NCBI GenBank assembly: GCA_964492835.1
Contig: CAZBLC010000001.1
Location: 19,596 to 83,595 of the forward strand
Reading direction: 5' to 3'
From: an uncultured Candidatus Saccharibacteria bacterium
GTDB taxonomy: Bacteria > Patescibacteriota > Minisyncoccia > Phycocordibacterales > PALSA-1337
DNA: 64,000 nt
In this document: in pieces, positions 1-64,000 of the stretch
Numbering within the stretch: the first letter of the stretch is position 1
How the letters are laid out: every line of letters begins with the position of its first letter
Made by a program: the position numbers and the translations under genes
The notes under the pieces: generated by a model
What the model was told of the DNA's origin: nothing
The model's database searches: none
The model's input: the letters and a program-made list of their open reading frames with translations, nothing else

Positions 1-176
1 AGTATATTCCGTATTACTAGATCACTTTCGTTCTTCATAGCCCCCCTAGTTGTTACATTAAGTCTAGTGTATGTTACTGAAAAATATCTCTTTGTTGTTT
101 TTGGTGTTATTTGTCTACTTACTCTGTACCCTATTCTAACTATTAAAGATACAAACTAGTGTGATATAATTTTTGA

Positions 177-626
177 ATGAAATTCTACAAAATCCGCGCT
201 TTTATCCTTATACACATCTCAAGAATCCTTTCGGCCATACTTAATGTAGAACTACCTCCAGTAGTATCTGTAACAGCATTGATTAAGAAGAATCAGGAGT
301 TACTTTTTATTGATTTATCATACCTAAATGGTATTGGCCTTCCAGGTGGTTTGGTTAAAGTAAATGAGGATATAGGTAATGCATTAAAAAGAGAAATAAA
401 GGAGGAAACTGGCTTTGATGTTATTAACTCTAAGTATCTTTTCTCAATACCTTCAAGCTTTAGAGATATACCTACGATATCAATTGTATTTGAAGTAGAA
501 GTAAGTGGTGAATTAAATTCATCAAATGAAGGTAAGCCATTCTGGAGTAGCCCTACAAATGAGGTTATCGAGAAACTTGCTTATGATGGTGCGAAGGTTG
601 TAGTACGAAAATATTTAAATATATAG
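177..626 (+). CDS. Nudix hydrolase
   Basis: Nudix box GX5EX7REUXEEXGU present: GGLVKVNEDIGNALKREIKEETGF. True start may be an internal Met. Confidence 0.6.
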   Translation: MKFYKIRAFILIHISRILSAILNVELPPVVSVTALIKKNQELLFIDLSYLNGIGLPGGLVKVNEDIGNALKREIKEETGFDVINSKYLFSIPSSFRDIPTISIVFEVEVSGELNSSNEGKPFWSSPTNEVIEKLAYDGAKVVVRKYLNI

Positions 627-685
627 TCTTTTGCTTTCCCCTCCCAATTCATATATAATTCCTCTGCTAATTAATAATTAAATAG

Positions 686-1987
<1,302 letters not shown>

Positions 1988-1994
1988 TTACACA

Positions 1995-2022
1995 AAACAG
2001 CTCCTTCGGGAGCTGTTTTGCT
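1995..2022 (+). terminator. Rho-independent terminator after eno
   Basis: Hairpin aaaacagctcc-ttcg-ggagctgtttt followed by T-rich tract, 8 nt past the eno stop. Confidence 0.6.
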
Positions 2023-2060
2023 ATGATAGACAGCGTACATAATTCTGTTAAAATACCCTT

Positions 2061-3575
2061 ATGACAAATACAAATTCAAAACAAGTTACCCTTATCGTCC
2101 TTGATGGATGGGGCTACAGAGAAGATACTACTGCTAATGCCATTAAAGCATCTAAAACTCCTAATTTTGATAGATTATGGTCAACATACCCACATACTCT
2201 ACTAAACGCTTCTGGATTAGCTGTAGGGCTTCCTGAGGGTCAGATGGGTAATAGCGAGATCGGACACCAGACAATTGGTGCTGGTAAGGTTATCGACACT
2301 GAACTAGTTAGAATTGACAAGGCGATTGAAACTGGTGAATTTGCAAAGAACAAAGCACTCATTTCCCTATTCGATCATGTAAAGAAGAATAACTCTACAC
2401 TACATGTTCAGGGTCTTTTGAGTGATGGAGGTGTGCACAGTCATGAAAATCATCTTTTTGCTTTTCTAAGAACTGCTAAGGATGCTGGTATTAAAAATAT
2501 CGCTATTCATATCTTTACAGATGGTAGAGATACTGCCCCACAAAGTGCTTCTAAGTATATTAAAGAACTAGAAGCAGTCCTACTTGAAATCGGTGTTGGA
2601 AAGATTGCATCTATATCTGGAAGATTCTATGCGATGGATAGAGATAATAACTGGGATAGATTGGCTAAGACTGAAAATGCAATCTTTGAATGTAAAGGAA
2701 ATGTATGTAGTATTACTCCTTCTGATTATGTTAGTAACCTATACAAAGAAGGTAAACTAGATGAACACCTGGAACCTATAGTATGTCTAGATTACGAAGG
2801 TAAAGGATGTAGTATCTCTGATAACGATGCTGTCTTTTTCTATAACTTCAGAGCAGATAGAGCACGCATGATTTCAAGTAAGCTTATGGAACGCCAAAAA
2901 GCACAGAATATCTGTTTTGCTACAATGACTGAATATGGAACAGAGTTTAAATGTTTAATTGCATTTCCTCCATCAAAGATTGAGACTACAATTGCTGCAG
3001 AGGTATCTAAGTCTAATCTTTCTCAAGCACATATCGCTGAGACTGAAAAGTTTCCTCATGCTACATATTTCTTAAACGGTGGTGTAGAGAAACCATATCC
3101 TGGAGAGAGACACATAATGCTTGATAGTAGAAAGGATGTACCAACTCATGATCTAGCACCAAAGATGAGAGCTGAGGGTATTGCTGATAAGGCTGTAGAG
3201 GAAATTAATAATGGTACAAACTTTATCTTCATTAACTTTGCAAACCCAGACATGGTTGGACATACAGCAAATGTTCCTGCGATTATAATTGCAATTGAAG
3301 AGACTGATAAGCAACTAGGTAGAGTTATCGAGGCTCTTGAGAAGAAAGGTGGTGTCGCTTTCATAACTGCTGACCATGGTAATGCTGAAGTAAATATTGA
3401 TCCTATAACTGGAAAGAATCATACTTCTCATACGATTAATCCTGTGCCTGCAATAGTTACATCACATGATGTTAAATTAAGAGATGGAGGCGGACTATCT
3501 GATATTGCACCTACAATATTGAAGATGTTTGGTATAGAGAAGCCAGTAGTAATGACTGGACAAAGTCTAGTTTAA
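2061..3575 (+). CDS. gpmI: 2,3-bisphosphoglycerate-independent phosphoglycerate mutase
   Basis: iPGM N-terminus LIVLDGWGYRED, ~504 aa. Follows eno, forming a glycolytic pair. Confidence 0.95.
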   Translation: MTNTNSKQVTLIVLDGWGYREDTTANAIKASKTPNFDRLWSTYPHTLLNASGLAVGLPEGQMGNSEIGHQTIGAGKVIDTELVRIDKAIETGEFAKNKALISLFDHVKKNNSTLHVQGLLSDGGVHSHENHLFAFLRTAKDAGIKNIAIHIFTDGRDTAPQSASKYIKELEAVLLEIGVGKIASISGRFYAMDRDNNWDRLAKTENAIFECKGNVCSITPSDYVSNLYKEGKLDEHLEPIVCLDYEGKGCSISDNDAVFFYNFRADRARMISSKLMERQKAQNICFATMTEYGTEFKCLIAFPPSKIETTIAAEVSKSNLSQAHIAETEKFPHATYFLNGGVEKPYPGERHIMLDSRKDVPTHDLAPKMRAEGIADKAVEEINNGTNFIFINFANPDMVGHTANVPAIIIAIEETDKQLGRVIEALEKKGGVAFITADHGNAEVNIDPITGKNHTSHTINPVPAIVTSHDVKLRDGGGLSDIAPTILKMFGIEKPVVMTGQSLV

Positions 3576-4843
3576 ATTTTTGTAGTTTGGTATCGGATAT
3601 ACAGCATTCTAAAATACTTAACCAAAAGTATTATTAATGTTGTAGTAAACAGACCAAGACCAATACCTGCCATTACATCAGATACCCAGTGCACTCCTAG
3701 ATATATTCTACTAAAGGAGACCGTAAGGAGTAGTAGGGCCACTAGAGAAATTGATATTTCTCTCAATACCATTGAGTTAATTTTAACCAAGAATAGATAT
3801 ACTAGCAGTACAGAGAATGTTGTTATAGCAATTGCATGTCCACTTGGAAAGCTATATCCTGACTCAACAATATATCCGAATTCTGGACGTAATCTCAATA
3901 CCATATTCTTTATGAAGAAAGTAACTAGATATGATCCGCTTAGAGAAAGAAATATTATGATTGAGTCGTAGTATTTCTTTTTATACATAAAGTATGCAAT
4001 ACCAACTAGAGAGTATAGGATGATTGATGATGGACTGAATACATTTGTGATTATATTCATTACAGAAGACAGCATTGGTGTTGAATGAGCGATGAAATAT
4101 GCGTTTGCAAATAGGTCAAATTGTAATAGAAATACCTTATCAGTTAGTGCATCCTGTATTGTTTTGAAGAAAAGGTATAGACCGAATAGGTTAAATATTA
4201 GAGTAATTAATTCATACTTAACAAAGACATGGAAGTGTTTGTTAATAAACCTATATCCCCATATAACTAGAATACCTATAAATATAGCGATAACTATATA
4301 CTTACCAAGTACCGCAGACACAGCATGGTAACCTGCGCCAAATATGTAACCTATACCGATCGAGAATATGGCCCATAGAAATACAGCTATGAAATCATAT
4401 AGCCAAAAACTTTTAATATGTATTCTACTTGCACCTACTATAAACGGAGTAAATGATCTTGTTAGTGGACTGAAGCGACCGAATATAATTGTTTTAGCGG
4501 AATTAGCTTGTATCAAACTCCTAGCCTTGTCTATATACTCTCTTTTGATAAAGAAATATGGACCATACTTATTTACGAAATCAAAACCATACTTATGTCC
4601 AATGTGATATCCCAAAAAGTCTCCAATCATAGAACTTACCAATACAATTCCAAATACTACATACACATTCATCAAATCGATCTTAGATAGAAAACCTGAA
4701 ATAACGACAATGGTATTTCCTGGAACGAACTGTCCCATGATTGGAATACCCTCTAATATACTTGTAATTGATACTAAGATATACCCTCCATGCTCAACAA
4801 TTAACTGTAAATTTTGACCCACGGAGTGTATGAATTGAAACAT
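3572..4843 (-). CDS. DedA-family (SNARE-associated/TVP38) membrane domain fused to a C-terminal PAP2 lipid phosphatase domain
   Basis: N-terminal half carries DedA motifs (ILEGIPIMGQFVPGNTIVVISGF; GRFSPLTRSFTPFIVGASR). C-terminal half carries the three PAP2 motifs (LRLRPEF = KX6RP; SFPSGHA = PSGH; SRIYLGVHWVSDV = SRX5HX3D). Confidence 0.75.
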   Translation of the reverse strand: MFQFIHSVGQNLQLIVEHGGYILVSITSILEGIPIMGQFVPGNTIVVISGFLSKIDLMNVYVVFGIVLVSSMIGDFLGYHIGHKYGFDFVNKYGPYFFIKREYIDKARSLIQANSAKTIIFGRFSPLTRSFTPFIVGASRIHIKSFWLYDFIAVFLWAIFSIGIGYIFGAGYHAVSAVLGKYIVIAIFIGILVIWGYRFINKHFHVFVKYELITLIFNLFGLYLFFKTIQDALTDKVFLLQFDLFANAYFIAHSTPMLSSVMNIITNVFSPSSIILYSLVGIAYFMYKKKYYDSIIIFLSLSGSYLVTFFIKNMVLRLRPEFGYIVESGYSFPSGHAIAITTFSVLLVYLFLVKINSMVLREISISLVALLLLTVSFSRIYLGVHWVSDVMAGIGLGLFTTTLIILLVKYFRMLYIRYQTTKI

Positions 4844-4958
4844 AGAATTATTATGTAAATATTATACCACAAATGCGATAAAATTCTGATAAAATTTTTA
4901 TCACTGATTTCCCCACTAATTGTATGACTTTATCGCTAATCTAGGATATTATCACCTC

Positions 4959-5630
4959 ATGAAAATACTAATCATAGAAGATGATTTGGATATATCTAGC
5001 TATATTAGGAATAACTTTATCGAGGATTCATTTACTGTAGATGTTGCTCGTAATAGCAGTAATGGCTCATATATGGCTCGTACTAACTTCTATGATGTAA
5101 TAGTTATAGATTACGCATTACCTGATAAGGATGGGATATCTTTATGTGTTGAACTTAGAGAGTCTGGAATAGAGACACCTATAATATTTTTAACGAACAA
5201 CAAAGAGATGCGTAAAAGAATCTCTGCCCTTGAGAAAGGAGCTGATGACTATATGACTAAACCCTTCGCACTAGAGGAATTGAGAGCTCGTATACTTGCT
5301 CTAGCTAGGAGACCGAAGCATGTTGAGGATCCAATACTCACAGTCGATGATCTTGTATTGGATACTAACCGAAGAACAGCTCGTAGGGGTAATACTCAGA
5401 TATATTTAACTAGAAAAACGTATAACCTACTTGAATACCTTATGAAAAACAAAGGTACTGTACTATCTAGAGGTGTCATAATGGAGTATGTGTGGAACTC
5501 TGAAGGTGATCCATTCTCAAATACCGTAGAAGCTCATATCCTTTCACTTAGAAAGAAGATTAATGTAGGAGGTAAGAGAAATTTACTTCGTAATATACCT
5601 GGTAGAGGATATATTATTGATACTAACTAG
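4959..5630 (+). CDS. OmpR-family response regulator (receiver + winged-helix); ORF opens at 4920 but MKILIIEDD at 4959 is the likely start
   Basis: Receiver motifs (IIEDD; VIVIDYALPDKDG; KPF) and the C-terminal OmpR/PhoB winged-helix region (LTRKTYNLLEYLMKNKGTVLSR...). No histidine kinase adjacent. Confidence 0.85.
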   Translation: MKILIIEDDLDISSYIRNNFIEDSFTVDVARNSSNGSYMARTNFYDVIVIDYALPDKDGISLCVELRESGIETPIIFLTNNKEMRKRISALEKGADDYMTKPFALEELRARILALARRPKHVEDPILTVDDLVLDTNRRTARRGNTQIYLTRKTYNLLEYLMKNKGTVLSRGVIMEYVWNSEGDPFSNTVEAHILSLRKKINVGGKRNLLRNIPGRGYIIDTN

Positions 5631-7858
5631 TTTAATTTAACTGTACCACTCTGAATATCCTTTATTAACTTATCAACTTGTGTCTTAAGTAGTGGGAATT
5701 TAGTACGAGCAATATTTAGTACTTCTATAGCCTTTGCATTCTGCTTATCAAGAAGATATACATATGCCAATCCTGAATATAGCTCCTGACTATCTGGTGT
5801 ATCCTTTATTAGCTTGTTGTAAATCTCTACAGCTTTAGAATATTTCTTTATACCCACATATGCTCTAATGATATTTGGATCATAGAAGCTCTGATCATTT
5901 GGGAATAGCTTTAGAGCTGTTGCCTCATTACCAGTTGTAATCAATGTTGAAATATAAAATACCTTTGCGTTTATGTTATCCGGAGCTGACTTATATGCAT
6001 TCTCCATTAGGAATATTGCCTCCTTGTCTCTCTTAACATTTAGGTAGTTAGAAGCTAGTTGATACACTATTGTCTGCTTGTTAGGTGATAGTTGATTAGC
6101 TTTTTCAAGTAATGGAGTTCCATTAGCATAATCTGATATTGAATCGTAGAATCCACCTCCAAGGATATATATTCTTGCATCATTTGGTGTTTCCTTTATC
6201 TGATCTTCAATTCCCTTCTTTGCTAGGTTATAGAAATCTATCTTTGTCTTCTCTGGTATTCCATTTTGTCTGATTACTCCTGATGCACAATTAAGTAATT
6301 GTTCTCTAATTTCTTGATTAGATAGACTTAGATCTAGATCTAGTGCTTTAACAAATGAATCTATTGTAACTGTAGGTGGCTTTGTACAAGCTCGTAAACC
6401 ATCAATTAATCTTGTATTTGCTTGTATTGGCTTAATGTTTACAACATATACCATACCAGCAAACAGGATGATGATTATAGGGGTTATTACATAATCTCTT
6501 ATCGTTATATAGTCTTCAGTTGCAATCTGTTCATGCTTTTTGAATAGCTTACAAGGAGTTCCTGGTCTTAGAGTGGATACAAAAGCTAGGAATGTAAAGA
6601 ACATTACATAGCTTGTCTGGTTATCGAATACGAATACATTGTGTATTCCATATCCGACAAGTAATCCGATTAATACTGATTTCTGTGCTACTGTCTGATC
6701 ACTCTTTAAGATATATATTAGAGAAATTACATATAGAGAGAGGTATGCTAGTAGACCTAGTAATCCCCCTGCTACCAACCAATCTAGGAACACACTGTGT
6801 GCTCTATCAAACCATTGTTCATGTGCCCACATCTTAGGATTGTAGTTTGCATTGAAGATATAGTTGAAGTTCTCCTGACCAATTCCGATTATCGCAGTCT
6901 TTACACTTCCAAAAGATTCTTTAACTGCCATTGGCCATATATATCCTCTTGCTTGTGTCTTTGTGTCTGTTATAGATATAGTAGCAATACGTCCTAGTAC
7001 AGAGTTGTTCTGTATCCATTTAGCATCTCTGTTGTAAAAGAATATGATACCCAGAAGGATAATACCTCCGATGATACTTCCTGAAATTATTCTAGACTTA
7101 TTTGTCTGTCCTGTTTCCTTTCTTCCAAGGATCGCATACAGAGCAAGAGTTATTATCACTGCAAGTATCCAACCTAGTATTGTTCCTCTTGTTGCTGTTT
7201 GGAACATTACAAAAGAAAATATAGCTGACAGAATGGTATAGATATAGAAATAGTGATTCTTCTTAGAGTAGTACGCTATTGCCATATACATAGCTATAAA
7301 TGCATTTATTAGCATGTAAATTGCCATATATGCTGAATTACCTAGGGATGCATCTACACGACTTCCTTGATGAGTTTTAGCCCAACCAAAGAACTGGAAT
7401 AGGCCGTATATAGCAGTAATAAAACCAGCTATCAAGATAACATCGAAAAACTTCTTCCAATTCTCTTTTGTAGTAAGTACTGATGAAAGCACCATAATGT
7501 ACATCCATAGATGGACGATTATTATCCAACCCTCCATTCTTTCAAAATTTGACCAGATACTACGTAGAGGATTTAGTCCGAATATGTTTGCTATTAGAGT
7601 TATTACAGTAAATACCGTGACAGCAATAGTTATACCGTTCATCTTAGGTAATATACTTGTATCCTTACCCTTCTCTCTAAAGATTAGTATGACCCACAAT
7701 GCAAACACTATCTCTACCAATATTCTAAATACAAATGCCTTTCCGGAGATGAATGGGAAGAATAGCGGACTGGCTACGTATAAAGGTATAAAAGAAATTG
7801 CTCCAAGACCTATAATAATGGCGTATTTAAAAATACTGTTGTTTGTGGTATTGTTCAT
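5627..7858 (-). CDS. Polytopic membrane protein with a Wzy_C (O-antigen ligase/polymerase-like) core and a C-terminal TPR-repeat domain
   Basis: About 10 predicted TM segments with the FQTATRGTILGW loop typical of O-antigen ligase/Wzy_C. The C-terminal ~250 aa are Tyr/Ala/Leu-rich TPR-like repeats (AYVGIKKYSKAVEIYNKLI...). Confidence 0.6.
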   Translation of the reverse strand: MNNTTNNSIFKYAIIIGLGAISFIPLYVASPLFFPFISGKAFVFRILVEIVFALWVILIFREKGKDTSILPKMNGITIAVTVFTVITLIANIFGLNPLRSIWSNFERMEGWIIIVHLWMYIMVLSSVLTTKENWKKFFDVILIAGFITAIYGLFQFFGWAKTHQGSRVDASLGNSAYMAIYMLINAFIAMYMAIAYYSKKNHYFYIYTILSAIFSFVMFQTATRGTILGWILAVIITLALYAILGRKETGQTNKSRIISGSIIGGIILLGIIFFYNRDAKWIQNNSVLGRIATISITDTKTQARGYIWPMAVKESFGSVKTAIIGIGQENFNYIFNANYNPKMWAHEQWFDRAHSVFLDWLVAGGLLGLLAYLSLYVISLIYILKSDQTVAQKSVLIGLLVGYGIHNVFVFDNQTSYVMFFTFLAFVSTLRPGTPCKLFKKHEQIATEDYITIRDYVITPIIIILFAGMVYVVNIKPIQANTRLIDGLRACTKPPTVTIDSFVKALDLDLSLSNQEIREQLLNCASGVIRQNGIPEKTKIDFYNLAKKGIEDQIKETPNDARIYILGGGFYDSISDYANGTPLLEKANQLSPNKQTIVYQLASNYLNVKRDKEAIFLMENAYKSAPDNINAKVFYISTLITTGNEATALKLFPNDQSFYDPNIIRAYVGIKKYSKAVEIYNKLIKDTPDSQELYSGLAYVYLLDKQNAKAIEVLNIARTKFPLLKTQVDKLIKDIQSGTVKLN

Positions 7859-7867
7859 GATAATAAG

Positions 7868-9151
7868 ATGATATCACACTATAAAAACAAACTCTATTAC
7901 TTACTAAAAGCAAGTGAGAAATATACAAAAACGGACATGATATACCTAATTAGAGGTGGTTTTTGGCTTACTCTAGCTAATGTATTAACATCAGCAATGG
8001 TGTTTATAATGGCTATCGTATTTGCAAATCATATACCAGCTCATGAATATGGGGTATATAAATATTTCCTATCAGTACTTGGAATATTGTCGATCACAAC
8101 ATTGACAGGTATAGGAGGCATGGTCTCACAAGCAGTTGCACGAGGACTCGAAGGATCGTTAATAGAAGGATTAAAGGCAAAAATACGTTGGGGTACTGTT
8201 GGTGGAGTAGTTAGTATTTGTATCGGAATTTATTATTATATGAACGGAAATAATGAATTAGCGACTGTATTTATGTTAGCTTGTCTATTTATTCCTTTTA
8301 TGGACTCTTTTCATATATATCAAAATTATTTACAGGGTAAAAAAATATTCAATGTTTCTTCACGCTACATTACAATTAGTCAATTCTTTGCTACAGCAAT
8401 CATGATAACCATCGTATTGATAACAAGTAATATTTTTATTATCTTACTTACATATCTTATATCATGGACACTTGTTAGGTTATTCTTTTTTGTAAAAACA
8501 ATCAAACTTTACCCACCCAACAAAGAAAGCGATCCCAACACAATAATAATGGGTAAACACTCAAGCTTTATTGATATAATAGCTACCCTAATAGGGTCCC
8601 TTGACTCGATACTGATTTTCCATTATTTAGGTTCAATTGAACTTGCAGTCTATAGTTTTGCCATAGCACCCGTAACACAAATGGTTAGTCTGTTTAGAAA
8701 CATACCGACACTAGCTATGCCTAAAATGGCCAATCGTCATGTAAATGAAATAAAACAATTACTATATAAGAGGATTTTTGTAATATTTATTATATCAATT
8801 ATGGTTGTTATATTATATATGATTTTCGTCCCATATATTTATCAGATATTTTTCCCAAAATATCTGATGTCGATTGAACTATCACGCATATACGCCCTAA
8901 CAATATTAATTTCTATACCATTAACAATGTTGAGTTCAGCAATAAATGCAAAAATAAATATGTTACCAAAAAAAATACTTTATTTATGGAACATTCCAGG
9001 TTTTATATCTACTATTTTTATCTTCGTATCTATTCAAAAAATAGGTGTAGAATCTGTTGTTTATGCTAGGATATTATTACTTCTTGCAACAGCTGCAATA
9101 TCTGCCTATCTTTGGTTTTATATTGTAAAAAAGCAAAATCAACAGCAGTAA
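7868..9151 (+). CDS. Polysaccharide biosynthesis/oligosaccharide flippase-like membrane protein (Wzx/MOP-like)
   Basis: 427 aa, ~12 hydrophobic segments, no soluble domains. Divergent from the Wzy_C gene at the head of the glycan locus. Confidence 0.5.
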   Translation: MISHYKNKLYYLLKASEKYTKTDMIYLIRGGFWLTLANVLTSAMVFIMAIVFANHIPAHEYGVYKYFLSVLGILSITTLTGIGGMVSQAVARGLEGSLIEGLKAKIRWGTVGGVVSICIGIYYYMNGNNELATVFMLACLFIPFMDSFHIYQNYLQGKKIFNVSSRYITISQFFATAIMITIVLITSNIFIILLTYLISWTLVRLFFFVKTIKLYPPNKESDPNTIIMGKHSSFIDIIATLIGSLDSILIFHYLGSIELAVYSFAIAPVTQMVSLFRNIPTLAMPKMANRHVNEIKQLLYKRIFVIFIISIMVVILYMIFVPYIYQIFFPKYLMSIELSRIYALTILISIPLTMLSSAINAKINMLPKKILYLWNIPGFISTIFIFVSIQKIGVESVVYARILLLLATAAISAYLWFYIVKKQNQQQ

Positions 9152-10396
9152 CTATTTGTTATACCAATAGACTGTATCTTTCACATATCTGTCCATATTA
9201 AAAACTTTTTTTACTCTTTCATAACCTGCCTTTCCTAACCTATTTCCATATTCATTATCTGAAAGTATAGAATATATTGCCTCGGCAAACATTTCTATGT
9301 TATTTGGGTTAATAATGAGACCAGTAATCTTATCTAGAATAATTTCTGGAGTACCACCAAAACACGTACCGACAACTGGTTTTGACGCAGCACCTGCCTC
9401 AATATTGAAGAGATTGAATGCGTCAAAATATACAGATGGCGTGATACAGACATCGCATACTGCATATGCTTTTTTCATATCCTCACGAGACAGCCACCCA
9501 GTAAAGACTATGTTATTTATAACACCAATATCTTTTGCATACTTTAATAAATATTTTGAATAGTCATTTGGGGTACCTGCTATTAGTAATGCTATTGATG
9601 TATCTTTTTTAATTAAAAGACTTAGTGCATCAATAGCGATCTTTCCTCCTTTTGCTTCACTCAATCGGCCGCCAAATAAAATTACCTTTGAATTATTTAA
9701 ATTTAATTTATTACTAAATTCTCCATTATCATCATCATTAGCTATGGTACTATCAGTACTTATTCCATAATAAACCGTTTCTACATTTACTATTCTATTT
9801 TGATTTAATGCGTCTTTTAATCTATTCGATATTGCAAATATCTTTTTGGGATATTTATTCAAACAATATCTTATGAATAAATTCCTTAAAGGATTATATC
9901 TTTTCTTTGCTGTCATTAAATTTTTAATAAATCCAACTTTATAAGAAAATTTATTTTGTACCTCAAGATTTCTCTTATCATAGAAATTTATGAGCTTTCC
10001 GTAATTAAACGCCATCGCATCATGTGTTGTTAGGAATAACTTATTTGTAAATCTTCTTGCTAAGATTAGGGTATAGTATGAAAGATAGTGATGAACATTA
10101 TGAGCGTGTATAACTTCAGGTTTTATTTGATTAATAAGTTTCTTTACCTTACCAACTGACCTGTAATTATACAGACTGAAATAACCTGACAATCTTCCGT
10201 CGTAGTCTATATATAGGTTGTAAACTTTCATTCCTTCCACGATCTTCTCACCAGCATCAGATTTATTTTGTACGGTAGTAATTATATGAAGTTCGTGACC
10301 AGCACTAGCCAGCCCACAAGCGAGGTTGTAAGTTATTATACCCGCTCCTCCAAAGCTTTTTGGTGGAAAGTCATCCGATAAAAATAATATTTTCAT
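9152..10396 (-). CDS. Glycosyltransferase family 4 (GT-B)
   Basis: MKILFLSDDFPPKSFGGAGI N-terminus and C-terminal GT4 EX7E-type motif region (FGGTPEIILD). Confidence 0.8.
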   Translation of the reverse strand: MKILFLSDDFPPKSFGGAGIITYNLACGLASAGHELHIITTVQNKSDAGEKIVEGMKVYNLYIDYDGRLSGYFSLYNYRSVGKVKKLINQIKPEVIHAHNVHHYLSYYTLILARRFTNKLFLTTHDAMAFNYGKLINFYDKRNLEVQNKFSYKVGFIKNLMTAKKRYNPLRNLFIRYCLNKYPKKIFAISNRLKDALNQNRIVNVETVYYGISTDSTIANDDDNGEFSNKLNLNNSKVILFGGRLSEAKGGKIAIDALSLLIKKDTSIALLIAGTPNDYSKYLLKYAKDIGVINNIVFTGWLSREDMKKAYAVCDVCITPSVYFDAFNLFNIEAGAASKPVVGTCFGGTPEIILDKITGLIINPNNIEMFAEAIYSILSDNEYGNRLGKAGYERVKKVFNMDRYVKDTVYWYNK

Positions 10397-11040
10397 TATT
10401 TTTCAAAAATAAAACACCAACCTAAGGTATTTTTTCTATTTGCTTCACTTTTATCAAACGTATCGAGCAACATCATAAACTTACCATAAATCAAGATAAA
10501 CTTTCCCAGAACTCTTCCCAGTATTGGTCTCTTATACAATCTTAGTTTATCTATTAAATATCTTATTAAAATCTGTGCTCTTGTGGTAAAAAACCCTCCT
10601 CTCTGCTCATAAACAATAGTTTTAAATCCTATGTTTTCAAACATACTTATTAGACCGAATTTTGTGTATCTAAAGAAATCGTTTGGTTCTTCATGAAGTT
10701 CGTTCATCTGTGGTGCAGTTACCAATATGTGACCGCCGGTCTTTAAAATTCTATAAAACTCTTCTACAGCTTCAAACGGCTTATTTAGATGCTCCATGAC
10801 TTGGGTACAAACTATAGAATCAATGCTATTATCTCGCATGGGTATGCTTTCAGCTCGACCAACGACATCTACTCCAGGAAATTTCTCAACATCCATGGTT
10901 ATATATTTACTACAAGGAAAAATTCCTTTATACCTTCCACCTTCTCCGGCACCAATATCAAGAGTTTCACCAACAATATATTTAGAATATTTTATGACTT
11001 GCTGCCTCAATATTATTCTTTCTGGTTGAAAAATATACAT
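10396..11040 (-). CDS. Class I SAM-dependent methyltransferase
   Basis: Motif I LDIGAGEGG. 214 aa Methyltransf_11-like. Confidence 0.75.
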   Translation of the reverse strand: MYIFQPERIILRQQVIKYSKYIVGETLDIGAGEGGRYKGIFPCSKYITMDVEKFPGVDVVGRAESIPMRDNSIDSIVCTQVMEHLNKPFEAVEEFYRILKTGGHILVTAPQMNELHEEPNDFFRYTKFGLISMFENIGFKTIVYEQRGGFFTTRAQILIRYLIDKLRLYKRPILGRVLGKFILIYGKFMMLLDTFDKSEANRKNTLGWCFIFEK

Positions 11041-11044
11041 AATT

Positions 11045-11893
11045 TTACTTTGTTACAGTACCCAATTTTTCTTTTAATATTTTTCTATATACTCCCTCTT
11101 CCCAATATCTGTAATCCTGTCTCTTTAGACCAACAAAAAATTCAATCATAAGATCATAAAGTGCCCTTAGAGATGCGTATCTGAACCCCTCTCTCTCTTT
11201 CCTCATATTTTTAGAAAAATAAATCTTTTTAAATTTATATTGGAATTTCCACAAACCTCGTAGTAAATGACCAAAGAATGATTTTGTCTTTGGTGTTCTT
11301 TCAATCTCCAAACTCAAATAATAAAAGCGACTGTGCGGCATAAGTAACCAATGTTTCTCCCTCTGGCAATGCCATACTGGATATGGGAAGATGATAGGTT
11401 TAAAACTATGCATCAAATGCTCATGTACTCTGGAATCAGAATCAGTACCGTGAAAAACTTCATTTCCACGCCTAGTAATTCTTTCAATTGATTCTTCAAA
11501 GCTAGTTAGCAAATCATCACACCTTACAATAGTTACCACCTCTGGTCTGTTCTTAATTAAAAATGGTCTGATATTTTCTTTAAAACTTTCACTAAGCCTT
11601 TCGTCAGCATCAAGCACCAAAATATAATCCATGGTACATTTTGACATTACAAAGTTCTTTGCAAGCCCAAAATGAAAATCTCCTGGAGACTTATAATGAT
11701 GAAGTGCTATCTTTGTATTTCCCTTATTTATATAACTTTGAACTATCTGAACAGTGTCATCTAGTGATCCAGTATCTGAAATAATTATTTCATCAGCAAA
11801 TTCTAGAAGTGATGAAATAAATCCGTCAATACGCTTTGCTTCAGTGTTTACAGTTGCACAAACAGAAATAGTCGGTGTTACGATTTTATTCAT
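11045..11893 (-). CDS. Glycosyltransferase family 2 (GT-A)
   Basis: N-terminal GT2 pattern ISVCATVNTE...IIISDTGSLDDT and the DXD-like LDADE. Confidence 0.75.
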   Translation of the reverse strand: MNKIVTPTISVCATVNTEAKRIDGFISSLLEFADEIIISDTGSLDDTVQIVQSYINKGNTKIALHHYKSPGDFHFGLAKNFVMSKCTMDYILVLDADERLSESFKENIRPFLIKNRPEVVTIVRCDDLLTSFEESIERITRRGNEVFHGTDSDSRVHEHLMHSFKPIIFPYPVWHCQREKHWLLMPHSRFYYLSLEIERTPKTKSFFGHLLRGLWKFQYKFKKIYFSKNMRKEREGFRYASLRALYDLMIEFFVGLKRQDYRYWEEGVYRKILKEKLGTVTK

Positions 11894-11937
11894 ATAAATA
11901 TCATATCAAAATAAGGATAATATTCAATCTTTAGCTA

Positions 11938-12438
11938 TTATGGTATGGATTTTAAAATGTAATCTAGATCGATCACATTACTCTCTATCAAAATAGCATT
12001 TTTGCACCCCGCTCTCATTGCAGCTTCTATATCTGTTTTGCTATCCCCTATCATATAACTTGCCTTAATATCTATATTTAATTCTTCCACTGCTAAATGA
12101 AAAAGACCTGGTTCTGGTTTTCTACATATACACTTTTCGTCTTTATGGTGTGCACAAAAATAGAATGATCTGATGGATGTACCTATTCTATCTAAATCCC
12201 TATTAATCTTTGTGTGGAGTCTTTTAACAAACTCCTTAGACATCTTTCCTTTTGCAATCCCTGCTTGGTTACTTATAACCACAACAACATAGCCTGCGGA
12301 ATTGATCTTTTTTACTAGCTTTTTAGCATTTATATTCCACTTAAATTCGCTTATTTTTTTTACGTAATCATGTTCTGCTGGTTTTTTATTTAGGACTCCA
12401 TCTCTATCCAGAAAAACTGCTCTTATTTTATTATTCAT
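11938..12438 (-). CDS. gmhB: D-glycero-D-manno-heptose 1,7-bisphosphate phosphatase (HAD-IIIA)
   Basis: AVFLDRDGVLN HAD motif I, GmhB-type Cys/His zinc cluster (CAHHKDEKCICRKP), ~166 aa. Confidence 0.8.
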   Translation of the reverse strand: MNNKIRAVFLDRDGVLNKKPAEHDYVKKISEFKWNINAKKLVKKINSAGYVVVVISNQAGIAKGKMSKEFVKRLHTKINRDLDRIGTSIRSFYFCAHHKDEKCICRKPEPGLFHLAVEELNIDIKASYMIGDSKTDIEAAMRAGCKNAILIESNVIDLDYILKSIP

Positions 12439-12447
12439 ATTTCGAAT

Positions 12448-13455
12448 TTATGCTTTTTCTTGATCAAAGACAATTTCAACACCTTTATTATCAAAACCTA
12501 CCTCAATTTCAGCAAAATTATTTAGTCTATTTTTGTTTGCGTAGTCTATGACCGACCTTCTAATATCTTTATGTTTATTTTCTGGAGCTAAAAAAAGCAC
12601 ACAGCCTCCACCACCAGCACCAAGTACTTTTCCTCCCCATGCACCATTTTTTATCCCTAACGAATACAGATCATCTATAGTGCTATTTGAAATTTCATCC
12701 GCAAAAGTCTTTTTTAGAGTCCAGCTTTTGTGTAGAATATCTCCAGCTTTTTTAAAATCTCCCTTTTTAATTGCTTCACTGAAATGTGATACGAGAGAAG
12801 CTATTTCCTTGTATCCATCGATCTTTTTATCGATATTTTTAGTTTGATTGGATAATACACTGGAAGCATCCCTAGTTATTCCAGTAAAGAAAAGCAGAAG
12901 GCTTTTTTCAAATTTATCTTTATTCTTTTTAGATATAGCTAATGGTTCAATAGCTACTTTTCCACTTTTTTTAAATTTATAAATATTGAGTCCTCCATAA
13001 GATGCAGCATACTGATCTTGTTTGCCTATTGGTTCCTTTACAAGATCAATTTCTACCGTGCAGGCCTTTTCAGCCAAGCTCTGCTTATTTATTTTTTTAC
13101 CATTGAGCAGATGGAGTCCCTTAAGCAAGGCTACGGTAAAACTAGAAGATGAACCGAGTCCTGTCCTAGCTGGAATCGACGCGAAGGAGCCAATTTCTAT
13201 GTTATTATTTATTCCAAGAGTCAATAAGATTTCACGAACCCTGTTATGTATCAAATCTTTTGGGTGATCGACTGTTTCAGTTGTTGAATATTTAACTATT
13301 ACTTTATTTACCAAGGGTGTGTGCTTAATAGCCAAGTATACATATTGATTTATAGTAGTTGAAACAACACAGCCTCCGTGTTTCTTATAAAAATCTGGAA
13401 GGTCTGTACCCCCGCCAATAAAACTTATTCGAAGTGGTGCTCTTACTAAAATCAT
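12448..13455 (-). CDS. hddA: GHMP-family sugar kinase, D-glycero-alpha-D-manno-heptose 7-phosphate kinase-like
   Basis: HddA-like N-terminus LRISFIGGGTDLPDF, GHMP ATP-binding motif PARTGLGSSSS, 335 aa. Confidence 0.75.
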   Translation of the reverse strand: MILVRAPLRISFIGGGTDLPDFYKKHGGCVVSTTINQYVYLAIKHTPLVNKVIVKYSTTETVDHPKDLIHNRVREILLTLGINNNIEIGSFASIPARTGLGSSSSFTVALLKGLHLLNGKKINKQSLAEKACTVEIDLVKEPIGKQDQYAASYGGLNIYKFKKSGKVAIEPLAISKKNKDKFEKSLLLFFTGITRDASSVLSNQTKNIDKKIDGYKEIASLVSHFSEAIKKGDFKKAGDILHKSWTLKKTFADEISNSTIDDLYSLGIKNGAWGGKVLGAGGGGCVLFLAPENKHKDIRRSVIDYANKNRLNNFAEIEVGFDNKGVEIVFDQEKA

Positions 13456-14132
13456 TATTTATTATTATTTAATCTATTTATATCCTCTGGTGAAGTGAGT
13501 TGTGTATGCATTTCATCTCCTATAACTGCAAAAACTTTATGATCTTTTGCAAATTTTTTCATTAAATCCGTGAAATAGTATTCGTTTTTTACTTCATGTA
13601 ACTCAGGCTCATAATTAAAAATGTCAGAATTCATAATCATAAACCCGTTTGTAGCAAGGTTCGATGTAGGATTTCTAGGCTTTTCAATTACATCGATTAT
13701 CTGGTTTGTACTATCAATAGTCGCAATACCAACATTTTTTGGATCAGGAACGAAGTAGCACAGCCATGAAAATTCATATTTCAAACAATCTTCTATTTCT
13801 TTTTTTGTTAAAACATCATCTGCATATGAAACTGCAAATCTCTCTCCTTCTTTAATTAATTCCCTTGTTTTAATAAATCCTAGAGCGTTTCCGTTTTTTT
13901 CGCCTTCAACATAAGTAATCTTCCTTCCATAAAGTTCGTTACCACAATACTCTTTTATTTTTTCGCCTAAATATTTTACAACTAAAATAACTTCATCAAT
14001 CTCATTTGGCAAAGAAAGAAATAGATGATCTAGTGCAGTCTTACCTCTATAGACTACAAGTGGCTTTGGTGTGGTTAGTGTTATCGGTCTCATTCTCTGT
14101 CCTTCTCCGGCTGCAAGTATTATAAGCTTCAT
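13455..14132 (-). CDS. hddC: Sugar-1-phosphate nucleotidyltransferase (D-glycero-alpha-D-manno-heptose 1-phosphate guanylyltransferase-like)
   Basis: MKLIILAAGEGQRMRP nucleotidyltransferase motif. Contiguous with hddA and gmhB. Confidence 0.75.
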   Translation of the reverse strand: MKLIILAAGEGQRMRPITLTTPKPLVVYRGKTALDHLFLSLPNEIDEVILVVKYLGEKIKEYCGNELYGRKITYVEGEKNGNALGFIKTRELIKEGERFAVSYADDVLTKKEIEDCLKYEFSWLCYFVPDPKNVGIATIDSTNQIIDVIEKPRNPTSNLATNGFMIMNSDIFNYEPELHEVKNEYYFTDLMKKFAKDHKVFAVIGDEMHTQLTSPEDINRLNNNK

Positions 14133-14156
14133 GGTTTGTCTATAGTATACAATTTA

Positions 14157-14966
14157 CTATTCTATGGCAACTCCTTTCCTAATAGCAATAAAATTGGCAT
14201 ACATTATCTTTTCGTATTCTGGACAATATTTAACTTTTTCAAGTGTAATAGGCTTCACTTTGTATATGTCATATTCATTTTGAATAAAAAAATCGTAAAT
14301 ATCCTTGAAGAATACTCTTGAGTATATTGCGGCATTACCAAACTCAAATTGAACCATATCAATTGATTTATCTTTAAATAAGTTCTTTGCTCCCTGAAAA
14401 ACAAACAACTCATGGCCTTCTGTATCGACCTTTAATAGATCAATATGCTTTATATTTTTTCGTTTACAATACTCGTCTAGAGTATCTGTTTTTACAACTT
14501 TTTTTTCAATATTATAATTTTCTTGTTCCATATCATAAAATGAATTTAACTCCGGTGAGTCTTTATTTATATACATCTCTCTATTTCCAATAGTCTCTCC
14601 AAGTGCAATATTTTCTAAGTATATATTCTTACTTGTCGAGACATTTTTCATTAACTTACCAAATGTAGTACTGTCTGGTTCAAAGCAATATACTTTGATA
14701 GTATCTCTATAAGAAAGAATATGCTTAACATAGTCTCCAACATTCGCCCCGACATCGAAAACAATTTTTATATCCTTTTTTTTAAACACCAAATCCAATA
14801 AACGATATTCGCCGTTTGTTATCATATTTGAATTGTGTTCCCCTCTACAAAAATCCACATATCGAGATGCTAATGAATAAATGAATGGTCTATATATCGG
14901 TCTTTTATAATTAAAAAGCCCTCTATTGATAAAATATATTATAATTAATTTAATTTTTTTGATCAT
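14157..14966 (-). CDS. FkbM-family methyltransferase
   Basis: Methyltransf_21 motif FDVGANVGDY, 269 aa. Confidence 0.75.
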   Translation of the reverse strand: MIKKIKLIIIYFINRGLFNYKRPIYRPFIYSLASRYVDFCRGEHNSNMITNGEYRLLDLVFKKKDIKIVFDVGANVGDYVKHILSYRDTIKVYCFEPDSTTFGKLMKNVSTSKNIYLENIALGETIGNREMYINKDSPELNSFYDMEQENYNIEKKVVKTDTLDEYCKRKNIKHIDLLKVDTEGHELFVFQGAKNLFKDKSIDMVQFEFGNAAIYSRVFFKDIYDFFIQNEYDIYKVKPITLEKVKYCPEYEKIMYANFIAIRKGVAIE

Positions 14967-14967
14967 G

Positions 14968-16128
14968 TTACCAAAATATTACTTCCGAATTTATATTTTC
15001 TAATATATCTCTTTTTATTTCTTCATTATAGATACCAGCTTTTATAATAACATTTACCTTACCTTTCCCTTTTAGAATCTTAGGGTGTTCTACCATAAGT
15101 TTTGTTCCATAAAGTCTTTTCTTATTTTTCACCTGACTATTATCGAGCAATCCGACTATTTTATCAACTTTTAATCCAAACTGGATTAGTGTTTGTGAAA
15201 AAATGTGTGCTCCGAAGAGATATACCGGTTCGTTTGAACTACCAATCTTCATGTTTAAATCATCAATCATCTCTTTATGATAATTTATATAATCCATAAA
15301 AAGTTTTTTATATTGAATGTATTTATTTGGCAATGTAGATACATCCTCCACAACGTCCGTCTTCTCTGTTGCATAGAAAATACTATGTGGATCTCCATAA
15401 TACTCTTTTTCTAAGATCTTAAAACCCATACTCTGGAGTATATAATCTGTTATTTCTTCAGTAAGAAAGACAGTATGTTCAAAATTTAAGCAATTTGTAA
15501 ACTTCTTATCCAGCATTGGTATCATATTTGGAAAAGTAAATATATGTTTATCACCCCTTTTAAGAAATGAATTTATTTGCTTTAAAAATTTAAATGGTTC
15601 GTATGTATGTTCAAATACATGTGAATGTACGATAGTATCTATTCCTTCATCTAGTTTAAATTTGTCATCAAACCAACCCTTAATTAATTTAATCTTAGGA
15701 TTTGTGATATATTGTGCATTTGGTTCAACAGTTGTCCATTCTACGTCTGGAATTACCGTCCATAGATTCCTAGCTATATGGTCATGTGCGCCACCTATCT
15801 CCAGAACTCTCTTTGGGTTAAATTTTGAAATAAATTTAGCAAAAGCTACATAATGATCCTGCCAAACCTTTCCAACGCCATCATTATGTTGATCTAAATA
15901 CAATATATCAAGGGGTAGGAGCTTCTGAAGCTGTATAAGACCTGTTTCTGGGCATATATCCCAAATCATATCGGACACTATATCTTCATCTTGTGGTTGC
16001 TCTACACAACCCATGAATACTGGAAAATCCTTGAATTTATGTAGAGTTTCTAGATTTTTCTTATTTGATAATAGGCTTTTATCTCTAATGATATAGTTAG
16101 TATTCCTTTTCATAGATTCATTGTACAC
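14968..16128 (-). CDS. SAM-dependent methyltransferase with a C-methyltransferase-type C-terminal domain (sugar C/O-methyltransferase candidate)
   Basis: Central VLEIGGAHDHIARNL SAM motif. The C-terminal region (VYLFGAHIFSQTLIQFGL...VNVIIKAGIYNEE) resembles the C-terminal domain of NDP-hexose C-methyltransferases. Confidence 0.55.
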   Translation of the reverse strand: MYNESMKRNTNYIIRDKSLLSNKKNLETLHKFKDFPVFMGCVEQPQDEDIVSDMIWDICPETGLIQLQKLLPLDILYLDQHNDGVGKVWQDHYVAFAKFISKFNPKRVLEIGGAHDHIARNLWTVIPDVEWTTVEPNAQYITNPKIKLIKGWFDDKFKLDEGIDTIVHSHVFEHTYEPFKFLKQINSFLKRGDKHIFTFPNMIPMLDKKFTNCLNFEHTVFLTEEITDYILQSMGFKILEKEYYGDPHSIFYATEKTDVVEDVSTLPNKYIQYKKLFMDYINYHKEMIDDLNMKIGSSNEPVYLFGAHIFSQTLIQFGLKVDKIVGLLDNSQVKNKKRLYGTKLMVEHPKILKGKGKVNVIIKAGIYNEEIKRDILENINSEVIFW

Positions 16129-16155
16129 TTCATTATTATTTTATATATATTGACA

Positions 16156-16872
16156 TTAACCCTCTTTTATTACCTTCTCTGTCTCTATTAGTGCTTGAGG
16201 ATTACCAGTATCTAGCCACGTTTCGAAAGGAACCCATTTGAGCTTTGTGCCCTCTAACAAAAGCTTTTCTATAACAGAGACGTCTCCTAGCGCCTGATTA
16301 TTTCGGTCATTTTTATATAGACTTTCAACAGCCCCCCAAAATTTTTTATAATCATGTATTCCAGTCATGCCAATATGTATAGAATCAAAATCTGTAATTC
16401 CTTTATCATTTACTTTTGCTAAATAACCATCTTTAATTTTATGACTTCTGTATTGCCTTACATCCATCTTTGTTGTCTCTGGGTCAATGACATACCCAAT
16501 AACCCAATCTTCACTTGGTTCTGGTATCTTTTCAACTACAATGGTATCGCAAGCATGAAAAATAAATGGGCACTGTAGATTATCCTTTGCACAGAGCATT
16601 GAATATAGTAGACTACTTCCGTCGCCAATATATTTATCCACTATCACGAACTCAAAATTATAATCTTGGTAATTCTTCAAAAGATAATTTTTTACTTGAT
16701 CCCCATGATATCCAAGTGTAATGACAAATATAGAATCCTTTGGGTATGAATTAAAAATATACTCAATAGTTGGCCTACCATTTATTTTAACTAGTGCTTT
16801 ATTCGTTGTTTTTGTAAGTTCTCCCAGACGTGAACCGGTGCCTGATGTTGTGATAAGTATTTTGTATTCCAT
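16156..16872 (-). CDS. LicC/IspD-like sugar-phosphate (or phospho-alcohol) nucleotidyltransferase
   Basis: N-terminal ILITTSGTGSRLGELTKTTNKALVKINGRPTIEY matches the (A)GxGTRL...PKxL nucleotidyltransferase motif. 238 aa. Confidence 0.65.
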   Translation of the reverse strand: MEYKILITTSGTGSRLGELTKTTNKALVKINGRPTIEYIFNSYPKDSIFVITLGYHGDQVKNYLLKNYQDYNFEFVIVDKYIGDGSSLLYSMLCAKDNLQCPFIFHACDTIVVEKIPEPSEDWVIGYVIDPETTKMDVRQYRSHKIKDGYLAKVNDKGITDFDSIHIGMTGIHDYKKFWGAVESLYKNDRNNQALGDVSVIEKLLLEGTKLKWVPFETWLDTGNPQALIETEKVIKEG

Positions 16873-16910
16873 GTATTTAAATGGTATTACTTAATATGAG
16901 TAATTTATAA

Positions 16911-17477
16911 TTATTTCTTACCTCCCCACTCTCCACCTTTTTCTACTTTCAAATTAAGTAAATCTAACTTTTTAAAAAATTTTTCCATTATGTGCAAGCA
17001 TGCTTCTGCAACCGCTCCATGTCCACCCGAAGTCTTTGTCACGTAGTTCGCATATTCTTTTATTGCTGGAAAAGCATTTGCCGGGGCAATGGAGTATCCA
17101 ACCTTATCAAAAACCATTGCATCAAATATTCCATCACCCATATATACAGTTTCCTCTAGTTTGAATTGACTTCTAATCCAATCGATTCTTTCAAATGTAC
17201 TTACCTGAAAAAGCGGTAATTTCATATCTTGTTCAATTCTTTTCTGTGTAATTGGAAATCCTTTTTTATCGCCAGTTACTGCAATGATATTTAAAAATGG
17301 TTTTACAAGCAGCAATGCGTCATGATCATCTGGACCAAAAATCTTTGCTGACTTACCTTCTAAGGTGTAGTGAAACTGGCCGTCAGTAAAAACTCCATCT
17401 ACATCAAGAATAAAATTTTTTATATTTTTTTTCATATTATTTTTCATTAAGTGCTTTATATAGATTATATTTACCAA
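16911..17477 (-). CDS. KdsC-like HAD-IIIA phosphatase
   Basis: FILDVDGVFTDGQFHY is near-identical in pattern to the KdsC motif (LDVDGVLTDG), with a GDGIFD-type motif III. A likely start at MKKNIKNF removes the overlap with the upstream gene. Confidence 0.65.
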   Translation of the reverse strand: MVNIIYIKHLMKNNMKKNIKNFILDVDGVFTDGQFHYTLEGKSAKIFGPDDHDALLLVKPFLNIIAVTGDKKGFPITQKRIEQDMKLPLFQVSTFERIDWIRSQFKLEETVYMGDGIFDAMVFDKVGYSIAPANAFPAIKEYANYVTKTSGGHGAVAEACLHIMEKFFKKLDLLNLKVEKGGEWGGKK

Positions 17478-18678
17478 AATAAAATAGGAAGATGTTAAAC
17501 GGATAATGATGCAATGGTGACATGTTTAACCAAATAATCGCACGTAATATCTTTATTTTATTCAGATCATTTCCTTTTGAAATAATAAATTCATCAAAAG
17601 TCTTTTCGCACTCAACAAGATGTGGTTTTCTATCTATACTACAAGTCACACTATTACCTTTTATCTTGATGGCAAATCTGTTCTGAGTCACAATATCATG
17701 ATTTACAACCAAATTGTGATATAGCTTTGCCAAATCATAATACATGTCTCCTGTTTTAAGCAAACCACCAAAGTCTTGTCTCCAATCAAGTAATGTATAT
17801 TTATTCTTATTTAAAATTACATTTTCCAAAATAAAATCACCATGGAACTGTGTTTGCACACCATTTGAGAGGTTATCGAAATTAACCTTTGATAGTAGAG
17901 TATTAATGTCTGGAACTTTCTTACCATTGATAGTCATTTTTCTATCTACTATTTTATTTACCGACATGAACTTATTTACTCTTTCCTTTGTCTTTTTTTC
18001 GTAGAAATCTAAACAAATTTTCTTAAATTCCTCGACAGGGACTGTCTTTTTTGATTTCCATAATTTAATACTAGCCCAGTTTAAAAAATTTTTAAAGTTT
18101 TTTGGGTTAGCAACGTTTGAATATGTGTCTCCTTTAATATATGAGTATTTATAGAAATTTTTCTTTATTTCTAAAGTTTCTGGAACCAAACCTCCCAGAA
18201 GCTTTCCTCTTTCAACTCTAGCTAAAATCTTCTTCTCATCAGCGAAAAACTTTATCGCAAAATCTTTGAAGAAAAAAAGGGATTCGTCAACCTTATCCAA
18301 ATTATCAAATTTATCATGAATCATTTCACGAACCTGTAATAAAGACTTCATGTCGTTTACCTTAAAAAAAATATTTGGATATCTTTTATCGATAACTAGA
18401 TCACTGTGGTGGTGAATGTGCGGAAATTGTAAAGAATCACTAGTTTGTTCTGAACCAATAAAAGTAAATTTTATATTAGGATAGACAAGAGATACAAAGT
18501 CCTTTAGGTGGTCGACAAAGTAATCTGTTGAAATGATAAACTCTGTTCCAATTGGGTACATTTCAATTATATAGGAAACTATAGGTTTTTTACCAAGACG
18601 TATTAGAACAGGATTAGTATATTTTGCCAGTTCCTTAAAATCGAATCTTTTTTCATCAATAGGTATATATACTTTCAT
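17437..18678 (-). CDS. Choline/aminoglycoside-kinase-family phosphotransferase (small-molecule kinase)
   Basis: Brenner catalytic motif HGDFILENVIL followed by a DWRQDFGG DFG-like motif. 413 aa. Confidence 0.6.
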   Translation of the reverse strand: MKVYIPIDEKRFDFKELAKYTNPVLIRLGKKPIVSYIIEMYPIGTEFIISTDYFVDHLKDFVSLVYPNIKFTFIGSEQTSDSLQFPHIHHHSDLVIDKRYPNIFFKVNDMKSLLQVREMIHDKFDNLDKVDESLFFFKDFAIKFFADEKKILARVERGKLLGGLVPETLEIKKNFYKYSYIKGDTYSNVANPKNFKNFLNWASIKLWKSKKTVPVEEFKKICLDFYEKKTKERVNKFMSVNKIVDRKMTINGKKVPDINTLLSKVNFDNLSNGVQTQFHGDFILENVILNKNKYTLLDWRQDFGGLLKTGDMYYDLAKLYHNLVVNHDIVTQNRFAIKIKGNSVTCSIDRKPHLVECEKTFDEFIISKGNDLNKIKILRAIIWLNMSPLHHYPFNIFLFYFGKYNLYKALNEK

Positions 18679-18702
18679 GTTATCAAACTATACTAAATCA
18701 GA

Positions 18703-19401
18703 TTACTTATCAAGGATTTTCTTTAATTCAATTATTTTGGTATCAACGTCACCTTCAGGCTTAAATATCGTTGAAGTTCCACAAACAAGCATATTGGCTC
18801 CTCTCTTTATCATCTCTGGGGCAGTATCTGGAGTTACTCCACCATCTATTTCTATTAGCATATTTGGATAGTTCTTCAACTTCCTTTTAAGCTCGGTTAT
18901 CTTATCCATCATTTCAGGAATAAGCTTGTGACCTAGAATTCCAGGATTTATAGCCATAAGCATAACTAGATCAATATCATTTAAAACATAGTCCAAAGTA
19001 GAAAGGCTGGTTGCAGGGTTTAGGGCCACTCCCGCCTTTTTACCAGTTGCTTTTATTAACTTAATTATTCTGTGTAGTTGTGGTGTAGATTCTTCATGAA
19101 CGACAATAATATCAGCTCCAGCATCAGCAAATATCCTTATAGAATTTTCCGGGTTATTAACCATTAAATGTACGTCAATGGGTATATTTGTTATTTTTTT
19201 GATTGCTTGAAGGATTTCAGGATGCAGGCCAAAACGAGGAACGAACTGATTATCCATAACATCAAAATGAATATAATCAATCCCGCCCTTCTCTAATTTT
19301 TCTATTTCGCCCTTAATATCTATCATATCTGCACACACAAGAGATGCTGATAATTTATAGTTTTTTTGAGATTTTTTTTTGTTTATTGTTTTCATATGCA
19401 A
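18703..19401 (-). CDS. rpe: Ribulose-phosphate 3-epimerase-like (TIM barrel)
   Basis: LSASLVCADM...IHFDVMDNQFVPRFG matches Rpe motifs (SILSAD / HxDVMDG.FVPN). 232 aa. Confidence 0.75.
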   Translation of the reverse strand: MHMKTINKKKSQKNYKLSASLVCADMIDIKGEIEKLEKGGIDYIHFDVMDNQFVPRFGLHPEILQAIKKITNIPIDVHLMVNNPENSIRIFADAGADIIVVHEESTPQLHRIIKLIKATGKKAGVALNPATSLSTLDYVLNDIDLVMLMAINPGILGHKLIPEMMDKITELKRKLKNYPNMLIEIDGGVTPDTAPEMIKRGANMLVCGTSTIFKPEGDVDTKIIELKKILDK

Positions 19402-19412
19402 TTAAAGTATAA

Positions 19413-20843
19413 CTACTCCAAATTAGAATGTCTTTCCCACATAGTATCATGTGTCTCACCAAGTTCCTCCATAAGCTTTAGAACGATCGCATCAAAGAAT
19501 ATGGCCAGAGACTGTTCATTTAATGTTGTCATTGGCTGAATAGAAATAAAATTGTCTATCTTTTTGGTCTTTGATGGTGCCTTTATTTCAACAACACAGT
19601 CGGCTAATTTTCCAATTCTAGATTCAGGATTACCAGTTACAGCAGCAATCCTTGCTTGATTTCTTTTAGCAATTAAAGTCAATTCGTAAATGGTCTGTGT
19701 CTCACCTGACCCAGAACAAACTAGAAATAAATCTTCTGCCTTTATGGATGGAACGTTAGCATCACCTAGGATATATGCGTCTATTCCCATATGCTTTAAT
19801 CTCATTACAAACCCCCTTACCGCCATTCCAACTCTACCAGCACCGCAAGCCACTATTTTTTTAGCACTTAAAATATGCTCAGTTAGAACACTCGCCTGTT
19901 TTTCATCAATTTTTAATAGGACAGTTTTTATTTCAGTTAAGATATTCTCCACTCTTTCTATGGTTGTCTGATTCAAGTTATTATTTTTATAGAGCCCGCG
20001 TTCTACAAGTGAATAACCTTTTTCGTTGATATTGTCATCTATACATGCAAATAATTCTTGATTTGGGATAGCATATTTGATAGGTAGAATATCAAATCTC
20101 TCAGGGTTTTTTTCCATTTCAAAAGGAGTCTGAATCGGATATTTTTGTATTTTATTCTTAAATATATTCCTATTAATCTTTTCGAACAATTCTTTATGTC
20201 CTGTTGGCTTAATAATTCTAAGTTTTGTAAGTAGACCAAAAGCCTTGAATATATATTTTTTAAAGAAAATAGGTAGTCTTTTTTTATCGTTTATCCACAT
20301 TTTTTCTAAAAACTCCTTTTTAAAAATTCCACACATTGAAATAAGATAATAAGGATATCCGGTATTTCTTATCATCTGCCATTTATTTTTATCTAAATCC
20401 AAATAACTTATAGCCTTTCTTTTATTTAGATTAATTTTATGACTAAGCTTATTAAAAGACTCAACTGATTTACCAAATAGCCACCAAGAATAACTTATAT
20501 AATCCGCGTCTGCCTTTCTCATCTCTCTAATCACCTCATCTAAAACCTCAGGCTTTGCAATATTCAAATGGTCTTCATTCCAAACAAGTATATAGTCATA
20601 TCTTGCTTCCTTTATCATATCCAAAGCATTTGTAATCCAGCCCCTATTGTCATCTAGTAAACTAAATATAACTAACTTATTTCCAAGCTCATTCTTTAAA
20701 AAATCTAATGCTTCCTCACGAAATGTCCCTCTAACATTTATTAGCCAATTGTCACTAATAAATTTAAAAGACTTAAAGGAGCTTTTAAAATGGTCAAGTC
20801 TAGTGAGTGAATTTATTCTTAGATTTCCAAGTATAGTTATCAT
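19413..20843 (-). CDS. Two-domain protein: N-terminal ~300-aa domain of unknown function fused to a C-terminal SIS sugar-phosphate isomerase domain (GmhA/HxlB/KpsF-like)
   Basis: C-terminal VACGAGRVGMAVRGFVMRLKHMGIDAYILGD...LFLVCSGSGETQ is a canonical SIS fold signature. N-terminal domain unassigned. Confidence 0.6.
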   Translation of the reverse strand: MITILGNLRINSLTRLDHFKSSFKSFKFISDNWLINVRGTFREEALDFLKNELGNKLVIFSLLDDNRGWITNALDMIKEARYDYILVWNEDHLNIAKPEVLDEVIREMRKADADYISYSWWLFGKSVESFNKLSHKINLNKRKAISYLDLDKNKWQMIRNTGYPYYLISMCGIFKKEFLEKMWINDKKRLPIFFKKYIFKAFGLLTKLRIIKPTGHKELFEKINRNIFKNKIQKYPIQTPFEMEKNPERFDILPIKYAIPNQELFACIDDNINEKGYSLVERGLYKNNNLNQTTIERVENILTEIKTVLLKIDEKQASVLTEHILSAKKIVACGAGRVGMAVRGFVMRLKHMGIDAYILGDANVPSIKAEDLFLVCSGSGETQTIYELTLIAKRNQARIAAVTGNPESRIGKLADCVVEIKAPSKTKKIDNFISIQPMTTLNEQSLAIFFDAIVLKLMEELGETHDTMWERHSNLE

Positions 20844-20849
20844 ATAGTA

Positions 20850-21938
20850 TTATTTAGAATAATGTCTAAAGTAGGTATCTGCTGTTTTTGTCCAAGAAAA
20901 GTTTTTATAGAATTCTTCGGAATTATTACCAAAACTATCTTTTTTATATCTTAATATCTTTTCAATCTTACTACTAATATCCTTATGATCACCCTGTCTT
21001 GTTAAAAAGCCATTGTAGCAGTTTCTTAATGCGTTTTCAATACCACAATTTTTACTACCTATAACCGGCCTACCGAACTGTGCAGCCTCCAAAAGAACTA
21101 GTCCAAATCCTTCAAAATGGTTTCCATCATTATTTGAATTCAGCATAAAGATATCGCAACTTGCATAAAGTGTGGCTAGGATACTATCATCATACATATT
21201 TGAAATTATGAGTACATTGTCTTCTATACCATTTATTCTTGCAAAAGATTTTATTTGATTGACGTAATACTCATCATCACCATTTCCGATCATGACATAC
21301 TTAAACCTTGGGTATTTATTTTTTAAAAGTGTTATAGCCTTAAGACTATCTAGTTGTCCTTTCCTCTGTTTTATATCTCCTACAGTCAAAAAAATTGGGC
21401 TGTAATTTACTACTCCGAGTGATTTCATATTATTAATCAAAATATCCTTTGAAGGCACAGACATTTCTGTTGTTCCCATAAAAACTGTGATGGCATTGAT
21501 ACTTGGATGTAATTCCAATAATCTATTTTTAATATAGTCGCTTATACAAAATATAGCATGGGCTCTACTATAGGCTAATCTAGTGATGAATGATCGAATA
21601 CCTTTCGTAAGTGGGGCTATGGTATATGTTCCAACACCAGTAATATAAAGTTTTTTTCTTGTAAAAATTACAGCGAAATACGCATATATACCGTATGGCC
21701 AACCGTCGTGAGCATGGACTACGTCCACTTCTTTTGCATATTTTCTTATTCTCAATATATTGATAAATATATTTTTAATTATAGTAAATTTACCTTTTTT
21801 AAAAACTGGTAGCAATATATTCTCCTCTGATGCGACTTTTATTTCAATTGGTAACTTCGAAAGCGCCTTATGAACTTCTTTTGAATATCTCCCCAGTCCC
21901 CCCTTATTTCCTAGGTAGTTTGTTACGATCAGTAATTT
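20850..21938 (-). CDS. Glycosyltransferase family 4; ORF extends to 22016 but MKLLIVTNY at 21938 is the likely start
   Basis: EGFGLVLLEAAQFGRPVIGS GT4 C-terminal motif. Confidence 0.8.
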   Translation of the reverse strand, partial: KLLIVTNYLGNKGGLGRYSKEVHKALSKLPIEIKVASEENILLPVFKKGKFTIIKNIFINILRIRKYAKEVDVVHAHDGWPYGIYAYFAVIFTRKKLYITGVGTYTIAPLTKGIRSFITRLAYSRAHAIFCISDYIKNRLLELHPSINAITVFMGTTEMSVPSKDILINNMKSLGVVNYSPIFLTVGDIKQRKGQLDSLKAITLLKNKYPRFKYVMIGNGDDEYYVNQIKSFARINGIEDNVLIISNMYDDSILATLYASCDIFMLNSNNDGNHFEGFGLVLLEAAQFGRPVIGSKNCGIENALRNCYNGFLTRQGDHKDISSKIEKILRYKKDSFGNNSEEFYKNFSWTKTADTYFRHYSK

Positions 21939-22704
21939 CATGAAGGGTGTTCTTGACTTTAAAAATAGTCTTTTTAAGTAACACTTTGATTCTAACAACT
22001 TTTTCAAAAAAAGCAAAAGGTTTTGACTTATATATATAAGTGTATTCTGGTATTAGATTCTTACCGAAGGACATTTTAAATTTTGCAATACTTTCCGTCT
22101 TTGGGTTATTGATATTTACAGAAGCCATATCTAGTGAAATATATCCATTCTTTTTTCCCCAAAGACATGCCTCCCAAACCACTCTTCTCGTCGAATATGC
22201 AATAATTCTGTATATTTCCCTATCTTCTGTCTTTAATCTTTTAGAAAAAATCGAACGTATCCTCAAGTAGGGATAACTCTTATTTACAAATATTCCAGAA
22301 ATAATCTCATTATTAAAAACAATGCCGAAGAACAACGTATCAATAACTAAATTCATTCGAACAGGTAACCTTCCTTGTGAGTATTCAAAATCACTATATA
22401 CGCGATATGCTTCAGCGTCCGGTGAGTCTTTGTAGATGAATCTTAATTGATCATCCCTCAGTGTTTTTCTTATTTCGTTTCTTGTTGTATCGTTAAAACT
22501 CGAAAATATCTCATCATCACTTCTTCTTAGATCTATTAATAAGGTTGGCTTAGAATATTCTAAGAATTCAGGTAAAGTAAGTTTATTATATGATAATACA
22601 ACAATTGAAGAATACTTGTTAGATTTTAATAGCGGTAATATCTTTTCATCATCCAATATGATGTTTGCTGTTTTAAAAAATAAGTATTTTTTTTCGACTA
22701 TCAT
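21904..22704 (-). CDS. Hypothetical protein (possible acyltransferase/FemAB-GNAT-like fold, unassigned)
   Basis: 266-aa ORF in operon context, ~35 nt overlap with the downstream GT4. No diagnostic motif recognised. Confidence 0.35.
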   Translation of the reverse strand: MIVEKKYLFFKTANIILDDEKILPLLKSNKYSSIVVLSYNKLTLPEFLEYSKPTLLIDLRRSDDEIFSSFNDTTRNEIRKTLRDDQLRFIYKDSPDAEAYRVYSDFEYSQGRLPVRMNLVIDTLFFGIVFNNEIISGIFVNKSYPYLRIRSIFSKRLKTEDREIYRIIAYSTRRVVWEACLWGKKNGYISLDMASVNINNPKTESIAKFKMSFGKNLIPEYTYIYKSKPFAFFEKVVRIKVLLKKTIFKVKNTLHEITDRNKLPRK

Positions 22705-23621
22705 TTAAATATGTTTAATATATTAATTTTATTGACAAAATTAATTATAGAATCACTAGATTTTGGAGAAATATTTTTTAAAAAACTACTTCCATCAATA
22801 TTATTTAAACCGCTACCTGCCGATACAAGATATTTATAGCCATAATTATATATCTGACTCTTAACAGTCTCATTTACTCTACTGTGTGGTAATGAGAAGG
22901 CGCATATAGACATACCTGTTTCTTTTTCTATTCTTTCTTTTGAAAACTTTATGTCATAAATTAATCTATCTTGATCGACCTCATTCAACCTACTGTGCGT
23001 TACACCATGTGAGCCAAATGAAATACCCTTATTCATTAGATTTCTGACGTCATCCCAATTCAAAAAAATATCGAATAAATAAGGTTCATCACCTATACTA
23101 TATTTTTTCATTATTTCAAATCTATAACTCTCATTTTCTGATTTAATTTTTTCTATTAGAGCATTCTGCTCTTTGAGATTAACGTTTTCTTTATTTAATA
23201 TATTTTTGTACTGTATTGTCCAAATCATATTAGTTTTATCAAGTATTCCACTTACTAAAAAAATTGTTGCTGGAACCTTGTATTTTTCCAATATAGGAAG
23301 TGCATTTATCATTACATCTTTAAGTCCATCATCGAAATAAATTATTGTAGGTTTTTTAATATTTTTTGATTTTATGTTTGGTATATCGTCAAAATTTATA
23401 AAAGTATGATCATGTTCTTTTAAGTACTTAATCTGTTTTTCAAATTGTTCTATATCAAGAGAAATGTGGCTGTATAATTTATTTAGTAATGTATCAGAGT
23501 TAACTTTACTACTTATACTATGATACATAACTAAATATAATTTATTGCCATAAAATATACTATAGATATAGTTTATGCCAGAATAATATAGTATTTTGTA
23601 TATAAAAGTTTTTAATTTCAT
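22701..23621 (-). CDS. Polysaccharide deacetylase (NodB-domain, CE4)
   Basis: NodB motifs: IYFDDGLKD (TFDDG-like), FGSHGVTHSRL (HxxxH), ATIFLVSG. Confidence 0.75.
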   Translation of the reverse strand: MKLKTFIYKILYYSGINYIYSIFYGNKLYLVMYHSISSKVNSDTLLNKLYSHISLDIEQFEKQIKYLKEHDHTFINFDDIPNIKSKNIKKPTIIYFDDGLKDVMINALPILEKYKVPATIFLVSGILDKTNMIWTIQYKNILNKENVNLKEQNALIEKIKSENESYRFEIMKKYSIGDEPYLFDIFLNWDDVRNLMNKGISFGSHGVTHSRLNEVDQDRLIYDIKFSKERIEKETGMSICAFSLPHSRVNETVKSQIYNYGYKYLVSAGSGLNNIDGSSFLKNISPKSSDSIINFVNKINILNIFK

Positions 23622-24808
23622 TTTATATTTACCAAAATAAACTCATTTATTCTGTAACCTCTATTTTCCCAGGTAAATTCCTTACTATCTTGTAAAGCTT
23701 GTGAAATCAGTTTACTACGTAAGTCTGTATTATCGCATACTAGATCTATTTTTTCTGACCACTCTTTTGGATTTCTATAATCACTCACCAATAAACAATT
23801 TTTGCTATCAACCAGAACTTCTTCTATCGCAGTTGTTTTAGCAGAAACAATTACTTTGCCGGATGCAAGATATTCAAACATCTTTGTTGGTGAATTACCG
23901 ATCTGTGCACCAGCAGAAGGTAGGAGCAATATATCTGATGATTTCCAGTACTCATAAACCTCCTGTTTACTTACCCAAGGAAGAAACATTACTTTATCCG
24001 AGATACCTAATTTTTTAACTAATTCTTCGTGTTCCGCTGTCTCGTTCCCCTTTTTACCAACACCTATAAAAATAAATTTCGAGCTTAAGTATGGCATTAC
24101 ATTTATTATATCTTCTATACCATACGAATCATAATTTCCTGTTTTATATAAATTACCTGAATACATCAATATTATCCTATTAATTGGAAGATTCAGTCTG
24201 TTACGTAGCTGTTCTATTGACTCCCTTATTATTTCAAATCGTTCTGGTTCTGATGCGGCGCAAAAAGCAACCAAGATATTTTTATTCAACTTCTCATAAT
24301 AATTTTTCAAACCGTAACTAATAACTATCAGACCGTTTGATATTTTTGAAAAATAATTATTAAAGAACTGTCCATGCTTCTTATGTAGGACTGCATGAAT
24401 TTCAATAAAAATAGGTTTTTTTAGAATATATCTTGTGAATAATATAGGTAAGACTAGCGAGCAATCTCTATAGTATAAGGTACTAAAATTATGTCTATTT
24501 AGGTATACGTATTTAAGTATAGAAAAATTTACAGTAGCTGTCTCGAGCCAGTTTATTAAGCGTACACGACTACCTTTTAATCTATTTGAGAATGATGGTA
24601 GAGAAGCAATATCAAATCGATTCTTAATATTGTGTTTCGTAAAAAACTCTTCCCTCTTTTGACCATCAATCAAACTATCATCTGAACTTAAAAGTATTAC
24701 TCTAGTATTATCTTGCATAGCAAGCGCTTCACATGTTTTAGAAGTAGTATAAACATGCGCCTTATTTGATTGGAAGTTCATCCTAGTTATATGCAATATA
24801 GTATTCAT
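23618..24808 (-). CDS. Glycosyltransferase, GT4-like
   Basis: C-terminal FEYLASGKVIVSAKTTAIEEVL GT-B motif region. 396 aa. Confidence 0.6.
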   Translation of the reverse strand: MNTILHITRMNFQSNKAHVYTTSKTCEALAMQDNTRVILLSSDDSLIDGQKREEFFTKHNIKNRFDIASLPSFSNRLKGSRVRLINWLETATVNFSILKYVYLNRHNFSTLYYRDCSLVLPILFTRYILKKPIFIEIHAVLHKKHGQFFNNYFSKISNGLIVISYGLKNYYEKLNKNILVAFCAASEPERFEIIRESIEQLRNRLNLPINRIILMYSGNLYKTGNYDSYGIEDIINVMPYLSSKFIFIGVGKKGNETAEHEELVKKLGISDKVMFLPWVSKQEVYEYWKSSDILLLPSAGAQIGNSPTKMFEYLASGKVIVSAKTTAIEEVLVDSKNCLLVSDYRNPKEWSEKIDLVCDNTDLRSKLISQALQDSKEFTWENRGYRINEFILVNIK

Positions 24809-24811
24809 ATA

Positions 24812-25702
24812 TTATATGATCTGAGAATAGTACAACTCTATTATATTATCAAATTCTTTAATTAAGTCCTCTGCTTTTCTATTTAATAAAATGTAATCTT
24901 TCTTTATACAAAGTTCATGTAAAAAATATACAAAAATTAACTTTTTATCTATCTTATAATCAATTCCAACATTAACAAAATATCTCGAAAGTAATTCATA
25001 AGAATCCTTCATTTTATTTCTTACGGTAATATGGTAAATATCAAAACCTGGAATAGCAATATCGCCAAATGTGTCACAATCTACAATCTTAATTTTTTCA
25101 TTATCAATTAGTATATTATCATTCGTAAAGTCACCATGCTGATATATAGACTTTATATCAACCTTGATGTCTGACCACAAATCCTCGTTGTATTTTTTAA
25201 GTATTTCTATATCACCATTATCTCCAGACAATACGCTCACAAGTTTTTCGCCATATGTCTTGTCTAAGATCTGTTCGTTCAATCCACTTGAAATATACTT
25301 TGAAAAAGAAAAATATTTATCAATGGCTTTTTTAAGATCTGCTTCTCTACTTACTTTTACTCCACCACATACAGTTTCAATCGTATATTTAATTAAATTA
25401 TCTTCATGCATACCAATAGCCTTTGGATACATGGATTCAAACTCGCTTCCTTGTACAAGTTTGTTAAGTAGACTTATATTCTTATATCCATCACTTATTC
25501 TATTTATATCTCTAATATTTCTGACTGTTTTTATTATTGCTATAGGTTTTTTGTTTGAATCAAAAACAAAGAGAATTACCTTACACCCGATTCCTCTACC
25601 TGAAATCGGAGTATTGTATTTCATATAACTCAGATCGCCGCCTTTGTATAAATCAGCTTTTTCTAGTTCAGCTTTTATTTGTAAATCTATATTCTTAATC
25701 AT
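24812..25702 (-). CDS. APH/ChoK-family kinase-like phosphotransferase
   Basis: HGDFTNDNILID...IVDCDTFG, i.e. a Brenner motif plus a DxD metal-binding motif. Confidence 0.6.
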   Translation of the reverse strand: MIKNIDLQIKAELEKADLYKGGDLSYMKYNTPISGRGIGCKVILFVFDSNKKPIAIIKTVRNIRDINRISDGYKNISLLNKLVQGSEFESMYPKAIGMHEDNLIKYTIETVCGGVKVSREADLKKAIDKYFSFSKYISSGLNEQILDKTYGEKLVSVLSGDNGDIEILKKYNEDLWSDIKVDIKSIYQHGDFTNDNILIDNEKIKIVDCDTFGDIAIPGFDIYHITVRNKMKDSYELLSRYFVNVGIDYKIDKKLIFVYFLHELCIKKDYILLNRKAEDLIKEFDNIIELYYSQII

Positions 25703-26637
25703 TTTTTTATTATTATTCCAAAACTAAAAAATACAAAACGGTATATTTTTAATAGAATATTAAAATTTGTAAGATATAGAATAATTCTATTTAATACATT
25801 ATTAGATTTTCTAAAAGAATTTATGGCATATTTTAAAATATGCAAACTATTATAGGGAATAATTATTCTTGGTAGATTATATCCTGGATATAGCAAATAA
25901 AAATTGGCTTTATTTTCAAAACCGGAGCGGTGAATAAGATTTTCATAACCTTTTTTTGAATACGTATAAGTTCTATATTCTCCTCTTCCACGTATTTTAT
26001 AGTAAATATTTGCCAAAAATCTAGGCATATAACTCGTATACATGAGCCCTCCGTGATCTGTGGCTCTCAAATACACTAATGCAAAACGGTTCTCAATACC
26101 TATATAAAGATGTCCACCTTTTTTTAGTAATTTCCTACATATTTCTAAACTTTTTATCTGAGCCTCTATTGGGCTACTATATATTTTTGTTAACCCTACC
26201 CACTCCAACACTCCGTTCATTACTATCAAGTCAAAACTATTTTCTTCAAATGGAAGATTATAAACATCTGCAACCATTACATCTATTTTGTCAGATAGAC
26301 CTTCAGCTTCAGCTCTTTTTTTTAAAAATCTCATTCTGGATAATGAATGATCACAGGATACTACTTTATTAACCACTCTAGCTAGAGGTATTGATATTCT
26401 TCCTAGTCCTGCACCAATATCTAAAACCTTAGAATCTCTATTTAATGGTATATAGAATCTCCAATCTGCTCTATCATCATCATAAGTAAAATCTAGTTTC
26501 TTCTGCATAACCTTATCAAAAGAAGAGAAGCCCTTATCTTCAATAAGCTCTATAATATTTATCAGTTCTCTCTCGGGAATTTTACCCCAATAAATATCTT
26601 CAGTTAGAATTGGAATATTGTATTTATTTTCTCTCAT
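25699..26637 (-). CDS. Class I SAM-dependent methyltransferase
   Basis: VLDIGAGLGRISIPLA motif I and the DLIVMNGVLEW post-II region. Confidence 0.7.
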   Translation of the reverse strand: MRENKYNIPILTEDIYWGKIPERELINIIELIEDKGFSSFDKVMQKKLDFTYDDDRADWRFYIPLNRDSKVLDIGAGLGRISIPLARVVNKVVSCDHSLSRMRFLKKRAEAEGLSDKIDVMVADVYNLPFEENSFDLIVMNGVLEWVGLTKIYSSPIEAQIKSLEICRKLLKKGGHLYIGIENRFALVYLRATDHGGLMYTSYMPRFLANIYYKIRGRGEYRTYTYSKKGYENLIHRSGFENKANFYLLYPGYNLPRIIIPYNSLHILKYAINSFRKSNNVLNRIILYLTNFNILLKIYRFVFFSFGIIIKK

Positions 26638-27679
26638 ATATTATTTTAAATATATCAGCAAAACTTTTTGCCATAACTTTAGTATTGTATATTATATCAA
26701 TTTTTTCTCTTGAGTTCCTTGCTATATTCTCTCTAAAATTTATATCTGTCATTTTCTTTATATTCTCAATAATATTATCAACATTATAAAAATCCACAAT
26801 TAAAGCAGATTTATTATTTTCCACATAATCATTGAGATATTCTTTTCTACTAACGATTATAGGTAATCCAATAGCCATAGCTTCAAGAAGAACTGTTGGG
26901 CCAGAAGTATCTGAACCATCAACATAACTATCATTATGCATAATCAGTAGGAGTAATTTTGCCTTTCTGTACATTCTCTGTAATTCTGACATTGGTATAT
27001 TTATATGTATTTTAACATTTGATGGTATAGACTCAATTCCTTCTATATTCCTCGGTAAACAAACAATATGAAATTGTTCGTCTGGCATTTTTCTTGCCAC
27101 ATCAATAACTGTTTTATAATCTCTACCATTATCTCTTCCTACTGATAATATAAAATTTTCTCTTTCAAAATAAACTGGTTTATAGTAAACAGCATCTACA
27201 CCTAAAGGCACGAAGAATGCTTTACTCCTTAAAAAGGGTAATTTCTCTACTACCCTGTTCATATGAACTCTAGCTGGAAAAATAATCCCATCGACATCCT
27301 TTAGTATCCAAGATAATAGTCCGAACATGAATGTATCTTGCTTATAGACTATAAGCATTCTATTTAAAACTGAATTAAAAATAACAAACTTGGTTCTTGT
27401 TGGTATAAATTTCTTCCAAATCAACAAATATATAACCGATATTCCAAAAACTATATCGTATTTACGCGCTATAAAATACATAAAAAAATGCTTTATTCTA
27501 AAACCCAAGATTTTTGCCAGCGTTTTACCAAAGATACTTTCAAACTCTTTATATTCTGCTTGTATTCCAAAGCACTCAAGATGTTGTAATCCGTAGAATT
27601 GTGTGTCAGGATAATCTACGCTAGATTTACCTTTAAATTTATCATCTCTTGTTCCTGAATATAGATACAAAACTTTCAT
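26624..27679 (-). CDS. Glycosyltransferase family 4
   Basis: SGPTVLLEAMAIGLPIIVS motif. Confidence 0.7.
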   Translation of the reverse strand: MKVLYLYSGTRDDKFKGKSSVDYPDTQFYGLQHLECFGIQAEYKEFESIFGKTLAKILGFRIKHFFMYFIARKYDIVFGISVIYLLIWKKFIPTRTKFVIFNSVLNRMLIVYKQDTFMFGLLSWILKDVDGIIFPARVHMNRVVEKLPFLRSKAFFVPLGVDAVYYKPVYFERENFILSVGRDNGRDYKTVIDVARKMPDEQFHIVCLPRNIEGIESIPSNVKIHINIPMSELQRMYRKAKLLLLIMHNDSYVDGSDTSGPTVLLEAMAIGLPIIVSRKEYLNDYVENNKSALIVDFYNVDNIIENIKKMTDINFRENIARNSREKIDIIYNTKVMAKSFADIFKIIYERK

Positions 27680-27683
27680 ACAA

Positions 27684-29498
27684 TTACTTTATATTAATCT
27701 TATAAGTCCTAGCCCAAATCTGAAAAGTTATTATAGCCCAAAGCATAGTAAAATGATATGAATCCTTTGATAGATGCTTATCATATATATCATTTATCTC
27801 ACCCCAGTTGAATATCTCTGCTGTAGGTTGATAGTATTTGTCACTGAATATATTTCTTACATATTTTGAAATTTCTGGATCTCTAAGCCATTTTGCGCCA
27901 GGAGAAAACCACCCTCGTTTTGGTTGTTTGAACAAATACTTAGGTAAAAGAAGCTTCATAGATTCCTTTAATAAGACTTTGGTATTAAATAAATTTATCT
28001 TTTTATTTAGAGGTATTTTCCTTGAATATTCAAATAATTCCAGATCTAGTAGTGGTACACGTAATTCTAATCCTGACGCCATTGAAGTCTTATCGCTTCT
28101 CATTAAAGATTCATCTACCAACCAACTCTTTTGGTCGGTTTCCATTAGTAATTCTGGACCACTTTTATTTAGATTGTCAAAATATTTTTTTTCAAAAAAC
28201 TTCTTTGACGGTTCCAATTTAAAATCTCTCGAAATAACCCTGAATAATTCTTTATCCTTTTGGAACATAAACAATTCAAATTGGTCTATCCCCTTTTTGG
28301 TATTTAATTTTAGTAATTTACTACTATTAATATATTCTCTAATAAATTTAGGAATAGTCTGATAATAGACTGATAATAGACTTATTTTATACCTCTCATA
28401 TCCACCAAACAATTCATCTCCTCCATCTCCACCAAGAACCACAGCAACTCTTTGCTTTGCAAAACGTGCAAGCTTAATCATTGGTATTATTGTCGGGTTA
28501 GATATTGGTTCGTCCAAATGATAAATAGCCTCTTCTAGCAATGGAATTATTTCATTTTTTTTAACAAAAATCTCGTTATGTTGTGTTTTATATATCTGAG
28601 CTGTGGTACGAGCAAGCAACATATCCATATTAAATTTATCCGCTTGCTCATCTTTATCTAACTCAAAACCAACACTAAAGGTGATTATATCCTTTCTAAA
28701 GGTAGATACTGCTTGTAATACAGTGGTTGAATCTATGCCACCAGAAAGATATATACCTAGTGGTCTGTCAGAAATCAGTTGTCTCTTAACTGATTCATAT
28801 ATCACCTCTCTTAGTTCTTTAGAATTTATAGAATTATTTTCTATATTTTTGTATGGATTATATTTATTAATAGTCATTTTTTTATCTTTAAGATAAAGAT
28901 AATTACTGGGTGGTAGCTTATTTATATTATTAAAAAGCGTAAACGGCTCTGGCACATATAGAATTCTCATATAGTGAGCAAATGCTTCTTTATTTAGAGT
29001 CCTGTCAATAGGGTGCTCAAGAATTGCTTTGATTTCAGATGAAAAAATGAATTTATCACCATCCCAATAATAGTACAATGGCTTTATTCCTATTGGATCC
29101 CTAGCAATAAATAAACTCATTTCGAGATTATCCCAGATAGCAAAAGCAAACATACCGTTAAAGCGACTAACGCATTCCTTACCCCATTTTTTATATGCCG
29201 CAAGAATGACTTCGGTATCGCCAGTAGTTACGAAATCATACTCACTTTTCATCTCATCTTTGATTTCATTAAAATTATATATTTCCCCATTGAAAACAAT
29301 GATAAATCGACCGTCGTCGCTTTTCATCGGCTGGTTTGCTATTGATCTTGTATCAAGAATACTCAGACGATTATGACCTAAAGATATATCGCTATTAAGA
29401 AAAACTCCGGTACCATCTGGTCCTCGGTGTTTTAAACATTGGTTCATTTTCTCAATGTATTCTTTGTTTTCCCAGTTAAATCCATTTATAGCACACAT
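27684..29498 (-). CDS. asnB: Asparagine synthase (glutamine-hydrolysing)-family amidotransferase (WbpS/AsnB-like)
   Basis: N-terminal Ntn Cys MCAINGF...HRGPDGTG and the central PP-loop SGGIDS. Confidence 0.9.
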   Translation of the reverse strand: MCAINGFNWENKEYIEKMNQCLKHRGPDGTGVFLNSDISLGHNRLSILDTRSIANQPMKSDDGRFIIVFNGEIYNFNEIKDEMKSEYDFVTTGDTEVILAAYKKWGKECVSRFNGMFAFAIWDNLEMSLFIARDPIGIKPLYYYWDGDKFIFSSEIKAILEHPIDRTLNKEAFAHYMRILYVPEPFTLFNNINKLPPSNYLYLKDKKMTINKYNPYKNIENNSINSKELREVIYESVKRQLISDRPLGIYLSGGIDSTTVLQAVSTFRKDIITFSVGFELDKDEQADKFNMDMLLARTTAQIYKTQHNEIFVKKNEIIPLLEEAIYHLDEPISNPTIIPMIKLARFAKQRVAVVLGGDGGDELFGGYERYKISLLSVYYQTIPKFIREYINSSKLLKLNTKKGIDQFELFMFQKDKELFRVISRDFKLEPSKKFFEKKYFDNLNKSGPELLMETDQKSWLVDESLMRSDKTSMASGLELRVPLLDLELFEYSRKIPLNKKINLFNTKVLLKESMKLLLPKYLFKQPKRGWFSPGAKWLRDPEISKYVRNIFSDKYYQPTAEIFNWGEINDIYDKHLSKDSYHFTMLWAIITFQIWARTYKINIK

Positions 29499-29523
29499 TA
29501 TTAAAAGTATACTTTAACTATTA

Positions 29524-30744
29524 TTAATTGTCACATATTATATTCAATTCCCTAGATAGATTCGAATCTATTATATTCATGTCGAATAACTGCTTAGACT
29601 TGTTTCTAGCTGCCTTTCCTAATCTGATACGTAAATCATAATCATTTACCAATTTATCAATATTATTTATGTATTCCTGCGCAGTTTTTGACTCTAAATA
29701 GTCTGCGTTTTTAACAAAAGGATAATCAGCAATTCCTCTATCCGATGTGATTACCGGGAAACCCCTCATCAATGGTTCAAAAATCTTTTGTTGCATACCT
29801 GCCCCAAAGAGTGAAGGAACGATAGCAATATCCATATCTTTTAGAAAAGTATTCAAATCAACAATAAACCCTCTATATATAACATTCCTTGGAAAAACAT
29901 TAAGTATACTTTCTGGTAGTTTTGTTCCTGTTATATTTATAATTACTCTATTGCCATATTTTTCTAATAATGCTGGGGCTATATTTTTAATAATAAAAAG
30001 TAGTGCTTGCTTATTATGAGATACATTATATGTAGATCCCATAAAGAATATATTTATATTTTTACTCTCCTTATTTGGTATATACTCAGGTAAATAATGT
30101 AAACCTCTCAGTGGTAGATTTATTGTCTTTCTTGCTCCAATTCTCTTGTAAATCTTTTCTTCCTGTGGTGTTATTGAGCATATTAGATCACTAGCTCTTG
30201 CTACTTTTTTTTCTGACAAAAATTTTGGTATTGATTTCAAATAATTTAAAATAGATCTACCATCTTCATCTAAAAAATGTACTGCTTCGTAGTTTAAAGA
30301 TCTGGTAACAATAGGTATTTTATTTTTTTGGGCGACTTGATAAAGTGGCCATAAATATGAGTATTCAAACCACACAATGTCTGGCTTCCAAATATCTATG
30401 GTATTACACATAAGATTGATCATTTCTGGATCAGTATATTCAAATGCAGCACCATCTAAATATGAAAAATGTTTTAGTCTCTTCATGATTATTTTTATTT
30501 TTTGAAGTAAAGTCTTATCAGATAAATTATATTTATATGACACAGTTTGAACATCAATATTTCCAACTGATTTTGAAAAATTACTGATATCTGAATTGCT
30601 TTGATTTTTCTTTCTCTTGGCGATAACTCTCACCTCGTATCCTAAACGTACAAGCTGGCGTATTCCATTAGCGCGATCAGATTGTTCTGCTCCATTTTCT
30701 GGATAAGGTACAACTGGGCAAATAATCAATATCTTATTTTTCAT
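29524..30744 (-). CDS. Glycosyltransferase family 4
   Basis: GT-B architecture, C-terminal FEPLMRGFPVITS motif. Confidence 0.7.
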   Translation of the reverse strand: MKNKILIICPVVPYPENGAEQSDRANGIRQLVRLGYEVRVIAKRKKNQSNSDISNFSKSVGNIDVQTVSYKYNLSDKTLLQKIKIIMKRLKHFSYLDGAAFEYTDPEMINLMCNTIDIWKPDIVWFEYSYLWPLYQVAQKNKIPIVTRSLNYEAVHFLDEDGRSILNYLKSIPKFLSEKKVARASDLICSITPQEEKIYKRIGARKTINLPLRGLHYLPEYIPNKESKNINIFFMGSTYNVSHNKQALLFIIKNIAPALLEKYGNRVIINITGTKLPESILNVFPRNVIYRGFIVDLNTFLKDMDIAIVPSLFGAGMQQKIFEPLMRGFPVITSDRGIADYPFVKNADYLESKTAQEYINNIDKLVNDYDLRIRLGKAARNKSKQLFDMNIIDSNLSRELNIICDN

Positions 30745-31778
30745 TTATTTAAATTAGTAATAATTCTAGGGATTAATAATTTTAATGAGTGATTTTCATT
30801 TACGTATTTTACATAATAATCATTTATCGATTTATTTTTACTATCAAGCATTAACACCTTGTTTATTGATTTTGCTAAATCATCTGCGTTTCTATTTGTA
30901 AAGAGAAAAGGGTGGTTAGAAAATATCTTTTCGAAGGCTGGATTTGAAGTAATAACAATAGTACCTGAAGCCATAGCTTCCAGTATTGCCTTATCGAGAC
31001 TTCCTGTATCGCTCATATTCAAAAAAAGATCTGCAGAATTTAAAATATCACAAAGTTTATCTTGTGAAACTTTACCCTTCATTTCAAATGTGTTGTTTGG
31101 TGATGTTTCAATCTTTTTATTTAATTTTTCTACATATTCGACATCTCTATACATAACTGCCTCACCCCAGAACTCACATGTAATTTTTCTATTACTTTTT
31201 ATTGTATTAACGGCATCAATCATAAATTCGTAGCCTTTCGATTGTGTAAATCTACCTACTGAAACAATCTTAAATTCATTACCGTTTTTATTGAAATTTA
31301 GTGGTTTAAAAATATCAACATCGATACCATGTCCCATTACGTTTATCTTATTACTTTTAAGTCTGAAACTTTCTTTTGAGGCAGTAAATATTTTATCGAC
31401 TATTAAAGTTGCAATTCTTAATGACTTTGTAACACTTCTATGTGTATACCATAGAGAAATATTTTTATTATATAACTTCCAAAAAACGCCACCGAGGATT
31501 ACATATATTTGATTCATATGCACAAAGACACTATCGTAATTTTTACGTTCTATCCAAATATATTTATAAAAATTAATAATATATCTAATCCTAGATTCCC
31601 TAATTTCTTTACCAAGCGATAGGACTTTTACATTATTAGGTAACTCATTTTTACCTTTATACAAGCAAATAACTACAATTGATTCACAATTTTTAGAAAA
31701 AACATCTATCCATCTATAGAAAAATCCCAGTATTGGATCGTCTTTGTCTACTTTTTGTGTAATGATCAATAATTTCAT
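30741..31778 (-). CDS. Glycosyltransferase family 4
   Basis: GSLDKAILEAMASGTIVITSN motif. Confidence 0.7.
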   Translation of the reverse strand: MKLLIITQKVDKDDPILGFFYRWIDVFSKNCESIVVICLYKGKNELPNNVKVLSLGKEIRESRIRYIINFYKYIWIERKNYDSVFVHMNQIYVILGGVFWKLYNKNISLWYTHRSVTKSLRIATLIVDKIFTASKESFRLKSNKINVMGHGIDVDIFKPLNFNKNGNEFKIVSVGRFTQSKGYEFMIDAVNTIKSNRKITCEFWGEAVMYRDVEYVEKLNKKIETSPNNTFEMKGKVSQDKLCDILNSADLFLNMSDTGSLDKAILEAMASGTIVITSNPAFEKIFSNHPFLFTNRNADDLAKSINKVLMLDSKNKSINDYYVKYVNENHSLKLLIPRIITNLNK

Positions 31779-32635
31779 TTTCCGATTCTTTCTAAAAACT
31801 TCTTACTATATACTCCTCTCACTAAATCCATATCTTTTCCAGAATTGACCAGTAGTTTTACATTTATATTTCGTATTGTCTCGAGCATTTTTACATGTTC
31901 ATCTAAAACCTTGCTTTTTTTAGTTATTTCAATAAATGCCTCGAAATCTTTTATAAAACAATCTCCGCCGGCACCCCTACCTTTACCATCAAGTGGGTTT
32001 AAATATCGATGTGCCATGAGAGGGTCTGCCATAAAAGCAGATTTTAGATTGTCCCATTTCATATTATTATTTTTAGCTAAATCCAATAATAGATTGGAAT
32101 AAACTACCTGTATATATCCATTCACATTATGGCCATACTTAATAAACTCTGCTTCATTTGAGGAGCAAATAAGTTCATACGGGGCCTTTGCCAATACACT
32201 CATTATCATTTTAGCTTTAGTTCTGTATAAAGTAGTATTTTTTGGCATACCAATAATATTGCGTTCTGGATTTTCAGCATCGTATGCAGCAGTTTTTCTA
32301 CTTAAAAATTCAGGAGAATGGAAAATAAATAGATCTTTATATTTTTCCTGCAACTCAATGGTTTTACCAAAAATAAGAGTAGATTTTATAACTACAATTT
32401 TACCCTTACTAATAGTAGACAGTGCGCTACGCAAAAAACTATCATCAAAAATGCGATCTACGGTAGGAGTTGGTACAGCTACAAAAATAATATCAGCTGA
32501 GTTTATTATTTCCCTATTGTTGATATATTTTTTATCAAGGGAATATCGAATAACATCATAACCTCTCTTCTCAAAGTCATTCGCATAATTATAACCAACC
32601 CATCCTTGTCCGATAAATCCGATTTTCATTTTCAT
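31775..32635 (-). CDS. UDP-glucose/GDP-mannose dehydrogenase-family protein, short form lacking the C-terminal UDP-binding domain
   Basis: N-terminal Rossmann KIGFIGQGWVG, IFVAVPTPT, SPEFLSRKTAAYD (NPEFLREGxA-like) and the catalytic-Cys motif GGDCFIKDF (GGSCFPKD-like). Only 286 aa. Confidence 0.65.
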   Translation of the reverse strand: MKMKIGFIGQGWVGYNYANDFEKRGYDVIRYSLDKKYINNREIINSADIIFVAVPTPTVDRIFDDSFLRSALSTISKGKIVVIKSTLIFGKTIELQEKYKDLFIFHSPEFLSRKTAAYDAENPERNIIGMPKNTTLYRTKAKMIMSVLAKAPYELICSSNEAEFIKYGHNVNGYIQVVYSNLLLDLAKNNNMKWDNLKSAFMADPLMAHRYLNPLDGKGRGAGGDCFIKDFEAFIEITKKSKVLDEHVKMLETIRNINVKLLVNSGKDMDLVRGVYSKKFLERIGK

Positions 32636-33591
32636 TTTGTTATATATGACTTTACCGTTTTTTCCAATCCTTCATCAAAGGATATCTCTGGATTATAACC
32701 AAGAATTATACGCGCCTTGTCTATATTAGCAAAGCTATTCTTTACATCACCCTTTCTTTCAGGCAAATACTTTATATGAATAGATTTGCCAAATATTTTA
32801 TTAATTTTACTTACCATATCGTTTAGAGAAACAAAACTTCCATACGAAGCATTGAATACCTCCCCAAAACCTTCTTCTACTTTAAGTGCACAAATATTTG
32901 CATCAACAACGTTTTTAATAAAGGTGAAATCTCTAAAATTTTCACCGTCACCGTATATTTCTGGAGATTTGTCCTCATTAATTAATTTAATAAACTTAGG
33001 AATTACAGCTGAATATGTTGAGTTTGGATTTTGTCTAGGACCAAAAACATTGAAATAGCGAAGTCCGATGGTTTTCAATCCATACAATGAGGTAAATATC
33101 TTAGCATAATATTCCATTGATAATTTCTGTAACGCGTATGGGGAAAGTGGATCTGGTATCATAGCTTCTGTTTTGGGGAGTGTTTTGGTGTTGCCATATA
33201 CAGAACTAGACGAAGCATATATTACTCTATCTACTTTTGCATGATGTGCAGCAATAAAAACACTTAGCGATCCGGTTGAGTTTGCCATATGGGTTTCCAT
33301 AGGCATTTCTATACTTCTCGGGACCACATTTAATGCTGCTTCATGTAATACAGCGTACGCTCCTTCAAAAATCTTTTTCAAAGCGTCTGTATCAATTATA
33401 TCAGTCTTATGAAATTCAATCTTATCTCTAACACCATCAAGATTTTTTACATTTCCATTTGAAAGATTATCTACCACAACCACGTTCGCGCCGTCACTTA
33501 CAAGTTCATCGACTATATGTGAACCAATGAATCCGGCACCGCCTGTTACAACTATTTTTTTATCTTTTAAAAATTCTCTATTTTTTATCAT
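32632..33591 (-). CDS. NAD-dependent nucleotide-sugar epimerase/dehydratase (SDR; UDP-GlcA/UDP-GlcNAc 4-epimerase-like)
   Basis: VTGGAGFIGSH Rossmann motif and the catalytic YxxxK (YALQK). 319 aa. Confidence 0.85.
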   Translation of the reverse strand: MIKNREFLKDKKIVVTGGAGFIGSHIVDELVSDGANVVVVDNLSNGNVKNLDGVRDKIEFHKTDIIDTDALKKIFEGAYAVLHEAALNVVPRSIEMPMETHMANSTGSLSVFIAAHHAKVDRVIYASSSSVYGNTKTLPKTEAMIPDPLSPYALQKLSMEYYAKIFTSLYGLKTIGLRYFNVFGPRQNPNSTYSAVIPKFIKLINEDKSPEIYGDGENFRDFTFIKNVVDANICALKVEEGFGEVFNASYGSFVSLNDMVSKINKIFGKSIHIKYLPERKGDVKNSFANIDKARIILGYNPEISFDEGLEKTVKSYITK

Positions 33592-34640
33592 ATATTTTTT
33601 AAAATTTCATTAGCTACACTTTTTACTGAAAAATCAGCAATACTTGCTCCTGCTTCCCTTGCGATACCAACATCGGTTGAAACGATTTTACACCCTGCTG
33701 CTTGTGCTTCTTTAAACACCATTCCATACCCTTCATAGAAAGAAGTATTTAAAAACACATCACATCCTTTATAGTATGGAACTAGATCTGTTTGCCAGCC
33801 CTCAAATACCATTATATCCTCCAATTTTAGCTTATACGACAGTCTTTTTAGACTTTCTAGTCTTTTGCCGGAACCTACTATAACTAACCCTATATCACTG
33901 ATTTGTGCCTTTACGATCTCCATGGCTTTTATACCTAACTCTATATTCTTTTCATCCTCTATACGTGAAGCCATTAGGATGATCTTTTTGAATTGTGGGT
34001 ATTTTTGTTTAAGGTCGAAACTTGGTGTTGTTGTCTTTATATATTCAACATTTACATCAATTGGTTTAACAATTATCCTATCCTTATCTATCTTTCTTGA
34101 TACCAATGAATCCGCAATTCTATTAGACACCACTCGTATTACTTGCGCATGAGGGATTGTAAATCGAGAGATGAAAAGTCTAATTCTATTAATCAATGCA
34201 TTGATATATCCAATTTTAGGACTAATGAAATATGGACTATATAGATCTGTATGTATTTGTAGTAGCAATTCGGAATACTTTTTTAGATTAGCTAAGCATT
34301 TACCAACCAGAGCTGTCTCAAATACATCCTGACAACTAACTAAAACTAGTTCATCTTTATCCACCTTCTTTAATATCTTTTTGCCAATCTTACAAGCATC
34401 ACTTACGTAGTTTAGTCTTACAATAGAGTTTGTAGAGTATATTGTACAGTTATCAGCTATACTTATTGGCTCATAGTTTTTTGTTGAAAAAACTATTATA
34501 TGTAGTTCCTTGTACAACTTTGAGTATTCAAGCATTCTCGCTCTTACTGAACTCTTTTCATTTAGGACAAGTCTATCTGTAGACACCATTACAGCAATAT
34601 AATTTATATATGTTTTATATTCAGTATTATATCTTTCCAT
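33588..34640 (-). CDS. Glycosyltransferase family 4
   Basis: EGYGMVFKEAQAAGCKIVSTDVG motif. Confidence 0.7.
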   Translation of the reverse strand: MERYNTEYKTYINYIAVMVSTDRLVLNEKSSVRARMLEYSKLYKELHIIVFSTKNYEPISIADNCTIYSTNSIVRLNYVSDACKIGKKILKKVDKDELVLVSCQDVFETALVGKCLANLKKYSELLLQIHTDLYSPYFISPKIGYINALINRIRLFISRFTIPHAQVIRVVSNRIADSLVSRKIDKDRIIVKPIDVNVEYIKTTTPSFDLKQKYPQFKKIILMASRIEDEKNIELGIKAMEIVKAQISDIGLVIVGSGKRLESLKRLSYKLKLEDIMVFEGWQTDLVPYYKGCDVFLNTSFYEGYGMVFKEAQAAGCKIVSTDVGIAREAGASIADFSVKSVANEILKNI

Positions 34641-35634
34641 AAATAGAAATTATTTCTTTTCCAATATCACTCCATGTATGTGTCCAAGTAAATCTCTTTA
34701 TCTTCTCTGCTTGCATGTCTCTGTTCTTTCTGTCAGACATCCATACTATCTTTTCTACTATATCTTTTTCATTCATCGGGTCTACAAAAATTGCACAATC
34801 CTTAACTCTCTCTGATATTCCAGTTTCTTTAGTTAGGATGAATGGAGTACCTACTCTTATTGCATCAAATATCATATTTGGACTTATATCTCCTATTGAG
34901 GTAAGGATAACGGCATATGATCTACGCATTCTCTCTTGGAAGTTATCATATACTGCTTTTGTTGTATCGAATTCTATAGGTTCTGTAACTTTAGTTTGAG
35001 CAATTTTAAATGTTTTTTTTAGCATATCTATATTCTTCCACACCAGCTCTCTTGTTCCAGCAACAAATACTCTGTTCTCTGGTTGTATCTGTTCTTCTCT
35101 TGCACCACAGAAGTTCTCTACTATCTTACTCTTTCTTGAATCAAGCTTATACGCTTTCTCGAAAATATTCTTTTGCCATTCTGTGCTGTATATTACAGTA
35201 CTAGCATTTCGGAGTGCATCTCCACCAAGTTTGTATACTAGTTTCTCCTTTCTGCTTAGTTTGTTTAGAGAGGTGTAATAGAAATCTTTGAACAGGACTA
35301 GCTCTCCTGTTCTTTCAGTATATGACTCCCATAGAAAATCTCCTCCAGTTCGTACGATATACTTCTTCCTCATTATCTTACATGCATACATTGTAGGCAC
35401 TGCAGCACTCCATGTATCAAGTACTAGTATCATATCTGCATTCCATCCTTTTCTAAATATCTTAAGGAAAAATAGGATGTGTCTTATGAAAGTAGGAAAA
35501 GCTCTTTCCCAACGGTAGGCTGCAACCTTAACATCATGTCCTTCTCCCTTCCATGTCTCGTATAGGTTACGAGCATATTGAGCCGGTCCTCCTATATCTG
35601 GAGGATATATACCTGTTGAAATTAAGATCTTCAT
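34627..35634 (-). CDS. Glycosyltransferase (GT-B, GT4-like)
   Basis: MKILISTGIYPPDIGGPAQYARNL N-terminus typical of GT4 N-domains. Confidence 0.6.
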   Translation of the reverse strand: MKILISTGIYPPDIGGPAQYARNLYETWKGEGHDVKVAAYRWERAFPTFIRHILFFLKIFRKGWNADMILVLDTWSAAVPTMYACKIMRKKYIVRTGGDFLWESYTERTGELVLFKDFYYTSLNKLSRKEKLVYKLGGDALRNASTVIYSTEWQKNIFEKAYKLDSRKSKIVENFCGAREEQIQPENRVFVAGTRELVWKNIDMLKKTFKIAQTKVTEPIEFDTTKAVYDNFQERMRRSYAVILTSIGDISPNMIFDAIRVGTPFILTKETGISERVKDCAIFVDPMNEKDIVEKIVWMSDRKNRDMQAEKIKRFTWTHTWSDIGKEIISIYGKI

Positions 35635-36812
35635 ATTACCTTTAAGAATACCTCATTTTTCATATCATTTGCAATGATATTCCATTCATACTTCTCTTTG
35701 ACCATTTCCATAGCATTCTTAACGATATAGTCTCTAGATTCACTATCCTTTATTAACTTCTCTACTTTCTGAGCAATACTGCTAGGGTTTTGTACTTCAC
35801 ATAATAGTCCTGTCTCTCCATCCTTAAGGAAATCTAATATTCCCCCAACTGGAGTAGCTATAACTGGTATACCAGCTGCCATAGCTTCGATGTATGAATT
35901 ACCAAATCCTTCAGAAAGTGATGGTCTTATAAATATATCTGAAACATGTAGATATTGTGGCATATCCTTATGTGGTACGTATCCTAGAAATATCACTCGA
36001 TTCTCTAGACCAAGAGTTTTTACTTTCTCTTTTAGCTCCACTTCCTGATACCCAGTACCTAGTATTAAAAATTTAACATTTGAAGGTAGGTATTGCATGC
36101 TTGATATGATATCTCCGACAGCATTCTTAACTACTAGTCTTGAGGTTGTGATTAGGAATATATCATCTATCTTTTTTCCAAGTTTCTGTTTCAATATTTC
36201 TAGTTCTGTATGTGGTTTTCTTGTAGAGAAGAGATTAAAATCTACTGCATTTGGTATTACTGTTACAGGACACTTCGCTTTCATGTCGAGTGCCCAATCT
36301 GCTAGATATTTAGATATTGTTTGTATGTGATCTGCTTTTGTAAATATTTTTTTAAATAGCGGATATACAAACATAGCTCTTCTCTTGATGTATGGTATTG
36401 GATCACCTTCTTGTAGAGTCAGGATGAATGGTATTTTGGGATTTAGCATTTTAAATATAACAGCAGCAAATGAGTTATATGTAGCCATCATTGACCATAT
36501 AGCGTCATACTTGTTCTGCTTATGTAATTTAATTGCCTTTACTAATGCAGTAATTGGCATTAGATATTTGTTTAGGTGTAAATACCAAGGTAGAGAATCT
36601 GATGAATTCTTTTGTGTTCCTGTATATCCAACTCTATATACATTTATGTTCCCTATCCTCTCGTAACTAGGTAATTTAGAATCTAAATGCAGAGTCACCA
36701 TATCAAACTGTATTTCCTCATTTGGAATCCTGTCAGTTATCTCCTTTATAGCAACCTCTGCTCCCCCTATAAATTTTGGATAGTATACTAAAGAAAATAT
36801 TAGTATTTTCAT
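35631..36812 (-). CDS. Glycosyltransferase family 4
   Basis: MKILIFSLVYYPKFIGGAEV N-terminus and SEGFGNSYIEAMAAGIPVIATPVGG motif. Confidence 0.8.
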   Translation of the reverse strand: MKILIFSLVYYPKFIGGAEVAIKEITDRIPNEEIQFDMVTLHLDSKLPSYERIGNINVYRVGYTGTQKNSSDSLPWYLHLNKYLMPITALVKAIKLHKQNKYDAIWSMMATYNSFAAVIFKMLNPKIPFILTLQEGDPIPYIKRRAMFVYPLFKKIFTKADHIQTISKYLADWALDMKAKCPVTVIPNAVDFNLFSTRKPHTELEILKQKLGKKIDDIFLITTSRLVVKNAVGDIISSMQYLPSNVKFLILGTGYQEVELKEKVKTLGLENRVIFLGYVPHKDMPQYLHVSDIFIRPSLSEGFGNSYIEAMAAGIPVIATPVGGILDFLKDGETGLLCEVQNPSSIAQKVEKLIKDSESRDYIVKNAMEMVKEKYEWNIIANDMKNEVFLKVI

Positions 36813-36816
36813 GTAT

Positions 36817-38499
36817 TTACTCTACCTTAAGTACGTTCCTAAGTACATCTTCTGAAACCTCCTTTTTTGTGTCGGTATTTGGAGTTGTAGTCTGCGTTTT
36901 GCCAGCATTCTGAGTGTTTCCTAGTATAGATGCTAATGCATTTTTTAATTCATTTACACGCTCTGGTTGTGCATCCTTCTTATGATTATTCTTTGGTGTA
37001 TTTGAGAGTGAATTCAGTGATACTGAATTAAGTTTAGGCATTGGACTTACAAATGTCTTTGTAGGCTCTGCTACTTTTACAACAGGCTTTTCTACTACAA
37101 CTTGAGGTGCAGGTGGTGCTATTGGCTTTGGTTCTGGAGTAACTGGCTTTGGTACCTCTACAGGTTTAGGTGCTGGAGCAATATCTTTTGGTTTGTCCTT
37201 CATTACTGGCTTTATCGGCATCATCCAGTCATCAATTGCTTTTTCAACATCAACTCTCTTGCTTGCAAACTGTGATCTTGAACTCTCTATAACCCGTTCC
37301 ATACTTGAACTCTCAGGTTTTGCAATTGGAGGCAGGGTAGTTGCAGAGAATGGCGCTGAACTTACTCCGTCTATCATGAGTTTTAAGTATATTTGATATA
37401 TACCCAAGTTAACTATATCTTCTGCTGTAAATTGTGGTGAGAATTCTTTCTCGAGTACTTCAGCATCAAATGCTCCTACACGGAATACAATCATTGTTCC
37501 AACGTTACCGAATACAGCATTACGTACTTCTTCTTCCATTTGTTCGATGTACTGGTGAGCAATTGTAAGATTAAGTTTGTATTTTCTAGCCTCTGAAAGA
37601 ATATCTGCAAATGATTCATTGGCGAATGACTGGAACTCGTCTACAAAGAGATAGAAGTTAGGGAGTGTCTTAAGCACACGATCTGGTACGTCTGCGCGAG
37701 ATAGCGCAGCTAGATATATTTTTGTAATTATCATTCCTCCTAATAGGTTTGCATTTGATTCTCCAATTCTTCCTTTTGATAGGTTAACGATAAAAATCTT
37801 ACCTTCATCCATCATCTTACGAATATTGAATGATGATTTTGGCTGCCCTATCATGTTTCGTATTAGCGCATTGGCTGTGAACTGTCCGATCTTGTTTTGT
37901 ATCGCTGGCACTGCTTCTGCAGCCATTCTTTCTGTATAGTTTGCAAACTCTTGTACCCAGAATGCTTTAACTGATGAATCTGTGACATGAGAGATCACAA
38001 GCTTTCTATATTCTTTGTCTGAAAGCATACGATTTACTCCAAGTAGAGTTGCATCTGGATATTCAAGTAGAGCAAGTAGGGTGTTTGTAAGGATATATTC
38101 CATACGAGCTGACCAAGCATCTTGCCAGATCTTCTTGAATGTACTCATTAGTCCAGATACTACTAGATGTCTTTTGTCTGGGTCTACGTTCTCAAGTACG
38201 TTAAAGGATATTGGATAGTCCATATCGAATGGAGCAAAATATACTACATCCTTCTGTCTATGTTCTGGTACATATTCTAGCAGTAGCTCTGCAGTCTTTC
38301 CGTGAGGATCAATGAATGCCATTCCTTCCCCATTCTTAATATCCTGAACAGCCATGTTCTCAAGTACAGTTGATTTTCCCATACCTGTCTTTCCGATAAC
38401 GTACACATGCTTAGTCCTATCTTTTGCTTTAATACCAAAAGTTACCTTTTTGTTTCTAGAGTCTGTCTGTCCAAAATATGTTATTTTTTCGTCGTTCAT
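36817..38499 (-). CDS. Soluble P-loop NTPase of the TraG/VirD4/HerA-FtsK (DUF87-like) superfamily with a Pro/Lys/Val-rich C-terminal tail
   Basis: Walker A VIGKTGMGKST and Walker B LFVDEF. TraG-D_C-like IAHQYIEQ region. No N-terminal TM helices. C-terminal low-complexity PAPKPVEVPKPVTPEPKPIAPPAPQVVVEKPVVKV. Confidence 0.6.
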   Translation of the reverse strand: MNDEKITYFGQTDSRNKKVTFGIKAKDRTKHVYVIGKTGMGKSTVLENMAVQDIKNGEGMAFIDPHGKTAELLLEYVPEHRQKDVVYFAPFDMDYPISFNVLENVDPDKRHLVVSGLMSTFKKIWQDAWSARMEYILTNTLLALLEYPDATLLGVNRMLSDKEYRKLVISHVTDSSVKAFWVQEFANYTERMAAEAVPAIQNKIGQFTANALIRNMIGQPKSSFNIRKMMDEGKIFIVNLSKGRIGESNANLLGGMIITKIYLAALSRADVPDRVLKTLPNFYLFVDEFQSFANESFADILSEARKYKLNLTIAHQYIEQMEEEVRNAVFGNVGTMIVFRVGAFDAEVLEKEFSPQFTAEDIVNLGIYQIYLKLMIDGVSSAPFSATTLPPIAKPESSSMERVIESSRSQFASKRVDVEKAIDDWMMPIKPVMKDKPKDIAPAPKPVEVPKPVTPEPKPIAPPAPQVVVEKPVVKVAEPTKTFVSPMPKLNSVSLNSLSNTPKNNHKKDAQPERVNELKNALASILGNTQNAGKTQTTTPNTDTKKEVSEDVLRNVLKVE

Positions 38500-38560
38500 A
38501 TGGAGCTTTAATATGTTTATATTCTAGCATGAAATACTTATGGTAAGTATTTAATTTTCC

Positions 38561-38594
38561 CCATAAACAAAACTCCCGCTTGGAAGCGGGAGAG
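38561..38594 (-). terminator. Rho-independent terminator downstream of the pilin gene
   Basis: ctcccgctt-cc-aagcgggag hairpin followed on the minus strand by TTTTGTTTAT. Confidence 0.6.
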
Positions 38595-38616
38595 ATGTTT
38601 AAAAAGAATTTTATAA

Positions 38617-39081
38617 CTAGCAAGTAACGTCTGGTGCAGTACCTCCTAGCATAGTTGCTGCTCCTTCCTTAGTGTTACCTGTACTATCAACACAGTAGAA
38701 GTTACCTGATCCACCTCCTAGTCTAGCCTCAACTGCCCAAGCAGATCCACTTGTATAACATGTCAAAGTTGTTCCAGATGGATAACTGTCTGTATCTGAA
38801 AGATTTACGATTCCACTTGTTGAATCAGTCCAAGGTGTTGATGAAGGTGTTGCTGAACATCCGTTTGTATTCGCAGATGCTCCGTAGTTTCCTGGAGTAA
38901 CATAATATGTCTCCATAGCTCCTCTTATACTAGCCAATTGACCCTTGATCTTAGCATCATTACCCTTTGTTCTAGCTGTGTTCAATGAAGCTAATACCAC
39001 TGATGATAGAATACCGATGATAGCGATAACTACAAGCAACTCAATCAATGTAAAACCTTTTTCTAAATATGATTTCTTCAT
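38617..39081 (-). CDS. Type IV pilin (class III signal peptide prepilin)
   Basis: MKKSYLEKG|FTLIELLVVIAIIGIL, the canonical prepilin peptidase site with Glu+5. 154 aa, C-terminal Cys pair. Confidence 0.9.
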   Translation of the reverse strand: MKKSYLEKGFTLIELLVVIAIIGILSSVVLASLNTARTKGNDAKIKGQLASIRGAMETYYVTPGNYGASANTNGCSATPSSTPWTDSTSGIVNLSDTDSYPSGTTLTCYTSGSAWAVEARLGGGSGNFYCVDSTGNTKEGAATMLGGTAPDVTC

Positions 39082-39221
39082 AACGAAATTAATTAACCTA
39101 AATAAACTTTAATAATAATTACTTATGGCATAAGTATATCAAACTATAGATAAAGATAGCAACGCTATGTGGATAACCTTGTTGTATTCAACAAGAGCTG
39201 TCCTGCATAGGATAACTCTAG

Positions 39222-40430
39222 CTACTGTGAACTCGCCACGTTGTATATAGGAATAAGAACTGATGCAAGAAGTGTAGCCACTCCAAGTCCAAGTAGCACA
39301 ATCATTGCCGGCTCAATAAGATCAACCAGAGCATCTACAGCTGTAGTAACCTCTCTAGCATAGAATCGAGCTAGAGTTTTTAGAATATTACCAAGCTCTC
39401 CTGTCTCTTCTCCCACCTTCATCATTTGAATCATAATACCAGGAATCTCACCATTAACTGAAAGGGATTCTGATACTGTCTTACCAGCCTTAACTGACTC
39501 TACAGCATCAGCAAGTAGCTTATGATATATACTGTTGTTAATAACGGAAGAAGTAAGTTCTAGAGCGCGGATCATAGGAATACCAGATACTAGCATTGTA
39601 TTCATGTTGTCTGATAGTCTTGCCCAATACAGTTTTCTAAATAGGTTACTTAGATATGGGATACTAAGTTTTACTTGGTCAAATATAACTGCACCTGAAG
39701 GAGTACGTATATATCTAACAAGTAGAAAACCTAGAACTATAACTACCCCGAGCATTACGAATCCATATGCAACAAAGAAATTACTAATACCCAATACTAT
39801 TTTAGTATACACAGGTATCTCCTGTCCTGATTCAACCAAGATTGCACTAATCTTTGGAATAACCATAGTGAACATAAGGATCATAACTGTAATGAAGGTA
39901 GACATAACGAATGCTGGGTATATAAGGGCACTTTTTGCCTTTGATACTAGCTCGTATGTACGATCCAAATAGTCAGCTAGGTAACTAAATGTCTCATTTA
40001 GCTTTCCTGACTCCTCTCCAGCCTTCACCATACTTACATAAAACTCTGAGAATACCTTAGGATGTTTTTCAAGTGCAGCTGAAATAGCACTACCAGCCTG
40101 TAGATCATCTGCAATTACTAGAAGCTTTGCACCCAACACCTTGTTCTCTGCTTCAGATCCAAGAAGTCTAAATACACGGAGTGCAGAAACCTGAGCTTCA
40201 AAGAGTGTAGCTAGTTGTCTTGAGAGAATAACTACATCCTTGTTAGATACTCTGTCGAAGAATGATAGATTCATTGAAAGCACTCCTCCCTTTTTACTAG
40301 CTTCTACAATTGAAGTAATTACCAAACCTCTTCTTTGCAGTGAAGCGATAGCAATATCCACATTTGCAGCATCTATTGATCCTGTTTTTGGTGCACCTGT
40401 TTGATCTACTGATTGATAATTAAAAAGCAT
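39222..40430 (-). CDS. pilC: Type IV pilus assembly platform protein (GspF family)
   Basis: 402 aa with duplicated GspF domains and 3 TM segments. Position in the pilus operon. Confidence 0.9.
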   Translation of the reverse strand: MLFNYQSVDQTGAPKTGSIDAANVDIAIASLQRRGLVITSIVEASKKGGVLSMNLSFFDRVSNKDVVILSRQLATLFEAQVSALRVFRLLGSEAENKVLGAKLLVIADDLQAGSAISAALEKHPKVFSEFYVSMVKAGEESGKLNETFSYLADYLDRTYELVSKAKSALIYPAFVMSTFITVMILMFTMVIPKISAILVESGQEIPVYTKIVLGISNFFVAYGFVMLGVVIVLGFLLVRYIRTPSGAVIFDQVKLSIPYLSNLFRKLYWARLSDNMNTMLVSGIPMIRALELTSSVINNSIYHKLLADAVESVKAGKTVSESLSVNGEIPGIMIQMMKVGEETGELGNILKTLARFYAREVTTAVDALVDLIEPAMIVLLGLGVATLLASVLIPIYNVASSQ

Positions 40431-40437
40431 ATAAAAA

Positions 40438-41496
40438 TTATATCATTCTTTCCAAATTTTTGGGATTGTTAGAGTTAAGATATGCGTTCTCAACTGTAAT
40501 CTCTCCTTTTCTAACAAGTTCAGCTAAACATCTATTCATATCAATCATACCTTCTTGTGAACTTGTCTCAATAACTGTATTAATTTCATGTATTCTCTTC
40601 TCTCGTATTAGGTTTGCAACAGCAGAGTTGTTAATCAATAGCTCATATGCAGGAATCAATCCTCCTGAAATACGTGGAATCAATCTCTGTGAGAATATAG
40701 CTGTCATACTACCAGCTAGCTGAATACGAATTTGATCCTGCTGATTTGCTGGGAATGAGTCAATAATACGGTTTAGTGTCTGTGCAGCGTTATTTGTATG
40801 TAATGTAGAGAATACTAAGTGTCCTGTCTCAGCTGCAGTTACGGCTGTCTGTATTGTCTCTGGATCACGCATCTCACCCACCAAAGCAACATCGATATCC
40901 TGTCTAAACATTGCAACTAGTGCGTCTTTGAAATCAGGGGTATCTATCTTAACCTCTCTCTGATCAATTATTGATTTCTTTGATTCATATAGATACTCAA
41001 CTGGATCCTCAATAGTCATTATGTGCTCATTTCTAGTCTGGTTAATTATCTCAATCAAAGCAGCTAGTGTTGTAGACTTACCCTGACCAATTGGTCCTAC
41101 ACAAAGAAAGAATCCTTGTGGCTTTCTGGTAAATGATTCAAGTATTGGAGGAAGATTAAGATCAGCTATTGTCTTAATTTGTTTTGGTATCAAACGTAGT
41201 GCAACAGAAAGTACACCTTGATGATAGTATGCATTTCCACGGAAACGAATGTTAGTAAGGCTGTATGAAAAATCTACATCTTTATCTTTTAAAAGTAGCA
41301 CCTTATTCTCCTCACTAAGAAATTCATTAATATACCCCTTCATATCCTCATTTGATATTACAGATTTCTTAACTAGGGGTATTAGACTTCCAGAAACACG
41401 AATGAATGGAGTACGTCCTTCAGCCAAATGAAGATCTGATGCTCCTTCATTTATAACTGTACTTACTAATAGCTCAATTTCTTTTTTATAATCCAT
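40438..41496 (-). CDS. pilT: Type IV pilus retraction ATPase; ORF extends to 41544 but MDYKKEIELL is the likely start
   Basis: PilT-type motifs LVGEMRDPETI, GHLVFSTLHTNNAAQT, Walker A GPIGQGKST. ~350 aa. Confidence 0.9.
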   Translation of the reverse strand: MDYKKEIELLVSTVINEGASDLHLAEGRTPFIRVSGSLIPLVKKSVISNEDMKGYINEFLSEENKVLLLKDKDVDFSYSLTNIRFRGNAYYHQGVLSVALRLIPKQIKTIADLNLPPILESFTRKPQGFFLCVGPIGQGKSTTLAALIEIINQTRNEHIMTIEDPVEYLYESKKSIIDQREVKIDTPDFKDALVAMFRQDIDVALVGEMRDPETIQTAVTAAETGHLVFSTLHTNNAAQTLNRIIDSFPANQQDQIRIQLAGSMTAIFSQRLIPRISGGLIPAYELLINNSAVANLIREKRIHEINTVIETSSQEGMIDMNRCLAELVRKGEITVENAYLNSNNPKNLERMI

Positions 41497-41500
41497 AATA

Positions 41501-41890
41501 TTATTGTTTCTTAGAATGCGAATAAATTTTCTCGACTTCAGCAAGAAGTTCAGAAGGTATAGTCGTAGCCTTTATTATATACCCATCTACGTTTAATTTC
41601 TTTGCTCGAGCTATATCATCAGGGAGACCTTGGTTTGTAAGCATGATTACAACTGTCTTTTTAATTAAATTCTCTTTCCTTAGAGCAGTAAGTAATTCAA
41701 TTCCATCCATTCCAGGCATGATCAAATCTAGTATTAGTACGTCTGGTTCCATTCCTCCCTTCAACACTTTCAATGCTTCTTCTGTGGTTGAACATGTATG
41801 CACAGAATGTTTAGCATTAGTAAACTTAGTGATGTACATATCAAGAAGAAACTTATCATCATCTACAAAAAGTACATTTAATGGTTTCAT
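41501..41890 (-). CDS. Single-domain CheY-like response regulator receiver (PilH-like)
   Basis: VLFVDDD...DVLILDLIMPGMDG...KPF receiver motifs. 129 aa, no output domain. Confidence 0.8.
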   Translation of the reverse strand: MKPLNVLFVDDDKFLLDMYITKFTNAKHSVHTCSTTEEALKVLKGGMEPDVLILDLIMPGMDGIELLTALRKENLIKKTVVIMLTNQGLPDDIARAKKLNVDGYIIKATTIPSELLAEVEKIYSHSKKQ

Positions 41891-41891
41891 A

Positions 41892-43613
41892 TTATAGTTT
41901 ATTTACTTCTTCAAATGGTATCTTTCTCTCGAATGCTTTAATCATCGCATCCTCCTTAATTGAGAGCATTCCCTTTTGTCTAAGCAGTCTACTTATCTCA
42001 AGTTCAGTAGGACTCTTTAGAATTACACTCTCTATCTCCTTGTCCATTCTAAATGCCTCAAACACAGCCATACGTCCTCTTGTTCCCTTAGGACAATCTG
42101 GAGTTGGATCAATACCATATACAGTATCCTTAAATGGAATATCTCCTTTGTACTGTTCTGGTAGATCTGAGAATTGCTTATCAATTATCATTTTTATACT
42201 TCCATCAACTGGTATTGGTTTACCTGAATTTGGAGGTAGCATAGATACAAGTCTCTGAGCGATAGCTAGAACAAGAGTTGGTGCGATAAGGTAAGGATCC
42301 ACACCCATGTCGATAAGACGAGGGATGACACCAGCTGAGTTGTTGGTGTGGAGTGTAGAGAATACCAAGTGTCCTGTTAGAGCAGCTTGTACAGCTAGCT
42401 GAGCAGTCTCCTTGTCTCGGATCTCTCCGATCATGATCACATCAGGGTCCTGGCGTAGTGTTGTTCTAAGTCCAGATGCAAATGTATACCCAATCTCAGC
42501 ATGCACCTGAGACTGACTTACCCCATCCATGTTGTACTCGATAGGGTCTTCGAGAGAAAGTACGTTCATTCCCTCCTTATCAACTTCATTCAACATAGAG
42601 TACAGAGTTGTAGACTTTCCAGATCCCGTAGGTCCAGTAATTAGGATTAGTCCGTATGGTCTAGCTATCGCCTCTTTAACCAATTCTAGATTCTTTGGTG
42701 TAAGTCCGATCTCATCGATCTTCTTTACTCCCTTTTCTTGATCCAAGATACGCATCACGACTTTCTCTCCATAATATGCTGGGAATGTAGATACACGGAA
42801 GTCTATCTTTCTTCCATCGATACGTGCAGAGAATCTACCGTCTTGAGGCTTTCTCTTTTCATCAAGCTTCATGTTACAAAGCACTTTGATACGAGCAACA
42901 ACCGCATTGTGTACTTGCGGTGGTAGTACTAGACTTGTATTAAGTGTTCCATCAACACGGAAACGCACTCTAATCTTGTCACGCATATGCTCAATGTGCA
43001 CATCGGATGCATTTCCCTCAGTTGCATAACGAACGATAGTTGCCACAATCTTAACAACCGGAGCATCTTCTATAATTACAGTATTCTGCTTCTTGTCATT
43101 CGTAGTCTTTGCATTCTTTAGATCTACAGTACTGTCCTTATCAACAGACAATACAGACTCTAGTTCTGTAAGAGCCTTAGATACTTCTCCTCCAATTCCT
43201 TTATATGACTCTAAAACTTTTTGGTAGTCATCAATAGTTATTAAAAATACTTTGTATGGAACATTACCCTTTGAAGCAATGAAGTTTAGAGCATCTCGAG
43301 CTTCTATATTATCTGGGTTAACTATACCCACTTCAAGTACTCCTTCACTTAGACCTATCGGTACGAACTTATAGTGTGCAGCTGATTCTTCTGGTATATA
43401 GTCTAGAGCTTCAAATGGTACTGTAGTCTCACCTAAACTTCTTGTAGGTATGTTAAGTAGCTCTCCACGTGCAGCAAGTATATCTTCAGGATGTACTCCC
43501 TTTTCAATCAATACTTGATCAAGATTCTCACCGTCTGCAGTAAGTTTCTTTATCTCAGTTATATCATCTTTTGTTAAAAGATTTTTGTTTAAAAGAATAT
43601 CTGTAACACTCAT
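41892..43613 (-). CDS. pilB: Type IV pilus assembly/extension ATPase (GspE family) with N-terminal T2SSE_N domain
   Basis: Walker A GPTGSGKST, Asp box, His box GHLVFSTLHTN. 573 aa. Confidence 0.92.
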   Translation of the reverse strand: MSVTDILLNKNLLTKDDITEIKKLTADGENLDQVLIEKGVHPEDILAARGELLNIPTRSLGETTVPFEALDYIPEESAAHYKFVPIGLSEGVLEVGIVNPDNIEARDALNFIASKGNVPYKVFLITIDDYQKVLESYKGIGGEVSKALTELESVLSVDKDSTVDLKNAKTTNDKKQNTVIIEDAPVVKIVATIVRYATEGNASDVHIEHMRDKIRVRFRVDGTLNTSLVLPPQVHNAVVARIKVLCNMKLDEKRKPQDGRFSARIDGRKIDFRVSTFPAYYGEKVVMRILDQEKGVKKIDEIGLTPKNLELVKEAIARPYGLILITGPTGSGKSTTLYSMLNEVDKEGMNVLSLEDPIEYNMDGVSQSQVHAEIGYTFASGLRTTLRQDPDVIMIGEIRDKETAQLAVQAALTGHLVFSTLHTNNSAGVIPRLIDMGVDPYLIAPTLVLAIAQRLVSMLPPNSGKPIPVDGSIKMIIDKQFSDLPEQYKGDIPFKDTVYGIDPTPDCPKGTRGRMAVFEAFRMDKEIESVILKSPTELEISRLLRQKGMLSIKEDAMIKAFERKIPFEEVNKL

Positions 43614-43617
43614 AAAA

Positions 43618-43935
43618 TTAATTTACTGGTACGAACGGATTAGCACGACCAACATTCTGCTCTGGTATTGCAATTGTATAGTCTACAAGCGACTGGTATA
43701 CCGCACTCTTAAAGATTGAATCATCAATCTTTAATGAACTTATCTGATTAAGTAGGTTAACAATTCTCTGGCTTGATGCTTGTGCATCACCAGCCTCAAC
43801 TGATCCTTCAGTTGCAAGTGATGAGATTGATACATCACTTGGATTACCTTTGAAATAGAAGAAGAGACCTAGAGCTACTACTACGATAGCTATTAGTGCG
43901 AAGAATGTTCCTTTTGATGGTGTTTTTTGTTGCAT
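43618..43935 (-). CDS. Small single-TM protein in the pilus operon (PilP-like position), hypothetical
   Basis: N-terminal TM FFALIAIVVVALGLFFYF. 105 aa. Sits between pilO-like and pilB. Confidence 0.35.
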   Translation of the reverse strand: MQQKTPSKGTFFALIAIVVVALGLFFYFKGNPSDVSISSLATEGSVEAGDAQASSQRIVNLLNQISSLKIDDSIFKSAVYQSLVDYTIAIPEQNVGRANPFVPVN

Positions 43936-43936
43936 A

Positions 43937-44488
43937 TTATTGTTTTAGCCAAAATGTCTTAACCTCTACTCCATAATCGAAGTTTCCATTCTCACCTGCT
44001 TTCAAACTAATCTTAGATACCTGCATTATTCTAAGACTCACTTCCAAATCTCTTAGGAAGTTTTGGAATGTTTGATAGTCAGTACTTAGATCAAATGACA
44101 TTGTAACTGTATTGTATTCACCGCTCGACACAAAACTTGTATCCTCACTCTTTGATGCTTCTTTATTAGCTGTACTTGTCTTTACGTTCTTTATTGAAAT
44201 ATTGTGTCTAGCAGCTATACCGTTTAGGTCTATTATTAATCTAACGTTATCAACGTTATCAGGAACAATCTTATCAAGTCTCTCCTGATCTTCAGGATCA
44301 ATCTTGTTATATGCAGCTAGTACTTGATCTCTCTTCTTGATCAACTCTTCAGAATTCTTTAATGCTGTCTTATATTCACTGTTAACAGCCATAACAGCAC
44401 GCACCTTATCAATCTCCACACGGGTAAAAGTAAAATATATACCTATTGATAGAATTATTAGTATTAAAGGTGTAGCATTCTTATTCAT
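43937..44488 (-). CDS. pilO: PilO-like pilus inner-membrane alignment protein
   Basis: N-terminal TM, coiled-coil, then a periplasmic domain. Operon position. Confidence 0.5.
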   Translation of the reverse strand: MNKNATPLILIILSIGIYFTFTRVEIDKVRAVMAVNSEYKTALKNSEELIKKRDQVLAAYNKIDPEDQERLDKIVPDNVDNVRLIIDLNGIAARHNISIKNVKTSTANKEASKSEDTSFVSSGEYNTVTMSFDLSTDYQTFQNFLRDLEVSLRIMQVSKISLKAGENGNFDYGVEVKTFWLKQ

Positions 44489-44492
44489 ATAT

Positions 44493-45125
44493 TTATTGTG
44501 TATTACCTAACTCGCTATTCAATACCTTTTCATACAACACATCTGCAGCACTTATACTCGCTGTGAATGTAAATCCTACATTCCCTTTTGCATCAAGTGA
44601 TAGGTCTGAAAGTATTGGGTTCTTTAGAACCCGGTTCTTTCCAAAGCTTGATGATTTTCCAAATACATCACTCTGCCAAGCGATAGAACTGAAGCTATTA
44701 CCAAATCCTTTCATAGTAATCTTTAGATCTCCTGTTTCTATATCAGGAGCTACGAAATCAAAGCTACTGAATGTGATACCATCAGCTGTTAGAGCGTTGA
44801 TTATAGAGAACATCTCAACAACATCTATTTGTTTCTTAAGTAATTTGTTTCCTAGATCTATCTTTGTATTAGCCTTCTTTAATTTTTCAATTAAGGCTGA
44901 ATCGAATCTTTCTTCTGCTTTCTTTAATTCAACTCTATATTTCTCTTGATTCTTTGTTTGTAAATCTTTCCAAACAAATGTTCCTGCTGCAGCTACGATT
45001 GAGAGTATAAATATGATTACAGAGATAAACATAAATACACTAGTACCACCAGTATGATTGACTGATTTTTGATCCATCAATATTGGCTTCTTTGGAATGA
45101 ACGATGTTTGAAACTTAGTATCCAT
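44493..45125 (-). CDS. pilN: PilN-like pilus inner-membrane alignment protein
   Basis: Single TM after a short cytoplasmic N-terminus. Follows pilM. Confidence 0.5.
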   Translation of the reverse strand: MDTKFQTSFIPKKPILMDQKSVNHTGGTSVFMFISVIIFILSIVAAAGTFVWKDLQTKNQEKYRVELKKAEERFDSALIEKLKKANTKIDLGNKLLKKQIDVVEMFSIINALTADGITFSSFDFVAPDIETGDLKITMKGFGNSFSSIAWQSDVFGKSSSFGKNRVLKNPILSDLSLDAKGNVGFTFTASISAADVLYEKVLNSELGNTQ

Positions 45126-45143
45126 TGAGATAATTATAGTTGA

Positions 45144-46277
45144 TTAATCTATTTCAGACAATCGACGTAATGCACACCCTATCGCTACTGCAAATTCTGG
45201 ACCTGCTTGCTTGAATTGTTCTGATAGGAATGCTGGAGTTTCTAGTTTATTAAATGGATTTGCATATACTATTTCTGTTTGAAAACTTACTTTAGCTAAT
45301 TCTGTAAATCCTTTTAGCAGAACTCCTCCTCCTGTAAGGATTACCTTACTTATATTCTTGTTGTACTTCTTCTGATAGCTTAGCAGTGTTGCGTTTGCTT
45401 CATAGAATATATAGTCTAGGTTTACTGTTATTACTTCTGTTAACTCTTTGTACTCTGGTCCTCCCTTCATTCCATATACTCTCTTTAGATTCTCTGCTTC
45501 GTTTACTGTAAGACTCAGTGACTTTGATATTGCTAGAGTTATATCCTGTGATCCTCTATTAATGATGTGTGATGCTCTAAGTAATCCTCTCTCTAATATG
45601 TATAGCTTTGTTGCTTGTGCACCCATGTCTACAACCATTACAGCTTGTATACCCTGTTCTACCACTGCTCTTATAGAGCTAAACAACTCTATCTCATAGA
45701 ATGATGGTTGCAGTCCTGATCCTACAGCTATCGCTTGATAGTTATTAATATATTCATTATGTATTGCTACAACTAGTACATCTTGTGTTTGTCTTGGTGG
45801 TAGTTTTTCATCAGGCTTGTTTACAGGTGTTACATCATCAGGACCTAGGTTATCTTCTTTAGGTATTATTGAGTAATCCAACATAATCTCACTCATAGGT
45901 ACTGGTATATACTTACGTGCTTCTATGTTTATAACCTCCTGTATTTGTTTTTCTGGTACTGCAGGAATTGTTATGAACGTAATTAGACTTGATGATAGAG
46001 GTAAGGCTATACCACAAGAGTTTGTAGTAGTTTTAGCTTCTCTTAGAATATCTTTTAAAGCTTCAATTATCTTCTCCTTTGGTAAATTAGTTGATCTTCC
46101 AACTTCAATTTGTGCATATGGACCTAGAGCTAGTTCTCCATAAGTCTCGAGTACTGCTCTTCCTCTTTTCTTCCTTAATTGCACTACCTTTATAGCAGAT
46201 GAACCAATATCAATACCTAAAACACTTTGTCCTTTCTTTGAGAAGAGTGATGAAAATAGGTTATTAAGAAAATCCAT
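45144..46277 (-). CDS. pilM: Type IV pilus assembly protein PilM (actin-like ATPase fold)
   Basis: LGIDIGSSAIKVVQL phosphate-1-type motif. 377 aa. Confidence 0.8.
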   Translation of the reverse strand: MDFLNNLFSSLFSKKGQSVLGIDIGSSAIKVVQLRKKRGRAVLETYGELALGPYAQIEVGRSTNLPKEKIIEALKDILREAKTTTNSCGIALPLSSSLITFITIPAVPEKQIQEVINIEARKYIPVPMSEIMLDYSIIPKEDNLGPDDVTPVNKPDEKLPPRQTQDVLVVAIHNEYINNYQAIAVGSGLQPSFYEIELFSSIRAVVEQGIQAVMVVDMGAQATKLYILERGLLRASHIINRGSQDITLAISKSLSLTVNEAENLKRVYGMKGGPEYKELTEVITVNLDYIFYEANATLLSYQKKYNKNISKVILTGGGVLLKGFTELAKVSFQTEIVYANPFNKLETPAFLSEQFKQAGPEFAVAIGCALRRLSEID

Positions 46278-46323
46278 ACAAATATTATATCATACGACCA
46301 ATATTATAGTGTAGAATATGTGA

Positions 46324-46923
46324 ATGATTCGTAATATCCTCCAATATCTCATTGATTTCATCTTTCCTCCTCGAGAGGAAGAGGTTGTATTACGTATTAT
46401 ATCTATTACTCAATTTGAGTCTCAGGTGCCTAAGGCACTTAATGGTATATCTATATTCTCCTACAAACACTCTCTAGTTAAAGAGCTGGTTTGGCAGATT
46501 AAATACAGAAGGAATATGAGGGCTACTCACATGGCTGCGTATTTTCTTCATCGAGAACTAGTTAAATATGGAAATGTTACTCTAGTTCCTATACCCATAT
46601 CTAAATCTAGAAGAAAAGAAAGAGGTTTTAATCAATGTGAATTGATTATTGATTCTATACTTAAGTATGATACTAATAATATTCTCTCTAAAGACTATTC
46701 CCTACTTGTTCGTGACAAGGATATTGAGAAGCAGACTTTTAAGAATCGAGGTGAGAGACTAGAGAATATTAAAGGTATATTTAGAGTTACTAAATCTAGT
46801 AGTGATATATCTATAGTTATCATCGATGATGTAACTACAACTGGAGGTACGCTTGAAGAAGCAAAGAATTCTCTTCTACAAGCTGGGTTTAAAGATGTTA
46901 AGGTTTTGACTCTGGCACACTAA
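46324..46923 (+). CDS. comFC: ComF-family phosphoribosyltransferase-domain protein (competence ComFC-like)
   Basis: PRTase PRPP motif IVIIDDVTTTGGTLEEA. 199 aa. Lacks the N-terminal Cys zinc-finger seen in many ComFC. Confidence 0.7.
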   Translation: MIRNILQYLIDFIFPPREEEVVLRIISITQFESQVPKALNGISIFSYKHSLVKELVWQIKYRRNMRATHMAAYFLHRELVKYGNVTLVPIPISKSRRKERGFNQCELIIDSILKYDTNNILSKDYSLLVRDKDIEKQTFKNRGERLENIKGIFRVTKSSSDISIVIIDDVTTTGGTLEEAKNSLLQAGFKDVKVLTLAH

Positions 46924-47179
46924 CTGCCTTCTTCTTCCATAGACCAACTACAGAGTATAGATATACAAGTTCTAGTATACCTATTGTGTTGATTAGGAGT
47001 ATTGCGACAAACCATCCCTTTTCATCTCTCTTTGCTGCATGCCATAGTGCATAACCTTTCAAAGTTATTACTGCTAGCATTAAGACTAGTAGTACTAGTG
47101 AACTTAGGGCGAATAGCCCAAAACCTAGACCAAAGAATGCATTTGAATTAACTACACTTGCGAAATTATTTATCATCAT
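46898..47179 (-). CDS. Small two-TM membrane protein, hypothetical
   Basis: 93 aa with two hydrophobic helices. Confidence 0.4.
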   Translation of the reverse strand: MMINNFASVVNSNAFFGLGFGLFALSSLVLLVLMLAVITLKGYALWHAAKRDEKGWFVAILLINTIGILELVYLYSVVGLWKKKAVSVPESKP

Positions 47180-47202
47180 GGGTCTATTATAACACCAATC
47201 CT

Positions 47203-47760
47203 TTATTCTTTGTCAGAAATAATACAACCTAATGGCAAAGAAAATGAGTCGCCATTATTTAAAATACCCCAGTCGATTTCACCTGACACATCGAGCTCCA
47301 TTCTCATCTTTGTAATTAAATTACTTCTTAGAGGCACAGGACCAGGTGTTGTTGTTGAAAATACTATGCTCAAGTAGAGCTGTGGGATATTCTTATCATC
47401 GGATAACAGAGCAAGCTTACCAAGCGAACGATTTATATCTAGATCTGTTGGAGGCTCCGTCTTGCAAAACTGTCCAACATAGGTCTTGTTATCAAAACCT
47501 AAATTCATGGTCAAAATTTTTGAATCTACAATCTCTAAGGCTTGCATAAAAGTTTCCAGTTTGAGACTGTATAATTCCTTAGATTTATATTCTTCAAACC
47601 CCCACAATATACCAATAATAGGTATTAGTATCTTAAGTACGTCCACTACACCACTATTAATAGTCTCACTTATATTGTCACATCCAAAATTAATCATCCT
47701 GTACAAAGAAGCAATATAAATTAAGGCTATGGCAGAAGTTAGGACAAGGAAAAAAATCAT
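47203..47760 (-). CDS. Hypothetical membrane protein
   Basis: The ORF opens at 47856 but its first ~32 codons overlap the same-strand tRNA. The MMIFFLVLTS start near 47760 is more plausible. Confidence 0.35.
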   Translation of the reverse strand: MIFFLVLTSAIALIYIASLYRMINFGCDNISETINSGVVDVLKILIPIIGILWGFEEYKSKELYSLKLETFMQALEIVDSKILTMNLGFDNKTYVGQFCKTEPPTDLDINRSLGKLALLSDDKNIPQLYLSIVFSTTTPGPVPLRSNLITKMRMELDVSGEIDWGILNNGDSFSLPLGCIISDKE

Positions 47761-47767
47761 CATTCTG

Positions 47768-47854
47768 CGGAAAGAGCGAGATTCGAACTCGCGGTTCCAA
47801 TTAAGGAACGGCGGTTTAGTAAACCGCTGGTTTAAACCACTCACCCATCTTTCC
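47768..47854 (-). tRNA. Ser-type (class II, long variable arm, G73) tRNA; anticodon loop reads UUACUAA, apparent anticodon ACU
   Basis: Manual fold: acceptor GGAAAGA/TCTTTCC, 3-bp D-stem, anticodon stem GCGGT/ACCGC, variable stem-loop GTTCC-TTAATT-GGAAC, T-arm GCGAG-TTCGAAT-CTCGC. CCA not encoded. Confidence 0.7.
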
Positions 47855-47916
47855 ATACTTTCCCATATACTATACGGAAATTATGATACTTTTACAAATA
47901 TTGATAGTATATATGG

Positions 47917-49563
47917 ATGAATAACATATACGATTCTCTAAAGGATAGTTTTAAAGGTGATATAGATATATCAGAGCAAACTCTTACCAAATACTCTAAA
48001 GATGCTAGTCTTTTTGAGATTAAACCTAGTGCAGTTATGTTCCCTAAAGACAGTGAGGATATCAAGACTCTAGTTAAGTGGGTAAATGCAAACAAAGAAG
48101 CCAATCCTGAGCTATCCATCACCGTACGCTCTGCAGGAACAGATATGACTGGTGCTGCTATCGGTAGTTCCATCATACTTGATGTTACTCGATACATGAA
48201 CAAGATAATTGAAGTCACACCTGATCATGCAATTGCAATGCCTGGTTGCTATTACCGAGATTTCGACAAAGAGACAAAGAAATTAGACCGATATATGCCT
48301 GCATATACCGCTTCAAGAGAGATCAATGCAGTTGGTGGTATGGTTGGTAACAACAGTGGTGGAGAAAAGAGTATTAAGTATGGTAAGACGGAGAGATATA
48401 TTAACTCACTTAAGATAGTTTTGTCTGATGGTAATGAATATGTTGTTAAACCACTCACAAAACAGGAATTGGAAGTTAAGATAAATCAGAATGATTTTGA
48501 AGGAAATCTATACAAAGAGATATTTAAATTAATTAATGATAACTATGAGGTTATATCTGGAGCAAAGCCTAAGGTATCCAAGAATTCTTCTGGTTACTAT
48601 CTCTGGAATGTATATGACAAAGAAAGTGGAAAGTTTGATCTATGTAGGTTGATTGTAGGATCACAAGGAACATTGGGTATAGTTACGGAAATAGATTTTA
48701 AAATCATTCCTTTTGAAACTTGTTCAAATATTCTAGCCGTATTCCTTCCCTCTCTGGATGATGTGAGTAAGTTAGTGAATGAAGTATTGCCTTTTAAGCC
48801 AGACAGTCTAGAGACCTACGATGACAAGAGTATGATACTTGCAGTTAAGTTCTTCTTCGATTTCTTTAAGGAACTAGGATTTGTTAGAGCTATCAAGCTT
48901 GGTATGCAATTTGTTCCAGAGACATTTATGCTACTTACAGGTGGTGTGCCTAAGATGATATTAATGATTGAGTTTACTGGTATTAGTGAAGAAGAGGTTA
49001 AGGCTAAGTTGATTGCAGTACGTGATCATATTAAGCATTTTGGATTCCATATGCATTTAGCTCATTCTACAGCTGAGGCTGATAAGTACAGACAGATTAG
49101 ACATGAAAGTTTCAATCTACTTAGAAAGCATTCTAAAGGAAAGCGTACAGCCCCCTTTATAGACGACATAATAGTTAAGCCTGAGTATTTACCCGAATTT
49201 CTTCCTAAAGTTAAAGCACTACTTGATGAATACAAGTTAAGCTATACCGTACAAGGACACTTGGGTAATGGTAACTTCCATATCATTCCTCTTATGGATC
49301 TTAAATCTCCCTTCTCTGCTGATGTCATACTAGAATTGTCTGGAAAGATATATAGTTTGGTAGCACAATACCATGGTTCAAATTCTGCAGAACACAATGA
49401 TGGAATTATACGAACTCCATACCTGACACAACAGTTTGGTGAAGAAGTTGTAAGTATATTTAAGAAGACTAAATATATATTTGATCCATTAAATATTTTA
49501 AATCCTGGGAAGAAAGTAGGTGGTAGTTTTGATGATATTAGAAATGCGATAAAGAGTGTGTAA
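47917..49563 (+). CDS. FAD-linked oxidase (GlcD/D-lactate dehydrogenase family)
   Basis: FAD_binding_4 region VRSAGTDMTGAAIGSSIILD. 548 aa. Confidence 0.85.
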   Translation: MNNIYDSLKDSFKGDIDISEQTLTKYSKDASLFEIKPSAVMFPKDSEDIKTLVKWVNANKEANPELSITVRSAGTDMTGAAIGSSIILDVTRYMNKIIEVTPDHAIAMPGCYYRDFDKETKKLDRYMPAYTASREINAVGGMVGNNSGGEKSIKYGKTERYINSLKIVLSDGNEYVVKPLTKQELEVKINQNDFEGNLYKEIFKLINDNYEVISGAKPKVSKNSSGYYLWNVYDKESGKFDLCRLIVGSQGTLGIVTEIDFKIIPFETCSNILAVFLPSLDDVSKLVNEVLPFKPDSLETYDDKSMILAVKFFFDFFKELGFVRAIKLGMQFVPETFMLLTGGVPKMILMIEFTGISEEEVKAKLIAVRDHIKHFGFHMHLAHSTAEADKYRQIRHESFNLLRKHSKGKRTAPFIDDIIVKPEYLPEFLPKVKALLDEYKLSYTVQGHLGNGNFHIIPLMDLKSPFSADVILELSGKIYSLVAQYHGSNSAEHNDGIIRTPYLTQQFGEEVVSIFKKTKYIFDPLNILNPGKKVGGSFDDIRNAIKSV

Positions 49564-50644
49564 TATGAAAACATTAAAGAAATATAGATTGATAATTCCA
49601 CTGACAATAGTTGTAATAGCTATTTTTACGTACGGTAAGTTTAATGCTCCGAAACCAGAACCCGTACCTGCTCCAGTTATAGTTACTGTTCCATATACTG
49701 GAAAGATATATCATATATTCTTCCATAGTCTCATTGTATATCCAGAACTAGCATTTGATGGCACACCTCATGCTCAAGGATATCAGGACTATATGATTAC
49801 TCGAGATGAGTTCTACAAGATACTTCCTAAGTTGTATTCAGATAACTTTGTTTTGATTAATCCAAATATATTAATCTCTACAACTACAACTGGTATATCT
49901 AGAAATACCCTTCTACTTCCAGAAGGTAAAAAGCCATTAATACTTTCTCTTGATGATTTAAACTATTACAAAGATCAAGATGGTCATGGTTTTGCCAACA
50001 AACTGGTATTAGACAAACAAGGTAGAGTTGCTACGGAGATAACTACTCCTGAAGGAAAAACTATTGTTACTCGTGATGGTGATATTGTCCCAATACTAGA
50101 TGACTTTATAGACCTACATCCTGATTTCTCTTGGAATGGAGCTAGAGGTGTTATAGCGGTTACAGGACATGAAGGAGTGTTCGGGTACAGAACGAACAAG
50201 GTTAATTCTGGTACGTACAAAAAGGATGTTGAGTCAGTAAAGAATATTGTAACCAGACTAAAACAAACTGGTTGGTCATTTGCTAGCCATAGTTTCTCTC
50301 ACCAACTACCATTCAGAGATAACAGTATTACACTCGATATGGTTAAGTGGGATACAGAGAAATGGGACAAGGAAGTTAGACCTCTTGTTGGTGACACTAA
50401 CATGTTCATTGGTCCATTCGGTCAGGTGTTTTCTGCAAATGATGAAAGAAGAAACTACTTAATCTCAAAAGGTTTCAATATGCTATTTGGAGTTGGTATG
50501 GATCTATATCAAGAATACTTCCCTACATACTTTGTAATGAACAGAGCTGATATAGATGGTATACGACTATTACAAACTCCCTGGCATCTAAAAGAGTACT
50601 TTAATGTTGAGGAAGTGGTGGACCAGAAGAGGTTTGTTAGGTAG
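49556..50644 (+). CDS. Membrane-anchored NodB/polysaccharide-deacetylase-like protein
   Basis: N-terminal TM LIIPLTIVVIAIFTY; LSLDDLNY (TFDD-like) and FASHSFSHQ (HSxxH-like). Overlaps the upstream oxidase by 8 nt. Confidence 0.5.
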   Translation: MCNMKTLKKYRLIIPLTIVVIAIFTYGKFNAPKPEPVPAPVIVTVPYTGKIYHIFFHSLIVYPELAFDGTPHAQGYQDYMITRDEFYKILPKLYSDNFVLINPNILISTTTTGISRNTLLLPEGKKPLILSLDDLNYYKDQDGHGFANKLVLDKQGRVATEITTPEGKTIVTRDGDIVPILDDFIDLHPDFSWNGARGVIAVTGHEGVFGYRTNKVNSGTYKKDVESVKNIVTRLKQTGWSFASHSFSHQLPFRDNSITLDMVKWDTEKWDKEVRPLVGDTNMFIGPFGQVFSANDERRNYLISKGFNMLFGVGMDLYQEYFPTYFVMNRADIDGIRLLQTPWHLKEYFNVEEVVDQKRFVR

Positions 50645-50694
50645 TCTATTATTTTAGATCACAATTAAACAAAGTTCTGTTCGCTTACTTTAAT

Positions 50695-51045
50695 CTATTG
50701 TCTATTTTTTAACCAGTGTTTAAGTCCTATTCCCCGAATATCATCCTTTTTTGCATACTTTTCTATTATATTCAATGATTTTTCTTTTATTTCTTGGCTG
50801 GGATTAAGCTTTTCTAAAAGATGTATGGCAGCATAGAGTTTAGTATCGTAATTTTCATAATTAAGAAGGCCAGCAAATTCTTCTGTACCACTACTACCAA
50901 AATTAGTACTAATTATATTTACAATTTCAATCAATCTTTTAGATTTATTGTTATGTAATTGTACTGATTGCTTGTCAGAGTAATTTGTATTAAAAAGTAA
51001 TTCAACTTGATCTTTGTATTCCTTTATAAGTTCTTGAATAGTCAT
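50695..51045 (-). CDS. Hypothetical small helical protein
   Basis: 116-aa ORF, no recognised motif. Lies between the deacetylase-like gene and the duplicated copy of that gene's 3' end. Confidence 0.4.
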   Translation of the reverse strand: MTIQELIKEYKDQVELLFNTNYSDKQSVQLHNNKSKRLIEIVNIISTNFGSSGTEEFAGLLNYENYDTKLYAAIHLLEKLNPSQEIKEKSLNIIEKYAKKDDIRGIGLKHWLKNRQ

Positions 51046-51067
51046 TTTATAAAATCATAACATATCA

Positions 51068-51129
51068 ATAGCGGAACCAGAAGGATTCAGATCCTCAAAG
51101 CTCTTAAGGGGCCTGCCTCATTAGCAAAA
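51068..51129 (-). pseudogene. Degenerate fragment of tRNA-Ser(GCU), 3' portion (~75% identity to 54690-54752)
   Basis: agcggaaccagaaggattcagatcctcaaagctcttaaggggcctgcctcattagcaaaaatg aligns with agcggaaacggagggattcgaaccctcggagcctttaaggggctcacatctttagcaaagatg of the intact tRNA. Confidence 0.6.
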
Positions 51130-51238
51130 ATGAACAGAGCAGATATAGATGGTATACGACTATTACAAACTCCTTGGCATTTGAAGGAATACTTTAACGT
51201 TGAGGAGGTAATCGATCAGAAGAGGTTTGGTAAATAGC
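51130..51238 (+). repeat. Direct duplicate (~85% identity) of the last ~106 nt of the 49556-50644 CDS, including its stop codon
   Basis: aacagagcagatatagatggtatacgactattacaaactccttggcatttgaaggaatactttaacgttgaggaggtaatcgatcagaagaggtttggtaaatag matches 50539-50644. Confidence 0.7.
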
Positions 51239-52162
51239 TTAATCATTCAATATGCACTTGTCATCAGAATCTATTTCTGACAGTGTGATCATAAAGTGAC
51301 TTGTGGTCTCTTTTGCACTAACATCTCGCATCAAATTAGCCGAATTAGTATGTATACCTATCGAAGGATTCCAGAAATCTAATTGTTTTGCTGTCTGTTC
51401 AAGTATCCACAAACATAGTGGACAATCACTTTGACTAGGGTTTTTTAGATTAAGTATTTCATCACTATTACCTGTACAAAATGACTTTGATGTTAGCTCA
51501 TCCATCACATTAGACTCATCCAGAGGCAGATAGTGCGAAAAGTCACTACTTATTACCAAAGCTACATTGTCTTGAACAATGATTGGTTTTAATATTCTAA
51601 GTATCTCCTCCCTTTGATAGCTACTTCCTCTTCCTTTCTGTGATACTACAATTGGTACCACCTCGGCATCAGGAATATAGTATTTAATGAATGGAATAAT
51701 TGTAAATATTCCATGTTCTAGAGAGAATAACTTAGATGAACCCATTATATCTTTTGAATTTAATATCTTTTCTACAACCTCGTTAGATATTAATGAATTG
51801 CCAAAATACGTTTCAAACTGCCCTTTTGATGTACAGAACATTTTAGAACAGTATTTGAAATGATCTGGTGATATTACTACAACCAGTTTAGGGTTAGATT
51901 TTGCAATAGACTTTATACCCAAAGCTATAGACTTAGATGCGACAAGGTGATGAGGCACAACCACTGCCTTTATCTCATCTTTTATCACCACATCTTTTGC
52001 TTGTACTATTCCATCTATAACAGCAAGATTAAGAGATTCATCATTTGCAATATATGATATATCTTTCTGATATATATCCCTAAACAAGATAATACAAGCG
52101 ACTATAGCAAGTATTACTGCTAGATATTTAGCTATTTGTCTCCAAGTAAATCTCTGAACCAT
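51239..52162 (-). CDS. Memo/AmmeMemoRadiSam-B-like (LigB-superfamily) protein with N-terminal TM anchor
   Basis: AVVVPHHLVA...VVVISPDHF...ISSDFSHY His-rich motifs resemble the Memo family. 307 aa. Confidence 0.4.
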   Translation of the reverse strand: MVQRFTWRQIAKYLAVILAIVACIILFRDIYQKDISYIANDESLNLAVIDGIVQAKDVVIKDEIKAVVVPHHLVASKSIALGIKSIAKSNPKLVVVISPDHFKYCSKMFCTSKGQFETYFGNSLISNEVVEKILNSKDIMGSSKLFSLEHGIFTIIPFIKYYIPDAEVVPIVVSQKGRGSSYQREEILRILKPIIVQDNVALVISSDFSHYLPLDESNVMDELTSKSFCTGNSDEILNLKNPSQSDCPLCLWILEQTAKQLDFWNPSIGIHTNSANLMRDVSAKETTSHFMITLSEIDSDDKCILND

Positions 52163-54669
52163 TTGTTATTAGTTGGCCATTCCTTCTTAGGCTTGTAAGT
52201 TATACTACTATCTCCTCCTTCGTCGGTATAGAAATTACTTTGCCAATCTTCATCTGTTAGTCTTTCATCAGTTATTGATTCATATTGAGAATATGTAAAC
52301 CCAACTGTTAATCTAGGACCGTTGATATCCTTAACTGCAACAAAGATTATTCTTGGAACTCCTGTTCCTTCTTCTAGAATTCCTCCATTCATATCTGTAT
52401 GTATATCAGCAACTACTGCAGTTCTCTTGTCTTTGATTGGAAGTATTGGACCTTCTACCGACTCAGGTAGTGATGATTTCATCTGTTCTACAAGATCAAC
52501 TCTAATTTCTTCCCATCGACTTATTGGATTTACAACACCACCTCTCTTAACCTCTGAATCAGGTGAGATAAATGATTCAGTACATTCTTTTGCTTGAGAT
52601 TCAGAATATCTCTTCTTTGTTATAACAGATTCGTTGAATGATGTATTCTCTAATTGAAGTTTTGTGTATTCTCTAATTTTGTTTAGGAGGTCTATATAGT
52701 TCTCAAGCTTTACTGAGTTTTTCAACTTAAGTCCTCTAGCATCATATTCAGCAAGTAGTCTTTTTGCTGTGTAGTACAAACGATCATATGCCTCAGCTTG
52801 TGGTTCAATATATCCCTTTGCTGGATTTGGAACAGGTATTAAATCACACTCATCATCTCCTCCACCACCCTTCTCTGCAAAAGATTGTTTAGCGTATAGG
52901 ATTGATGTATGACGTAATTCAGTCCAGAATCCTGAAGCGGTTAACAATGTTTTTGCATTCCATAATGGTGCCTGCATGAATTGAGGTAGACTTGATCTAT
53001 TTGTGTCTAGCCAGTTAAACAATCCAGACACAGTCCATAGTGAACTTGTATATAGATTACTCTTCCAATATTCTTCACTCCATCCGTCTGCTTCTTTCTT
53101 TAGTGCATCGTGAGTATTATCTATTGCCTGCTTGTAGTCGGAATAGAATGGTAGATCAGTAAATCTAGATTTAGCATAGTTTGATCCAAGGATTGACATT
53201 ATCTGCAATGAAGAAGCTTTATCTGATAATTTAACTCCACTCTCGTCCCCCTTAGTTAATCTACTTGTCCAATATGAATCTGGAATAAATTTTTGACTCA
53301 AGAAACGCATACCGGCTAGTGCATTTATCTCATCCTCTACTGTAACGTTGACCAGTGGATCTATGTTAACTGGCATTGCCTTTATCTTTGCTCCTGGCTT
53401 TCTCTTATTTAGATATTCAGTTAGAGCTTTTAAATCATTAGCCTTTGCATTTCCTAACTCCTTGTTTGCTGCAATATAGTCACTTACGTCTAGATCATCA
53501 CTTTCACCCACTACAAAAGAAATTAGTGATGAGAGTGATTCATAGTTTTTCTTAGACTTATCATTACTATCCAAAAGTCCTGCAATACCTACTGCGTAAC
53601 TAGTTAAATCATTACTTGCTAGCAGAAACGGTATTTGTTGATACCACTGTACTGCTCTAAAGTATTGTCTACGTATTGAGCTACTTGTATATGTTCCTCT
53701 TGGTTTAAAGAGAGTGAATGGTATTACCACTTCAACATCAGAAACTATTCTTTCGAATTCTTTCTCAAATATCTTTGGCTTTCCTCTTCCCTCTGATGCA
53801 CCATATACCTGCTTAAGATCTGCTAGTACAACGTCTAGACTTTCCTTATCTAGTTTTAGTGCTTCAACAAACTTACTAGCATTCTCATAGCTATCGATAT
53901 CCTTGTCCTTAGCAATAAATTCTTCTTGTAGGGTCTCAAGCGGAGTGCCATTTTTAGCACTCTCTGAATTCCAATAGCTATCTGCATCTATTGGCTTTGC
54001 TGAAGTTGATAGCAGAGTGTATGGTATTGCAAGATAGTTTCTAACCTTCTTCCACTTATTGATATCTGATTCTGTATTTGATTTCTTAAGGTTATTTGAT
54101 GCCTGATCATACATATCTTTTGTCATTGATTGGACACTGTCAAAAAGATACTTATTCTCTGTCTCCTTTAGTAGCTCAGCAGAGAGAGTTGAGAACAAAT
54201 ACATAGATATATCTGAAGATATAAATACGGAATTAGCCTGTGTTCTGTCTTTATAGTCATGTTTGCCAGAGATACCGCTATATAGTGATACGAATTCTCT
54301 ATTGTTGTCATAAACAGGAAGTCCGTCCTTTGCTAGGTTTGTATCTAGTATGTTTTTTACTACAAACTTATTACTCTCCAGGCTATCTATCTCTTCTTTT
54401 GAGAATTTAAAACCGTATGCCTTCTCTATATCAGGTATGTTCTTTATTTCAGATAATTTAAAAGGTTTAGAGATATCAGCATTAATCTTAATATCTTGCT
54501 TCACAAAATCTACTTTTGCTAATGGTGATTTAAAGATAACGGGGGCGCTAGAGTCTGGTGTAGTATTAGAAACATCACTAACTATAGTAGTATCTTTCTT
54601 TAAAGACATTACAATCGCCAATGCGATCAAAAGCACAACCAACATGTAAATTTTAAATTTTGTTTTCAT
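52132..54669 (-). CDS. Large (845 aa) signal-anchored extracytoplasmic protein of unknown function
   Basis: N-terminal MKTKFKIYMLVVLLIALAIVMSL. No catalytic motif recognised. 31-nt overlap with the downstream Memo-like gene. Confidence 0.5.
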   Translation of the reverse strand: MKTKFKIYMLVVLLIALAIVMSLKKDTTIVSDVSNTTPDSSAPVIFKSPLAKVDFVKQDIKINADISKPFKLSEIKNIPDIEKAYGFKFSKEEIDSLESNKFVVKNILDTNLAKDGLPVYDNNREFVSLYSGISGKHDYKDRTQANSVFISSDISMYLFSTLSAELLKETENKYLFDSVQSMTKDMYDQASNNLKKSNTESDINKWKKVRNYLAIPYTLLSTSAKPIDADSYWNSESAKNGTPLETLQEEFIAKDKDIDSYENASKFVEALKLDKESLDVVLADLKQVYGASEGRGKPKIFEKEFERIVSDVEVVIPFTLFKPRGTYTSSSIRRQYFRAVQWYQQIPFLLASNDLTSYAVGIAGLLDSNDKSKKNYESLSSLISFVVGESDDLDVSDYIAANKELGNAKANDLKALTEYLNKRKPGAKIKAMPVNIDPLVNVTVEDEINALAGMRFLSQKFIPDSYWTSRLTKGDESGVKLSDKASSLQIMSILGSNYAKSRFTDLPFYSDYKQAIDNTHDALKKEADGWSEEYWKSNLYTSSLWTVSGLFNWLDTNRSSLPQFMQAPLWNAKTLLTASGFWTELRHTSILYAKQSFAEKGGGGDDECDLIPVPNPAKGYIEPQAEAYDRLYYTAKRLLAEYDARGLKLKNSVKLENYIDLLNKIREYTKLQLENTSFNESVITKKRYSESQAKECTESFISPDSEVKRGGVVNPISRWEEIRVDLVEQMKSSLPESVEGPILPIKDKRTAVVADIHTDMNGGILEEGTGVPRIIFVAVKDINGPRLTVGFTYSQYESITDERLTDEDWQSNFYTDEGGDSSITYKPKKEWPTNNKWFRDLLGDK

Positions 54670-54689
54670 ATATTATTAATTATTCTAAG

Positions 54690-54777
54690 CGGAAACGGAG
54701 GGATTCGAACCCTCGGAGCCTTTAAGGGGCTCACATCTTTAGCAAAGATGGTCGTTAAACCACTCCGACACGTTTCC
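54690..54777 (-). tRNA. tRNA-Ser (anticodon GCU)
   Basis: Manual fold: acceptor GGAAACG/CGTTTCC, anticodon stem CATCT/AGATG, loop TTGCTAA, long variable arm GAGCC-CCTTAAA-GGCTC, T-arm GAGGG-TTCGAAT-CCCTC, G73. CCA not encoded. Confidence 0.85.
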
Positions 54778-54778
54778 A

Positions 54779-55840
54779 TTAAATCAACTTCTTTAAGAAC
54801 TTATTATTACCTGTACCAATTATTTTGAGGTATTTTGACACATCACTTTTGTTCTCTATTCTCACATCATTACCATCTTTTGTTATTCTTACACAAAACC
54901 CTAGTTTTATCAAAATATCCGCAACCGACATTAGGACTAATTTACTTTTACTTGTAAATGCAATCTTGTTATATACATACACCTTTTTACCAACTCTATA
55001 TGAATGCTTGAATACACAACCATCAGTATCCACCAGCCCTCTTACACAAGCTATCGATAGCTTGCTATCCTTCTTTATCCATTCTGGTATATCGATATTA
55101 TTCTTTATTTTGTTACCTGATTTAAGACCAATACTTTTACAGTAATCGACTAGATTCCTTCTATGTATAACTAAATCTACAGCTCTAAACTTCTTATGCT
55201 TATACACAATAGAATCAATACCGAATAAATCTTTAATTATTTTCTTTACATAAGTGACATATTCTTTATCAGCAACAGAATCTAGAGTTATTCTAACTGA
55301 ATAATTACTGATACTTCCATCTCCAATTATAATTCCAACGAATTCAGCAAGCTTCTCTGATTTAACAGGTATTAATATTTCTTTTCTATCGTAGATAGGG
55401 TTAATAGCATGTATACCCTTTTCATTCCACCATTTATACCAAGCGTCCTTTCTTTTTTCTTCATTACAAATACCGCCATACTTTTTAAATCTTACAGTTC
55501 CACCCTTTTTTCCTGCTACACTTAAATGATCTATCCATTTAATTACTTTGATATCCTTAGGTACAGAAATACCACTTCTCGTAGATAGTTCCAGTAGGGC
55601 GTTATGTGAAATTTTTCTTTTCTCCTTAGCCCAGAGATATATAGTTTTGTGACTGACACCAAATAGCTTCGACATTGATGAATACGACAATTTTAGCTTA
55701 TTCTTGCAAGCTAAAATGTATTTAGACTGTTGTCCTTTCTTGAATATCACCCTGTCTAATACATACGCTTCTGACATGGTTCTATTATACCATTTAAAAC
55801 AAAACACCTGATCAATCGACGCAGGTGTTCTAGACTTCAT
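54779..55840 (-). CDS. Free-standing LAGLIDADG homing-endonuclease-like protein (double-motif) with N-terminal helix-turn-helix
   Basis: Two LAGLIDADG motifs (GIIIGDGSIS and GLVDTDGCVF), N-terminal HTH (SYSSMSKLFGVSHKTIYLWAKEK). Stop codon 1 nt from the tRNA-Ser 5' end. Confidence 0.8.
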   Translation of the reverse strand: MKSRTPASIDQVFCFKWYNRTMSEAYVLDRVIFKKGQQSKYILACKNKLKLSYSSMSKLFGVSHKTIYLWAKEKRKISHNALLELSTRSGISVPKDIKVIKWIDHLSVAGKKGGTVRFKKYGGICNEEKRKDAWYKWWNEKGIHAINPIYDRKEILIPVKSEKLAEFVGIIIGDGSISNYSVRITLDSVADKEYVTYVKKIIKDLFGIDSIVYKHKKFRAVDLVIHRRNLVDYCKSIGLKSGNKIKNNIDIPEWIKKDSKLSIACVRGLVDTDGCVFKHSYRVGKKVYVYNKIAFTSKSKLVLMSVADILIKLGFCVRITKDGNDVRIENKSDVSKYLKIIGTGNNKFLKKLI

Positions 55841-56286
55841 TTCACAGGCATCATTACCTGTCCTATGAACTTTGGAAAAAATTTTTCATCCACAACAGAG
55901 CGGACTATTGGTATCACGAAGATGAGAATCGCCACAAGGGAGATTCCGACAAAAATGATGAATCCGAAGGGTGACAACCACAAAAGAAAAATTGTCATGG
56001 ATTTTATGTCACCATCAAAGGTAATAAACCTCAAGACAATTGCCGCCACAACAGCAAATGCGCTTCCCATTGCATATGCAGGCATAAATCGAGTCATTTC
56101 ATGAAGTGGGATTTCAGCAACCACAGCAAATATCGTTAAAAACATACCGAATAAATCAATCAGTATGCCGAGTATTACTACACAGGCTCCAATACCCATA
56201 ATTGCGGTATGGAGTAGGTTTTTGAATGCATTCATAAGAAGACCTAAAACTAACGAAATGGTACAAGTAAACATAGCTAGAGTCAA
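55837..56286 (-). CDS. Hypothetical polytopic membrane protein
   Basis: 149 aa, four hydrophobic helices. Confidence 0.4.
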   Translation of the reverse strand: MTLAMFTCTISLVLGLLMNAFKNLLHTAIMGIGACVVILGILIDLFGMFLTIFAVVAEIPLHEMTRFMPAYAMGSAFAVVAAIVLRFITFDGDIKSMTIFLLWLSPFGFIIFVGISLVAILIFVIPIVRSVVDEKFFPKFIGQVMMPVK

Positions 56287-56291
56287 TCGTA

Positions 56292-58496
56292 TTGGAGTGT
56301 CTGGTATCGTATAATATGCGAATGGATATACACTCTTTAATCACAGAACACTCTAGACTAAGTACACCTCAAAAGGATGCATTGAAGAAACTTGGTATAC
56401 ACACCATCCTCGATCTGCTATATCACTTCCCTGCACGCTACGGCGACTCTAGTCAGACACAGAATATATCTTCACTTAAGAAAGGAGATACTGCCGTTAT
56501 CTTTGGAAGAATATCTAAACTTAAGACAAGTAAGGGATACAAAAGTAAGATAGCGATGGCTGATGCATGGGTTGAAGACGAGAGTGGAAAAATACATTGT
56601 GTATGGTTCAATCAACCATACTTAGCAAAAATGACTCCAGAGGGAGTACTGGTAAGAATTGAGGGTAAGGTAAGTCAGAGAAAAACTGGAGAGATATATT
56701 TCTCAAATCCTAAGCTTGAGATTATAAACAAAATACCAATAGGTGTTGGTGATTCGCTATTCGGAAGTGATGGTGAAGCTCATACTCTCTACCCCATATA
56801 CCCTGAATCTAAAGGTATTAGTTCAAACTGGATATACCATAAGGTGATAGAGATATTAAAAAGTGATGTATTGGATAGCATTATTGATCCAATTCCAAAA
56901 GAAATACTTGAGAGATATAGTTTGCCTGGTATAAAGACAGCATTAATATGGATGCATACACCAATGAAGCTATCTGATGCACAGACTGCAAGAAAAAGAT
57001 TTGCCTTTGAAGAGATCTTCTATATCCAACTAGAGAAACAGATAGCAAGAAAGCAGTACCAACAAAACGAAGCGTATGCCATAGAGCCAAGTCAAAAGAA
57101 TATGGATGAGTTCATTAAACGATTCCCCTTTGAAGCTACAGAAGCTCAACATAAATCTATATCGACAATTGTATCCGATTTTAAAAGTGGGCATGCTATG
57201 TCTCGACTACTTGAAGGAGATGTTGGTTCTGGTAAGACAGCTGTTGCTGCTAGTACTGCATATGCTGTAGTTACCACAACCCCCAAGGGTCGTAAATTTG
57301 GTAATCTACAAGTTGCATATATGTGCCCTACCGAGATACTTGCAACACAACACTTTGAATCATTCATACAATACTTCTCATATCTAGGAATACAAGTTGG
57401 ACTCATAACTGGTAGTGGATGCAGGAAGTTTCCTTCAAAGATTAATCCTAAAGGGTGGACTGATATATCTAGAGCTCAACTTCTTAAATGGGTGGCGAAT
57501 GGTGAGATACCTATATTGATTGGTACTCATGCTCTGATACAGAAAACAGTTAAGTTTAGAGACTTGGCATATGTGATAATTGATGAACAACATAGATTTG
57601 GATTGAAGCAGAGAGCATCACTAGTTCAAAAGGATATTTTAGGTAAGATGCGTGCTCCTCACCTGCTATCAATGACAGCAACTCCAATACCTCGTACTCT
57701 TGCCCTTACAATATACGGAGATCTAGATCTAACCCTACTAGATCAAATGCCACACGGAAGAAAACCTGTAATTACTGAGATCATTACACCTGATCAGAGA
57801 GATGCAATATATGAGAAGGTGCGTAGTGAACTGCAATCTGGTAGACAAGCCTATGTTATATGTCCTCGTATTGATGAACCAGATCCAGACAAAGAGATGG
57901 CAATCAATGCTAAATCAGTTATAGAGGAATCTAAGAGACTTAAAGAAAAAGTTTTCAAGGAATATAGCATTGGCATATTACACAGCAAGATGAAGCCAGC
58001 TGAGAAAGACAAAGTTATGCTTGATTTCAAAGCGCATAAAATAGATATACTTTGTGCTACATCTGTAGTTGAAGTTGGAGTTAATGTACCTAATGCTACT
58101 GTCATCATCATAGAGGGTGCTGAGAGATTTGGTCTTGCACAACTACATCAATTAAGAGGAAGAGTTATACGATCTAACAATCAAGCATATTGTTATGTAT
58201 TTGCTGAGACTAAGAGTGAAAAGACTGTTAGTAGATTGAATGCACTTAAGACTGCAAAGAATGGATTCGAACTAGCCGAATATGACCTTAAGTTCCGTGG
58301 TGCTGGCGAACTATCTGGAGGCAAGCAATGGGGAGTGTCTGATATTGCCATGGAAGCATTACAGAATATTAAGATGGTAGAAGCTGCTAGAACTGAAGCT
58401 AAGAATATTGTGGATATTGATATTGAGATTAATAGCTATCCTCAGGTTAAAAAGGAATTAAAGGAGAGGAAGAAGAATATTACGCATTGGGAGTAG
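56292..58496 (+). CDS. recG: ATP-dependent DNA helicase RecG
   Basis: Wedge/OB N-terminal domain, helicase motifs GDVGSGKTAVA, IIDEQHRFG, TATPIPRT, and the C-terminal RecG region. The true start may be MRMD a few codons in. Confidence 0.9.
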   Translation: MECLVSYNMRMDIHSLITEHSRLSTPQKDALKKLGIHTILDLLYHFPARYGDSSQTQNISSLKKGDTAVIFGRISKLKTSKGYKSKIAMADAWVEDESGKIHCVWFNQPYLAKMTPEGVLVRIEGKVSQRKTGEIYFSNPKLEIINKIPIGVGDSLFGSDGEAHTLYPIYPESKGISSNWIYHKVIEILKSDVLDSIIDPIPKEILERYSLPGIKTALIWMHTPMKLSDAQTARKRFAFEEIFYIQLEKQIARKQYQQNEAYAIEPSQKNMDEFIKRFPFEATEAQHKSISTIVSDFKSGHAMSRLLEGDVGSGKTAVAASTAYAVVTTTPKGRKFGNLQVAYMCPTEILATQHFESFIQYFSYLGIQVGLITGSGCRKFPSKINPKGWTDISRAQLLKWVANGEIPILIGTHALIQKTVKFRDLAYVIIDEQHRFGLKQRASLVQKDILGKMRAPHLLSMTATPIPRTLALTIYGDLDLTLLDQMPHGRKPVITEIITPDQRDAIYEKVRSELQSGRQAYVICPRIDEPDPDKEMAINAKSVIEESKRLKEKVFKEYSIGILHSKMKPAEKDKVMLDFKAHKIDILCATSVVEVGVNVPNATVIIIEGAERFGLAQLHQLRGRVIRSNNQAYCYVFAETKSEKTVSRLNALKTAKNGFELAEYDLKFRGAGELSGGKQWGVSDIAMEALQNIKMVEAARTEAKNIVDIDIEINSYPQVKKELKERKKNITHWE

Positions 58497-58512
58497 AGTA
58501 ATATTCTTTATT

Positions 58513-58588
58513 TGGTGCGCGCGCCAGGGGTCGAACCTGGGACCGCTCGAGTATAAGTCGAATGCTCTACCAACTGAGCTACGCGCGC
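58513..58588 (-). tRNA. tRNA with anticodon UAU (Ile-decoding AUA by anticodon), CCA encoded
   Basis: Manual fold: acceptor GCGCGCG/CGCGCGC, D-arm GCTC-AGTTGGTA-GAGC, anticodon stem TTCGA/TCGAG, loop CTTATAC, T-arm CCAGG-TTCGACC-CCTGG, A73, CCA. Confidence 0.75.
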
Positions 58589-58621
58589 TTACCAACATAA
58601 TAGACTATTATACGTTTTTTC

Positions 58622-59281
58622 TCAACATAATGAGTCTTTAATGTATTTGATACTTGAAATGATTCTATTATATAGATTTACATCCCCAACCATGAGTGAA
58701 CATGTGCCATGACCAAATCCTGTTTTATATGTAATATCAGTTATATTTGATTTCTTAATATAGCACCTCTTAAAATTTATCTCTTTTACTCCGAGAGTGT
58801 TAGACCAGAATCTTATCTCCCTACCCTGATCCATATCTCTATATAGTTGTAATCTAACGAATATCTTTTCCTTGGGAATATCGTTTAAGAGTAGGAACTT
58901 GAAGAAAAACTTAATCATACTTGGATCAGTATTTGATATGACGACTGGTCCACCTCTTGATTTTGTACCCTCGGCCCAATATAGAAACAAACCACAAAGC
59001 TTTATCTCTCTTTCTGATAATCTATCAATATCTCCACCTACTGATTGATATATAGCCTCTAATCTTTTCTTCCTATTAGCTTCTTTTGTATTTCGACAAT
59101 GTTCAATCCTAACTTGATTGTTATCTCTCAAGGCTCTAATTCTTTCTTCGGATAGAGGAAAGTTTCTAAGCCAGAGACTTAATGTACTCTTACTTACCTT
59201 TATCTTTTCTTTTATCTGACTGTAGCTATATCCTTTTTTACGTAATGATATAGCTTTGTTTTTATCTATATTTCTTGCCAT
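58622..59281 (-). CDS. HTH + single-motif LAGLIDADG-like (LAGLIDADG_3-type) homing-endonuclease-like protein
   Basis: N-terminal HTH (GYSYSQIKEKIKVSKSTLSLWLRN) and a LYWAEGTK motif in LAGLIDADG position. 219 aa. Lies 34 nt upstream of the tRNA(UAU). Confidence 0.6.
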   Translation of the reverse strand: MARNIDKNKAISLRKKGYSYSQIKEKIKVSKSTLSLWLRNFPLSEERIRALRDNNQVRIEHCRNTKEANRKKRLEAIYQSVGGDIDRLSEREIKLCGLFLYWAEGTKSRGGPVVISNTDPSMIKFFFKFLLLNDIPKEKIFVRLQLYRDMDQGREIRFWSNTLGVKEINFKRCYIKKSNITDITYKTGFGHGTCSLMVGDVNLYNRIISSIKYIKDSLC

Positions 59282-59347
59282 CCATCCAGCATATCAAACC
59301 GAGATGAAATCCGTATAAAATTTTGATAAAATCTGGATAAAATTTAC

Positions 59348-61243
59348 CTAGTTCGAATGCTCTATATCCAACTTCTTCTTAAGTTCGATACCATGAGCTA
59401 CTATAATAGTCTCATATTCATCTCTTTCGATATTCTCCACCTCTATCAATCTCTTAGCTATAGCATCTAATGCTGGCTTATGTGTCTTTACTACATGCTC
59501 TGCTTTTTTATATGCTTCATCCATTATGCGAGCAACTTCTCCATCAACTTCACTACTTAACTTCTCTGAGAATACATTCTCTTCTACTCCTTTTCCAAAC
59601 ATAGCTCTTCCTCCAGAACTCTCAAGTGCTAGTACCCCTATCTTCTCTGACATACCATACTTTGTAACCATATCTCGAGCTAGAGCTGTAGAAACTTGTA
59701 GATCATTAGATGGTCCTGTTGTAACATCGTTAAACATCATTTTTTCTACAACATATCCCCCAAGTGATACTGCTATATCATCCAAGAATTCTTTCTTGCT
59801 CTGCATCTTCCTGTCATCAAGTGGCAAGTGAAGTGTATATCCTGCAGCTCTACCGCGTGAGATTATAGATATCTTATGTACTGGATCTGCAAATGGAAGC
59901 ACTGAAGATACTAGAGCATGTCCTGCTTCATGATATGCAGTTATCTCCTTCTCTTTCTTTGATAGGATATGACTCTTTCTCTCTGGTCCAAGCATTACTT
60001 TCTCAATTGCTCTGATTAGATCATACTGTGCCACCTTTGATCTGTTCTCTCTTGCTGCAAGTATAGCCCCTTCATTCATTAGAGAATATAGGTCTGCGCC
60101 AGAAAATCCTGGAGTTCTTTCAGCAATAACTTTAAGAGCTACATCTTCAGCAAATGGTTTCTTAGCTGAATGTATTTTTAATATCTCCTCTCTGTCATTT
60201 CTGTCAGGTAAATCAATTGTAACTCTCCTATCAAATCTTCCTGGTCTAAGTAGGGCTGGATCAAGTACATCTGGTCTGTTAGTTGCAGCCATTACAATCA
60301 CCTTTTCATTAGGCTCAAATCCATCCATCTCAACTAGTATCTGGTTTAGTGTCTGTTCTCTCTCATCATTACCTCCTCCAGTTCCTGTACCACGTGCGCG
60401 TCCTACAGCATCGATTTCATCTACGAATATAATTGCTGGTGCTGCTTGCTTTGCCATCTTGAACAAATCACGAACACGACTAGCTCCAACTCCGACAAAC
60501 ATTTCAACGAACTCTGATCCTGATATTGAGAAGAATGCTACTCCAGCTTCTCCTGCAACAGCACGAGCTAGAAGTGTCTTACCTGTTCCTGGTGCACCCA
60601 TAAGTAGTATTCCTTTTGGTATTACTGCTCCGATTTCCAAAAACTTTTTAGGATTCTTTAGAAAATCTACAATCTCTGCAAGTTCTTGCTTTGCTTCTTT
60701 TGCTCCAGCAACATCCTTGAAAGTAACTTTCTGTTTAGTGTCATCTGGAAGAATGATACGAGCCTTAGATTGACCGAATGAGAATGCTTGCATTCCTGAA
60801 CCCTTAACTTGTCTTGTAAAGAACCATACGATGAGTATTAGGAAAAGTATTGGTACTATAAATGGAGCGAGTTGGATAATCCAATATGCAAATCCACCAG
60901 GTCCTTCTATATCAATCTTCAATGCATTGAGCTTCTCTGCTGTTATACCATATCTTGCAAATGTCTCAGTAACTGCAGAGTCTGTCTCCTTCTTTGCTGT
61001 CTTTGTAGTTTTGTCAGTATATAGAGCAATTACATCATCTCCTCTTACAGTTATCTCACTTACCTTTGAAGCATTAATATCCTTAACTAATTCTGATATG
61101 GCGATACTTGTAGATTTACCACCCTGTTCAGCGATATATGCAAAGGTATTTGTGATTATAAACAAGACCAATATAGCTAGAGCTATTGAATTTACTAACC
61201 CAAAACGACTAGGTTTCTTTTGATTTTCAGTTTTTTTAGACAT
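59348..61243 (-). CDS. ftsH: ATP-dependent zinc metalloprotease FtsH
   Basis: N-terminal TM pair, AAA+ Walker [19 protein letters not shown] zinc motif. Confidence 0.95.
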
Positions 61244-61290
61244 GTGTTGATTATACTTAAAATGTAGAAAAATGCTATGATAATTCTGTT

Positions 61291-61740
61291 ATGTCAGACA
61301 GGTTAATATACAACAAGAAAATATCAGTAGATTATGAAATTCTCGAGAAATTCGAAGCTGGTATTGAGTTGCTTGGACTTGAGGTTAAAAGCCTTAGAAA
61401 CAACCAAGGTTCCCTATTGGGATCTCATATTACTGTGCGTGGTGGTGAGGTATTCATAATCGCCCTTAATATTCCTCCGTATCAGGTAAAGAATACGCCT
61501 AAGGAGTATAATCCTGAGAGAAACAGGAAGATACTACTTAAGAAAAGTGAGATACAAACTCTAGCTAGTTTGGAGGCAAAGAAGGGTTTGACAATAGTGC
61601 CAGTTTCAATGTATAGTAAGGACAAGAAAATCAAGGTTGAAATCGCCGTTGTTCGCGGTAAGAAGAAGTTTGATAAGCGCGAGGACATTAAGAAGCGAGA
61701 GGTAAATCGTGATATTCGAAGAGAGTTTAAGGATCGTTGA
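61291..61740 (+). CDS. smpB: SsrA-binding protein SmpB
   Basis: 149 aa SmpB fold sequence with a basic C-terminal tail. Immediately followed by the tmRNA gene. Confidence 0.92.
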   Translation: MSDRLIYNKKISVDYEILEKFEAGIELLGLEVKSLRNNQGSLLGSHITVRGGEVFIIALNIPPYQVKNTPKEYNPERNRKILLKKSEIQTLASLEAKKGLTIVPVSMYSKDKKIKVEIAVVRGKKKFDKREDIKKREVNRDIRREFKDR

Positions 61741-61752
61741 AAATTAATACAT

Positions 61753-62171
61753 GGGGATGAAAGGCCTCGACAGTTGAGGTACTCAATATTGTGCATTGTA
61801 GAGCTCCGTCACCTCTTTAAAATGACGGAAATGTTAGATGCTAAATCAGCTATAACAAAGGCGAAGTCTACTGTGTCTCCATATTTTGGAGCTAATAGCT
61901 TTGCTTTCGCTTACGCAACAGTTTAATACTGTTCCCTAAACGACGTTCTACACTAGGTTTCGAAACTAGTGTTAGAGTGATATAACCTTCGAATTGGATT
62001 GTATTCACTTCCCTGCTTACAATCTGAAACTCTGGGAATCGCTTACATATATTTTGTTTACTTTATAGTATGTAAGTTAAAAGAGGGCGACCTCGCTAAA
62101 GTTTTCTATACAATGTAGATCCAATATTAGATTTCATCTGCACCCGAGTTCGATTCTCGGCATCTCCACCA
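61753..62171 (+). ncRNA. ssrA: Transfer-messenger RNA (tmRNA, ssrA)
   Basis: 5' GGGGATG pairs with 3' CATCTCC-ACCA. tRNA-like T-arm GAGTTCGATTCTC. Internal ORF ending in a TAA within hairpin ACAGT-TTAAT-ACTGT. Confidence 0.85.
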
Positions 62172-62258
62172 CATTTGACACAGGTACTATTTAATGATAG
62201 TGTGTTTTTAGCTTGAACGTGCTGGTTTGCAACCAAAATAACAATCCAAGGTAATTCA

Positions 62259-62642
62259 ATGAATCTCACAACGGAACTTCTGACGCCATTTATTGGTGGT
62301 CAAATTGAAATCCAAAACGAAGGTCAAGGCTATCTCTATCGCGGTCAAATAAAGTCTGGACGCGTCACCAGTGGCGAACTTGTCATCGAACTGGACTGGA
62401 TGGGCAAATGCGAGGGTTTTCCCTCTAGCCCCAGCAAGTGGGTAAAGGACGACACAGAAGATTGGGCGATTAGCCTCCAGATCAGCGGTGTCAGCAACAT
62501 CGGTCCTAGTCGTCCTGAAATCGGAGGCGGCGATCGCATCTGCATCAACTGTCCCAGTATTGGAGAGCTCATTGTTCTTTATCCTGCTGATGGGAGTAAG
62601 CTCGACCCTGCAAGGATCGAAGGACTTCAGTTGGCGGCATAA
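62259..62642 (+). CDS. Hypothetical protein encoded in a GC-rich (~50%) segment
   Basis: 127-aa ORF. Composition departs strongly from the ~33% GC background. No recognised domain. Confidence 0.4.
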   Translation: MNLTTELLTPFIGGQIEIQNEGQGYLYRGQIKSGRVTSGELVIELDWMGKCEGFPSSPSKWVKDDTEDWAISLQISGVSNIGPSRPEIGGGDRICINCPSIGELIVLYPADGSKLDPARIEGLQLAA

Positions 62643-62770
62643 ACCAACTTTTACAATACAATCTGAATCTCTGACCTCCTCAAGAAAACCTTCGTTAGGT
62701 TCTCTCGAGGAGGTCTTTTCTTTTACATGTTAAATAACCATACTCTACCCATCTACACATTTTCTTAAAA

Positions 62771-63265
62771 ATGCTATCATTATCCCCGGAGAACACCATG
62801 CACTCAATCAAACTTGTTCTTGTAATGTTAATGTCTACACTGACATTAATGCGAGTTTCAGGACAGAGTGATATCTGGACTGAAGCGTTCAAACTTGGTC
62901 ACATCCACACCAATGACTGTAGGATCAATTGCTTTGAAGAAGCAGATCATGAAAATCATGATTCAGTTATTGAGTCCAGATATCAAGGAAACAATGTCTG
63001 GTCAGTGAGACTCATCAATACCTTCATGCCGAAGGTTGATCCAGCACATGTTGAATACAAAGAAAGGAATGGATTCAAACTGATGCAGTATGAAGGTGGT
63101 AGTTTCTACTCCACACAAAATGGTAGTAGGACCAAAGACATTTTGGCATATCACCTGAGATTGAATACCAATACCCTTCTGGAGGTTGTGAGGATTGAAT
63201 TCAATCAACCAGCAGTCCAGAACATGGATACGATGGTAGGCATTGCGATAAGGACATCAAGATGA
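62771..63265 (+). CDS. Hypothetical secreted protein (signal-peptide-like N-terminus)
   Basis: MHSIKLVLVMLMSTLTLMRVSGQ signal-like N-terminus. Part of the same atypical-composition segment. Followed by a strong terminator. Confidence 0.4.
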   Translation: MLSLSPENTMHSIKLVLVMLMSTLTLMRVSGQSDIWTEAFKLGHIHTNDCRINCFEEADHENHDSVIESRYQGNNVWSVRLINTFMPKVDPAHVEYKERNGFKLMQYEGGSFYSTQNGSRTKDILAYHLRLNTNTLLEVVRIEFNQPAVQNMDTMVGIAIRTSR

Positions 63266-63270
63266 AAACG

Positions 63271-63296
63271 AAATCCCACCGAACTCGGTGGGATTT
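63271..63296. terminator. Bidirectional rho-independent terminator
   Basis: aaatcccaccg-aact-cggtgggattt perfect 11-bp stem flanked by A-run and T-run. Serves the + ORF ending 63265 and the minus-strand micro-ORF ending 63302. Confidence 0.65.
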
Positions 63297-63301
63297 GTTA
63301 T

Positions 63302-63388
63302 TTATTTTCTTCTCTTAGTTGTCTTCTTTGTAGTTTTTTTAGATTTCTTTGAAGACTTCTTAGTTACTTTCTTTTTTGCTTTTGCCAT
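63302..63388 (-). CDS. Candidate 28-aa lysine-rich microprotein (MAKAKKKVTKKSSKKSKKTTKKTTKRRK)
   Basis: ATG...TAA micro-ORF read on the minus strand, flanked by a terminator. Composition-only evidence, no SD-like sequence seen. Confidence 0.25.
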   Translation of the reverse strand: MAKAKKKVTKKSSKKSKKTTKKTTKRRK

Positions 63389-63550
63389 TAGAGTGTAAAT
63401 ATTTTTTTGATTAAAATTATTTTATCGACCACTGTTAATATATTAACATTAAAATATAAATATTAATTAAAAAAATAAATAAAAGTGTGCATAACTTTTA
63501 TTTTTAAAATACTTCTTGCTATATTAATTTTCAAACTGTACACTTATTGA

Positions 63551-64000
63551 ATGAATAAAAAAAATATTATCTTATCTTGTTGGATTATTTTGGTTGTAAT
63601 AATATTGGGATTCTTTCTGAATTCGTATTGTGAATATAAAAAAGAAGTTGTGGCTGTAACTATTGATACATCGACAGATCAAGAGATAGCAGTATCTACT
63701 CCAGTTAAAAAAGATAATTTGTTAGCAGATACAGGTAGGGAAAAAATGTATAAAGGAATAAAATTGCAAACTGGTTATAATAACTATTGGAATACTATTT
63801 ATGGTGACCTAGAGTATAGTCCAATCTTGATTGATGGTGACCATTTTATAGTTGGCTCGAATGGTTATGGGCCGAGGGCTCAGGTGTTTGCTTTTAATCT
63901 TAAGACTGGTAAGGAATTATTACTATACAATGAATATACTGACAGGCTCTATATAAATCAGATTATAAAAATTGGAAATACCATGTTCTTTTCAACTGGT
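63551..64000 (+). CDS. Partial CDS (5' portion) of a signal-anchored protein, runs off the window end
   Basis: Open frame from ATG 63551 to the window end. N-terminal hydrophobic segment ILSCWIILVVIILGFFL. Confidence 0.4.
   Translation, partial: MNKKNIILSCWIILVVIILGFFLNSYCEYKKEVVAVTIDTSTDQEIAVSTPVKKDNLLADTGREKMYKGIKLQTGYNNYWNTIYGDLEYSPILIDGDHFIVGSNGYGPRAQVFAFNLKTGKELLLYNEYTDRLYINQIIKIGNTMFFSTG

Follow-up and report, generated by a model that had tools for sequence, protein, structure and literature searches.

A widely conserved gene cassette that may activate and transfer a rare sugar in a glycan operon of a Candidatus Saccharibacteria bacterium

The region 16156-20843 of the window, i.e. 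of the whole stretch of 64,000 nucleotides that was analysed, carries five real open reading frames, which lie on the minus strand throughout, are co-directional and tightly packed, and belong to a glycan operon of about 27 kb. They encode a stand-alone nucleotidyltransferase (NTase), a HAD phosphatase, a kinase, an Rpe-family epimerase and a fusion of an N-terminal domain, called X here, with a SIS domain. The intergenic gaps are 11-38 nt. The kinase and HAD frames apparently overlap by 41 nt when the HAD frame is called as 16911-17477, but its start is probably ATG 17447 or 17435, which reduces the overlap to 11 nt or zero. No terminator-like sites were found on the coding strand within the module, and promoter-like sites were no more frequent there than in shuffled sequences. 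Profile and PDB matches upheld and refined all five family assignments that had been made in the sequence-only reading, and the catalytic motifs of the NTase, HAD, kinase, Rpe and SIS domains are intact. The five genes do belong together, as that reading had proposed; however, the functional unit is larger, since it continues downstream to a methyltransferase gene at 14968-16128 and probably also includes the gene at 14157-14966, which makes six or seven genes. A separate HddC/HddA/GmhB set is located in the window just downstream of the cassette.

Domain X (19968..20843, minus strand; amino acids 1-292 of the fusion) belongs to a family that has no Pfam or NCBIfam model, and its approx. 300 residues had been regarded as unplaceable. 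In fact these about 290 residues form a GT-A-fold, glycosyltransferase-like domain, in which a WNEDH motif occupies the DXD position. X is probably the dedicated transferase for the sugar of the cassette.

The SIS domain (19413..19967, minus strand; amino acids 293-476) is of the PHI/HxlB type (6-phospho-3-hexuloisomerase). It scored 189.1 bits with TIGR03127 (cut-off 160), and its match to YckF of B. subtilis (1m3s) spans the full length with an E-value of 1.3e-39; the GmhA and KdsD models reached only 1e-3 to 1e-6. The neighbouring Rpe (18703..19401, minus strand; ribulose-phosphate 3-epimerase family, PF00834 E 2e-65) scored 224.8 bits with TIGR01163 (cut-off 212.6) and 180.5 bits with the AlsE model, the cut-off of which is 271. 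Both proteins thus score like ordinary central-metabolism orthologs, and a dedicated new specificity for them is an assumption. No HPS-like sequence could be found in the window or in the related loci L001-L040, so the PHI domain has no RuMP partner there.

The phosphatase (16911..17447, minus strand) is a HAD sugar-phosphate phosphatase of the KdsC/YrbI subfamily. Its TIGR01670 match (E 2e-20, 73 bits) stays under the cut-off of 107 bits; the PDB structures of KdsC were matched with E-values of 1e-18 to 1e-14, and the DxDGV and GDGxxD motifs are seen in the sequence. In the homolog P0183 NTase, kinase and HAD form one polypeptide.

The ChoK/APH fold noted earlier for the kinase was upheld, but the 413-aa protein is a degenerate NTase-kinase fusion. 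Its kinase domain (17437..18342, minus strand) is of the small-molecule type, has its best fold matches among choline kinases and LicA, and would act on a sugar or sugar phosphate. The preceding part, up to about residue 112 (18343..18678, minus strand), is what remains of a LicC-like NTase domain, namely its decayed N-terminal half, and is presumed to be inactive. The stand-alone LicC-like NTase (16156..16872, minus strand; PF00483 E 2e-6) has LicC (1jyk, E 2e-7) as best PDB match, and IPCT (2xme) was matched with E 5e-7. With the NTases of a related locus, L004, it shares 44.6% identity (fused domain) and 57% identity (separate NTase). It is a paralog of the NTase domain that is normally fused to the kinase, replaces the lost domain and is the sole intact NTase of the module. 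In a close relative (L007) the NTase-kinase fusion is intact and the separate NTase is absent, while in L006, as in the window, the fusion is decayed and the separate NTase is present.

The sixth gene of the cassette (14968..16128, minus strand) encodes MT386, a homolog of the three-domain NDP-sugar methyltransferases TcaB9 and MtmC (PF13489 + PF08484). It was present in 20 of the 26 long related loci, with identities of 46-70%. Positions 54-366 of its family profile matched MtmC (4rv9) with E 4e-8 and TcaB9 (3ndi) with E 1.4e-5, and the invariant E217-H218 aligned with the E225-H226 dyad of MtmC. The database copy of MT386 begins at 16113, five codons downstream. The next gene (14157..14966, minus strand; PF05050 E 1e-18, TIGR01444 E 3e-28) encodes an FkbM-family protein, a probable accessory O-methyltransferase. 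This slot varies between related cassettes, 13 of which have a second methyltransferase (FkbM, TylF or NanM-like) in or beside them.

Among the related loci seeded from the GT-A domain, 26 were at least 15 kb long; they come from Patescibacteria and from several further phyla. The NTase-kinase was present in all 26 and the HAD in 25. Each locus contained exactly one of two feeder pairs, PHI+Rpe (10 loci) or a GatZ-like protein with a PMI-like cupin (16 loci); both pairs together, or half a pair, occurred in none of these 26 loci. The GatZ-like protein and the cupin replace PHI+Rpe as a unit at the same position of the gene order, and the minimal six-gene cassettes differ in this pair alone: HAD-SIS-Rpe-NTKin-MT-X in L025 and HAD-GatZ-cupin-NTKin-MT-X in L027 (NTKin, NTase-kinase). 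The GatZ-like proteins match GatZ in the N-terminal approx. 100 residues only (E about 2e-8). PHI and Rpe were mutually adjacent in all 17 related loci of the PHI/Rpe type (14 seeded from X and 3 from the kinase), with NTase-kinase and HAD beside them wherever the locus was long enough to tell. Since the four functions co-occur across loci, the rpe gene is not an unrelated neighbour, in agreement with the earlier grouping. The search seeded from the kinase again gave PHI-Rpe-NTKin-HAD, together with X and MT386 in L041; these two were missing from three of the four loci. X is covalently fused to PHI in seven X-seeded related loci as well as in the window; X-cupin-PHI, NTase-kinase and NTase-kinase-HAD fusions were also found, and these fusions tie the steps of the cassette to one another. 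The clustering is far above chance, because the same gene set was found again in dozens of species. In simple NJ trees of the kinase domains the split between A+B1 and B2 was recovered in 100 of 100 bootstraps and A alone was monophyletic in none of 100. Since the kinases of PHI/Rpe and of cupin113/GatZ cassettes are intermixed in the trees, the sequences suggest a common kinase substrate. The cassettes are embedded in glycan-assembly operons with Wzx, or Wzm/Wzt, and many glycosyltransferases. The cassette is widely conserved and uncharacterised to date; no published description of it was found.

From the gene set, folds, motifs, co-inheritance and alternative feeder pairs, we lean towards the view that the cassette is a self-contained unit which makes a nucleotide-activated rare sugar and puts it on the surface glycan that the surrounding operon builds; all substrates, the step order and the nucleotide are inferred. 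The best reading of the route is by analogy, as a counterpart of the heptose pathway built from non-homologous enzymes. A ketose phosphate of central metabolism, most simply fructose-6-P, would be remodelled by the PHI domain and Rpe. The phosphate would then be moved to another position by two enzymes, the kinase with its APH fold and the phosphatase of the KdsC type. The kinase may act first and give a bisphosphate, which is the order of nucleotide-heptose and nucleotide-octose synthesis, or the phosphatase may precede the kinase. The LicC-like NTase would couple an NMP, probably CMP, to the sugar phosphate, the nucleotide-linked sugar would be methylated by MT386 (and by the FkbM O-methyltransferase), and the PHI-fused GT-A domain would pass the sugar to the growing glycan. 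C-methyltransferases normally require a keto sugar. Since a glycosyl-1-phosphate nucleotide would not supply a keto group, MT386 may be an O-methyltransferase instead, or the linkage of the sugar may be non-anomeric. The earlier idea of an NDP-activated pentose, ketose or phospho-sugar donor is thus supported in part, while the product class (pentose, ketose or aldose) is conjectural. With low confidence we favour a hexose that is epimerised at C4 and belongs to the tagatose series: PHI would form the 3-hexulose-6-P, Rpe would invert C4, which adjoins the keto group, and PHI would then yield the 2-ketose tagatose-6-P. The net C4 epimerisation is the reaction of GatZ and KbaZ, members of the family found in the sister cassettes, which convert F6P to tagatose-6-P experimentally (PMC11907403). 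The feeder pairs may not be strictly equivalent, because in this scheme the window has nothing that corresponds to the PMI-like cupin found in the sister cassettes.

The closest competitor, though an unlikely one, is a phospho-alcohol logic of the LicA/LicC or TarI type, in which a CDP-sugar or CDP-ketose linked through a non-anomeric phosphate (e.g. CDP-1- or CDP-6-ketose) would be made, MT386 would C-methylate the open-chain keto sugar and X would transfer a sugar-phosphate in a teichoic-acid-like phosphodiester, not a glycoside. The nearest solved relatives of the NTase are indeed phospho-alcohol cytidylyltransferases (LicC and the inositol-1-P enzyme), the kinase fold is closest to choline kinases and LicA, MT386 keeps the TcaB9/MtmC-type E-H dyad, a free carbonyl being required for C-methylation, and direct cytidylylation of a ketose-6-P to open-chain CDP-6-D-fructose has a precedent (PMC10918830). 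Such direct cytidylylation, however, would make the universally kept kinase and phosphatase superfluous. CDP-alcohol phosphotransferases do not usually have the GT-A fold, and the operon has neither a LicD, TagF or fukutin-like transferase nor a reductase. The Pelagibacteraceae variant L031, moreover, carries GmhA-like and GmhB-like genes within the cassette, partners which typify anomeric activation and support the heptose-like logic. It is improbable that Rpe and PHI are mere pentose-phosphate or reverse-RuMP bystanders, with the kinase, phosphatase and NTase alone activating another sugar in a salvage-type manner. The curated ortholog thresholds are passed or approached by both, and central-metabolism genes are often scattered in the small genomes of Patescibacteria; but the invariable PHI-Rpe adjacency next to NTase-kinase and HAD, the fusion of PHI to X, the exchange of the pair as a unit and the lack of an HPS-like sequence in the window and in L001-L040 argue against it.

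Equally doubtful is the possibility that X is a highly divergent sugar-1-phosphate nucleotidyltransferase, X with the cupin being a remote ManC-type GDP-mannose pyrophosphorylase/PMI and the LicC-like NTase(s) serving a second activation. The GxGxR(L) NTP-binding loop is missing from X, the invariant residues of which differ; of 40 members of its family, 6 show Pfam similarity to GT2 and none to NTP_transferase. Remote relatives of X carry fused GT2 and methyltransferase domains, like multidomain glycan-assembly enzymes, and in the X-attached cupin the metal and catalytic motifs of PMI are gone. In L042 and L044 a GT-B-like protein stands in the place of X, which fits a replaceable transferase. 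Very improbable, finally, is a soluble glycoside or compatible solute, for which X would glycosylate the sugar phosphate of the fused isomerase and HAD would dephosphorylate the product. In glucosyl- and mannosyl-3-phosphoglycerate synthesis (GpgS/GpgP, MpgS/MpgP) a GT-A enzyme is paired with a dedicated phosphatase, and the pairing of X with HAD and its fusion to the isomerase may recall this logic. The universal NTase-kinase would be left unexplained, though, and the glycan-assembly operons around the cassettes and the polymer-type GT2 domains of X relatives speak against it.

Among the characterised pathways that were compared, none turned out to be orthologous to the cassette. The Kdo, CDP-ribitol and LicABC routes had rightly been set aside: the SIS domain is of the PHI type, not KdsD, and the operon has no KdsA or KdsB domain; the reductase of the CDP-ribitol pathway is absent, as are LicB and LicD of the LicABCD pathway. 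RuMP does not fit, since HPS is missing, nor does the heptose pathway, since the kinase, phosphatase and isomerase belong to other families. In its logic the cassette nevertheless resembles nucleotide-heptose synthesis, on which our preferred model is patterned. HldE is a kinase-NTase fusion, as is found in the cassette, and the GDP-octose route of lincomycin runs through LmbN/LmbP/LmbK/LmbO. The four functions common to the heptose and octose routes and the cassette are a ketose-phosphate isomerase, a kinase, a distal phosphatase and a nucleotidyltransferase; for heptoses these are GmhA-HddA-GmhB-HddC (GDP-D-glycero-alpha-D-manno-heptose; gene roles as summarised in PMC10918830) and GmhA-HldE-GmhB-HldE (ADP-heptose). 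The cassette, in contrast, uses a PHI-type SIS (or PMI-like cupin) in place of GmhA, a KdsC-type HAD in place of GmhB, an APH/ChoK-fold kinase in place of GHMP or PfkB kinases, and a LicC-like NTase; its extra members are an epimerase (Rpe or GatZ-like), the TcaB9-like methyltransferase and the dedicated GT-A protein.

The combination of a choline-kinase-fold kinase with a LicC-like cytidylyltransferase is shared with LicA/LicC phosphocholine activation and with the LicCA fusion of Treponema denticola; fusion in the order NTase-kinase is frequent in the cassettes, and LicC and LicA are among their best structural matches. AmgK/MurU (anomeric MurNAc/GlcNAc kinase and uridylyltransferase) and NahK likewise exemplify an APH-fold anomeric sugar kinase with a small NTase, giving an NDP-sugar without a mutase. 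The PHI domain passes the equivalog-domain threshold of HxlB from the RuMP pair HxlA/HxlB (HPS/PHI), and archaeal HPS-PHI fusions also carry an N-terminal partner on PHI; there it is the OMP-decarboxylase-fold HPS, whereas in the window it is a GT-A domain in a glycan-assembly context. The sister cassettes hold their GatZ/KbaZ-family protein precisely where the window, which has no GatZ-like gene, has PHI+Rpe, and the equivalence of the two pairs is inferred. About 310 residues of MT386, covering the SAM and C-terminal nucleotide-sugar domains, align with the NDP-4-keto-sugar 3-C-methyltransferases TcaB9/MtmC/TylC3; the Glu-His dyad and one more His are kept, and PF08484 is found in many family members. 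The relationship is remote (E 4e-8), however: the N-terminal Cys4 zinc site is not conserved apart from C41 and C59, and Tyr222 of TcaB9 is replaced by Asn. The cassette has no 4,6-dehydratase for a 4-keto sugar, and either C- or O-methylation may occur. The CDP-6-D-fructose/CDP-6-D-glucitol route of C. jejuni HS:5 (PMC10918830) and those to CDP-ribitol and CDP-arabinitol also activate a ketose phosphate of central metabolism for a surface glycan, as the cassette would. In those routes an NTase and a reductase suffice, while the cassette has no reductase but employs a kinase, a phosphatase, an isomerase and an epimerase.

The five ORFs read earlier as an activated-sugar module were indeed found at 16156-20843 on the reverse strand (-), separated by 11-38 nt; when the start of the HAD gene is placed at the ATG at 17447 or 17435, its nominal overlap with the kinase gene disappears. 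A promoter and terminator scan was of little help: the coding strand of the module has no terminator-like site, and promoter-like sites were as common in shuffled sequence. The window is AT-rich, with a GC content of approx. 30-33% across the region, and the closest relatives of the module proteins belong to the Saccharibacteria and other Patescibacteria. The module is part of a glycan operon of about 27 kb (9152-36812, -) which carries approx. ten GT4-type glycosyltransferases and one of GT2 type, an AsnB-like amidotransferase, a polysaccharide deacetylase, a UDP-glucose-dehydrogenase-like protein, an SDR epimerase and several methyltransferases, with a Wzx-like gene beside it in divergent orientation. 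The gene next to the first glycosyltransferase of the operon, on its upstream side, encodes a TraG/VirD4/TrwB-like type IV coupling ATPase (36817-38499, -). Elsewhere in the window a tmRNA gene (61753-62171, +; 110 bits) and two tRNA genes (58516-58588, -; 47768-47854, -) were located with Rfam.

The recurrence of the gene set was examined by a scan seeded with the alignment of X, the N-terminal domain (19968-20843) of the SIS fusion, using one genome per species. The 36 loci obtained came from Saccharibacteria, many other Patescibacteria, two Nanoarchaeota and Gammaproteobacteria MAGs, as well as from a complete Ca. Pseudothioglobus genome, an Arcobacter, two Planctomycetales and a Pelagibacteraceae single-cell genome. 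ORFs were called anew in each locus and compared with the window proteins and with the reference proteins of the first loci, and presence was counted in the 26 loci that were 15 kb or longer. The co-occurrence that the sequence-only reading asked to be checked was confirmed: an NTase-kinase was present in all 26 and a KdsC-like HAD in 25, and PHI, the HxlB-type SIS domain, was always accompanied by Rpe. The boundary of five genes needed correction, since a homolog of MT386, the methyltransferase encoded at 14968-16128, occurred in 20 of the 26 at 46-70% identity. In 14 loci a stand-alone NTase was present in addition. Each of these loci contained exactly one of two feeder pairs, either PHI and Rpe (10/26) or a GatZ/KbaZ-family TIM-barrel protein and a small PMI-like cupin (16/26); the two were never found together and no half pair was seen. 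Among all related loci the numbers were 14 and 18, respectively. The minimal cassettes consist of six genes in about 5.4 kb with a common gene order in which only the feeder pair is swapped, HAD-PHI-Rpe-NTase-kinase-MT386-X in L025 and HAD-GatZ-cupin-NTase-kinase-MT386-X in L027.

In the reverse test, seeding from four NTase-kinase proteins yielded four loci. One of them (L041) contained the full cassette. In L042 and L044 the order PHI-Rpe-NTase-kinase-HAD was followed by a conserved 432-aa GT-B-like protein (12878-14173 and 12027-13322, respectively) with a weak Glyco_trans_1_2 match only; it is a candidate to take the place of X in transferring the same sugar. X and MT386 were absent from both, as they were from L043, where the order was GatZ-NTase-NTase-kinase-HAD. 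Thus the feeder pair, the NTase-kinase and the HAD form the invariant core, and X and MT386 make up a pair for transfer and tailoring that is common but can be exchanged. A further variant was seen in the Pelagibacteraceae single-cell genome (L031, 2821-11139): GmhA-like and GmhB-like genes replace PHI/Rpe and the KdsC-like HAD, next to an AroE-like dehydrogenase, a 272-aa PMI-like cupin, X, MT386 and the NTase-kinase.

The AroE-like dehydrogenase is confined to this locus and to some cassettes of subtype B2, with cupin132/GatZ339 (L003, 11747-12574; L012, L018, L026 and L039; TIGR00507 221 bits, above the cut-off). The hosts of the latter are not expected to make aromatic amino acids, and the homolog presumably acts as a sugar oxidoreductase there. 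Directly before the cassettes of L001 (7931-9998), L012, L018 and the P0026 locus, Wzm/Wzt ABC-transporter genes were observed, while the window has the Wzx-like gene instead. The Wzt proteins carry the glycan-end-binding Wzt_C domain, a hint that in these organisms the chain may end in the cassette sugar as a cap. The AsnB-like glutamine amidotransferase of the operon (604 aa, 27684-29498, -) has homologs flanking the cassettes of L041 and L042, pointing to an amidated sugar that is conserved among these glycans. Directly upstream of its class I methyltransferase gene at 25699-26637 the operon encodes a 296-aa protein in which an APH/kinase signature is weakly recognizable (E 9e-4); the two form the second kinase-like/methyltransferase pair of the operon (24812-26637, -), which recalls the WbdD-type chain terminators.

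The C-terminal 184 residues of the 476-aa SIS fusion (19413-19967, -) exceeded the HxlB threshold (TIGR03127, 189.1 bits versus a cut-off of 160) and matched Bacillus subtilis YckF/HxlB over the full length (E 1e-39). The GmhA models gave E values of 2e-3 to 3e-3 only and KdsD 1.6e-6 only, and CBS domains were lacking. On the basis of the HxlB threshold and the YckF match, the SIS domain is assigned to the PHI type, and neither to the KdsD nor to the GmhA type. Rpe (18703-19401, -) likewise passed its equivalog cut-off (TIGR01163, 224.8 versus 212.6 bits) and retained the HFDVMD, DVHLMV and IEIDGG motifs of the predicted catalytic Asp/His metal site; it scored lower on the allulose-6-P epimerase model than on the rpe model, and the HxlA models reached E 1e-4 only. 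Judged by these comparisons, both proteins look like genuine orthologs. No HPS was detected in the window or in the related loci L001-L040, where tblastn with the HPS-PGI-PHI fusions P0078 and P0079, a search of limited sensitivity, met the PHI domain only. Since both enzymes appear genuine and HPS was not detectable, the action of Rpe on the product of PHI would be the sole direct chemical link between them.

The stand-alone NTase (16156-16872, -) has an intact GxGxRL loop, and the solved structures closest to it are those of LicC, inositol-1-phosphate cytidylyltransferase and glucose-1-phosphate cytidylyltransferase; the HddC model gave 30 bits versus a cut-off of 300. The HAD (16911-17447, -) belongs to the KdsC/YrbI subfamily. 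In case of the kinase (17437-18678, -) the ChoK/APH fold proposed earlier was borne out, but the description of the gene needed correction. The family, with over 1400 protein clusters/hits, has a canonical form of about 525 aa in which a LicC-like NTase domain precedes the kinase (one member also bears a KdsC-like HAD at its C-terminus), and by this comparison the window gene is a decayed NTase-kinase fusion. A phmmer search of the kinase against the PDB returned a spurious His-tag match only. The stand-alone NTase is a paralog of the fused domain (44.6% identity to that of L004). In the close relative L007 the fusion is intact and a separate NTase is absent, while in L006 and in the window the fusion is decayed and a separate NTase is present; evidently, the separate gene has taken over the function of the lost domain. 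In L005 (12121-13560), a close relative from the Saccharibacteria, the NTase-kinase gene is broken into ORFs of 354 and 171 aa; possible causes are a frameshift, pseudogene formation and an error of assembly.

The sequence-only reading had found the N-terminal domain of the SIS fusion unplaceable, and in fact no family placed it, but its fold can be recognized. X has a GT-A Rossmann-like fold with an invariant W-N-E-D-H after beta-4, at the position of the DXD motif. The Pfam GT2 model gave 21.5 bits versus a cut-off of 23.3 and was detected in 6 of 40 members; NTases are almost as close in fold, and the Pfam NTP_transferase model was found in none of the 40. Sequence searches of X against the PDB gave no matches. 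An exhaustive profile search collected 454 representative clusters, the distant members being fused to GT2 domains, methyltransferases or a B12/radical-SAM domain, fusions typical of multidomain glycan-assembly enzymes. Based on the motif at the DXD site, the near-match to GT2 and these fusions, X is read as a probable glycosyltransferase of an undescribed family, and not as a new fold. Among the distant members are giant multidomain proteins (P0384 with 1611 aa, P0370, P0355 and P0410): either X shares the chain with a B12-binding/radical-SAM domain, two methyltransferase domains and GT2, or its sole partner is FkbM or GT2. Seven related loci and the window have X fused to PHI; in many other loci its partner is a degenerate cupin, and some proteins unite all three (X-cupin-PHI). 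By analogy with HPS-PHI fusions an HPS-like role of X was considered, but it is ruled out by the GT-A fold, by the fusions to cupins, GT2 and methyltransferases and by the cassettes without PHI. The X-attached cupin was likewise rejected as the missing aldose-ketose isomerase, because its PMI motifs are lost and it is absent from the window.

The profile of the MT386 family, which comprises over 1700 protein clusters, aligned over approx. 310 positions (54-366) with the NDP-sugar 3-C-methyltransferases MtmC (E 4e-8) and TcaB9 (E 1.4e-5), taking in the SAM domain and the C-terminal nucleotide-sugar domain. The invariant E217-H218 fell on E225-H226 of MtmC and H174 on H182, residues which we take from the TcaB9 literature to be catalytic or hexose-binding. 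The N-terminal Cys4 zinc site of TcaB9/MtmC is not conserved (only C41 and C59 are kept), and no 4,6-dehydratase was found in the cassettes. The alignment points to the binding of a nucleotide-linked sugar by MT386, which may methylate either carbon or oxygen. A second, variable methyltransferase was associated with 13 related cassettes, FkbM in the window and TylF or NanM-like elsewhere.

The functions found, which follow the logic of nucleotide-heptose synthesis, together with the L031 variant led us to propose a route of five stages. The feeder pair would remodel a ketose phosphate, the kinase and the phosphatase would, in either order, relocate the phosphate, and the NTase would then form the NDP-sugar, with CDP as a weak favourite for the nucleotide, judging from the nearest relatives of the NTase. 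MT386 and the FkbM enzyme would methylate the NDP-sugar and X would transfer it. This overall scheme seems on balance probable to us.

The identity of the sugar is a more tentative matter. The alternative feeder includes a GatZ/KbaZ-family protein, and GatZ and KbaZ were found experimentally to be C4 epimerases converting F6P to tagatose-6-P (PMC11907403). In bootstrapped NJ trees (100 replicates) the kinase domains of the PHI/Rpe and the cupin113/GatZ331 cassettes were intermixed, each group being monophyletic in 0/100 replicates, while those of the cupin132/GatZ339 cassettes formed a separate clade (100/100); MT386, HAD and X did not sort by feeder type. The intermixing of the kinases suggests that the substrate supplied by PHI with Rpe is identical or very similar to that from one GatZ/cupin subtype. 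The tagatose series is favoured, as a doubtful first choice. In that scheme PHI would convert F6P to 3-hexulose-6-P, Rpe would invert C4, the carbon beside the keto group, which is as far from the phosphate as C3 is in Ru5P, and PHI in reverse would give tagatose-6-P, which is near-native chemistry for every enzyme. However, the sister cassettes have a PMI-like cupin that is catalytically intact, and for this the scheme offers no equivalent in the window. Alternatively, Rpe could work as an AlsE-like 3-epimerase and the SIS domain as an aldose-ketose isomerase, leading to the psicose/allose/altrose series, or the product could be arabinose-5-P or another pentose. A 3-hexulose product is a further alternative, which would offer the carbonyl needed by a C-methyltransferase. 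Returning to the tagatose-type chemistry, we regard as improbable the more specific reading that PHI and Rpe are a recruited C4 epimerase working via 3-hexulose-6-phosphate, equivalent to GatZ/KbaZ, and that the keto-hexose is made into an undescribed nucleotide sugar and C-methylated by the TcaB9-like enzyme. If it were true, a new branched-chain or ketose-derived surface sugar would be carried by CPR bacteria, DPANN archaea and some marine Proteobacteria.

Cells of the Patescibacteria (CPR) and of DPANN live attached to hosts, and to our knowledge the chemistry of their surface glycans is essentially unknown. Few sugar-specific gene sets are as widespread in the glycan loci of these organisms as the cassette, which is also present in SUP05-type Gammaproteobacteria, Pelagibacteraceae, Arcobacter and Planctomycetes. 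If the proposal is true, it represents a third, enzymatically independent way of making nucleotide sugars with an isomerase, a kinase, a phosphatase and an NTase, a biosynthetic use of PHI and Rpe beyond central metabolism, a new family of GT-A glycosyltransferases and probably a new methylated rare sugar. In full-text literature searches no description of this gene combination was found, the only precedents being the GatZ C4 epimerase and CDP-6-fructose (PMC10918830).

Comparison with the Kdo, heptose, LicABCD, AmgK/MurU, RuMP and CDP-alditol systems revealed no orthology of the set to a characterised pathway, as each has at least one defining feature which the module lacks. Together with the recurrence of the genes, this upholds the central idea of the sequence-only reading, a module for an undescribed NDP-activated sugar donor, and the three pathways dismissed there remain dismissed. 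Regarding Kdo, no gene of the ~27-kb operon has a KdsA or KdsB domain, the HAD is under the KdsC ortholog cut-offs (73 versus 107 and 72 versus 208 bits) and the SIS domain is without CBS. As for LicABC phosphocholine, LicB and LicD Pfam domains occur in no operon gene, and all related loci instead pair the kinase/NTase with sugar-phosphate enzymes. The CDP-ribitol, CDP-arabinitol and CDP-glucitol systems combine the NTase with an NAD(P)H reductase (TarJ, AbpB or HS5.17 type), which is absent from the module and from the minimal cassettes L025 and L027. With RuMP the module shares PHI by sequence, but the HPS partner was not found. MT386 has the SAM domain and the C-terminal domain with the Glu-His dyad in common with TcaB9/MtmC, but not the Cys4 zinc domain.

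The heptose pathway is the closest in logic, with its succession of isomerase, kinase, distal phosphatase and NTase (PMC10918830), but its GmhA-type sedoheptulose-7-P isomerase is not matched by the HxlB-type SIS domain, its kinase is GHMP (HddA) or PfkB (HldE) in place of the ChoK/APH fold, and its phosphatase is GmhB (HAD-IIIA, histidinol-phosphatase-like) in place of a KdsC/YrbI-type HAD. A separate GDP-heptose module with an HddC-like NTase, an HddA-like GHMP kinase (12448-13455, -) and a GmhB-like phosphatase (11938-12438, -), the latter two distinct from the cassette kinase and HAD, lies directly downstream of the cassette (11938-14132, -). Using an E. coli GmhA query, tblastn found no GmhA-like gene in the 64-kb window, and met such genes in L014, L021, L026 and L031, in the first three beside Hdd genes. 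There is no support for PHI as a GmhA stand-in for the neighbouring HddA/HddC/GmhB: where related loci carry Hdd genes, these come with a GmhA of their own, and the cassette is already provided with a kinase, a phosphatase and an NTase. Within the cassettes, the in-cassette GmhA-like and GmhB-like genes of L031 back the analogy with the heptose pathway. HldE-dependent ADP-heptose synthesis and the GDP-octose route of lincomycin follow the same isomerase/kinase/phosphatase/NTase logic. By analogy, we classify the module as a putative nucleotide-sugar biosynthesis-and-transfer cassette which would work like these pathways, with a similar set of functions and with the kinase and NTase often fused, but with another protein family at each step. 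Its unusual features are the recruitment of PHI and Rpe, the APH-fold kinase fused to an NTase, the KdsC-type phosphatase, the TcaB9-like methyltransferase and the apparently undescribed GT-A family.

Follow-up and report, generated by a model that had tools for sequence, protein, structure and literature searches.

A predicted coupling-protein-type ATPase without a membrane anchor is the first gene of a conserved glycan array in Patescibacteria

The window, a 64-kb stretch of DNA analysed here at its full length, contains on its reverse strand a gene for a soluble 560-aa P-loop ATPase which, judged by its sequence and predicted fold, belongs to the VirD4/TrwB branch of the FtsK-HerA P-loop ATPases, the branch of the coupling proteins (T4CPs). 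T4CPs are ATPases that supply type IV secretion machines with DNA or proteins. Alignment with relatives suggests that the window ATPase is the "headless" form, belonging to class Paceibacteria, of a family that spans the phylum, and it is a vertically inherited core chromosomal gene of Patescibacteria. The best explanation that we can offer, in which we place about as much belief as doubt, is that this headless protein is a soluble, tail-tethered ring ATPase subunit of the T4CP branch.

The coding sequence has an ATG start and a stop codon at 36817-36819, and the ORF list allows no further extension upstream. The ORF, the Walker A and B motifs and the Pfam matches agree with the 560-aa P-loop ATPase proposed in the initial annotation. 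The N-terminus, MN(D/E)E.ITYF, is conserved and common to the protein and its homologues. Because the highest Kyte-Doolittle 19-residue mean is 1.24, no transmembrane (TM) helix is predicted; together with a start that cannot be moved, this bears out the lack of an N-terminal TM anchor that had been noted from the letters. The gene and its ATPase core comprise the following features.

36817..38499, reverse strand: complete CDS, 560-aa soluble T4CP-like ATPase (ORF list and translation, Pfam, homologues)
37225..38499, reverse strand: ATPase core, residues 1-425, a RecA-like nucleotide-binding domain with an inserted all-alpha domain
38371..38394, reverse strand: Walker A / P-loop GKTGMGKS, residues 36-43 (regular expression on the translation)
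37810..38187, reverse strand: all-alpha insert domain, about residues 105-230 (AF2 helices 106-230)
37636..37653, reverse strand: Walker B YLFVDE, residues 283-288 (D286 and E287 invariant in the homologue alignment A1)
37552..37596, reverse strand: EARKYKLNLTIAHQ motif, residues 302-316 (alignment to TrwB)

The P-loop is invariant in A1 and aligned with that of TrwB, and YLFVDE is aligned to LFIDE of TrwB. R304, K305 and Q315 are also invariant in A1. In the alignment with TrwB, R304 and Q315 coincide with its GRK...Q motif, so that they may serve in catalysis as arginine finger and sensor. With Walker A, Walker B and the other catalytic motifs invariant in homologues, the ATPase is predicted to be catalytically intact. 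In the AF2 model of the whole protein the mean pLDDT is 65.6, and parts of the nucleotide-binding domain fall below 50; the block of the all-alpha insert is mostly at 85-94. The insert lies inside the TrwB_AAD_bind alignment, is nearly invariant in A1, and is predicted to be the T4CP-specific substrate- or DNA-binding module.

Profile and fold comparisons both point to the T4CP branch. Pfam TrwB_AAD_bind aligns with residues 24-342 (8.5e-10; 38.5 bits against a cut-off of 20.5), T4SS-DNA_transf (1e-8) and TraG-D_C (3e-6) both score above their gathering scores, and the best match among PDB sequences is TrwB; a profile search with A1 against PDB sequences gave nothing new besides the TrwB P-loop. 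In Foldseek searches with the AF2 model, all 34 significant matches are T4CPs (among them DotL 6sz9, TrwB and Cag-beta 8dol), with E values of 1e-6 to 1e-4 against T4CP structures and of only 0.07 against TrwK. The structure prediction that the initial annotation had suggested for separating VirD4, HerA and FtsK thus settles on a T4CP, and of the TraG/VirD4/HerA-like family proposed there the VirD4/TraG coupling-protein part stands, whereas the HerA/FtsK part does not. VirB4 models of NCBIfam match the protein at the P-loop only, and it stays far below the NCBIfam cut-offs for TraD and VirD4-like proteins (best SXT_TraD, 49 bits against 366; conju_CD1115, 38.9 against 250).

Three other identities were considered and rejected. 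For HerA, the DUF87 match (3e-7; 31 against a gathering score of 23.2) and the PADLOC HerA match are at the level of the superfamily only, and no HerA structure is among the significant fold matches; the window ATPase has no HAS-barrel-type N-terminal domain, and no NurA-like or effector neighbour was found. For FtsK, no structure is among the significant fold matches either, and the protein has neither an FtsK_SpoIIIE Pfam match at E <= 0.01 nor an FtsK gamma domain. For a PilB/PilT-type motor, there is no T2SSE match in the protein, and true PilB and PilT genes lie separately.

The window protein starts cleanly at a domain boundary. Family members in other classes carry an N-terminal TM helix followed by a DUF8128 (PF26449) domain, and the N-terminus of the window protein, from which both are absent, aligns exactly after the DUF8128 module of these relatives. 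The module is not encoded nearby as a separate gene, since tblastn and hmmsearch gave no match in the window or within 10 kb in 80 related loci. Among the top 150 representatives 67 are headless and 40 are headed, the classes of the latter being taken from cluster names that carry only Berkelbacteria, Saccharimonadia or generic "Patescibacteria" labels. In an AF2 model of DUF8128 (pLDDT 84) the top 13 Foldseek matches are all TrwK, which suggests that the head has the fold of a VirB4 N-terminal domain. Family members outside Paceibacteria usually occur as two paralogues per genome, and the paralogues are in tandem in all five Berkelbacteria/Saccharimonadia-type loci examined; neither a second paralogue nor a small partner of ~97 aa was found adjoining the gene in Paceibacteria loci. 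Of the two tandem paralogues, the longer is 48-54% and the shorter 41-42% identical to the core of the window ATPase; for P0167 the value reaches 57%. The headed loci (L081-L083, L086-L089) are chromosomal, in a non-T4SS context. A literature search for DUF8128 found no description, and the headless form, the glycan-operon linkage and the VirB4-like head were not found in the searchable literature.

Behind the core lies a tail of 135 aa with 15.6% Pro, four KPV and four PxxP motifs, the repeat tail of the initial annotation. It consists of a variable linker and two conserved peptides.

36985..37224, reverse strand: Pro/Lys-rich variable linker, residues 426-505 (composition; KPV and PxxP repeats)
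36919..36984, reverse strand: conserved tail motif 1, residues 506-527, containing RVNELKNALASILG, predicted helix (alignment, AF2)
36820..36870, reverse strand: conserved C-terminal peptide, residues 544-560, KEVSEDVLRNVLKVE (alignment, AF2)

The linker is predicted to be disordered (pLDDT below 50 in AF2), and its mean identity is only 30.6% among close homologues whose cores are 88% identical. In its KP/EP-rich composition the tail may resemble rigid polyproline spacers (TonB-type Pro-rich). Tail motif 1 has a mean identity of 66.5%, against 10-31% in the flanking linker and spacer, and forms a helix at 511-526 in the AF2 model, with P511, L517, A520 and L521 invariant in A1. The C-terminal peptide has a mean identity of 70.9% and a predicted helix at 549-556 (AF2). 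Of the 120 top homologues, 90 have a KEVSEDVLRNVLKVE-type motif in their last 30 aa, and divergent headless representatives have one too; we regard the peptide as a candidate docking motif. One relative bears an S1 nucleic-acid-binding domain on its tail.

Chance cannot account for the gene, which has more than 8000 homologues, the best 120 of them 67-100% identical to the window ATPase. An identical protein exists in a public collection, and 6069 clusters at 50% identity match at E <= 1e-30. The core (residues 1-425) has a mean identity of 88.4% to 41 homologues, against 40-54% for the GT4 genes next to it; orthologues include KKU96004, KND46690, OHA88740 and OHA15954. Housekeeping or envelope genes surround family members in every lineage or class sampled.

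To place the gene in its context we compared 80 related loci of Patescibacteria, of class Paceibacteria where checked. It is evident from these that the ATPase is the conserved first gene of the glycan array and that the pilus operon is the variable neighbour, so the gene is not "inserted" between a glycan locus and a pilus operon, as had been proposed. The features on its two sides are listed below.

35631..36812, reverse strand: GT4 glycosyltransferase, 4 nt downstream of the ATPase (Glycos_transf_1, 2.6e-40)
30741..35634, reverse strand: further conserved partners, GT4-like 34627-35634, GT4 33588-34640 and GT4 30741-31778 (Pfam)
38521..38529, reverse strand: extended -10-like element TGCTAGAAT in the 117-nt spacer (read from the sequence)
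38573..38592, reverse strand: intrinsic terminator of the upstream pilin gene (terminator scan; sequence read directly)
40438-41544: PilT gene
41892-43613: PilB gene

The GT4 gene at 35631..36812 is the most conserved syntenic partner. In 61 of 69 loci the ATPase is followed, no more than two genes downstream and in the same orientation, by a GT4 gene; in 43 of the 69 the orthologue of this window GT4 comes directly after the ATPase on that strand, the modal gap being 4 nt. Orthologues of the further GT4 partners are found downstream of the ATPase, with their order retained, in 39-51 of the 80 loci; in the window the start and stop codons of these partner genes overlap by 4-14 nt, and an epimerase and a UDP-sugar dehydrogenase are interleaved among the GT4 genes in the window genome. 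The window ATPase opens an array of 29 co-directional glycan genes in which no gap exceeds 44 nt. At three loci (L049, L057 and L066) a Wzy_C-TPR gene adjoins or nears the ATPase instead of GT4, and upstream of the gene relatives usually have DUF4015, MraY and a Mur ligase. The TGCTAGAAT element, which a consensus promoter scan did not list at 38521..38529, is a candidate promoter for the ATPase and the glycan array. Relatives have a GC-rich gap 5' of the gene that is absent from the window and matches no Rfam family. A literature search for a link between glycosyltransferases and coupling proteins in Patescibacteria had no relevant result. From class to class the neighbourhood changes, no conserved functional partner being identified, and the initial annotation was right that the role is not obvious from context.

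That orphan T4CP homologues are abundant in the phylum is known already from a 2025 survey, in which 5,713 of them were reported in 2,918 of 3,035 Patescibacteria genomes and exaptation was suggested (Quinonero-Coronel et al. 2025; PMC12102498). The homologues in Southlakia epibionticum are SEML1_0293 and SEML1_0142, both flagged as "core family" and "Patescibacteria enriched", and one family member of this species is essential together with a small gene upstream of it (Wang et al. 2023; PMC10633639). SEML1_0293 has a Pfam signature equal to that of the window ATPase. Neither PMC12102498 nor PMC10633639 describes the N-module, the headless form or the glycan linkage.

In the explanation that we prefer, the window protein would assemble into a ring ATPase, as TrwB does, and its all-alpha domain would engage the substrate, either nucleic acid or protein. 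The long proline-rich tether with its two conserved helical end peptides would dock the ATPase on a partner, for which a DUF8128 paralogue anchored in the membrane, or some other platform at the envelope, is the most plausible candidate. In a VirB4/VirD4-like machine peculiar to Patescibacteria, the protein may then be the cytoplasmic subunit that recruits or translocates substrates. Hints at possible partners and substrates come from the tandem or near-tandem T4CP-type pairs of Paceibacteria genomes in Table S3 (PMC12102498), from the S1 domain of one relative and from the essential S. epibionticum member with its small upstream gene. Against the explanation count the only moderate AF2 model and the classification of SEML1_0293 as non-essential. 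It also leaves unused the tight conserved GT4 operon link, which points to a glycan-related role instead.

The predicted T4CP fold would also suit a coupling protein that is encoded in trans, the missing one of the Patescibacteria T4SS (a VirB4, TrsD, VirB3, VirB6 and VirB2 cluster elsewhere), for which it would recruit substrates. The essential T4SS cluster of S. epibionticum is without a recognizable coupling protein, T4CP genes are often located away from virB4 while homologues occur in nearly every genome surveyed, and the portion of Table S3 considered here has Paceibacteria genomes with a VirB4 cluster and three to four T4CP-type matches, including a tandem or near-tandem pair, none of these near virB4 (PMC12102498). 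We nevertheless hold this to be unlikely, since only 148 of the 5,713 homologues are near virB4 and the genomes with T4CP homologues (2,918) outnumber those with VirB4 (2,417; PMC12102498), two Paceibacteria assemblies of ~1 Mb with an orthologue (L077 and L073) are listed without VirB4, SEML1_0293 is classed as non-essential (PMC10633639) although the T4SS is essential, and the window protein has no membrane anchor. If the GT4 link is given more weight, the ATPase might work with the co-directional GT4s, perhaps as an organiser driven by ATP or as a motor associated with an exporter, in the making of a cell-envelope glycan or in protein glycosylation. Its closeness to GT4 genes, its place at the head of the array, the Wzy_C-TPR genes and the usual DUF4015, MraY and Mur ligase neighbours all favour such a role, and the GT4 link has outlasted the upstream rearrangement that introduced the pilus operon. 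We know of no T4CP-fold ATPase in glycan synthesis, however, and compact CPR genomes often line up unrelated genes. Moreover, the link does not extend beyond one class, where one ancestral arrangement may account for it; headed orthologues elsewhere adjoin TGT/SecDF or sigma-factor/M23 genes without GT4, and the ATPase evolves far slower than the adjacent GT4 genes (median identity across loci 72% against 40-54%); a glycan role is thus quite unlikely in our judgement. A broader proposal, which we consider improbable, is a phylum-wide machine, not recognised so far and independent of canonical T4SS, made of VirB4-head/VirD4-motor hybrid ATPases that usually occur as two paralogues, one of them essential in S. 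epibionticum; its anchorless Paceibacteria copy would have been recruited to the making of envelope glycans or glycoproteins, as a motor or organiser in the cytoplasm.

The initial annotation had put forward two other origins, a motor that couples DNA uptake by the type IV pilus (T4P) to import and a remnant of a conjugative element. It had correctly placed the gene 3' of the pilin terminator (hairpin 38592..38573, reverse strand) and near pilT and comFC: pilin, PilC, PilT, PilB and PilMNO adjoin in the window and a ComFC-like PRTase gene is near. T4CP-type ATPases handle ssDNA in conjugation, and the S1 domain of one relative would fit a pilus-associated or competence motor. The idea is disfavoured because T4P genes adjoin, upstream of the ATPase, in only 7 of 57 related loci, a pattern that the annotation itself had named as speaking against it; in addition, both a strong terminator (a GC-rich stem of 8 bp, six of them GC pairs, with a T run) and the promoter-like element lie between the pilus operon and the ATPase gene, and in other classes the orthologues have no pilus or com genes nearby. 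We rate the motor as very improbable. The T4CP family and the occurrence of distant relatives (28-42% identical) on plasmids, sometimes beside recombinases and transposases, might suggest that an integrated conjugative element or plasmid is decaying here and has left the gene behind, but this is hardly credible at all: neither the 64-kb window nor the 80 loci (within 10 kb) contain a relaxase or VirB/T4SS gene, the window has no integrase or transposase gene, the GC content of the gene matches its surroundings, its reading frame is unbroken and its catalytic motifs are complete, relatives share about 88% identity in the core, and the position is kept across 80 genomes. Relaxases are moreover found in only 103 of the 3,035 Patescibacteria genomes (PMC12102498). 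An ATPase of an anti-phage or conflict system, HerA- or mad8-like, would be consistent with the PADLOC matches to mad8 (1.4e-14) and HerA (3e-10), with a Bradyrhizobium plasmid relative among CHAT and TPR genes, and with a weak GT4-conflict Pfam match of the downstream GT4. Yet a gene that is near-universal, confined to one locus, syntenic and slow to evolve is the reverse of what defence islands show; no neighbouring gene gives a PADLOC match, and the context is housekeeping in all classes examined. We consider this origin extremely improbable. A literature search on MADS/mad8 found no description of mad8.

Patescibacteria make up a large share of bacterial diversity, and their host-attached lifestyle depends on cell-surface machines. 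Most of their conserved, lineage-enriched proteins are of no known function, and this ATPase family is among the most conserved of these; in S. epibionticum, the one species open to genetics, a member is essential, and the family has so far been filed as orphan "coupling proteins". The VirB4-type head with a VirD4-type motor, the anchorless class-wide version with its tethered candidate docking peptide, and the GT4-operon linkage provide testable handles, and the hybrid architecture of head and motor bears on the divergence of VirB4 and VirD4. If the recruitment to glycan or glycoprotein biogenesis is true, it would be the first coupling-protein-type ATPase in the assembly of polysaccharides or surface glycoconjugates instead of the transfer of DNA or effectors. 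For annotation, such genes in CPR genomes should not be taken as signs of conjugation or integrated mobile elements.

Among known systems, TrwB, VirD4, Cag-beta and DotL share with the window ATPase a RecA-like nucleotide-binding domain with an all-alpha insert, and their Walker A, Walker B and GRK...Q motifs align with it, at an identity of only about 14-16%. Canonical T4CPs have an N-terminal TM domain and are plasmid or ICE cargo, whereas the window ATPase is without this domain and is a chromosomal core gene with no relaxase or T4SS linkage. TraD and DotL have a C-terminal extension, as does the window ATPase, where it is potentially partner-binding. The extension of TraD of the F plasmid is disordered and ends in a short conserved peptide which binds TraM, and a disordered extension with a short conserved end peptide is likewise predicted here, although the two tails have no sequence similarity and no TraM homologue was found. 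From VirB4 (TrwK of R388) the window protein differs in that a head of that type has been lost, and with HerA and FtsK/SpoIIIE it has the P-loop superfamily in common. The orphan T4CP homologues of Patescibacteria belong to the same phylum-wide set, the core being 48-57% identical to the headed members retrieved; those of other classes carry the TM helix and DUF8128, whereas the window ATPase lacks both, has a different tail with an end of the E-V-P/S-E-D-V-L type, and heads a GT4 operon.

The ATPase gene and the motifs of its product, the window protein, are as follows.

36817..38499, minus strand: ATPase coding sequence, an unbroken ORF of 560 codons with an ATG start (ORF list and translation)
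residues 36-43: Walker A motif, GKTGMGKS
residues 283-288: Walker B motif, YLFVDE

Each ORF in the list begins at the earliest start codon that follows a stop, so no further N-terminal extension is possible. The initial annotation had described a 560-aa P-loop NTPase that lacks an N-terminal TM anchor and ends in a PxxP/KPV tail, and all of this is borne out: the ORF is intact with both Walker motifs, the peak hydropathy is only 1.24 (Kyte-Doolittle, 19-residue mean) and the protein is therefore without a transmembrane helix, and its 135 C-terminal residues (15.6% proline) carry four KPV and four PxxP motifs. Four Pfam models match above their gathering scores, TrwB_AAD_bind (8.5e-10, residues 24-342), T4SS-DNA_transf (1e-8), DUF87 (3e-7) and TraG-D_C (3e-6); the NCBIfam TraD, VirD4-like, CedD and VirB4 models score far under their curated cut-offs, mostly as P-loop-only matches.

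Among solved structures, the sole meaningful sequence match is TrwB of plasmid R388 (E = 2e-4), with Walker A, Walker B and a downstream GRK...Q motif all matched in the alignment. The AlphaFold2 model, built with 42 homologues as input, reaches a mean pLDDT of 65.6, a moderate value; it is confident in the helical insert and not in parts of the nucleotide-binding core or in the whole tail. Searched with Foldseek against the PDB, it gave 34 matches at E <= 1e-3, all of them type IV coupling proteins (T4CPs), namely DotL (6sz9), TrwB (1e9r, 1e9s, 1gki, 1gl6, 1gl7) and Cag-beta (8dol); the first match after these was VirB4/TrwK (E = 0.07). Neither HerA nor FtsK structures occur among the PDB matches, so that structure prediction, proposed earlier to separate VirD4, HerA and FtsK, returns T4CPs only at that threshold and the earlier guess of a coupling-protein-like family was right. 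Moreover, K41, S42, D286, E287, R304, K305 and Q315 are invariant among the 42 aligned homologues. The window protein is thus an ATPase of the T4CP fold whose catalytic residues are intact.

The window (~33% G+C) holds ordinary chromosomal genes (enolase, iPGM, FtsH, RecG, tmRNA and tRNAs), and no relaxase, VirB, integrase or transposase genes were found among the window ORFs scanned. Upstream of the ATPase gene are pilin, PilC, PilT, response regulator, PilB and PilMNO-like genes, with a ComFC-like gene nearby, and all features of the described placement 3' of the pilin terminator, near pilT and comFC, are present.

38592..38573, minus strand: pilin-gene terminator, a GC-rich hairpin of 8 bp plus a T-run
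in the 117-nt spacer that follows this terminator: putative extended -10-like element TGCTAGAAT, read from the sequence
9152-38499, minus strand: glycan-biosynthesis array of ~29 kb, 29 co-directional genes with the ATPase gene first

The gaps in the array are <= 44 nt, and start and stop codons overlap at many junctions. Its genes encode many GT4 (glycosyltransferase family 4) proteins, GT2, an epimerase, a UDP-sugar dehydrogenase, AsnB and methyltransferases, and a flippase (opposite strand) and a Wzy_C protein are also listed with them. No minus-strand terminator was found inside the array in a scan of 29000-40000. Given the terminator and the co-directional gene run, the ATPase gene opens the glycan array and is insulated from the pilus genes; it is not, as initially proposed, an insertion between two loci, and TGCTAGAAT is a candidate -10-like element for a promoter of its own.

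Several other features were observed in the window. The Wzy_C protein (5627-7858, minus strand; 743 aa, O-antigen ligase or O-oligosaccharyltransferase-like, with C-terminal TPR repeats) is encoded close to the pilus operon and could be a candidate enzyme for pilin or S-layer O-glycosylation. The PilT ORF (40438-41544, minus strand) is listed with a TTG start that gives a 44-nt overlap with the preceding response-regulator gene (41501-41890, minus strand), and its true start is probably further downstream; this single-domain regulator between PilB and PilT is kept in related pilus operons. An ORF of 353 aa (54779-55840, minus strand) carries two LAGLIDADG_3 homing-endonuclease domains and directly adjoins tRNA-Ser(GCT) (54689-54777) and a 149-aa ORF; it may be a homing endonuclease, either free-standing or derived from an intron. 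The tRNA-Ile with anticodon TAT (58513-58588, minus strand) is uncommon, since in most bacteria AUA is read by a CAU tRNA that carries lysidine, and the tmRNA (61753-62171, plus strand) has a long tag peptide of 28 residues, AKSAITKAKSTVSPYFGANSFAFAYATV.

We fetched 80 related loci from one-genome-per-species assemblies, called ORFs in all of them and matched these to the window's proteins; five source genomes are of class Paceibacteria (Table S1, PMC12102498). Type IV pilus genes occur within four genes upstream of the ATPase gene in only 7 of the 57 loci with enough upstream sequence, and these seven are the closest relatives of the window. A same-strand ORF of ~390 aa takes the upstream position in 40 of the 57 loci; the one tested (L031) encodes a putative glycoside hydrolase with a membrane anchor (DUF4015; Pfam, 4e-95), and in L016 this ORF is preceded by MraY, Mur-ligase and ATP-grasp genes. 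Downstream, the ATPase gene is followed at once, on its own strand, by the orthologue of the GT4 gene at 35631-36812 in 43 of 69 loci (modal gap, 4 nt), and a GT4-family gene is among the next two genes in 61 of 69. Loci without a downstream GT4 gene carry other glycan genes instead: a homologue of the Wzy_C-TPR protein directly after the ATPase gene (L049, L066) or near it (L057), and a GT2-like ORF, assigned from its sequence alone, in L018. In about a dozen loci an ORF of ~450-580 aa lies between the ATPase and GT4 genes; the one tested (L061, 2352-4001, 549 aa) encodes a secreted surface protein with lamin-tail (LTD) and PKD domains and a C-terminal anchor. The pilus linkage of the ATPase gene is thus incidental and the glycan linkage is conserved.

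A separate observation concerns the DUF4015-ATPase interval, which in most Paceibacteria relatives is a non-coding gap of 300-800 bp (L031, 9363-10000; L016, 9215-10000; L013, L028, L029 and ~40 other loci) and is not seen in the window. It is far GC-richer than its locus (e.g. 0.44 vs 0.28), and in L031 it folds much better than shuffled controls (z = -8.1), into what by our reading of the predicted fold are two structured elements, each with a terminator-like hairpin at its end. No Rfam match was found for the gap, and its sequence is kept between close relatives only; it probably represents one or two uncharacterised small RNA genes.

The window protein has >8000 homologues in a large protein collection. 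The best 120 of these are 67-100% identical, most aligned full length, and the named ones among them are Patescibacteria, including Paceibacteria and Taylorbacteria. An exhaustive comparison of the core with 50%-identity cluster representatives gave 22,428 clusters at E <= 1e-3, of which 6,069 reach E <= 1e-30. Mean identity to the window protein is sharply partitioned along its length.

residues 1-425: core, 88.4%
residues 426-505: Pro-rich linker, 30.6%
residues 506-527: tail motif 1, 66.5%
residues 528-543: spacer, 9.8%
residues 544-559: C-terminal motif, 70.9%

Over the 80 loci, the median identity of the whole ATPase is 72%, compared with 54%, 48%, 44% and 40% for the four downstream GT4 genes. 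Both patterns are the signature of a slow-evolving core gene with a fast-evolving tether that bears two short conserved peptides.

It is also evident that the family exists in two forms. Of the 150 best cluster representatives, 67 resemble the window protein at the start, their Walker A lying at residues 25-80 (headless). In another 40, of 47-57% core identity, a module of ~350-450 residues sits ahead of the core and shifts Walker A past residue 250 (headed). This module, a hydrophobic helix followed by a conserved soluble domain, is DUF8128 (PF26449) in the precomputed annotation of the collection, and those headed proteins that carry names belong to Saccharimonadia, Berkelbacteria and unclassified Patescibacteria. 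The N-terminus of the window protein, EKITYFGQTDSRNKKVTFGIKAKDRTKHVYVIGKTGMGKS, aligns with the headed-protein segment DELTVLGQTNFRNEAIKFGIKKKDRRLHSYLIGKTGTGKS directly after the module, and the head has therefore been removed cleanly at a domain boundary. Neither the window nor the 80 loci, searched to 10 kb from the ATPase gene, gave any DUF8128 coding sequence. We modelled the module of P0298, a Berkelbacteria orthologue (residues 1-380, 44 sequences; mean pLDDT 84.2), as a TM helix (2-30) followed by an alpha/beta domain. In Foldseek its 13 top-ranked chains are all TrwK/VirB4 (E = 1e-5 to 1.5e-4), the best being a 457-residue chain with 397 aligned columns. Since the module has no P-loop and matches no other ATPase, DUF8128 appears to resemble the non-ATPase N-terminal domain of VirB4, and the family would thus join a VirB4-type head to a VirD4-type motor. 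In R388 structures, that domain connects VirB4 with VirB3 and the inner-membrane complex. No mention of DUF8128 was found in the literature searched.

Headed genes share a single arrangement in five loci (Berkelbacteria CP066697, one Saccharimonadia MAG and three metagenomic contigs): TGT, an acidic, Pro-rich protein of 95-118 aa, a DUF8128-ATPase of 798-833 aa and another of 975-1027 aa, with SecF and SecD convergent downstream and ribosomal protein genes close by. The unit of small protein and two headed ATPases always lies between TGT and SecDF.

L081: 6286-11970
L082: 6311-12048
L083: 6307-11928
L086: 3485-9937
L087: 4255-10084

With the longer tandem paralogue the window protein shares 48-54% identity, and with the shorter 41-42%. 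The headed clade nearest to its core (57%), that of P0167, is a solitary gene with a sigma-factor-like gene and a Peptidase_M23 gene on either side and RecR, YbaB, tRNA synthetases, GreA and FtsQ around. One member, P0411 (L088, 9001-12159), has a genuine S1 domain on its C-terminal tail (residues 895-968, E = 6e-20), a single case of fusion to an RNA/ssDNA-binding domain that hints at a single-stranded nucleic-acid substrate. Southlakia epibionticum ML1 has two family members, both tagged 'core family' and 'Patescibacteria enriched' (Table S1, PMC10633639): SEML1_0293, with PF10412 at residues 402-719 and adjoining a sigma factor, and SEML1_0142, with a P-loop domain at residues 381-800 and no Pfam match (Table S2, PMC10633639). 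Both SEML1_0142 (ES/ES/ES) and its small upstream neighbour (GD/ES/ES) are called essential; SEML1_0293 is NE at all three time points, with normalized reads falling 5817 -> 2940 -> 1372 while flanking non-essential genes stay flat (PMC10633639). From its Pfam signature and sigma-factor context, SEML1_0293 is probably the closer counterpart of the window protein.

Outside the phylum, a tblastn search of plasmids gave 742 records, all <60% identical and mostly on non-mobilizable plasmids. The closest non-Patescibacteria relatives are a solitary bare 395-aa core on the non-mobilizable Sulfitobacter plasmid NZ_CP081110 (L084, 8980-10167; 42%), surrounded by recombinases and transposases, and a 708-aa protein on the non-mobilizable Bradyrhizobium plasmid NZ_CP064708 (L085, 7065-9191; 31%), with CHAT and TPR gene neighbours; neither is part of a T4SS. 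PADLOC matches the window protein with mad8 (1.4e-14) and HerA models, and gave no matches for the adjacent GT4 genes. The plasmid and PADLOC results show that the broader clade is also found as solitary genes in accessory regions.

Orphan T4CP homologues in Patescibacteria are already known from published work. Quinonero-Coronel et al. (2025) reported 5,713 VirD4-type homologues in 2,918 of 3,035 genomes, only 148 of them near virB4; 2,417 genomes have VirB4 and just 103 a relaxase. They suggested exaptation of these T4CPs as a possibility (PMC12102498). In the available portion of their Table S3, Paceibacteria genomes have three or four T4CP-type matches, none near virB4 and including a tandem or near-tandem pair, with a VirB4/TrsD/VirB3/VirB2 cluster elsewhere. 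According to Table S1, VirB4 is absent from the genomes of L077 and L073 (Paceibacteria, ~1 Mb, with the ATPase orthologue) and present in three other orthologue-bearing Paceibacteria assemblies (PMC12102498). The essential T4SS cluster of S. epibionticum has no recognizable coupling protein (Wang et al. 2023, PMC10633639). No description of the headless form, its GT4 operon link, the conserved tail peptides or a VirB4-like DUF8128 was found in the literature searched.

The reading we favour is that the window protein would form a ring ATPase, as TrwB does, with its all-alpha domain engaging a substrate and its tail peptides (two conserved predicted helices) tethering it to a partner. For that partner, a membrane-anchored DUF8128 paralogue would be the most economical candidate, and such paralogues appear, from the same portion of Table S3, to be kept in Paceibacteria as the tandem or near-tandem pair. 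On this view the window protein would be the soluble subunit that handles the substrate in a VirB4/VirD4-like apparatus specific to Patescibacteria. Its identity as a T4CP-fold ATPase is very probable, the docking and translocase role is rather less likely than not, and we give the composite about an even chance.

Neither the window ORFs scanned nor the 80 loci link the ATPase gene to a T4SS or relaxase. Its action in trans as the coupling protein of a canonical Patescibacteria T4SS is unlikely; functional coupling to the GT4 glycan pathway, whose genes it accompanies, is a little less likely still. A pilus or DNA-uptake motor, as the initial annotation suggested from the neighbouring operon, is improbable, because pilus genes lie upstream in just 7 of 57 loci, the adjacency in relatives on which that idea had been staked, and a terminator separates pilin and ATPase genes. 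The PADLOC matches could point to a defence ATPase; however, near-universal, syntenic and slow-evolving Patescibacteria genes are unlike defence cargo, which makes this very improbable. The least credible is a conjugative remnant, the other initial proposal, given the absence of relaxase, VirB, integrase and transposase genes among the window ORFs scanned.

The VirB4-head/VirD4-motor architecture, one essential paralogue and a class-wide headless copy with putative docking peptides open a long-standing 'conserved hypothetical' family to direct tests. T4CPs have a defining membrane anchor, whereas the window protein has none, and the feature is an anchorless, glycan-operon-linked variant of the orphan Patescibacteria T4CP homologues, a known, uncharacterised kind.

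Follow-up and report, generated by a model that had tools for sequence, protein, structure and literature searches.

A duplicated gene end beside tRNA-Ser(GCU), a probable scar of recombination between strains in a Saccharibacteria-like genome

How does the 3′ end of a gene come to stand twice at the same locus, the second time fused to a dead fragment of a tRNA gene? The stretch of DNA analyzed here (the window) is 64 kb of a metagenome-type assembly, in which the joint is known from the assembled sequence alone. The initial annotation reported a rearrangement scar next to tRNA-Ser(GCU), and read it as the footprint of site-specific integration into the tRNA. The scar is genuine, and its coordinates were right within 1-3 nt (Table 1). 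We reach a different view of its origin. With a probability of roughly 60%, the scar was made by recombination between strains in which one end was homologous and the other illegitimate, the type known as homology-facilitated illegitimate recombination (HFIR).

Table 1. Parts of the locus, in window coordinates, and the evidence that identifies each of them.
Feature	Position	Strand	Evidence
Deacetylase-like gene, polysaccharide-deacetylase superfamily	49556..50644	+	ORF, weak PF01522 match, homologues, synteny
Repeat copy 1, last 35 codons and stop of the deacetylase gene	50537..50644	+	in frame
Spacer, 50 nt	50645..50694		between repeat copy 1 and small gene
Small gene, 116 aa	50695..51045	-	homologues, AlphaFold2 model
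Decayed relic of the tRNA-Ser(GCU) 3′ part, anticodon loop to 3′ end	51071..51129	-	alignment
Novel joint, ATG	51130..51132		read directly from the sequence
Repeat copy 2, displaced deacetylase 3′ end	51130..51237	+	colinear with L068
Memo-like gene, 307 aa	51239..52162	-	PF01875, 1e-19
DUF3160 gene, 845 aa	52132..54669	-	PF11369, 1e-103
tRNA-Ser(GCU), intact	54689..54777	-	ARAGORN; Rfam, 52.7 bits
LAGLIDADG-type protein gene, free-standing, 353 aa	54779..55840	-	PF14528, 8e-15

The deacetylase-like gene is intact (359 aa in the public gene call) and ends in repeat copy 1. It has 1128 homologues across Patescibacteria, a member of which is labeled "peptidoglycan/xylan/chitin deacetylase" by one source, and its synteny is kept in all relatives. 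Positions 50536-50644 and 51129-51237 form an ungapped direct repeat with 86% identity over 109 nt (by blastn, 87.5% over 104 nt, E 4.8e-30), and this is the sole significant internal repeat of the window. Both copies are 108 nt long, from a Met codon (50537 and 51130) to a TAG stop (50644 and 51237), they have an exact run of 32 nt in common, and the C-termini that they encode differ at only 3 of 35 residues. The 35 codons of the second copy still form an open frame, disconnected from the rest of the gene. Its stop lies 1 nt from the Memo stop, as it does in the relative L068, and the sequence past the stop also matches L068.

The other half of the scar is a piece of tRNA. On the minus strand, an ungapped alignment pairs 51071-51132 with positions 28-89 of the intact tRNA-Ser(GCU), a stretch that reaches from the anticodon stem as far as the 3′ end, with 46 of 62 positions identical (74%). 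The local alignment score is 30, compared with at most 15 for unrelated window sequence and 22 for the other tRNA-Ser gene; blastn-short gives E-values from 3e-8 to 3e-10; and the 19-mer of the tRNA 3′ end, allowing up to 3 mismatches, was found in none of 100 shuffles. Thus, both similarities, 86% over 109 nt and 74% over 62 nt, are real and well above chance. Relic and intact tRNA have the same orientation, with the relic on the 3′ side, so the geometry first described (an intact tRNA and a displaced 3′ fragment in direct orientation, bracketing a segment) stands. The relic is equally far from every tRNA-Ser(GCU) allele in the clade (46-48 of 62 positions identical) and carries at least 10 changes in 62 that are absent from all functional alleles. 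Its T-loop reads TCTGAAT instead of TTCGAAT, the consensus of that loop is lost, and the last pair of the T-stem is broken. The intact tRNA, on the other hand, matches the tRNA of L004 and of L068 at every position (100% identity), and it is a conserved anchor amid a variable region.

The homology of the relic continues through the ATG that begins repeat copy 2, so that the two homologies overlap in 3 nt, or in 4 if the preceding A is counted (AATG). The ATG belongs both to the anticodon stem of the tRNA, where the tRNA strand reads CAT, and to the Met codon of the deacetylase, and the joining at a microhomology that the initial annotation had noticed is correct.

Is the stranded copy a decaying spare, or was it a coding sequence until recently? 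We polarised the private changes of each copy using L068 and L004. In statistics built on only 12-15 sites, copy 1 has 6 private changes, all at third codon positions (P = 0.0014), copy 2 has 6, five of them at third positions (P = 0.018), and the direct comparison of the two copies places 11 of 15 differences there (P = 0.0018). Neither copy has any indels or stops. This bias, together with the lack of indels and stops, implies that both copies evolved as coding sequence in sister lineages. Moreover, at 7 sites the two copies agree with each other and differ from both L068 and L004 (at 11 sites from at least one of them), which makes them sister alleles. On this substitution pattern, we take the two gene ends to be coding alleles from sister lineages that were united recently.

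These changes bear directly on the simplest local mechanism, an in-situ tandem duplication from Met-327 to the tRNA anticodon, after which one of the cargo copies disappeared or was exchanged for other DNA and the leftover parts decayed. Such a duplication would yield exactly the observed joint of tRNA 3′ part and gene-end ATG, as well as the order of the parts. We nonetheless find it quite unlikely. The stranded copy has changed nearly only at third positions and as much as the functional one (6 vs. 6), and a non-coding spare should neither keep a codon bias nor match the rate of the functional copy. There is no similarity between 50645-51070, with the small gene, and 51238-54688, with Memo and DUF3160. 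And decay has gone much further in the relic than in the stranded gene end: at the relic's level of neutral decay, about 13 amino acid changes would be expected in the gene end, which shows at most 3 (P = 0.001). Because it has decayed further than the stranded gene end, the relic probably predates the joint, and it may be a leftover of an older integration event.

What do the relatives look like? In L068, L069, and L070, the deacetylase, Memo, DUF3160, and tRNA-Ser genes are contiguous, with a single gene end, no relic, and no small gene. Window 51130-54779 is colinear with 10976-14619 of L068; in fact, window 47765-50635 and 51130-54779 both map to one L068 stretch, and the difference between the window and the L068-type arrangement is a unit of 593 bp. 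The Memo-like protein is 72% identical in amino acids to its L068 orthologue, and the DUF3160 protein 77%, with next-best homologues of the latter at 66% or less. The DUF3160 gene begins 19 nt downstream of tRNA-Ser(GCU) and overlaps with the Memo gene. The pair of genes is also found in other CPR genomes, at unrelated loci. The type IV pilus genes of the window, at 40844-47194, are colinear with the T2SSE/PilM/PilO genes of L068.

Between deacetylase and tRNA, the cargo differs in every relative examined. The flanks of L068 and L004/L006 are 95-97% identical and their cargo is completely different, and their homology ends precisely at the deacetylase stop codon and at either end of the tRNA. 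L004/L112 lack Memo-DUF3160 and carry VanW in its place; L003 has its own displaced 19-nt repeat of the tRNA 3′ end, beside a GC-rich foreign stretch; and L001 has a large serine recombinase within the interval, to which nothing anywhere in the window is similar. Since close relatives with nearly identical flanks hold entirely different cargo, the locus is a recombination hotspot and, as far as these genome comparisons indicate, the clade has a hotspot for variable or foreign DNA on the 3′ side of tRNA-Ser(GCU).

This brings us back to integration, in which a mobile island at 51130-54689 would have entered the 3′ part of tRNA-Ser(GCU), regenerating the tRNA and displacing its original 3′ part. 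The anticodon stem-loop is a classical crossover position of tRNA-targeting integrases, and the fragment begins precisely there, in direct orientation on the 3′ side; the hotspot itself, with the repeat in L003 and the recombinase in L001, also speaks for it. We judge it very unlikely all the same. As first described, the bracketed segment contains only two genes, for the Memo-like protein and for the 845-aa protein that we assign to DUF3160, and neither an integrase nor a recombinase gene was found in it. Its cargo is ordinary chromosomal DNA with the composition of the backbone, and it is colinear with a relative in which both the fragment and the duplication are missing. The initial annotation had proposed searching related genomes for an empty site lacking the segment, and the comparison gives another picture: L068-L070 hold the bracketed genes, and L004/L112 have VanW there. 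The repeat pair is not the near-identical one that integration leaves, only 3-4 nt are common at the joint, and the intact tRNA is that of the relatives, not a chimera. Finally, the "island" terminates in a coding-constrained copy of a neighboring host gene. A fragment joined to a coding-constrained chromosomal gene end implies chromosomal DNA of a sister strain, not an element.

Could the joint be an artefact, a chimeric contig made of two co-existing strains? The source has the look of a metagenome-assembled genome, related populations are polymorphic at the locus, the L004/L006 genome is itself broken inside the deacetylase gene (with a 98% overlap), and the 32-nt run common to both gene ends offers a place to switch. 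A switch at that 32-mer would give one hybrid gene end, however, and not two complete ones. The joint of relic and ATG must be present in the reads, because it shares no k-mer with the rest of the window, and two copies that differ by 14% are not a collapsed repeat. We regard an artefact as highly improbable.

The 593-bp unit also contains the small gene, which starts 25 nt downstream of the relic. The initial annotation called it an orphan. A word-indexed search did find only the gene itself, but exhaustive HMMER recovers 105 homologues at E ≤ 1e-3, of about 120 aa and 30-42% identical, so the label has to be dropped. Its product is predicted to be a five-helix ARM/HEAT-like protein (AlphaFold2 model, mean pLDDT 95.6). 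The best match of the model among solved structures is 2i9c (RPA1889), with TM 0.76 and rmsd 2.5 Å over 114 columns, at 16% identity and a Foldseek E-value of 0.035. No Pfam family scored above threshold, there was no PHROG, phage, or plasmid match, and a profile search against PDB sequences gave nothing significant. The gene has a GC content of 0.28-0.29, compared with 0.34 for the window. Neither it nor the relic was found at the locus in any relative examined. The first ~15 nt of the spacer before it weakly resemble, by blastn, the post-stop sequence of the deacetylase in haplotype B (L004), which is weak evidence.

In the recombination between strains that we favor, the interval from the deacetylase to tRNA-Ser(GCU) would be a flexible islet of a Saccharibacteria-like lineage, its content swapped between strains by recombination anchored in the deacetylase gene, the tRNA, and RecG. 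The scar would record one exchange between two sister alleles with different cargo, the first with deacetylase, small helical-protein gene, and old tRNA relic, the second with deacetylase, Memo, DUF3160, and tRNA-Ser. One end of the incoming DNA would have recombined by homology, and the other would have been joined illegitimately at the 3-4-nt ATG, between the anticodon stem of the relic and deacetylase codon Met-327. The joint lies 108 nt ahead of the stop codon, which is why the gene ends of both alleles survive; one completes the deacetylase gene and the other is left stranded beside Memo. Most plausibly, this happened by the HFIR route, after natural transformation. Both copies have diverged symmetrically, as fits an HFIR donor that is a diverged relative and not the same genome.

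Which of the two alleles was the recipient? Either 593 bp with the new gene end, the small gene, and the relic entered an L068-type genome, or a piece of ~3.6 kb (old gene end, Memo, DUF3160, and tRNA anchor) entered a genome with the small gene and relic. We hold the two cases to be about equally likely. The second has the more classical HFIR geometry, and a single step would then account for the resemblance of the window to haplotype A on the left side of the tRNA and to haplotype B on the right side. Relative to L068, pS is 0.67-0.68 for Memo and DUF3160 and 0.43-0.60 for the flanks; since pS here rises and falls with pN from gene to gene, the difference does not decide the direction. No point of homologous crossover emerged, and across both the deacetylase gene and the FAD-oxidase gene the identity to L068 and to L004 stays level; a crossover in the tRNA, 100% conserved, would be invisible. 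In the collections, the species of the window has neither a donor nor a sister genome, and every window protein tested forms a singleton cluster at 90% identity. A parental haplotype with small gene and relic has not been seen.

What started the exchange? One proposal is a double-strand break by the LAGLIDADG endonuclease, repaired by copying from a sister allele, with the second end closed by microhomology-mediated joining. It is a mechanistic variant of the recombination just described and not an alternative to it, and as a specific trigger we rate it unlikely. The endonuclease gene abuts the tRNA in the window, with its stop 1 nt from the tRNA 5′ end, and also in L004/L112; it is an insertion relative to L068, which lacks it even though the L068 flanks are 95% identical to those of L004. 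It is far more diverged from L004/L112 (63% amino acid identity) than its neighbors are (86-90%), and the relic breaks inside tRNA sequence. Against these points, nuclease activity and target are putative (the similarity of the protein is to the endonuclease portion of V-ATPase chains that contain inteins), the relic seems to predate the joint, and the hotspot is also present in L001, L003, and L073, which do not have the gene. A broader version, which we offer as a long shot, has tRNA-Ser(GCU) as the hub of integrase-free cassette exchange in this Saccharibacteria-like family. A homing endonuclease encoded 1 nt from the tRNA would cut alleles lacking its gene, repair of the break would carry neighboring cargo between strains and swap cassettes on either side of the tRNA, and microhomology scars like the present one would be occasional by-products, as would relics of the kind found in the window and L003.

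If recombination between strains is the right reading, a duplicated gene end, an extra gene, and a dead tRNA fragment would be the ordinary outcome of strain exchange at a variable spot. How does this compare with known systems? One comparison is with genomic islands that tyrosine integrases insert into tRNA/tmRNA genes, in the sense of the Islander database (PMC4383910). Our locus resembles these islands in its intact tRNA, the variable DNA on the 3′ side, and the partial direct copy from the anticodon stem-loop. It differs from them in having no integrase, a repeat at 74% that appears older than the joint, syntenic chromosomal cargo, and an island end that would copy a neighboring host gene. 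Displaced "orphan" 3′ gene ends are also found downstream of rhs/cdiA-type polymorphic toxin genes, where a new 3′ end and a small downstream gene displace the old 3′ end, which is left as a fragment, much as here. In our case, the C-termini are nearly the same (3 of 35 residues differ), there is no toxin domain, and nothing points to an immunity protein as the product of the small gene.

A further comparison is with the flexible genomic islands or islets that lie beside tRNA genes in marine and other bacteria and are exchanged via their conserved flanks; to our knowledge, they are little described in Patescibacteria. The sharp boundaries at the anchors, the 95-97% identical flanks with different cargo, and the general scarcity of mobility genes are all alike, and the difference is that one exchange here left a visible illegitimate scar. 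For such a scar the model is HFIR in natural transformation, described for Acinetobacter baylyi, Streptococcus pneumoniae, and Pseudomonas stutzeri (de Vries & Wackernagel 2002 and Prudhomme et al. 2002, both summarised in PMC6382021). In HFIR, heterologous DNA has homology on one side and a microhomology of a few bases on the other, 3-10 bp according to the same summary and 3-4 nt here. The donor in our case would be a diverged relative, and the organism group is naturally competent, as PMC10187176 and PMC10633639 describe for Saccharibacteria; the type IV pilus genes in the window also speak for uptake by transformation. Unlike the experimental cases of HFIR, our scar is inferred from a natural genome, and its point of homologous crossover was not found. 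The 108-nt duplication of a gene end is unusual for HFIR, and it follows from the position of the joint.

The final 108 nt of the deacetylase-like gene (the functional copy) are repeated 593 nt further downstream, beside the Memo-like gene (the stranded copy; see table). The two copies align without gaps at 86% identity, and TAG terminates each. A comparison of the window with itself recovers this repeat (E = 4.8e-30), and no other internal repeat in the 64 kb reaches significance. Directly to the left of the stranded copy lies a relic of tRNA-Ser(GCU), whose gap-free alignment to the intact tRNA covers positions 28-89 of the latter, with 46 of 62 positions identical (E-values 3e-8 to 3e-10). 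Its local alignment score is 30; background sequence reaches at most 15, and the paralogous tRNA-Ser 22. Relic and stranded copy share the ATG at 51130-51132, which gives the joint a microhomology of 3 nt, perhaps 4. The duplicated gene end and tRNA fragment described in the initial annotation are thus borne out almost to the base.

Features of the region from tRNA-Ser(ACU) to the tmRNA gene in the window, and of related loci
Locus	Feature	Position	Strand	Remark
Window	tRNA-Ser(ACU)	47767-47854	-	long variable arm
Window	FAD-oxidase gene			before deacetylase-like gene
Window	deacetylase-like gene	49556-50644	+
Window	functional gene-end copy	50537-50644
Window	small gene	50695-51045	-	116 aa
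Window	tRNA-Ser(GCU) relic	51071-51132	-
Window	stranded gene-end copy	51130-51237
Window	Memo-like gene	51239-52162	-
Window	DUF3160 gene	52132-54669	-	845 aa
Window	DUF3160-Memo module	51239-54669
Window	tRNA-Ser(GCU), intact	54689-54777	-
Window	LAGLIDADG-type gene	54779-55840	-	353 aa
Window	small membrane-protein-like gene			between LAGLIDADG-type gene and recG
Window	recG			after small membrane-protein-like gene
Window	tRNA-Ile(UAU)	58513-58588	-
Window	tmRNA	61753-62171	+
L001	variable interval			6.9 kb, includes large serine recombinase
L001	large serine recombinase	15276-16643
L003	variable interval			DUF305 + TspO, 1.5 kb
L004/L112	variable interval			VanW, 0.9 kb
L072	variable interval			IGPS + PNPOx
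L005, L071, L073	variable interval			tRNA inverted, directly after deacetylase gene; cargo 0.2-7 kb between tRNA 3′ end and recG
L005	tRNA-Ser(GCU)	869-957		inverted
L071	tRNA-Ser(GCU)	11179-11269		inverted
L073	tRNA-Ser(GCU)	11146-11236		inverted
L071	FtsH gene with intein	15744-18977		1077 aa
L108	DUF3160-Memo module	6001-9557
L109	DUF3160-Memo module	6001-10304

The window is a bacterial chromosome segment of 34% GC that also carries type IV pilus genes, and its relatives (the L-numbered loci) are metagenome-assembled genomes labelled Candidatus Saccharibacteria or Paceibacteria (Patescibacteria/CPR). These keep the order tRNA-Ser(ACU), FAD oxidase, deacetylase, a variable interval, tRNA-Ser(GCU), recG, tRNA-Ile(UAU) and tmRNA, with further genes before recG and before the tmRNA. 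The content of the interval differs in each genome compared. In L068 and L004/L006, flanks that are 95-97% identical enclose entirely different genes: from the deacetylase stop to recG the sequences are unrelated except for a 100% identical tRNA. For this reason we call the interval between deacetylase, tRNA-Ser(GCU) and RecG a fast-turnover islet. In haplotype A (the L068 type), Memo-DUF3160 lies 3′ of the tRNA, and the 5′ side is short. In haplotype B (the L004 type), VanW lies 3′ and the LAGLIDADG-type gene 5′ of the tRNA, an arrangement confirmed by single contigs of independent samples. The window combines a left side of type A with a right side of type B. In the closest GTDB relative, two contigs (the end of L006 and the start of L004) split inside the deacetylase gene, at the equivalent of window 49911-50208, with a 309-nt overlap of 98% identity, which suggests strain heterogeneity at the locus in that population.

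In the relatives with an inverted tRNA-Ser(GCU), the orientation is reversed relative to both deacetylase and recG, and the cargo lies on the recG side, again the 3′ side of the tRNA. The serine recombinase of L001, with Resolvase, Recombinase and Zn-ribbon domains, is accompanied by a DUF5681 protein and an SDH-type ClpP-like protease, together probably a mobile-element remnant. Overlapping DUF3160 and Memo-like genes recur as a conserved two-gene module in several CPR genomes, where they occupy unrelated loci; L109 has a fusion of the Memo domain to a PGA_cap domain. In the window, the GC of both genes is at backbone level, and the small gene and the LAGLIDADG-type gene are richer in AT. The tRNA-Ser(ACU), with A at position 34, occupies the same position in all relatives examined (L001, L002, L003, L006, L019, L068, L071, L072, L073) and coexists with tRNA-Ser(GCU), the reader of AGY codons. 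In bacteria, A34 is unusual outside tRNA-Arg. The UAU anticodon of tRNA-Ile, also present in L003, L004, L005, L068, L071 and L073, suggests AUA decoding without a lysidine-modified tRNA. Finally, the tag predicted for the tmRNA is unusually long at 28 residues (AKSAITKAKSTVSPYFGANSFAFAYATV), and L005 and L071 have similar predicted tags.

In L068, L069 and L070 (deacetylase 87% identical in amino acids), Memo, DUF3160 and tRNA-Ser(GCU) come immediately after the deacetylase gene. Window 47765-50635 maps to L068 8195-11074 and window 51130-54779 to L068 10976-14619; since these stretches overlap, both window copies correspond to the single gene end of L068, relative to which the window has an additional 593-bp unit. 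It is the stranded copy that keeps the L068 context: as there, a 1-nt gap separates it from the Memo stop codon, and the sequence beyond its own stop is similar.

How the two gene ends have changed is informative about their origin. Third codon positions hold 11 of the 15 differences between them (P = 0.0018), and 9 of 12 changed codons are synonymous. When L068 and L004 are used to polarise the differences, six changes are private to the functional copy, every one at a third position (P = 0.0014), and six to the stranded copy, five of them at third positions (P = 0.018); at seven sites the window copies agree with each other against both relatives. That both copies have changed by the same amount and with coding-type substitutions, and that neither has acquired an indel or a stop, indicates that the gene ends are orthologous alleles that evolved in working genes of sister lineages and were recently joined. 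It argues against a tandem duplication in situ, a reading we find unlikely. It follows from this two-allele history that the simple L068 arrangement is not a secondary deletion from a window-like state. The split between window and L068 (dS about 1) is far older than the joint. An assembly chimera of two strains is highly improbable: a switch at a shared 32-mer would yield one hybrid gene end and not two complete ones, and the joint has no k-mer in common with other window sequence.

The relic has a different history. The window, L004 and L068 share a 100% identical intact tRNA-Ser(GCU), and the relic matches every clade allele at 46-48 of 62 positions, with at least 10 positions in states found in no clade allele. 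Its T-loop reads TCTGAAT (normally TTCGAAT), and the G53-C61 pair is broken. We rejected its assignment to any one allele type, as its similarity to all is alike despite states shared with L001/L005/L072 (e.g. the acceptor G). Had the stranded gene end decayed like the relic since the joint, about 13 amino-acid changes would be expected, and at most 3 are observed (P = 0.001); judging from these rates, we infer that the relic was no more than a dead fragment by the time the joint arose. An earlier event at the tRNA, perhaps a true integration, may have left it behind. The initial annotation had proposed such an event for the present arrangement, site-specific integration of 51130-54689 into the tRNA. 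Of the four features that define such an integration, three are missing: the repeat is not near-identical, and neither an integrase nor an empty site is found. L068-L070 instead hold Memo-DUF3160 contiguous with deacetylase and tRNA. This reading is very unlikely. A search of viral contigs for the tRNA 3′ half as a possible attP gave 34 matches, none like the relic; most are high-GC contigs from unrelated taxa with the conserved T-arm in common. A parallel exists in L003: 128 nt downstream of its intact tRNA lies a 19-nt repeat of the tRNA-Ser(GCU) 3′ end (8308-8326) with the acceptor variant found in other lineages. The surrounding stretch (8225-8456) has 51-56% GC versus about 30-35% for the genome and no Rfam family match, and looks like an integrated-element remnant.

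The small gene, which had been taken for an orphan, has 105 homologues at E ≤ 1e-3 in an exhaustive HMMER search; the contigs returned for their contexts are only about 1 kb long. Its protein gives a confident predicted five-helix ARM/HEAT-like model (pLDDT 95.6), which among solved structures matches the uncharacterised RPA1889 best (PDB 2i9c, TM 0.76). A search for a phage or plasmid origin gave zero matches, and an exact-protein look-up found no contig. That it is a remnant of the VanW gene, which has the same position in L004, was rejected for lack of similarity. A scan of 50400-51400 gave no promoters or terminators above shuffled expectation.

We favour, with a probability of roughly 0.6, inter-strain recombination with one illegitimate end at the islet beside tRNA-Ser(GCU). 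The ATG at the joint is too short for a recombinase core. Two directions, about equally likely, fit the data. In one, an L068-type genome would have taken up gene end, small gene and relic, with the anchor in the deacetylase gene. In the other, gene end, Memo, DUF3160 and tRNA would have entered a genome with the small gene and relic, anchored in or beyond the tRNA and replacing the DNA between relic and tRNA. A mosaic boundary marking the homologous crossover was sought in the deacetylase and FAD-oxidase genes, where the identity profile is flat. Memo/DUF3160 have a dS of 1.7 versus 0.6-1.2 elsewhere; in all fast-evolving genes here pS goes up together with pN, so that this higher synonymous divergence is confounded as evidence of direction. 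Searches for a donor or sister genome, scanning genome and metagenome contigs with the deacetylase protein, gave best relatives at 87-90% amino-acid identity, and every window protein tested is a singleton cluster at 90% identity.

An attractive trigger, if a rather unlikely one, would be a double-strand break by the adjacent LAGLIDADG protein, a putative nuclease. Its gene is free-standing, with a weak N-terminal HTH, and ends 1 nt from the tRNA-Ser(GCU) 5′ end, in place of the ~30-nt putative tRNA promoter region of L068 and L003. In L004/L112 it has 63% amino-acid identity versus 86-90% for neighbour genes, and L068, whose flanks are 95% identical to L004, lacks it. A LAGLIDADG domain also occurs in the intein of the L071 FtsH gene (the window FtsH has 631 aa).

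On the recombination reading, the scar is a clean natural case of strain-to-strain DNA exchange in Patescibacteria, whose natural competence has been demonstrated in the laboratory only of late. Saccharibacteria are described as naturally competent (PMC10187176 / PMC10633639). The islet is useful for strain typing and for picking a neutral insertion site in genetic work. The scar is a new example of known processes, and no new element, mechanism or system. Its joint is of the kind that homology-facilitated illegitimate recombination gives rise to, in which a homologous anchor on one side allows heterologous DNA to be joined at 3-10-bp microhomologies on the other (PMC6382021); the 3-4 nt shared here fall into this range.
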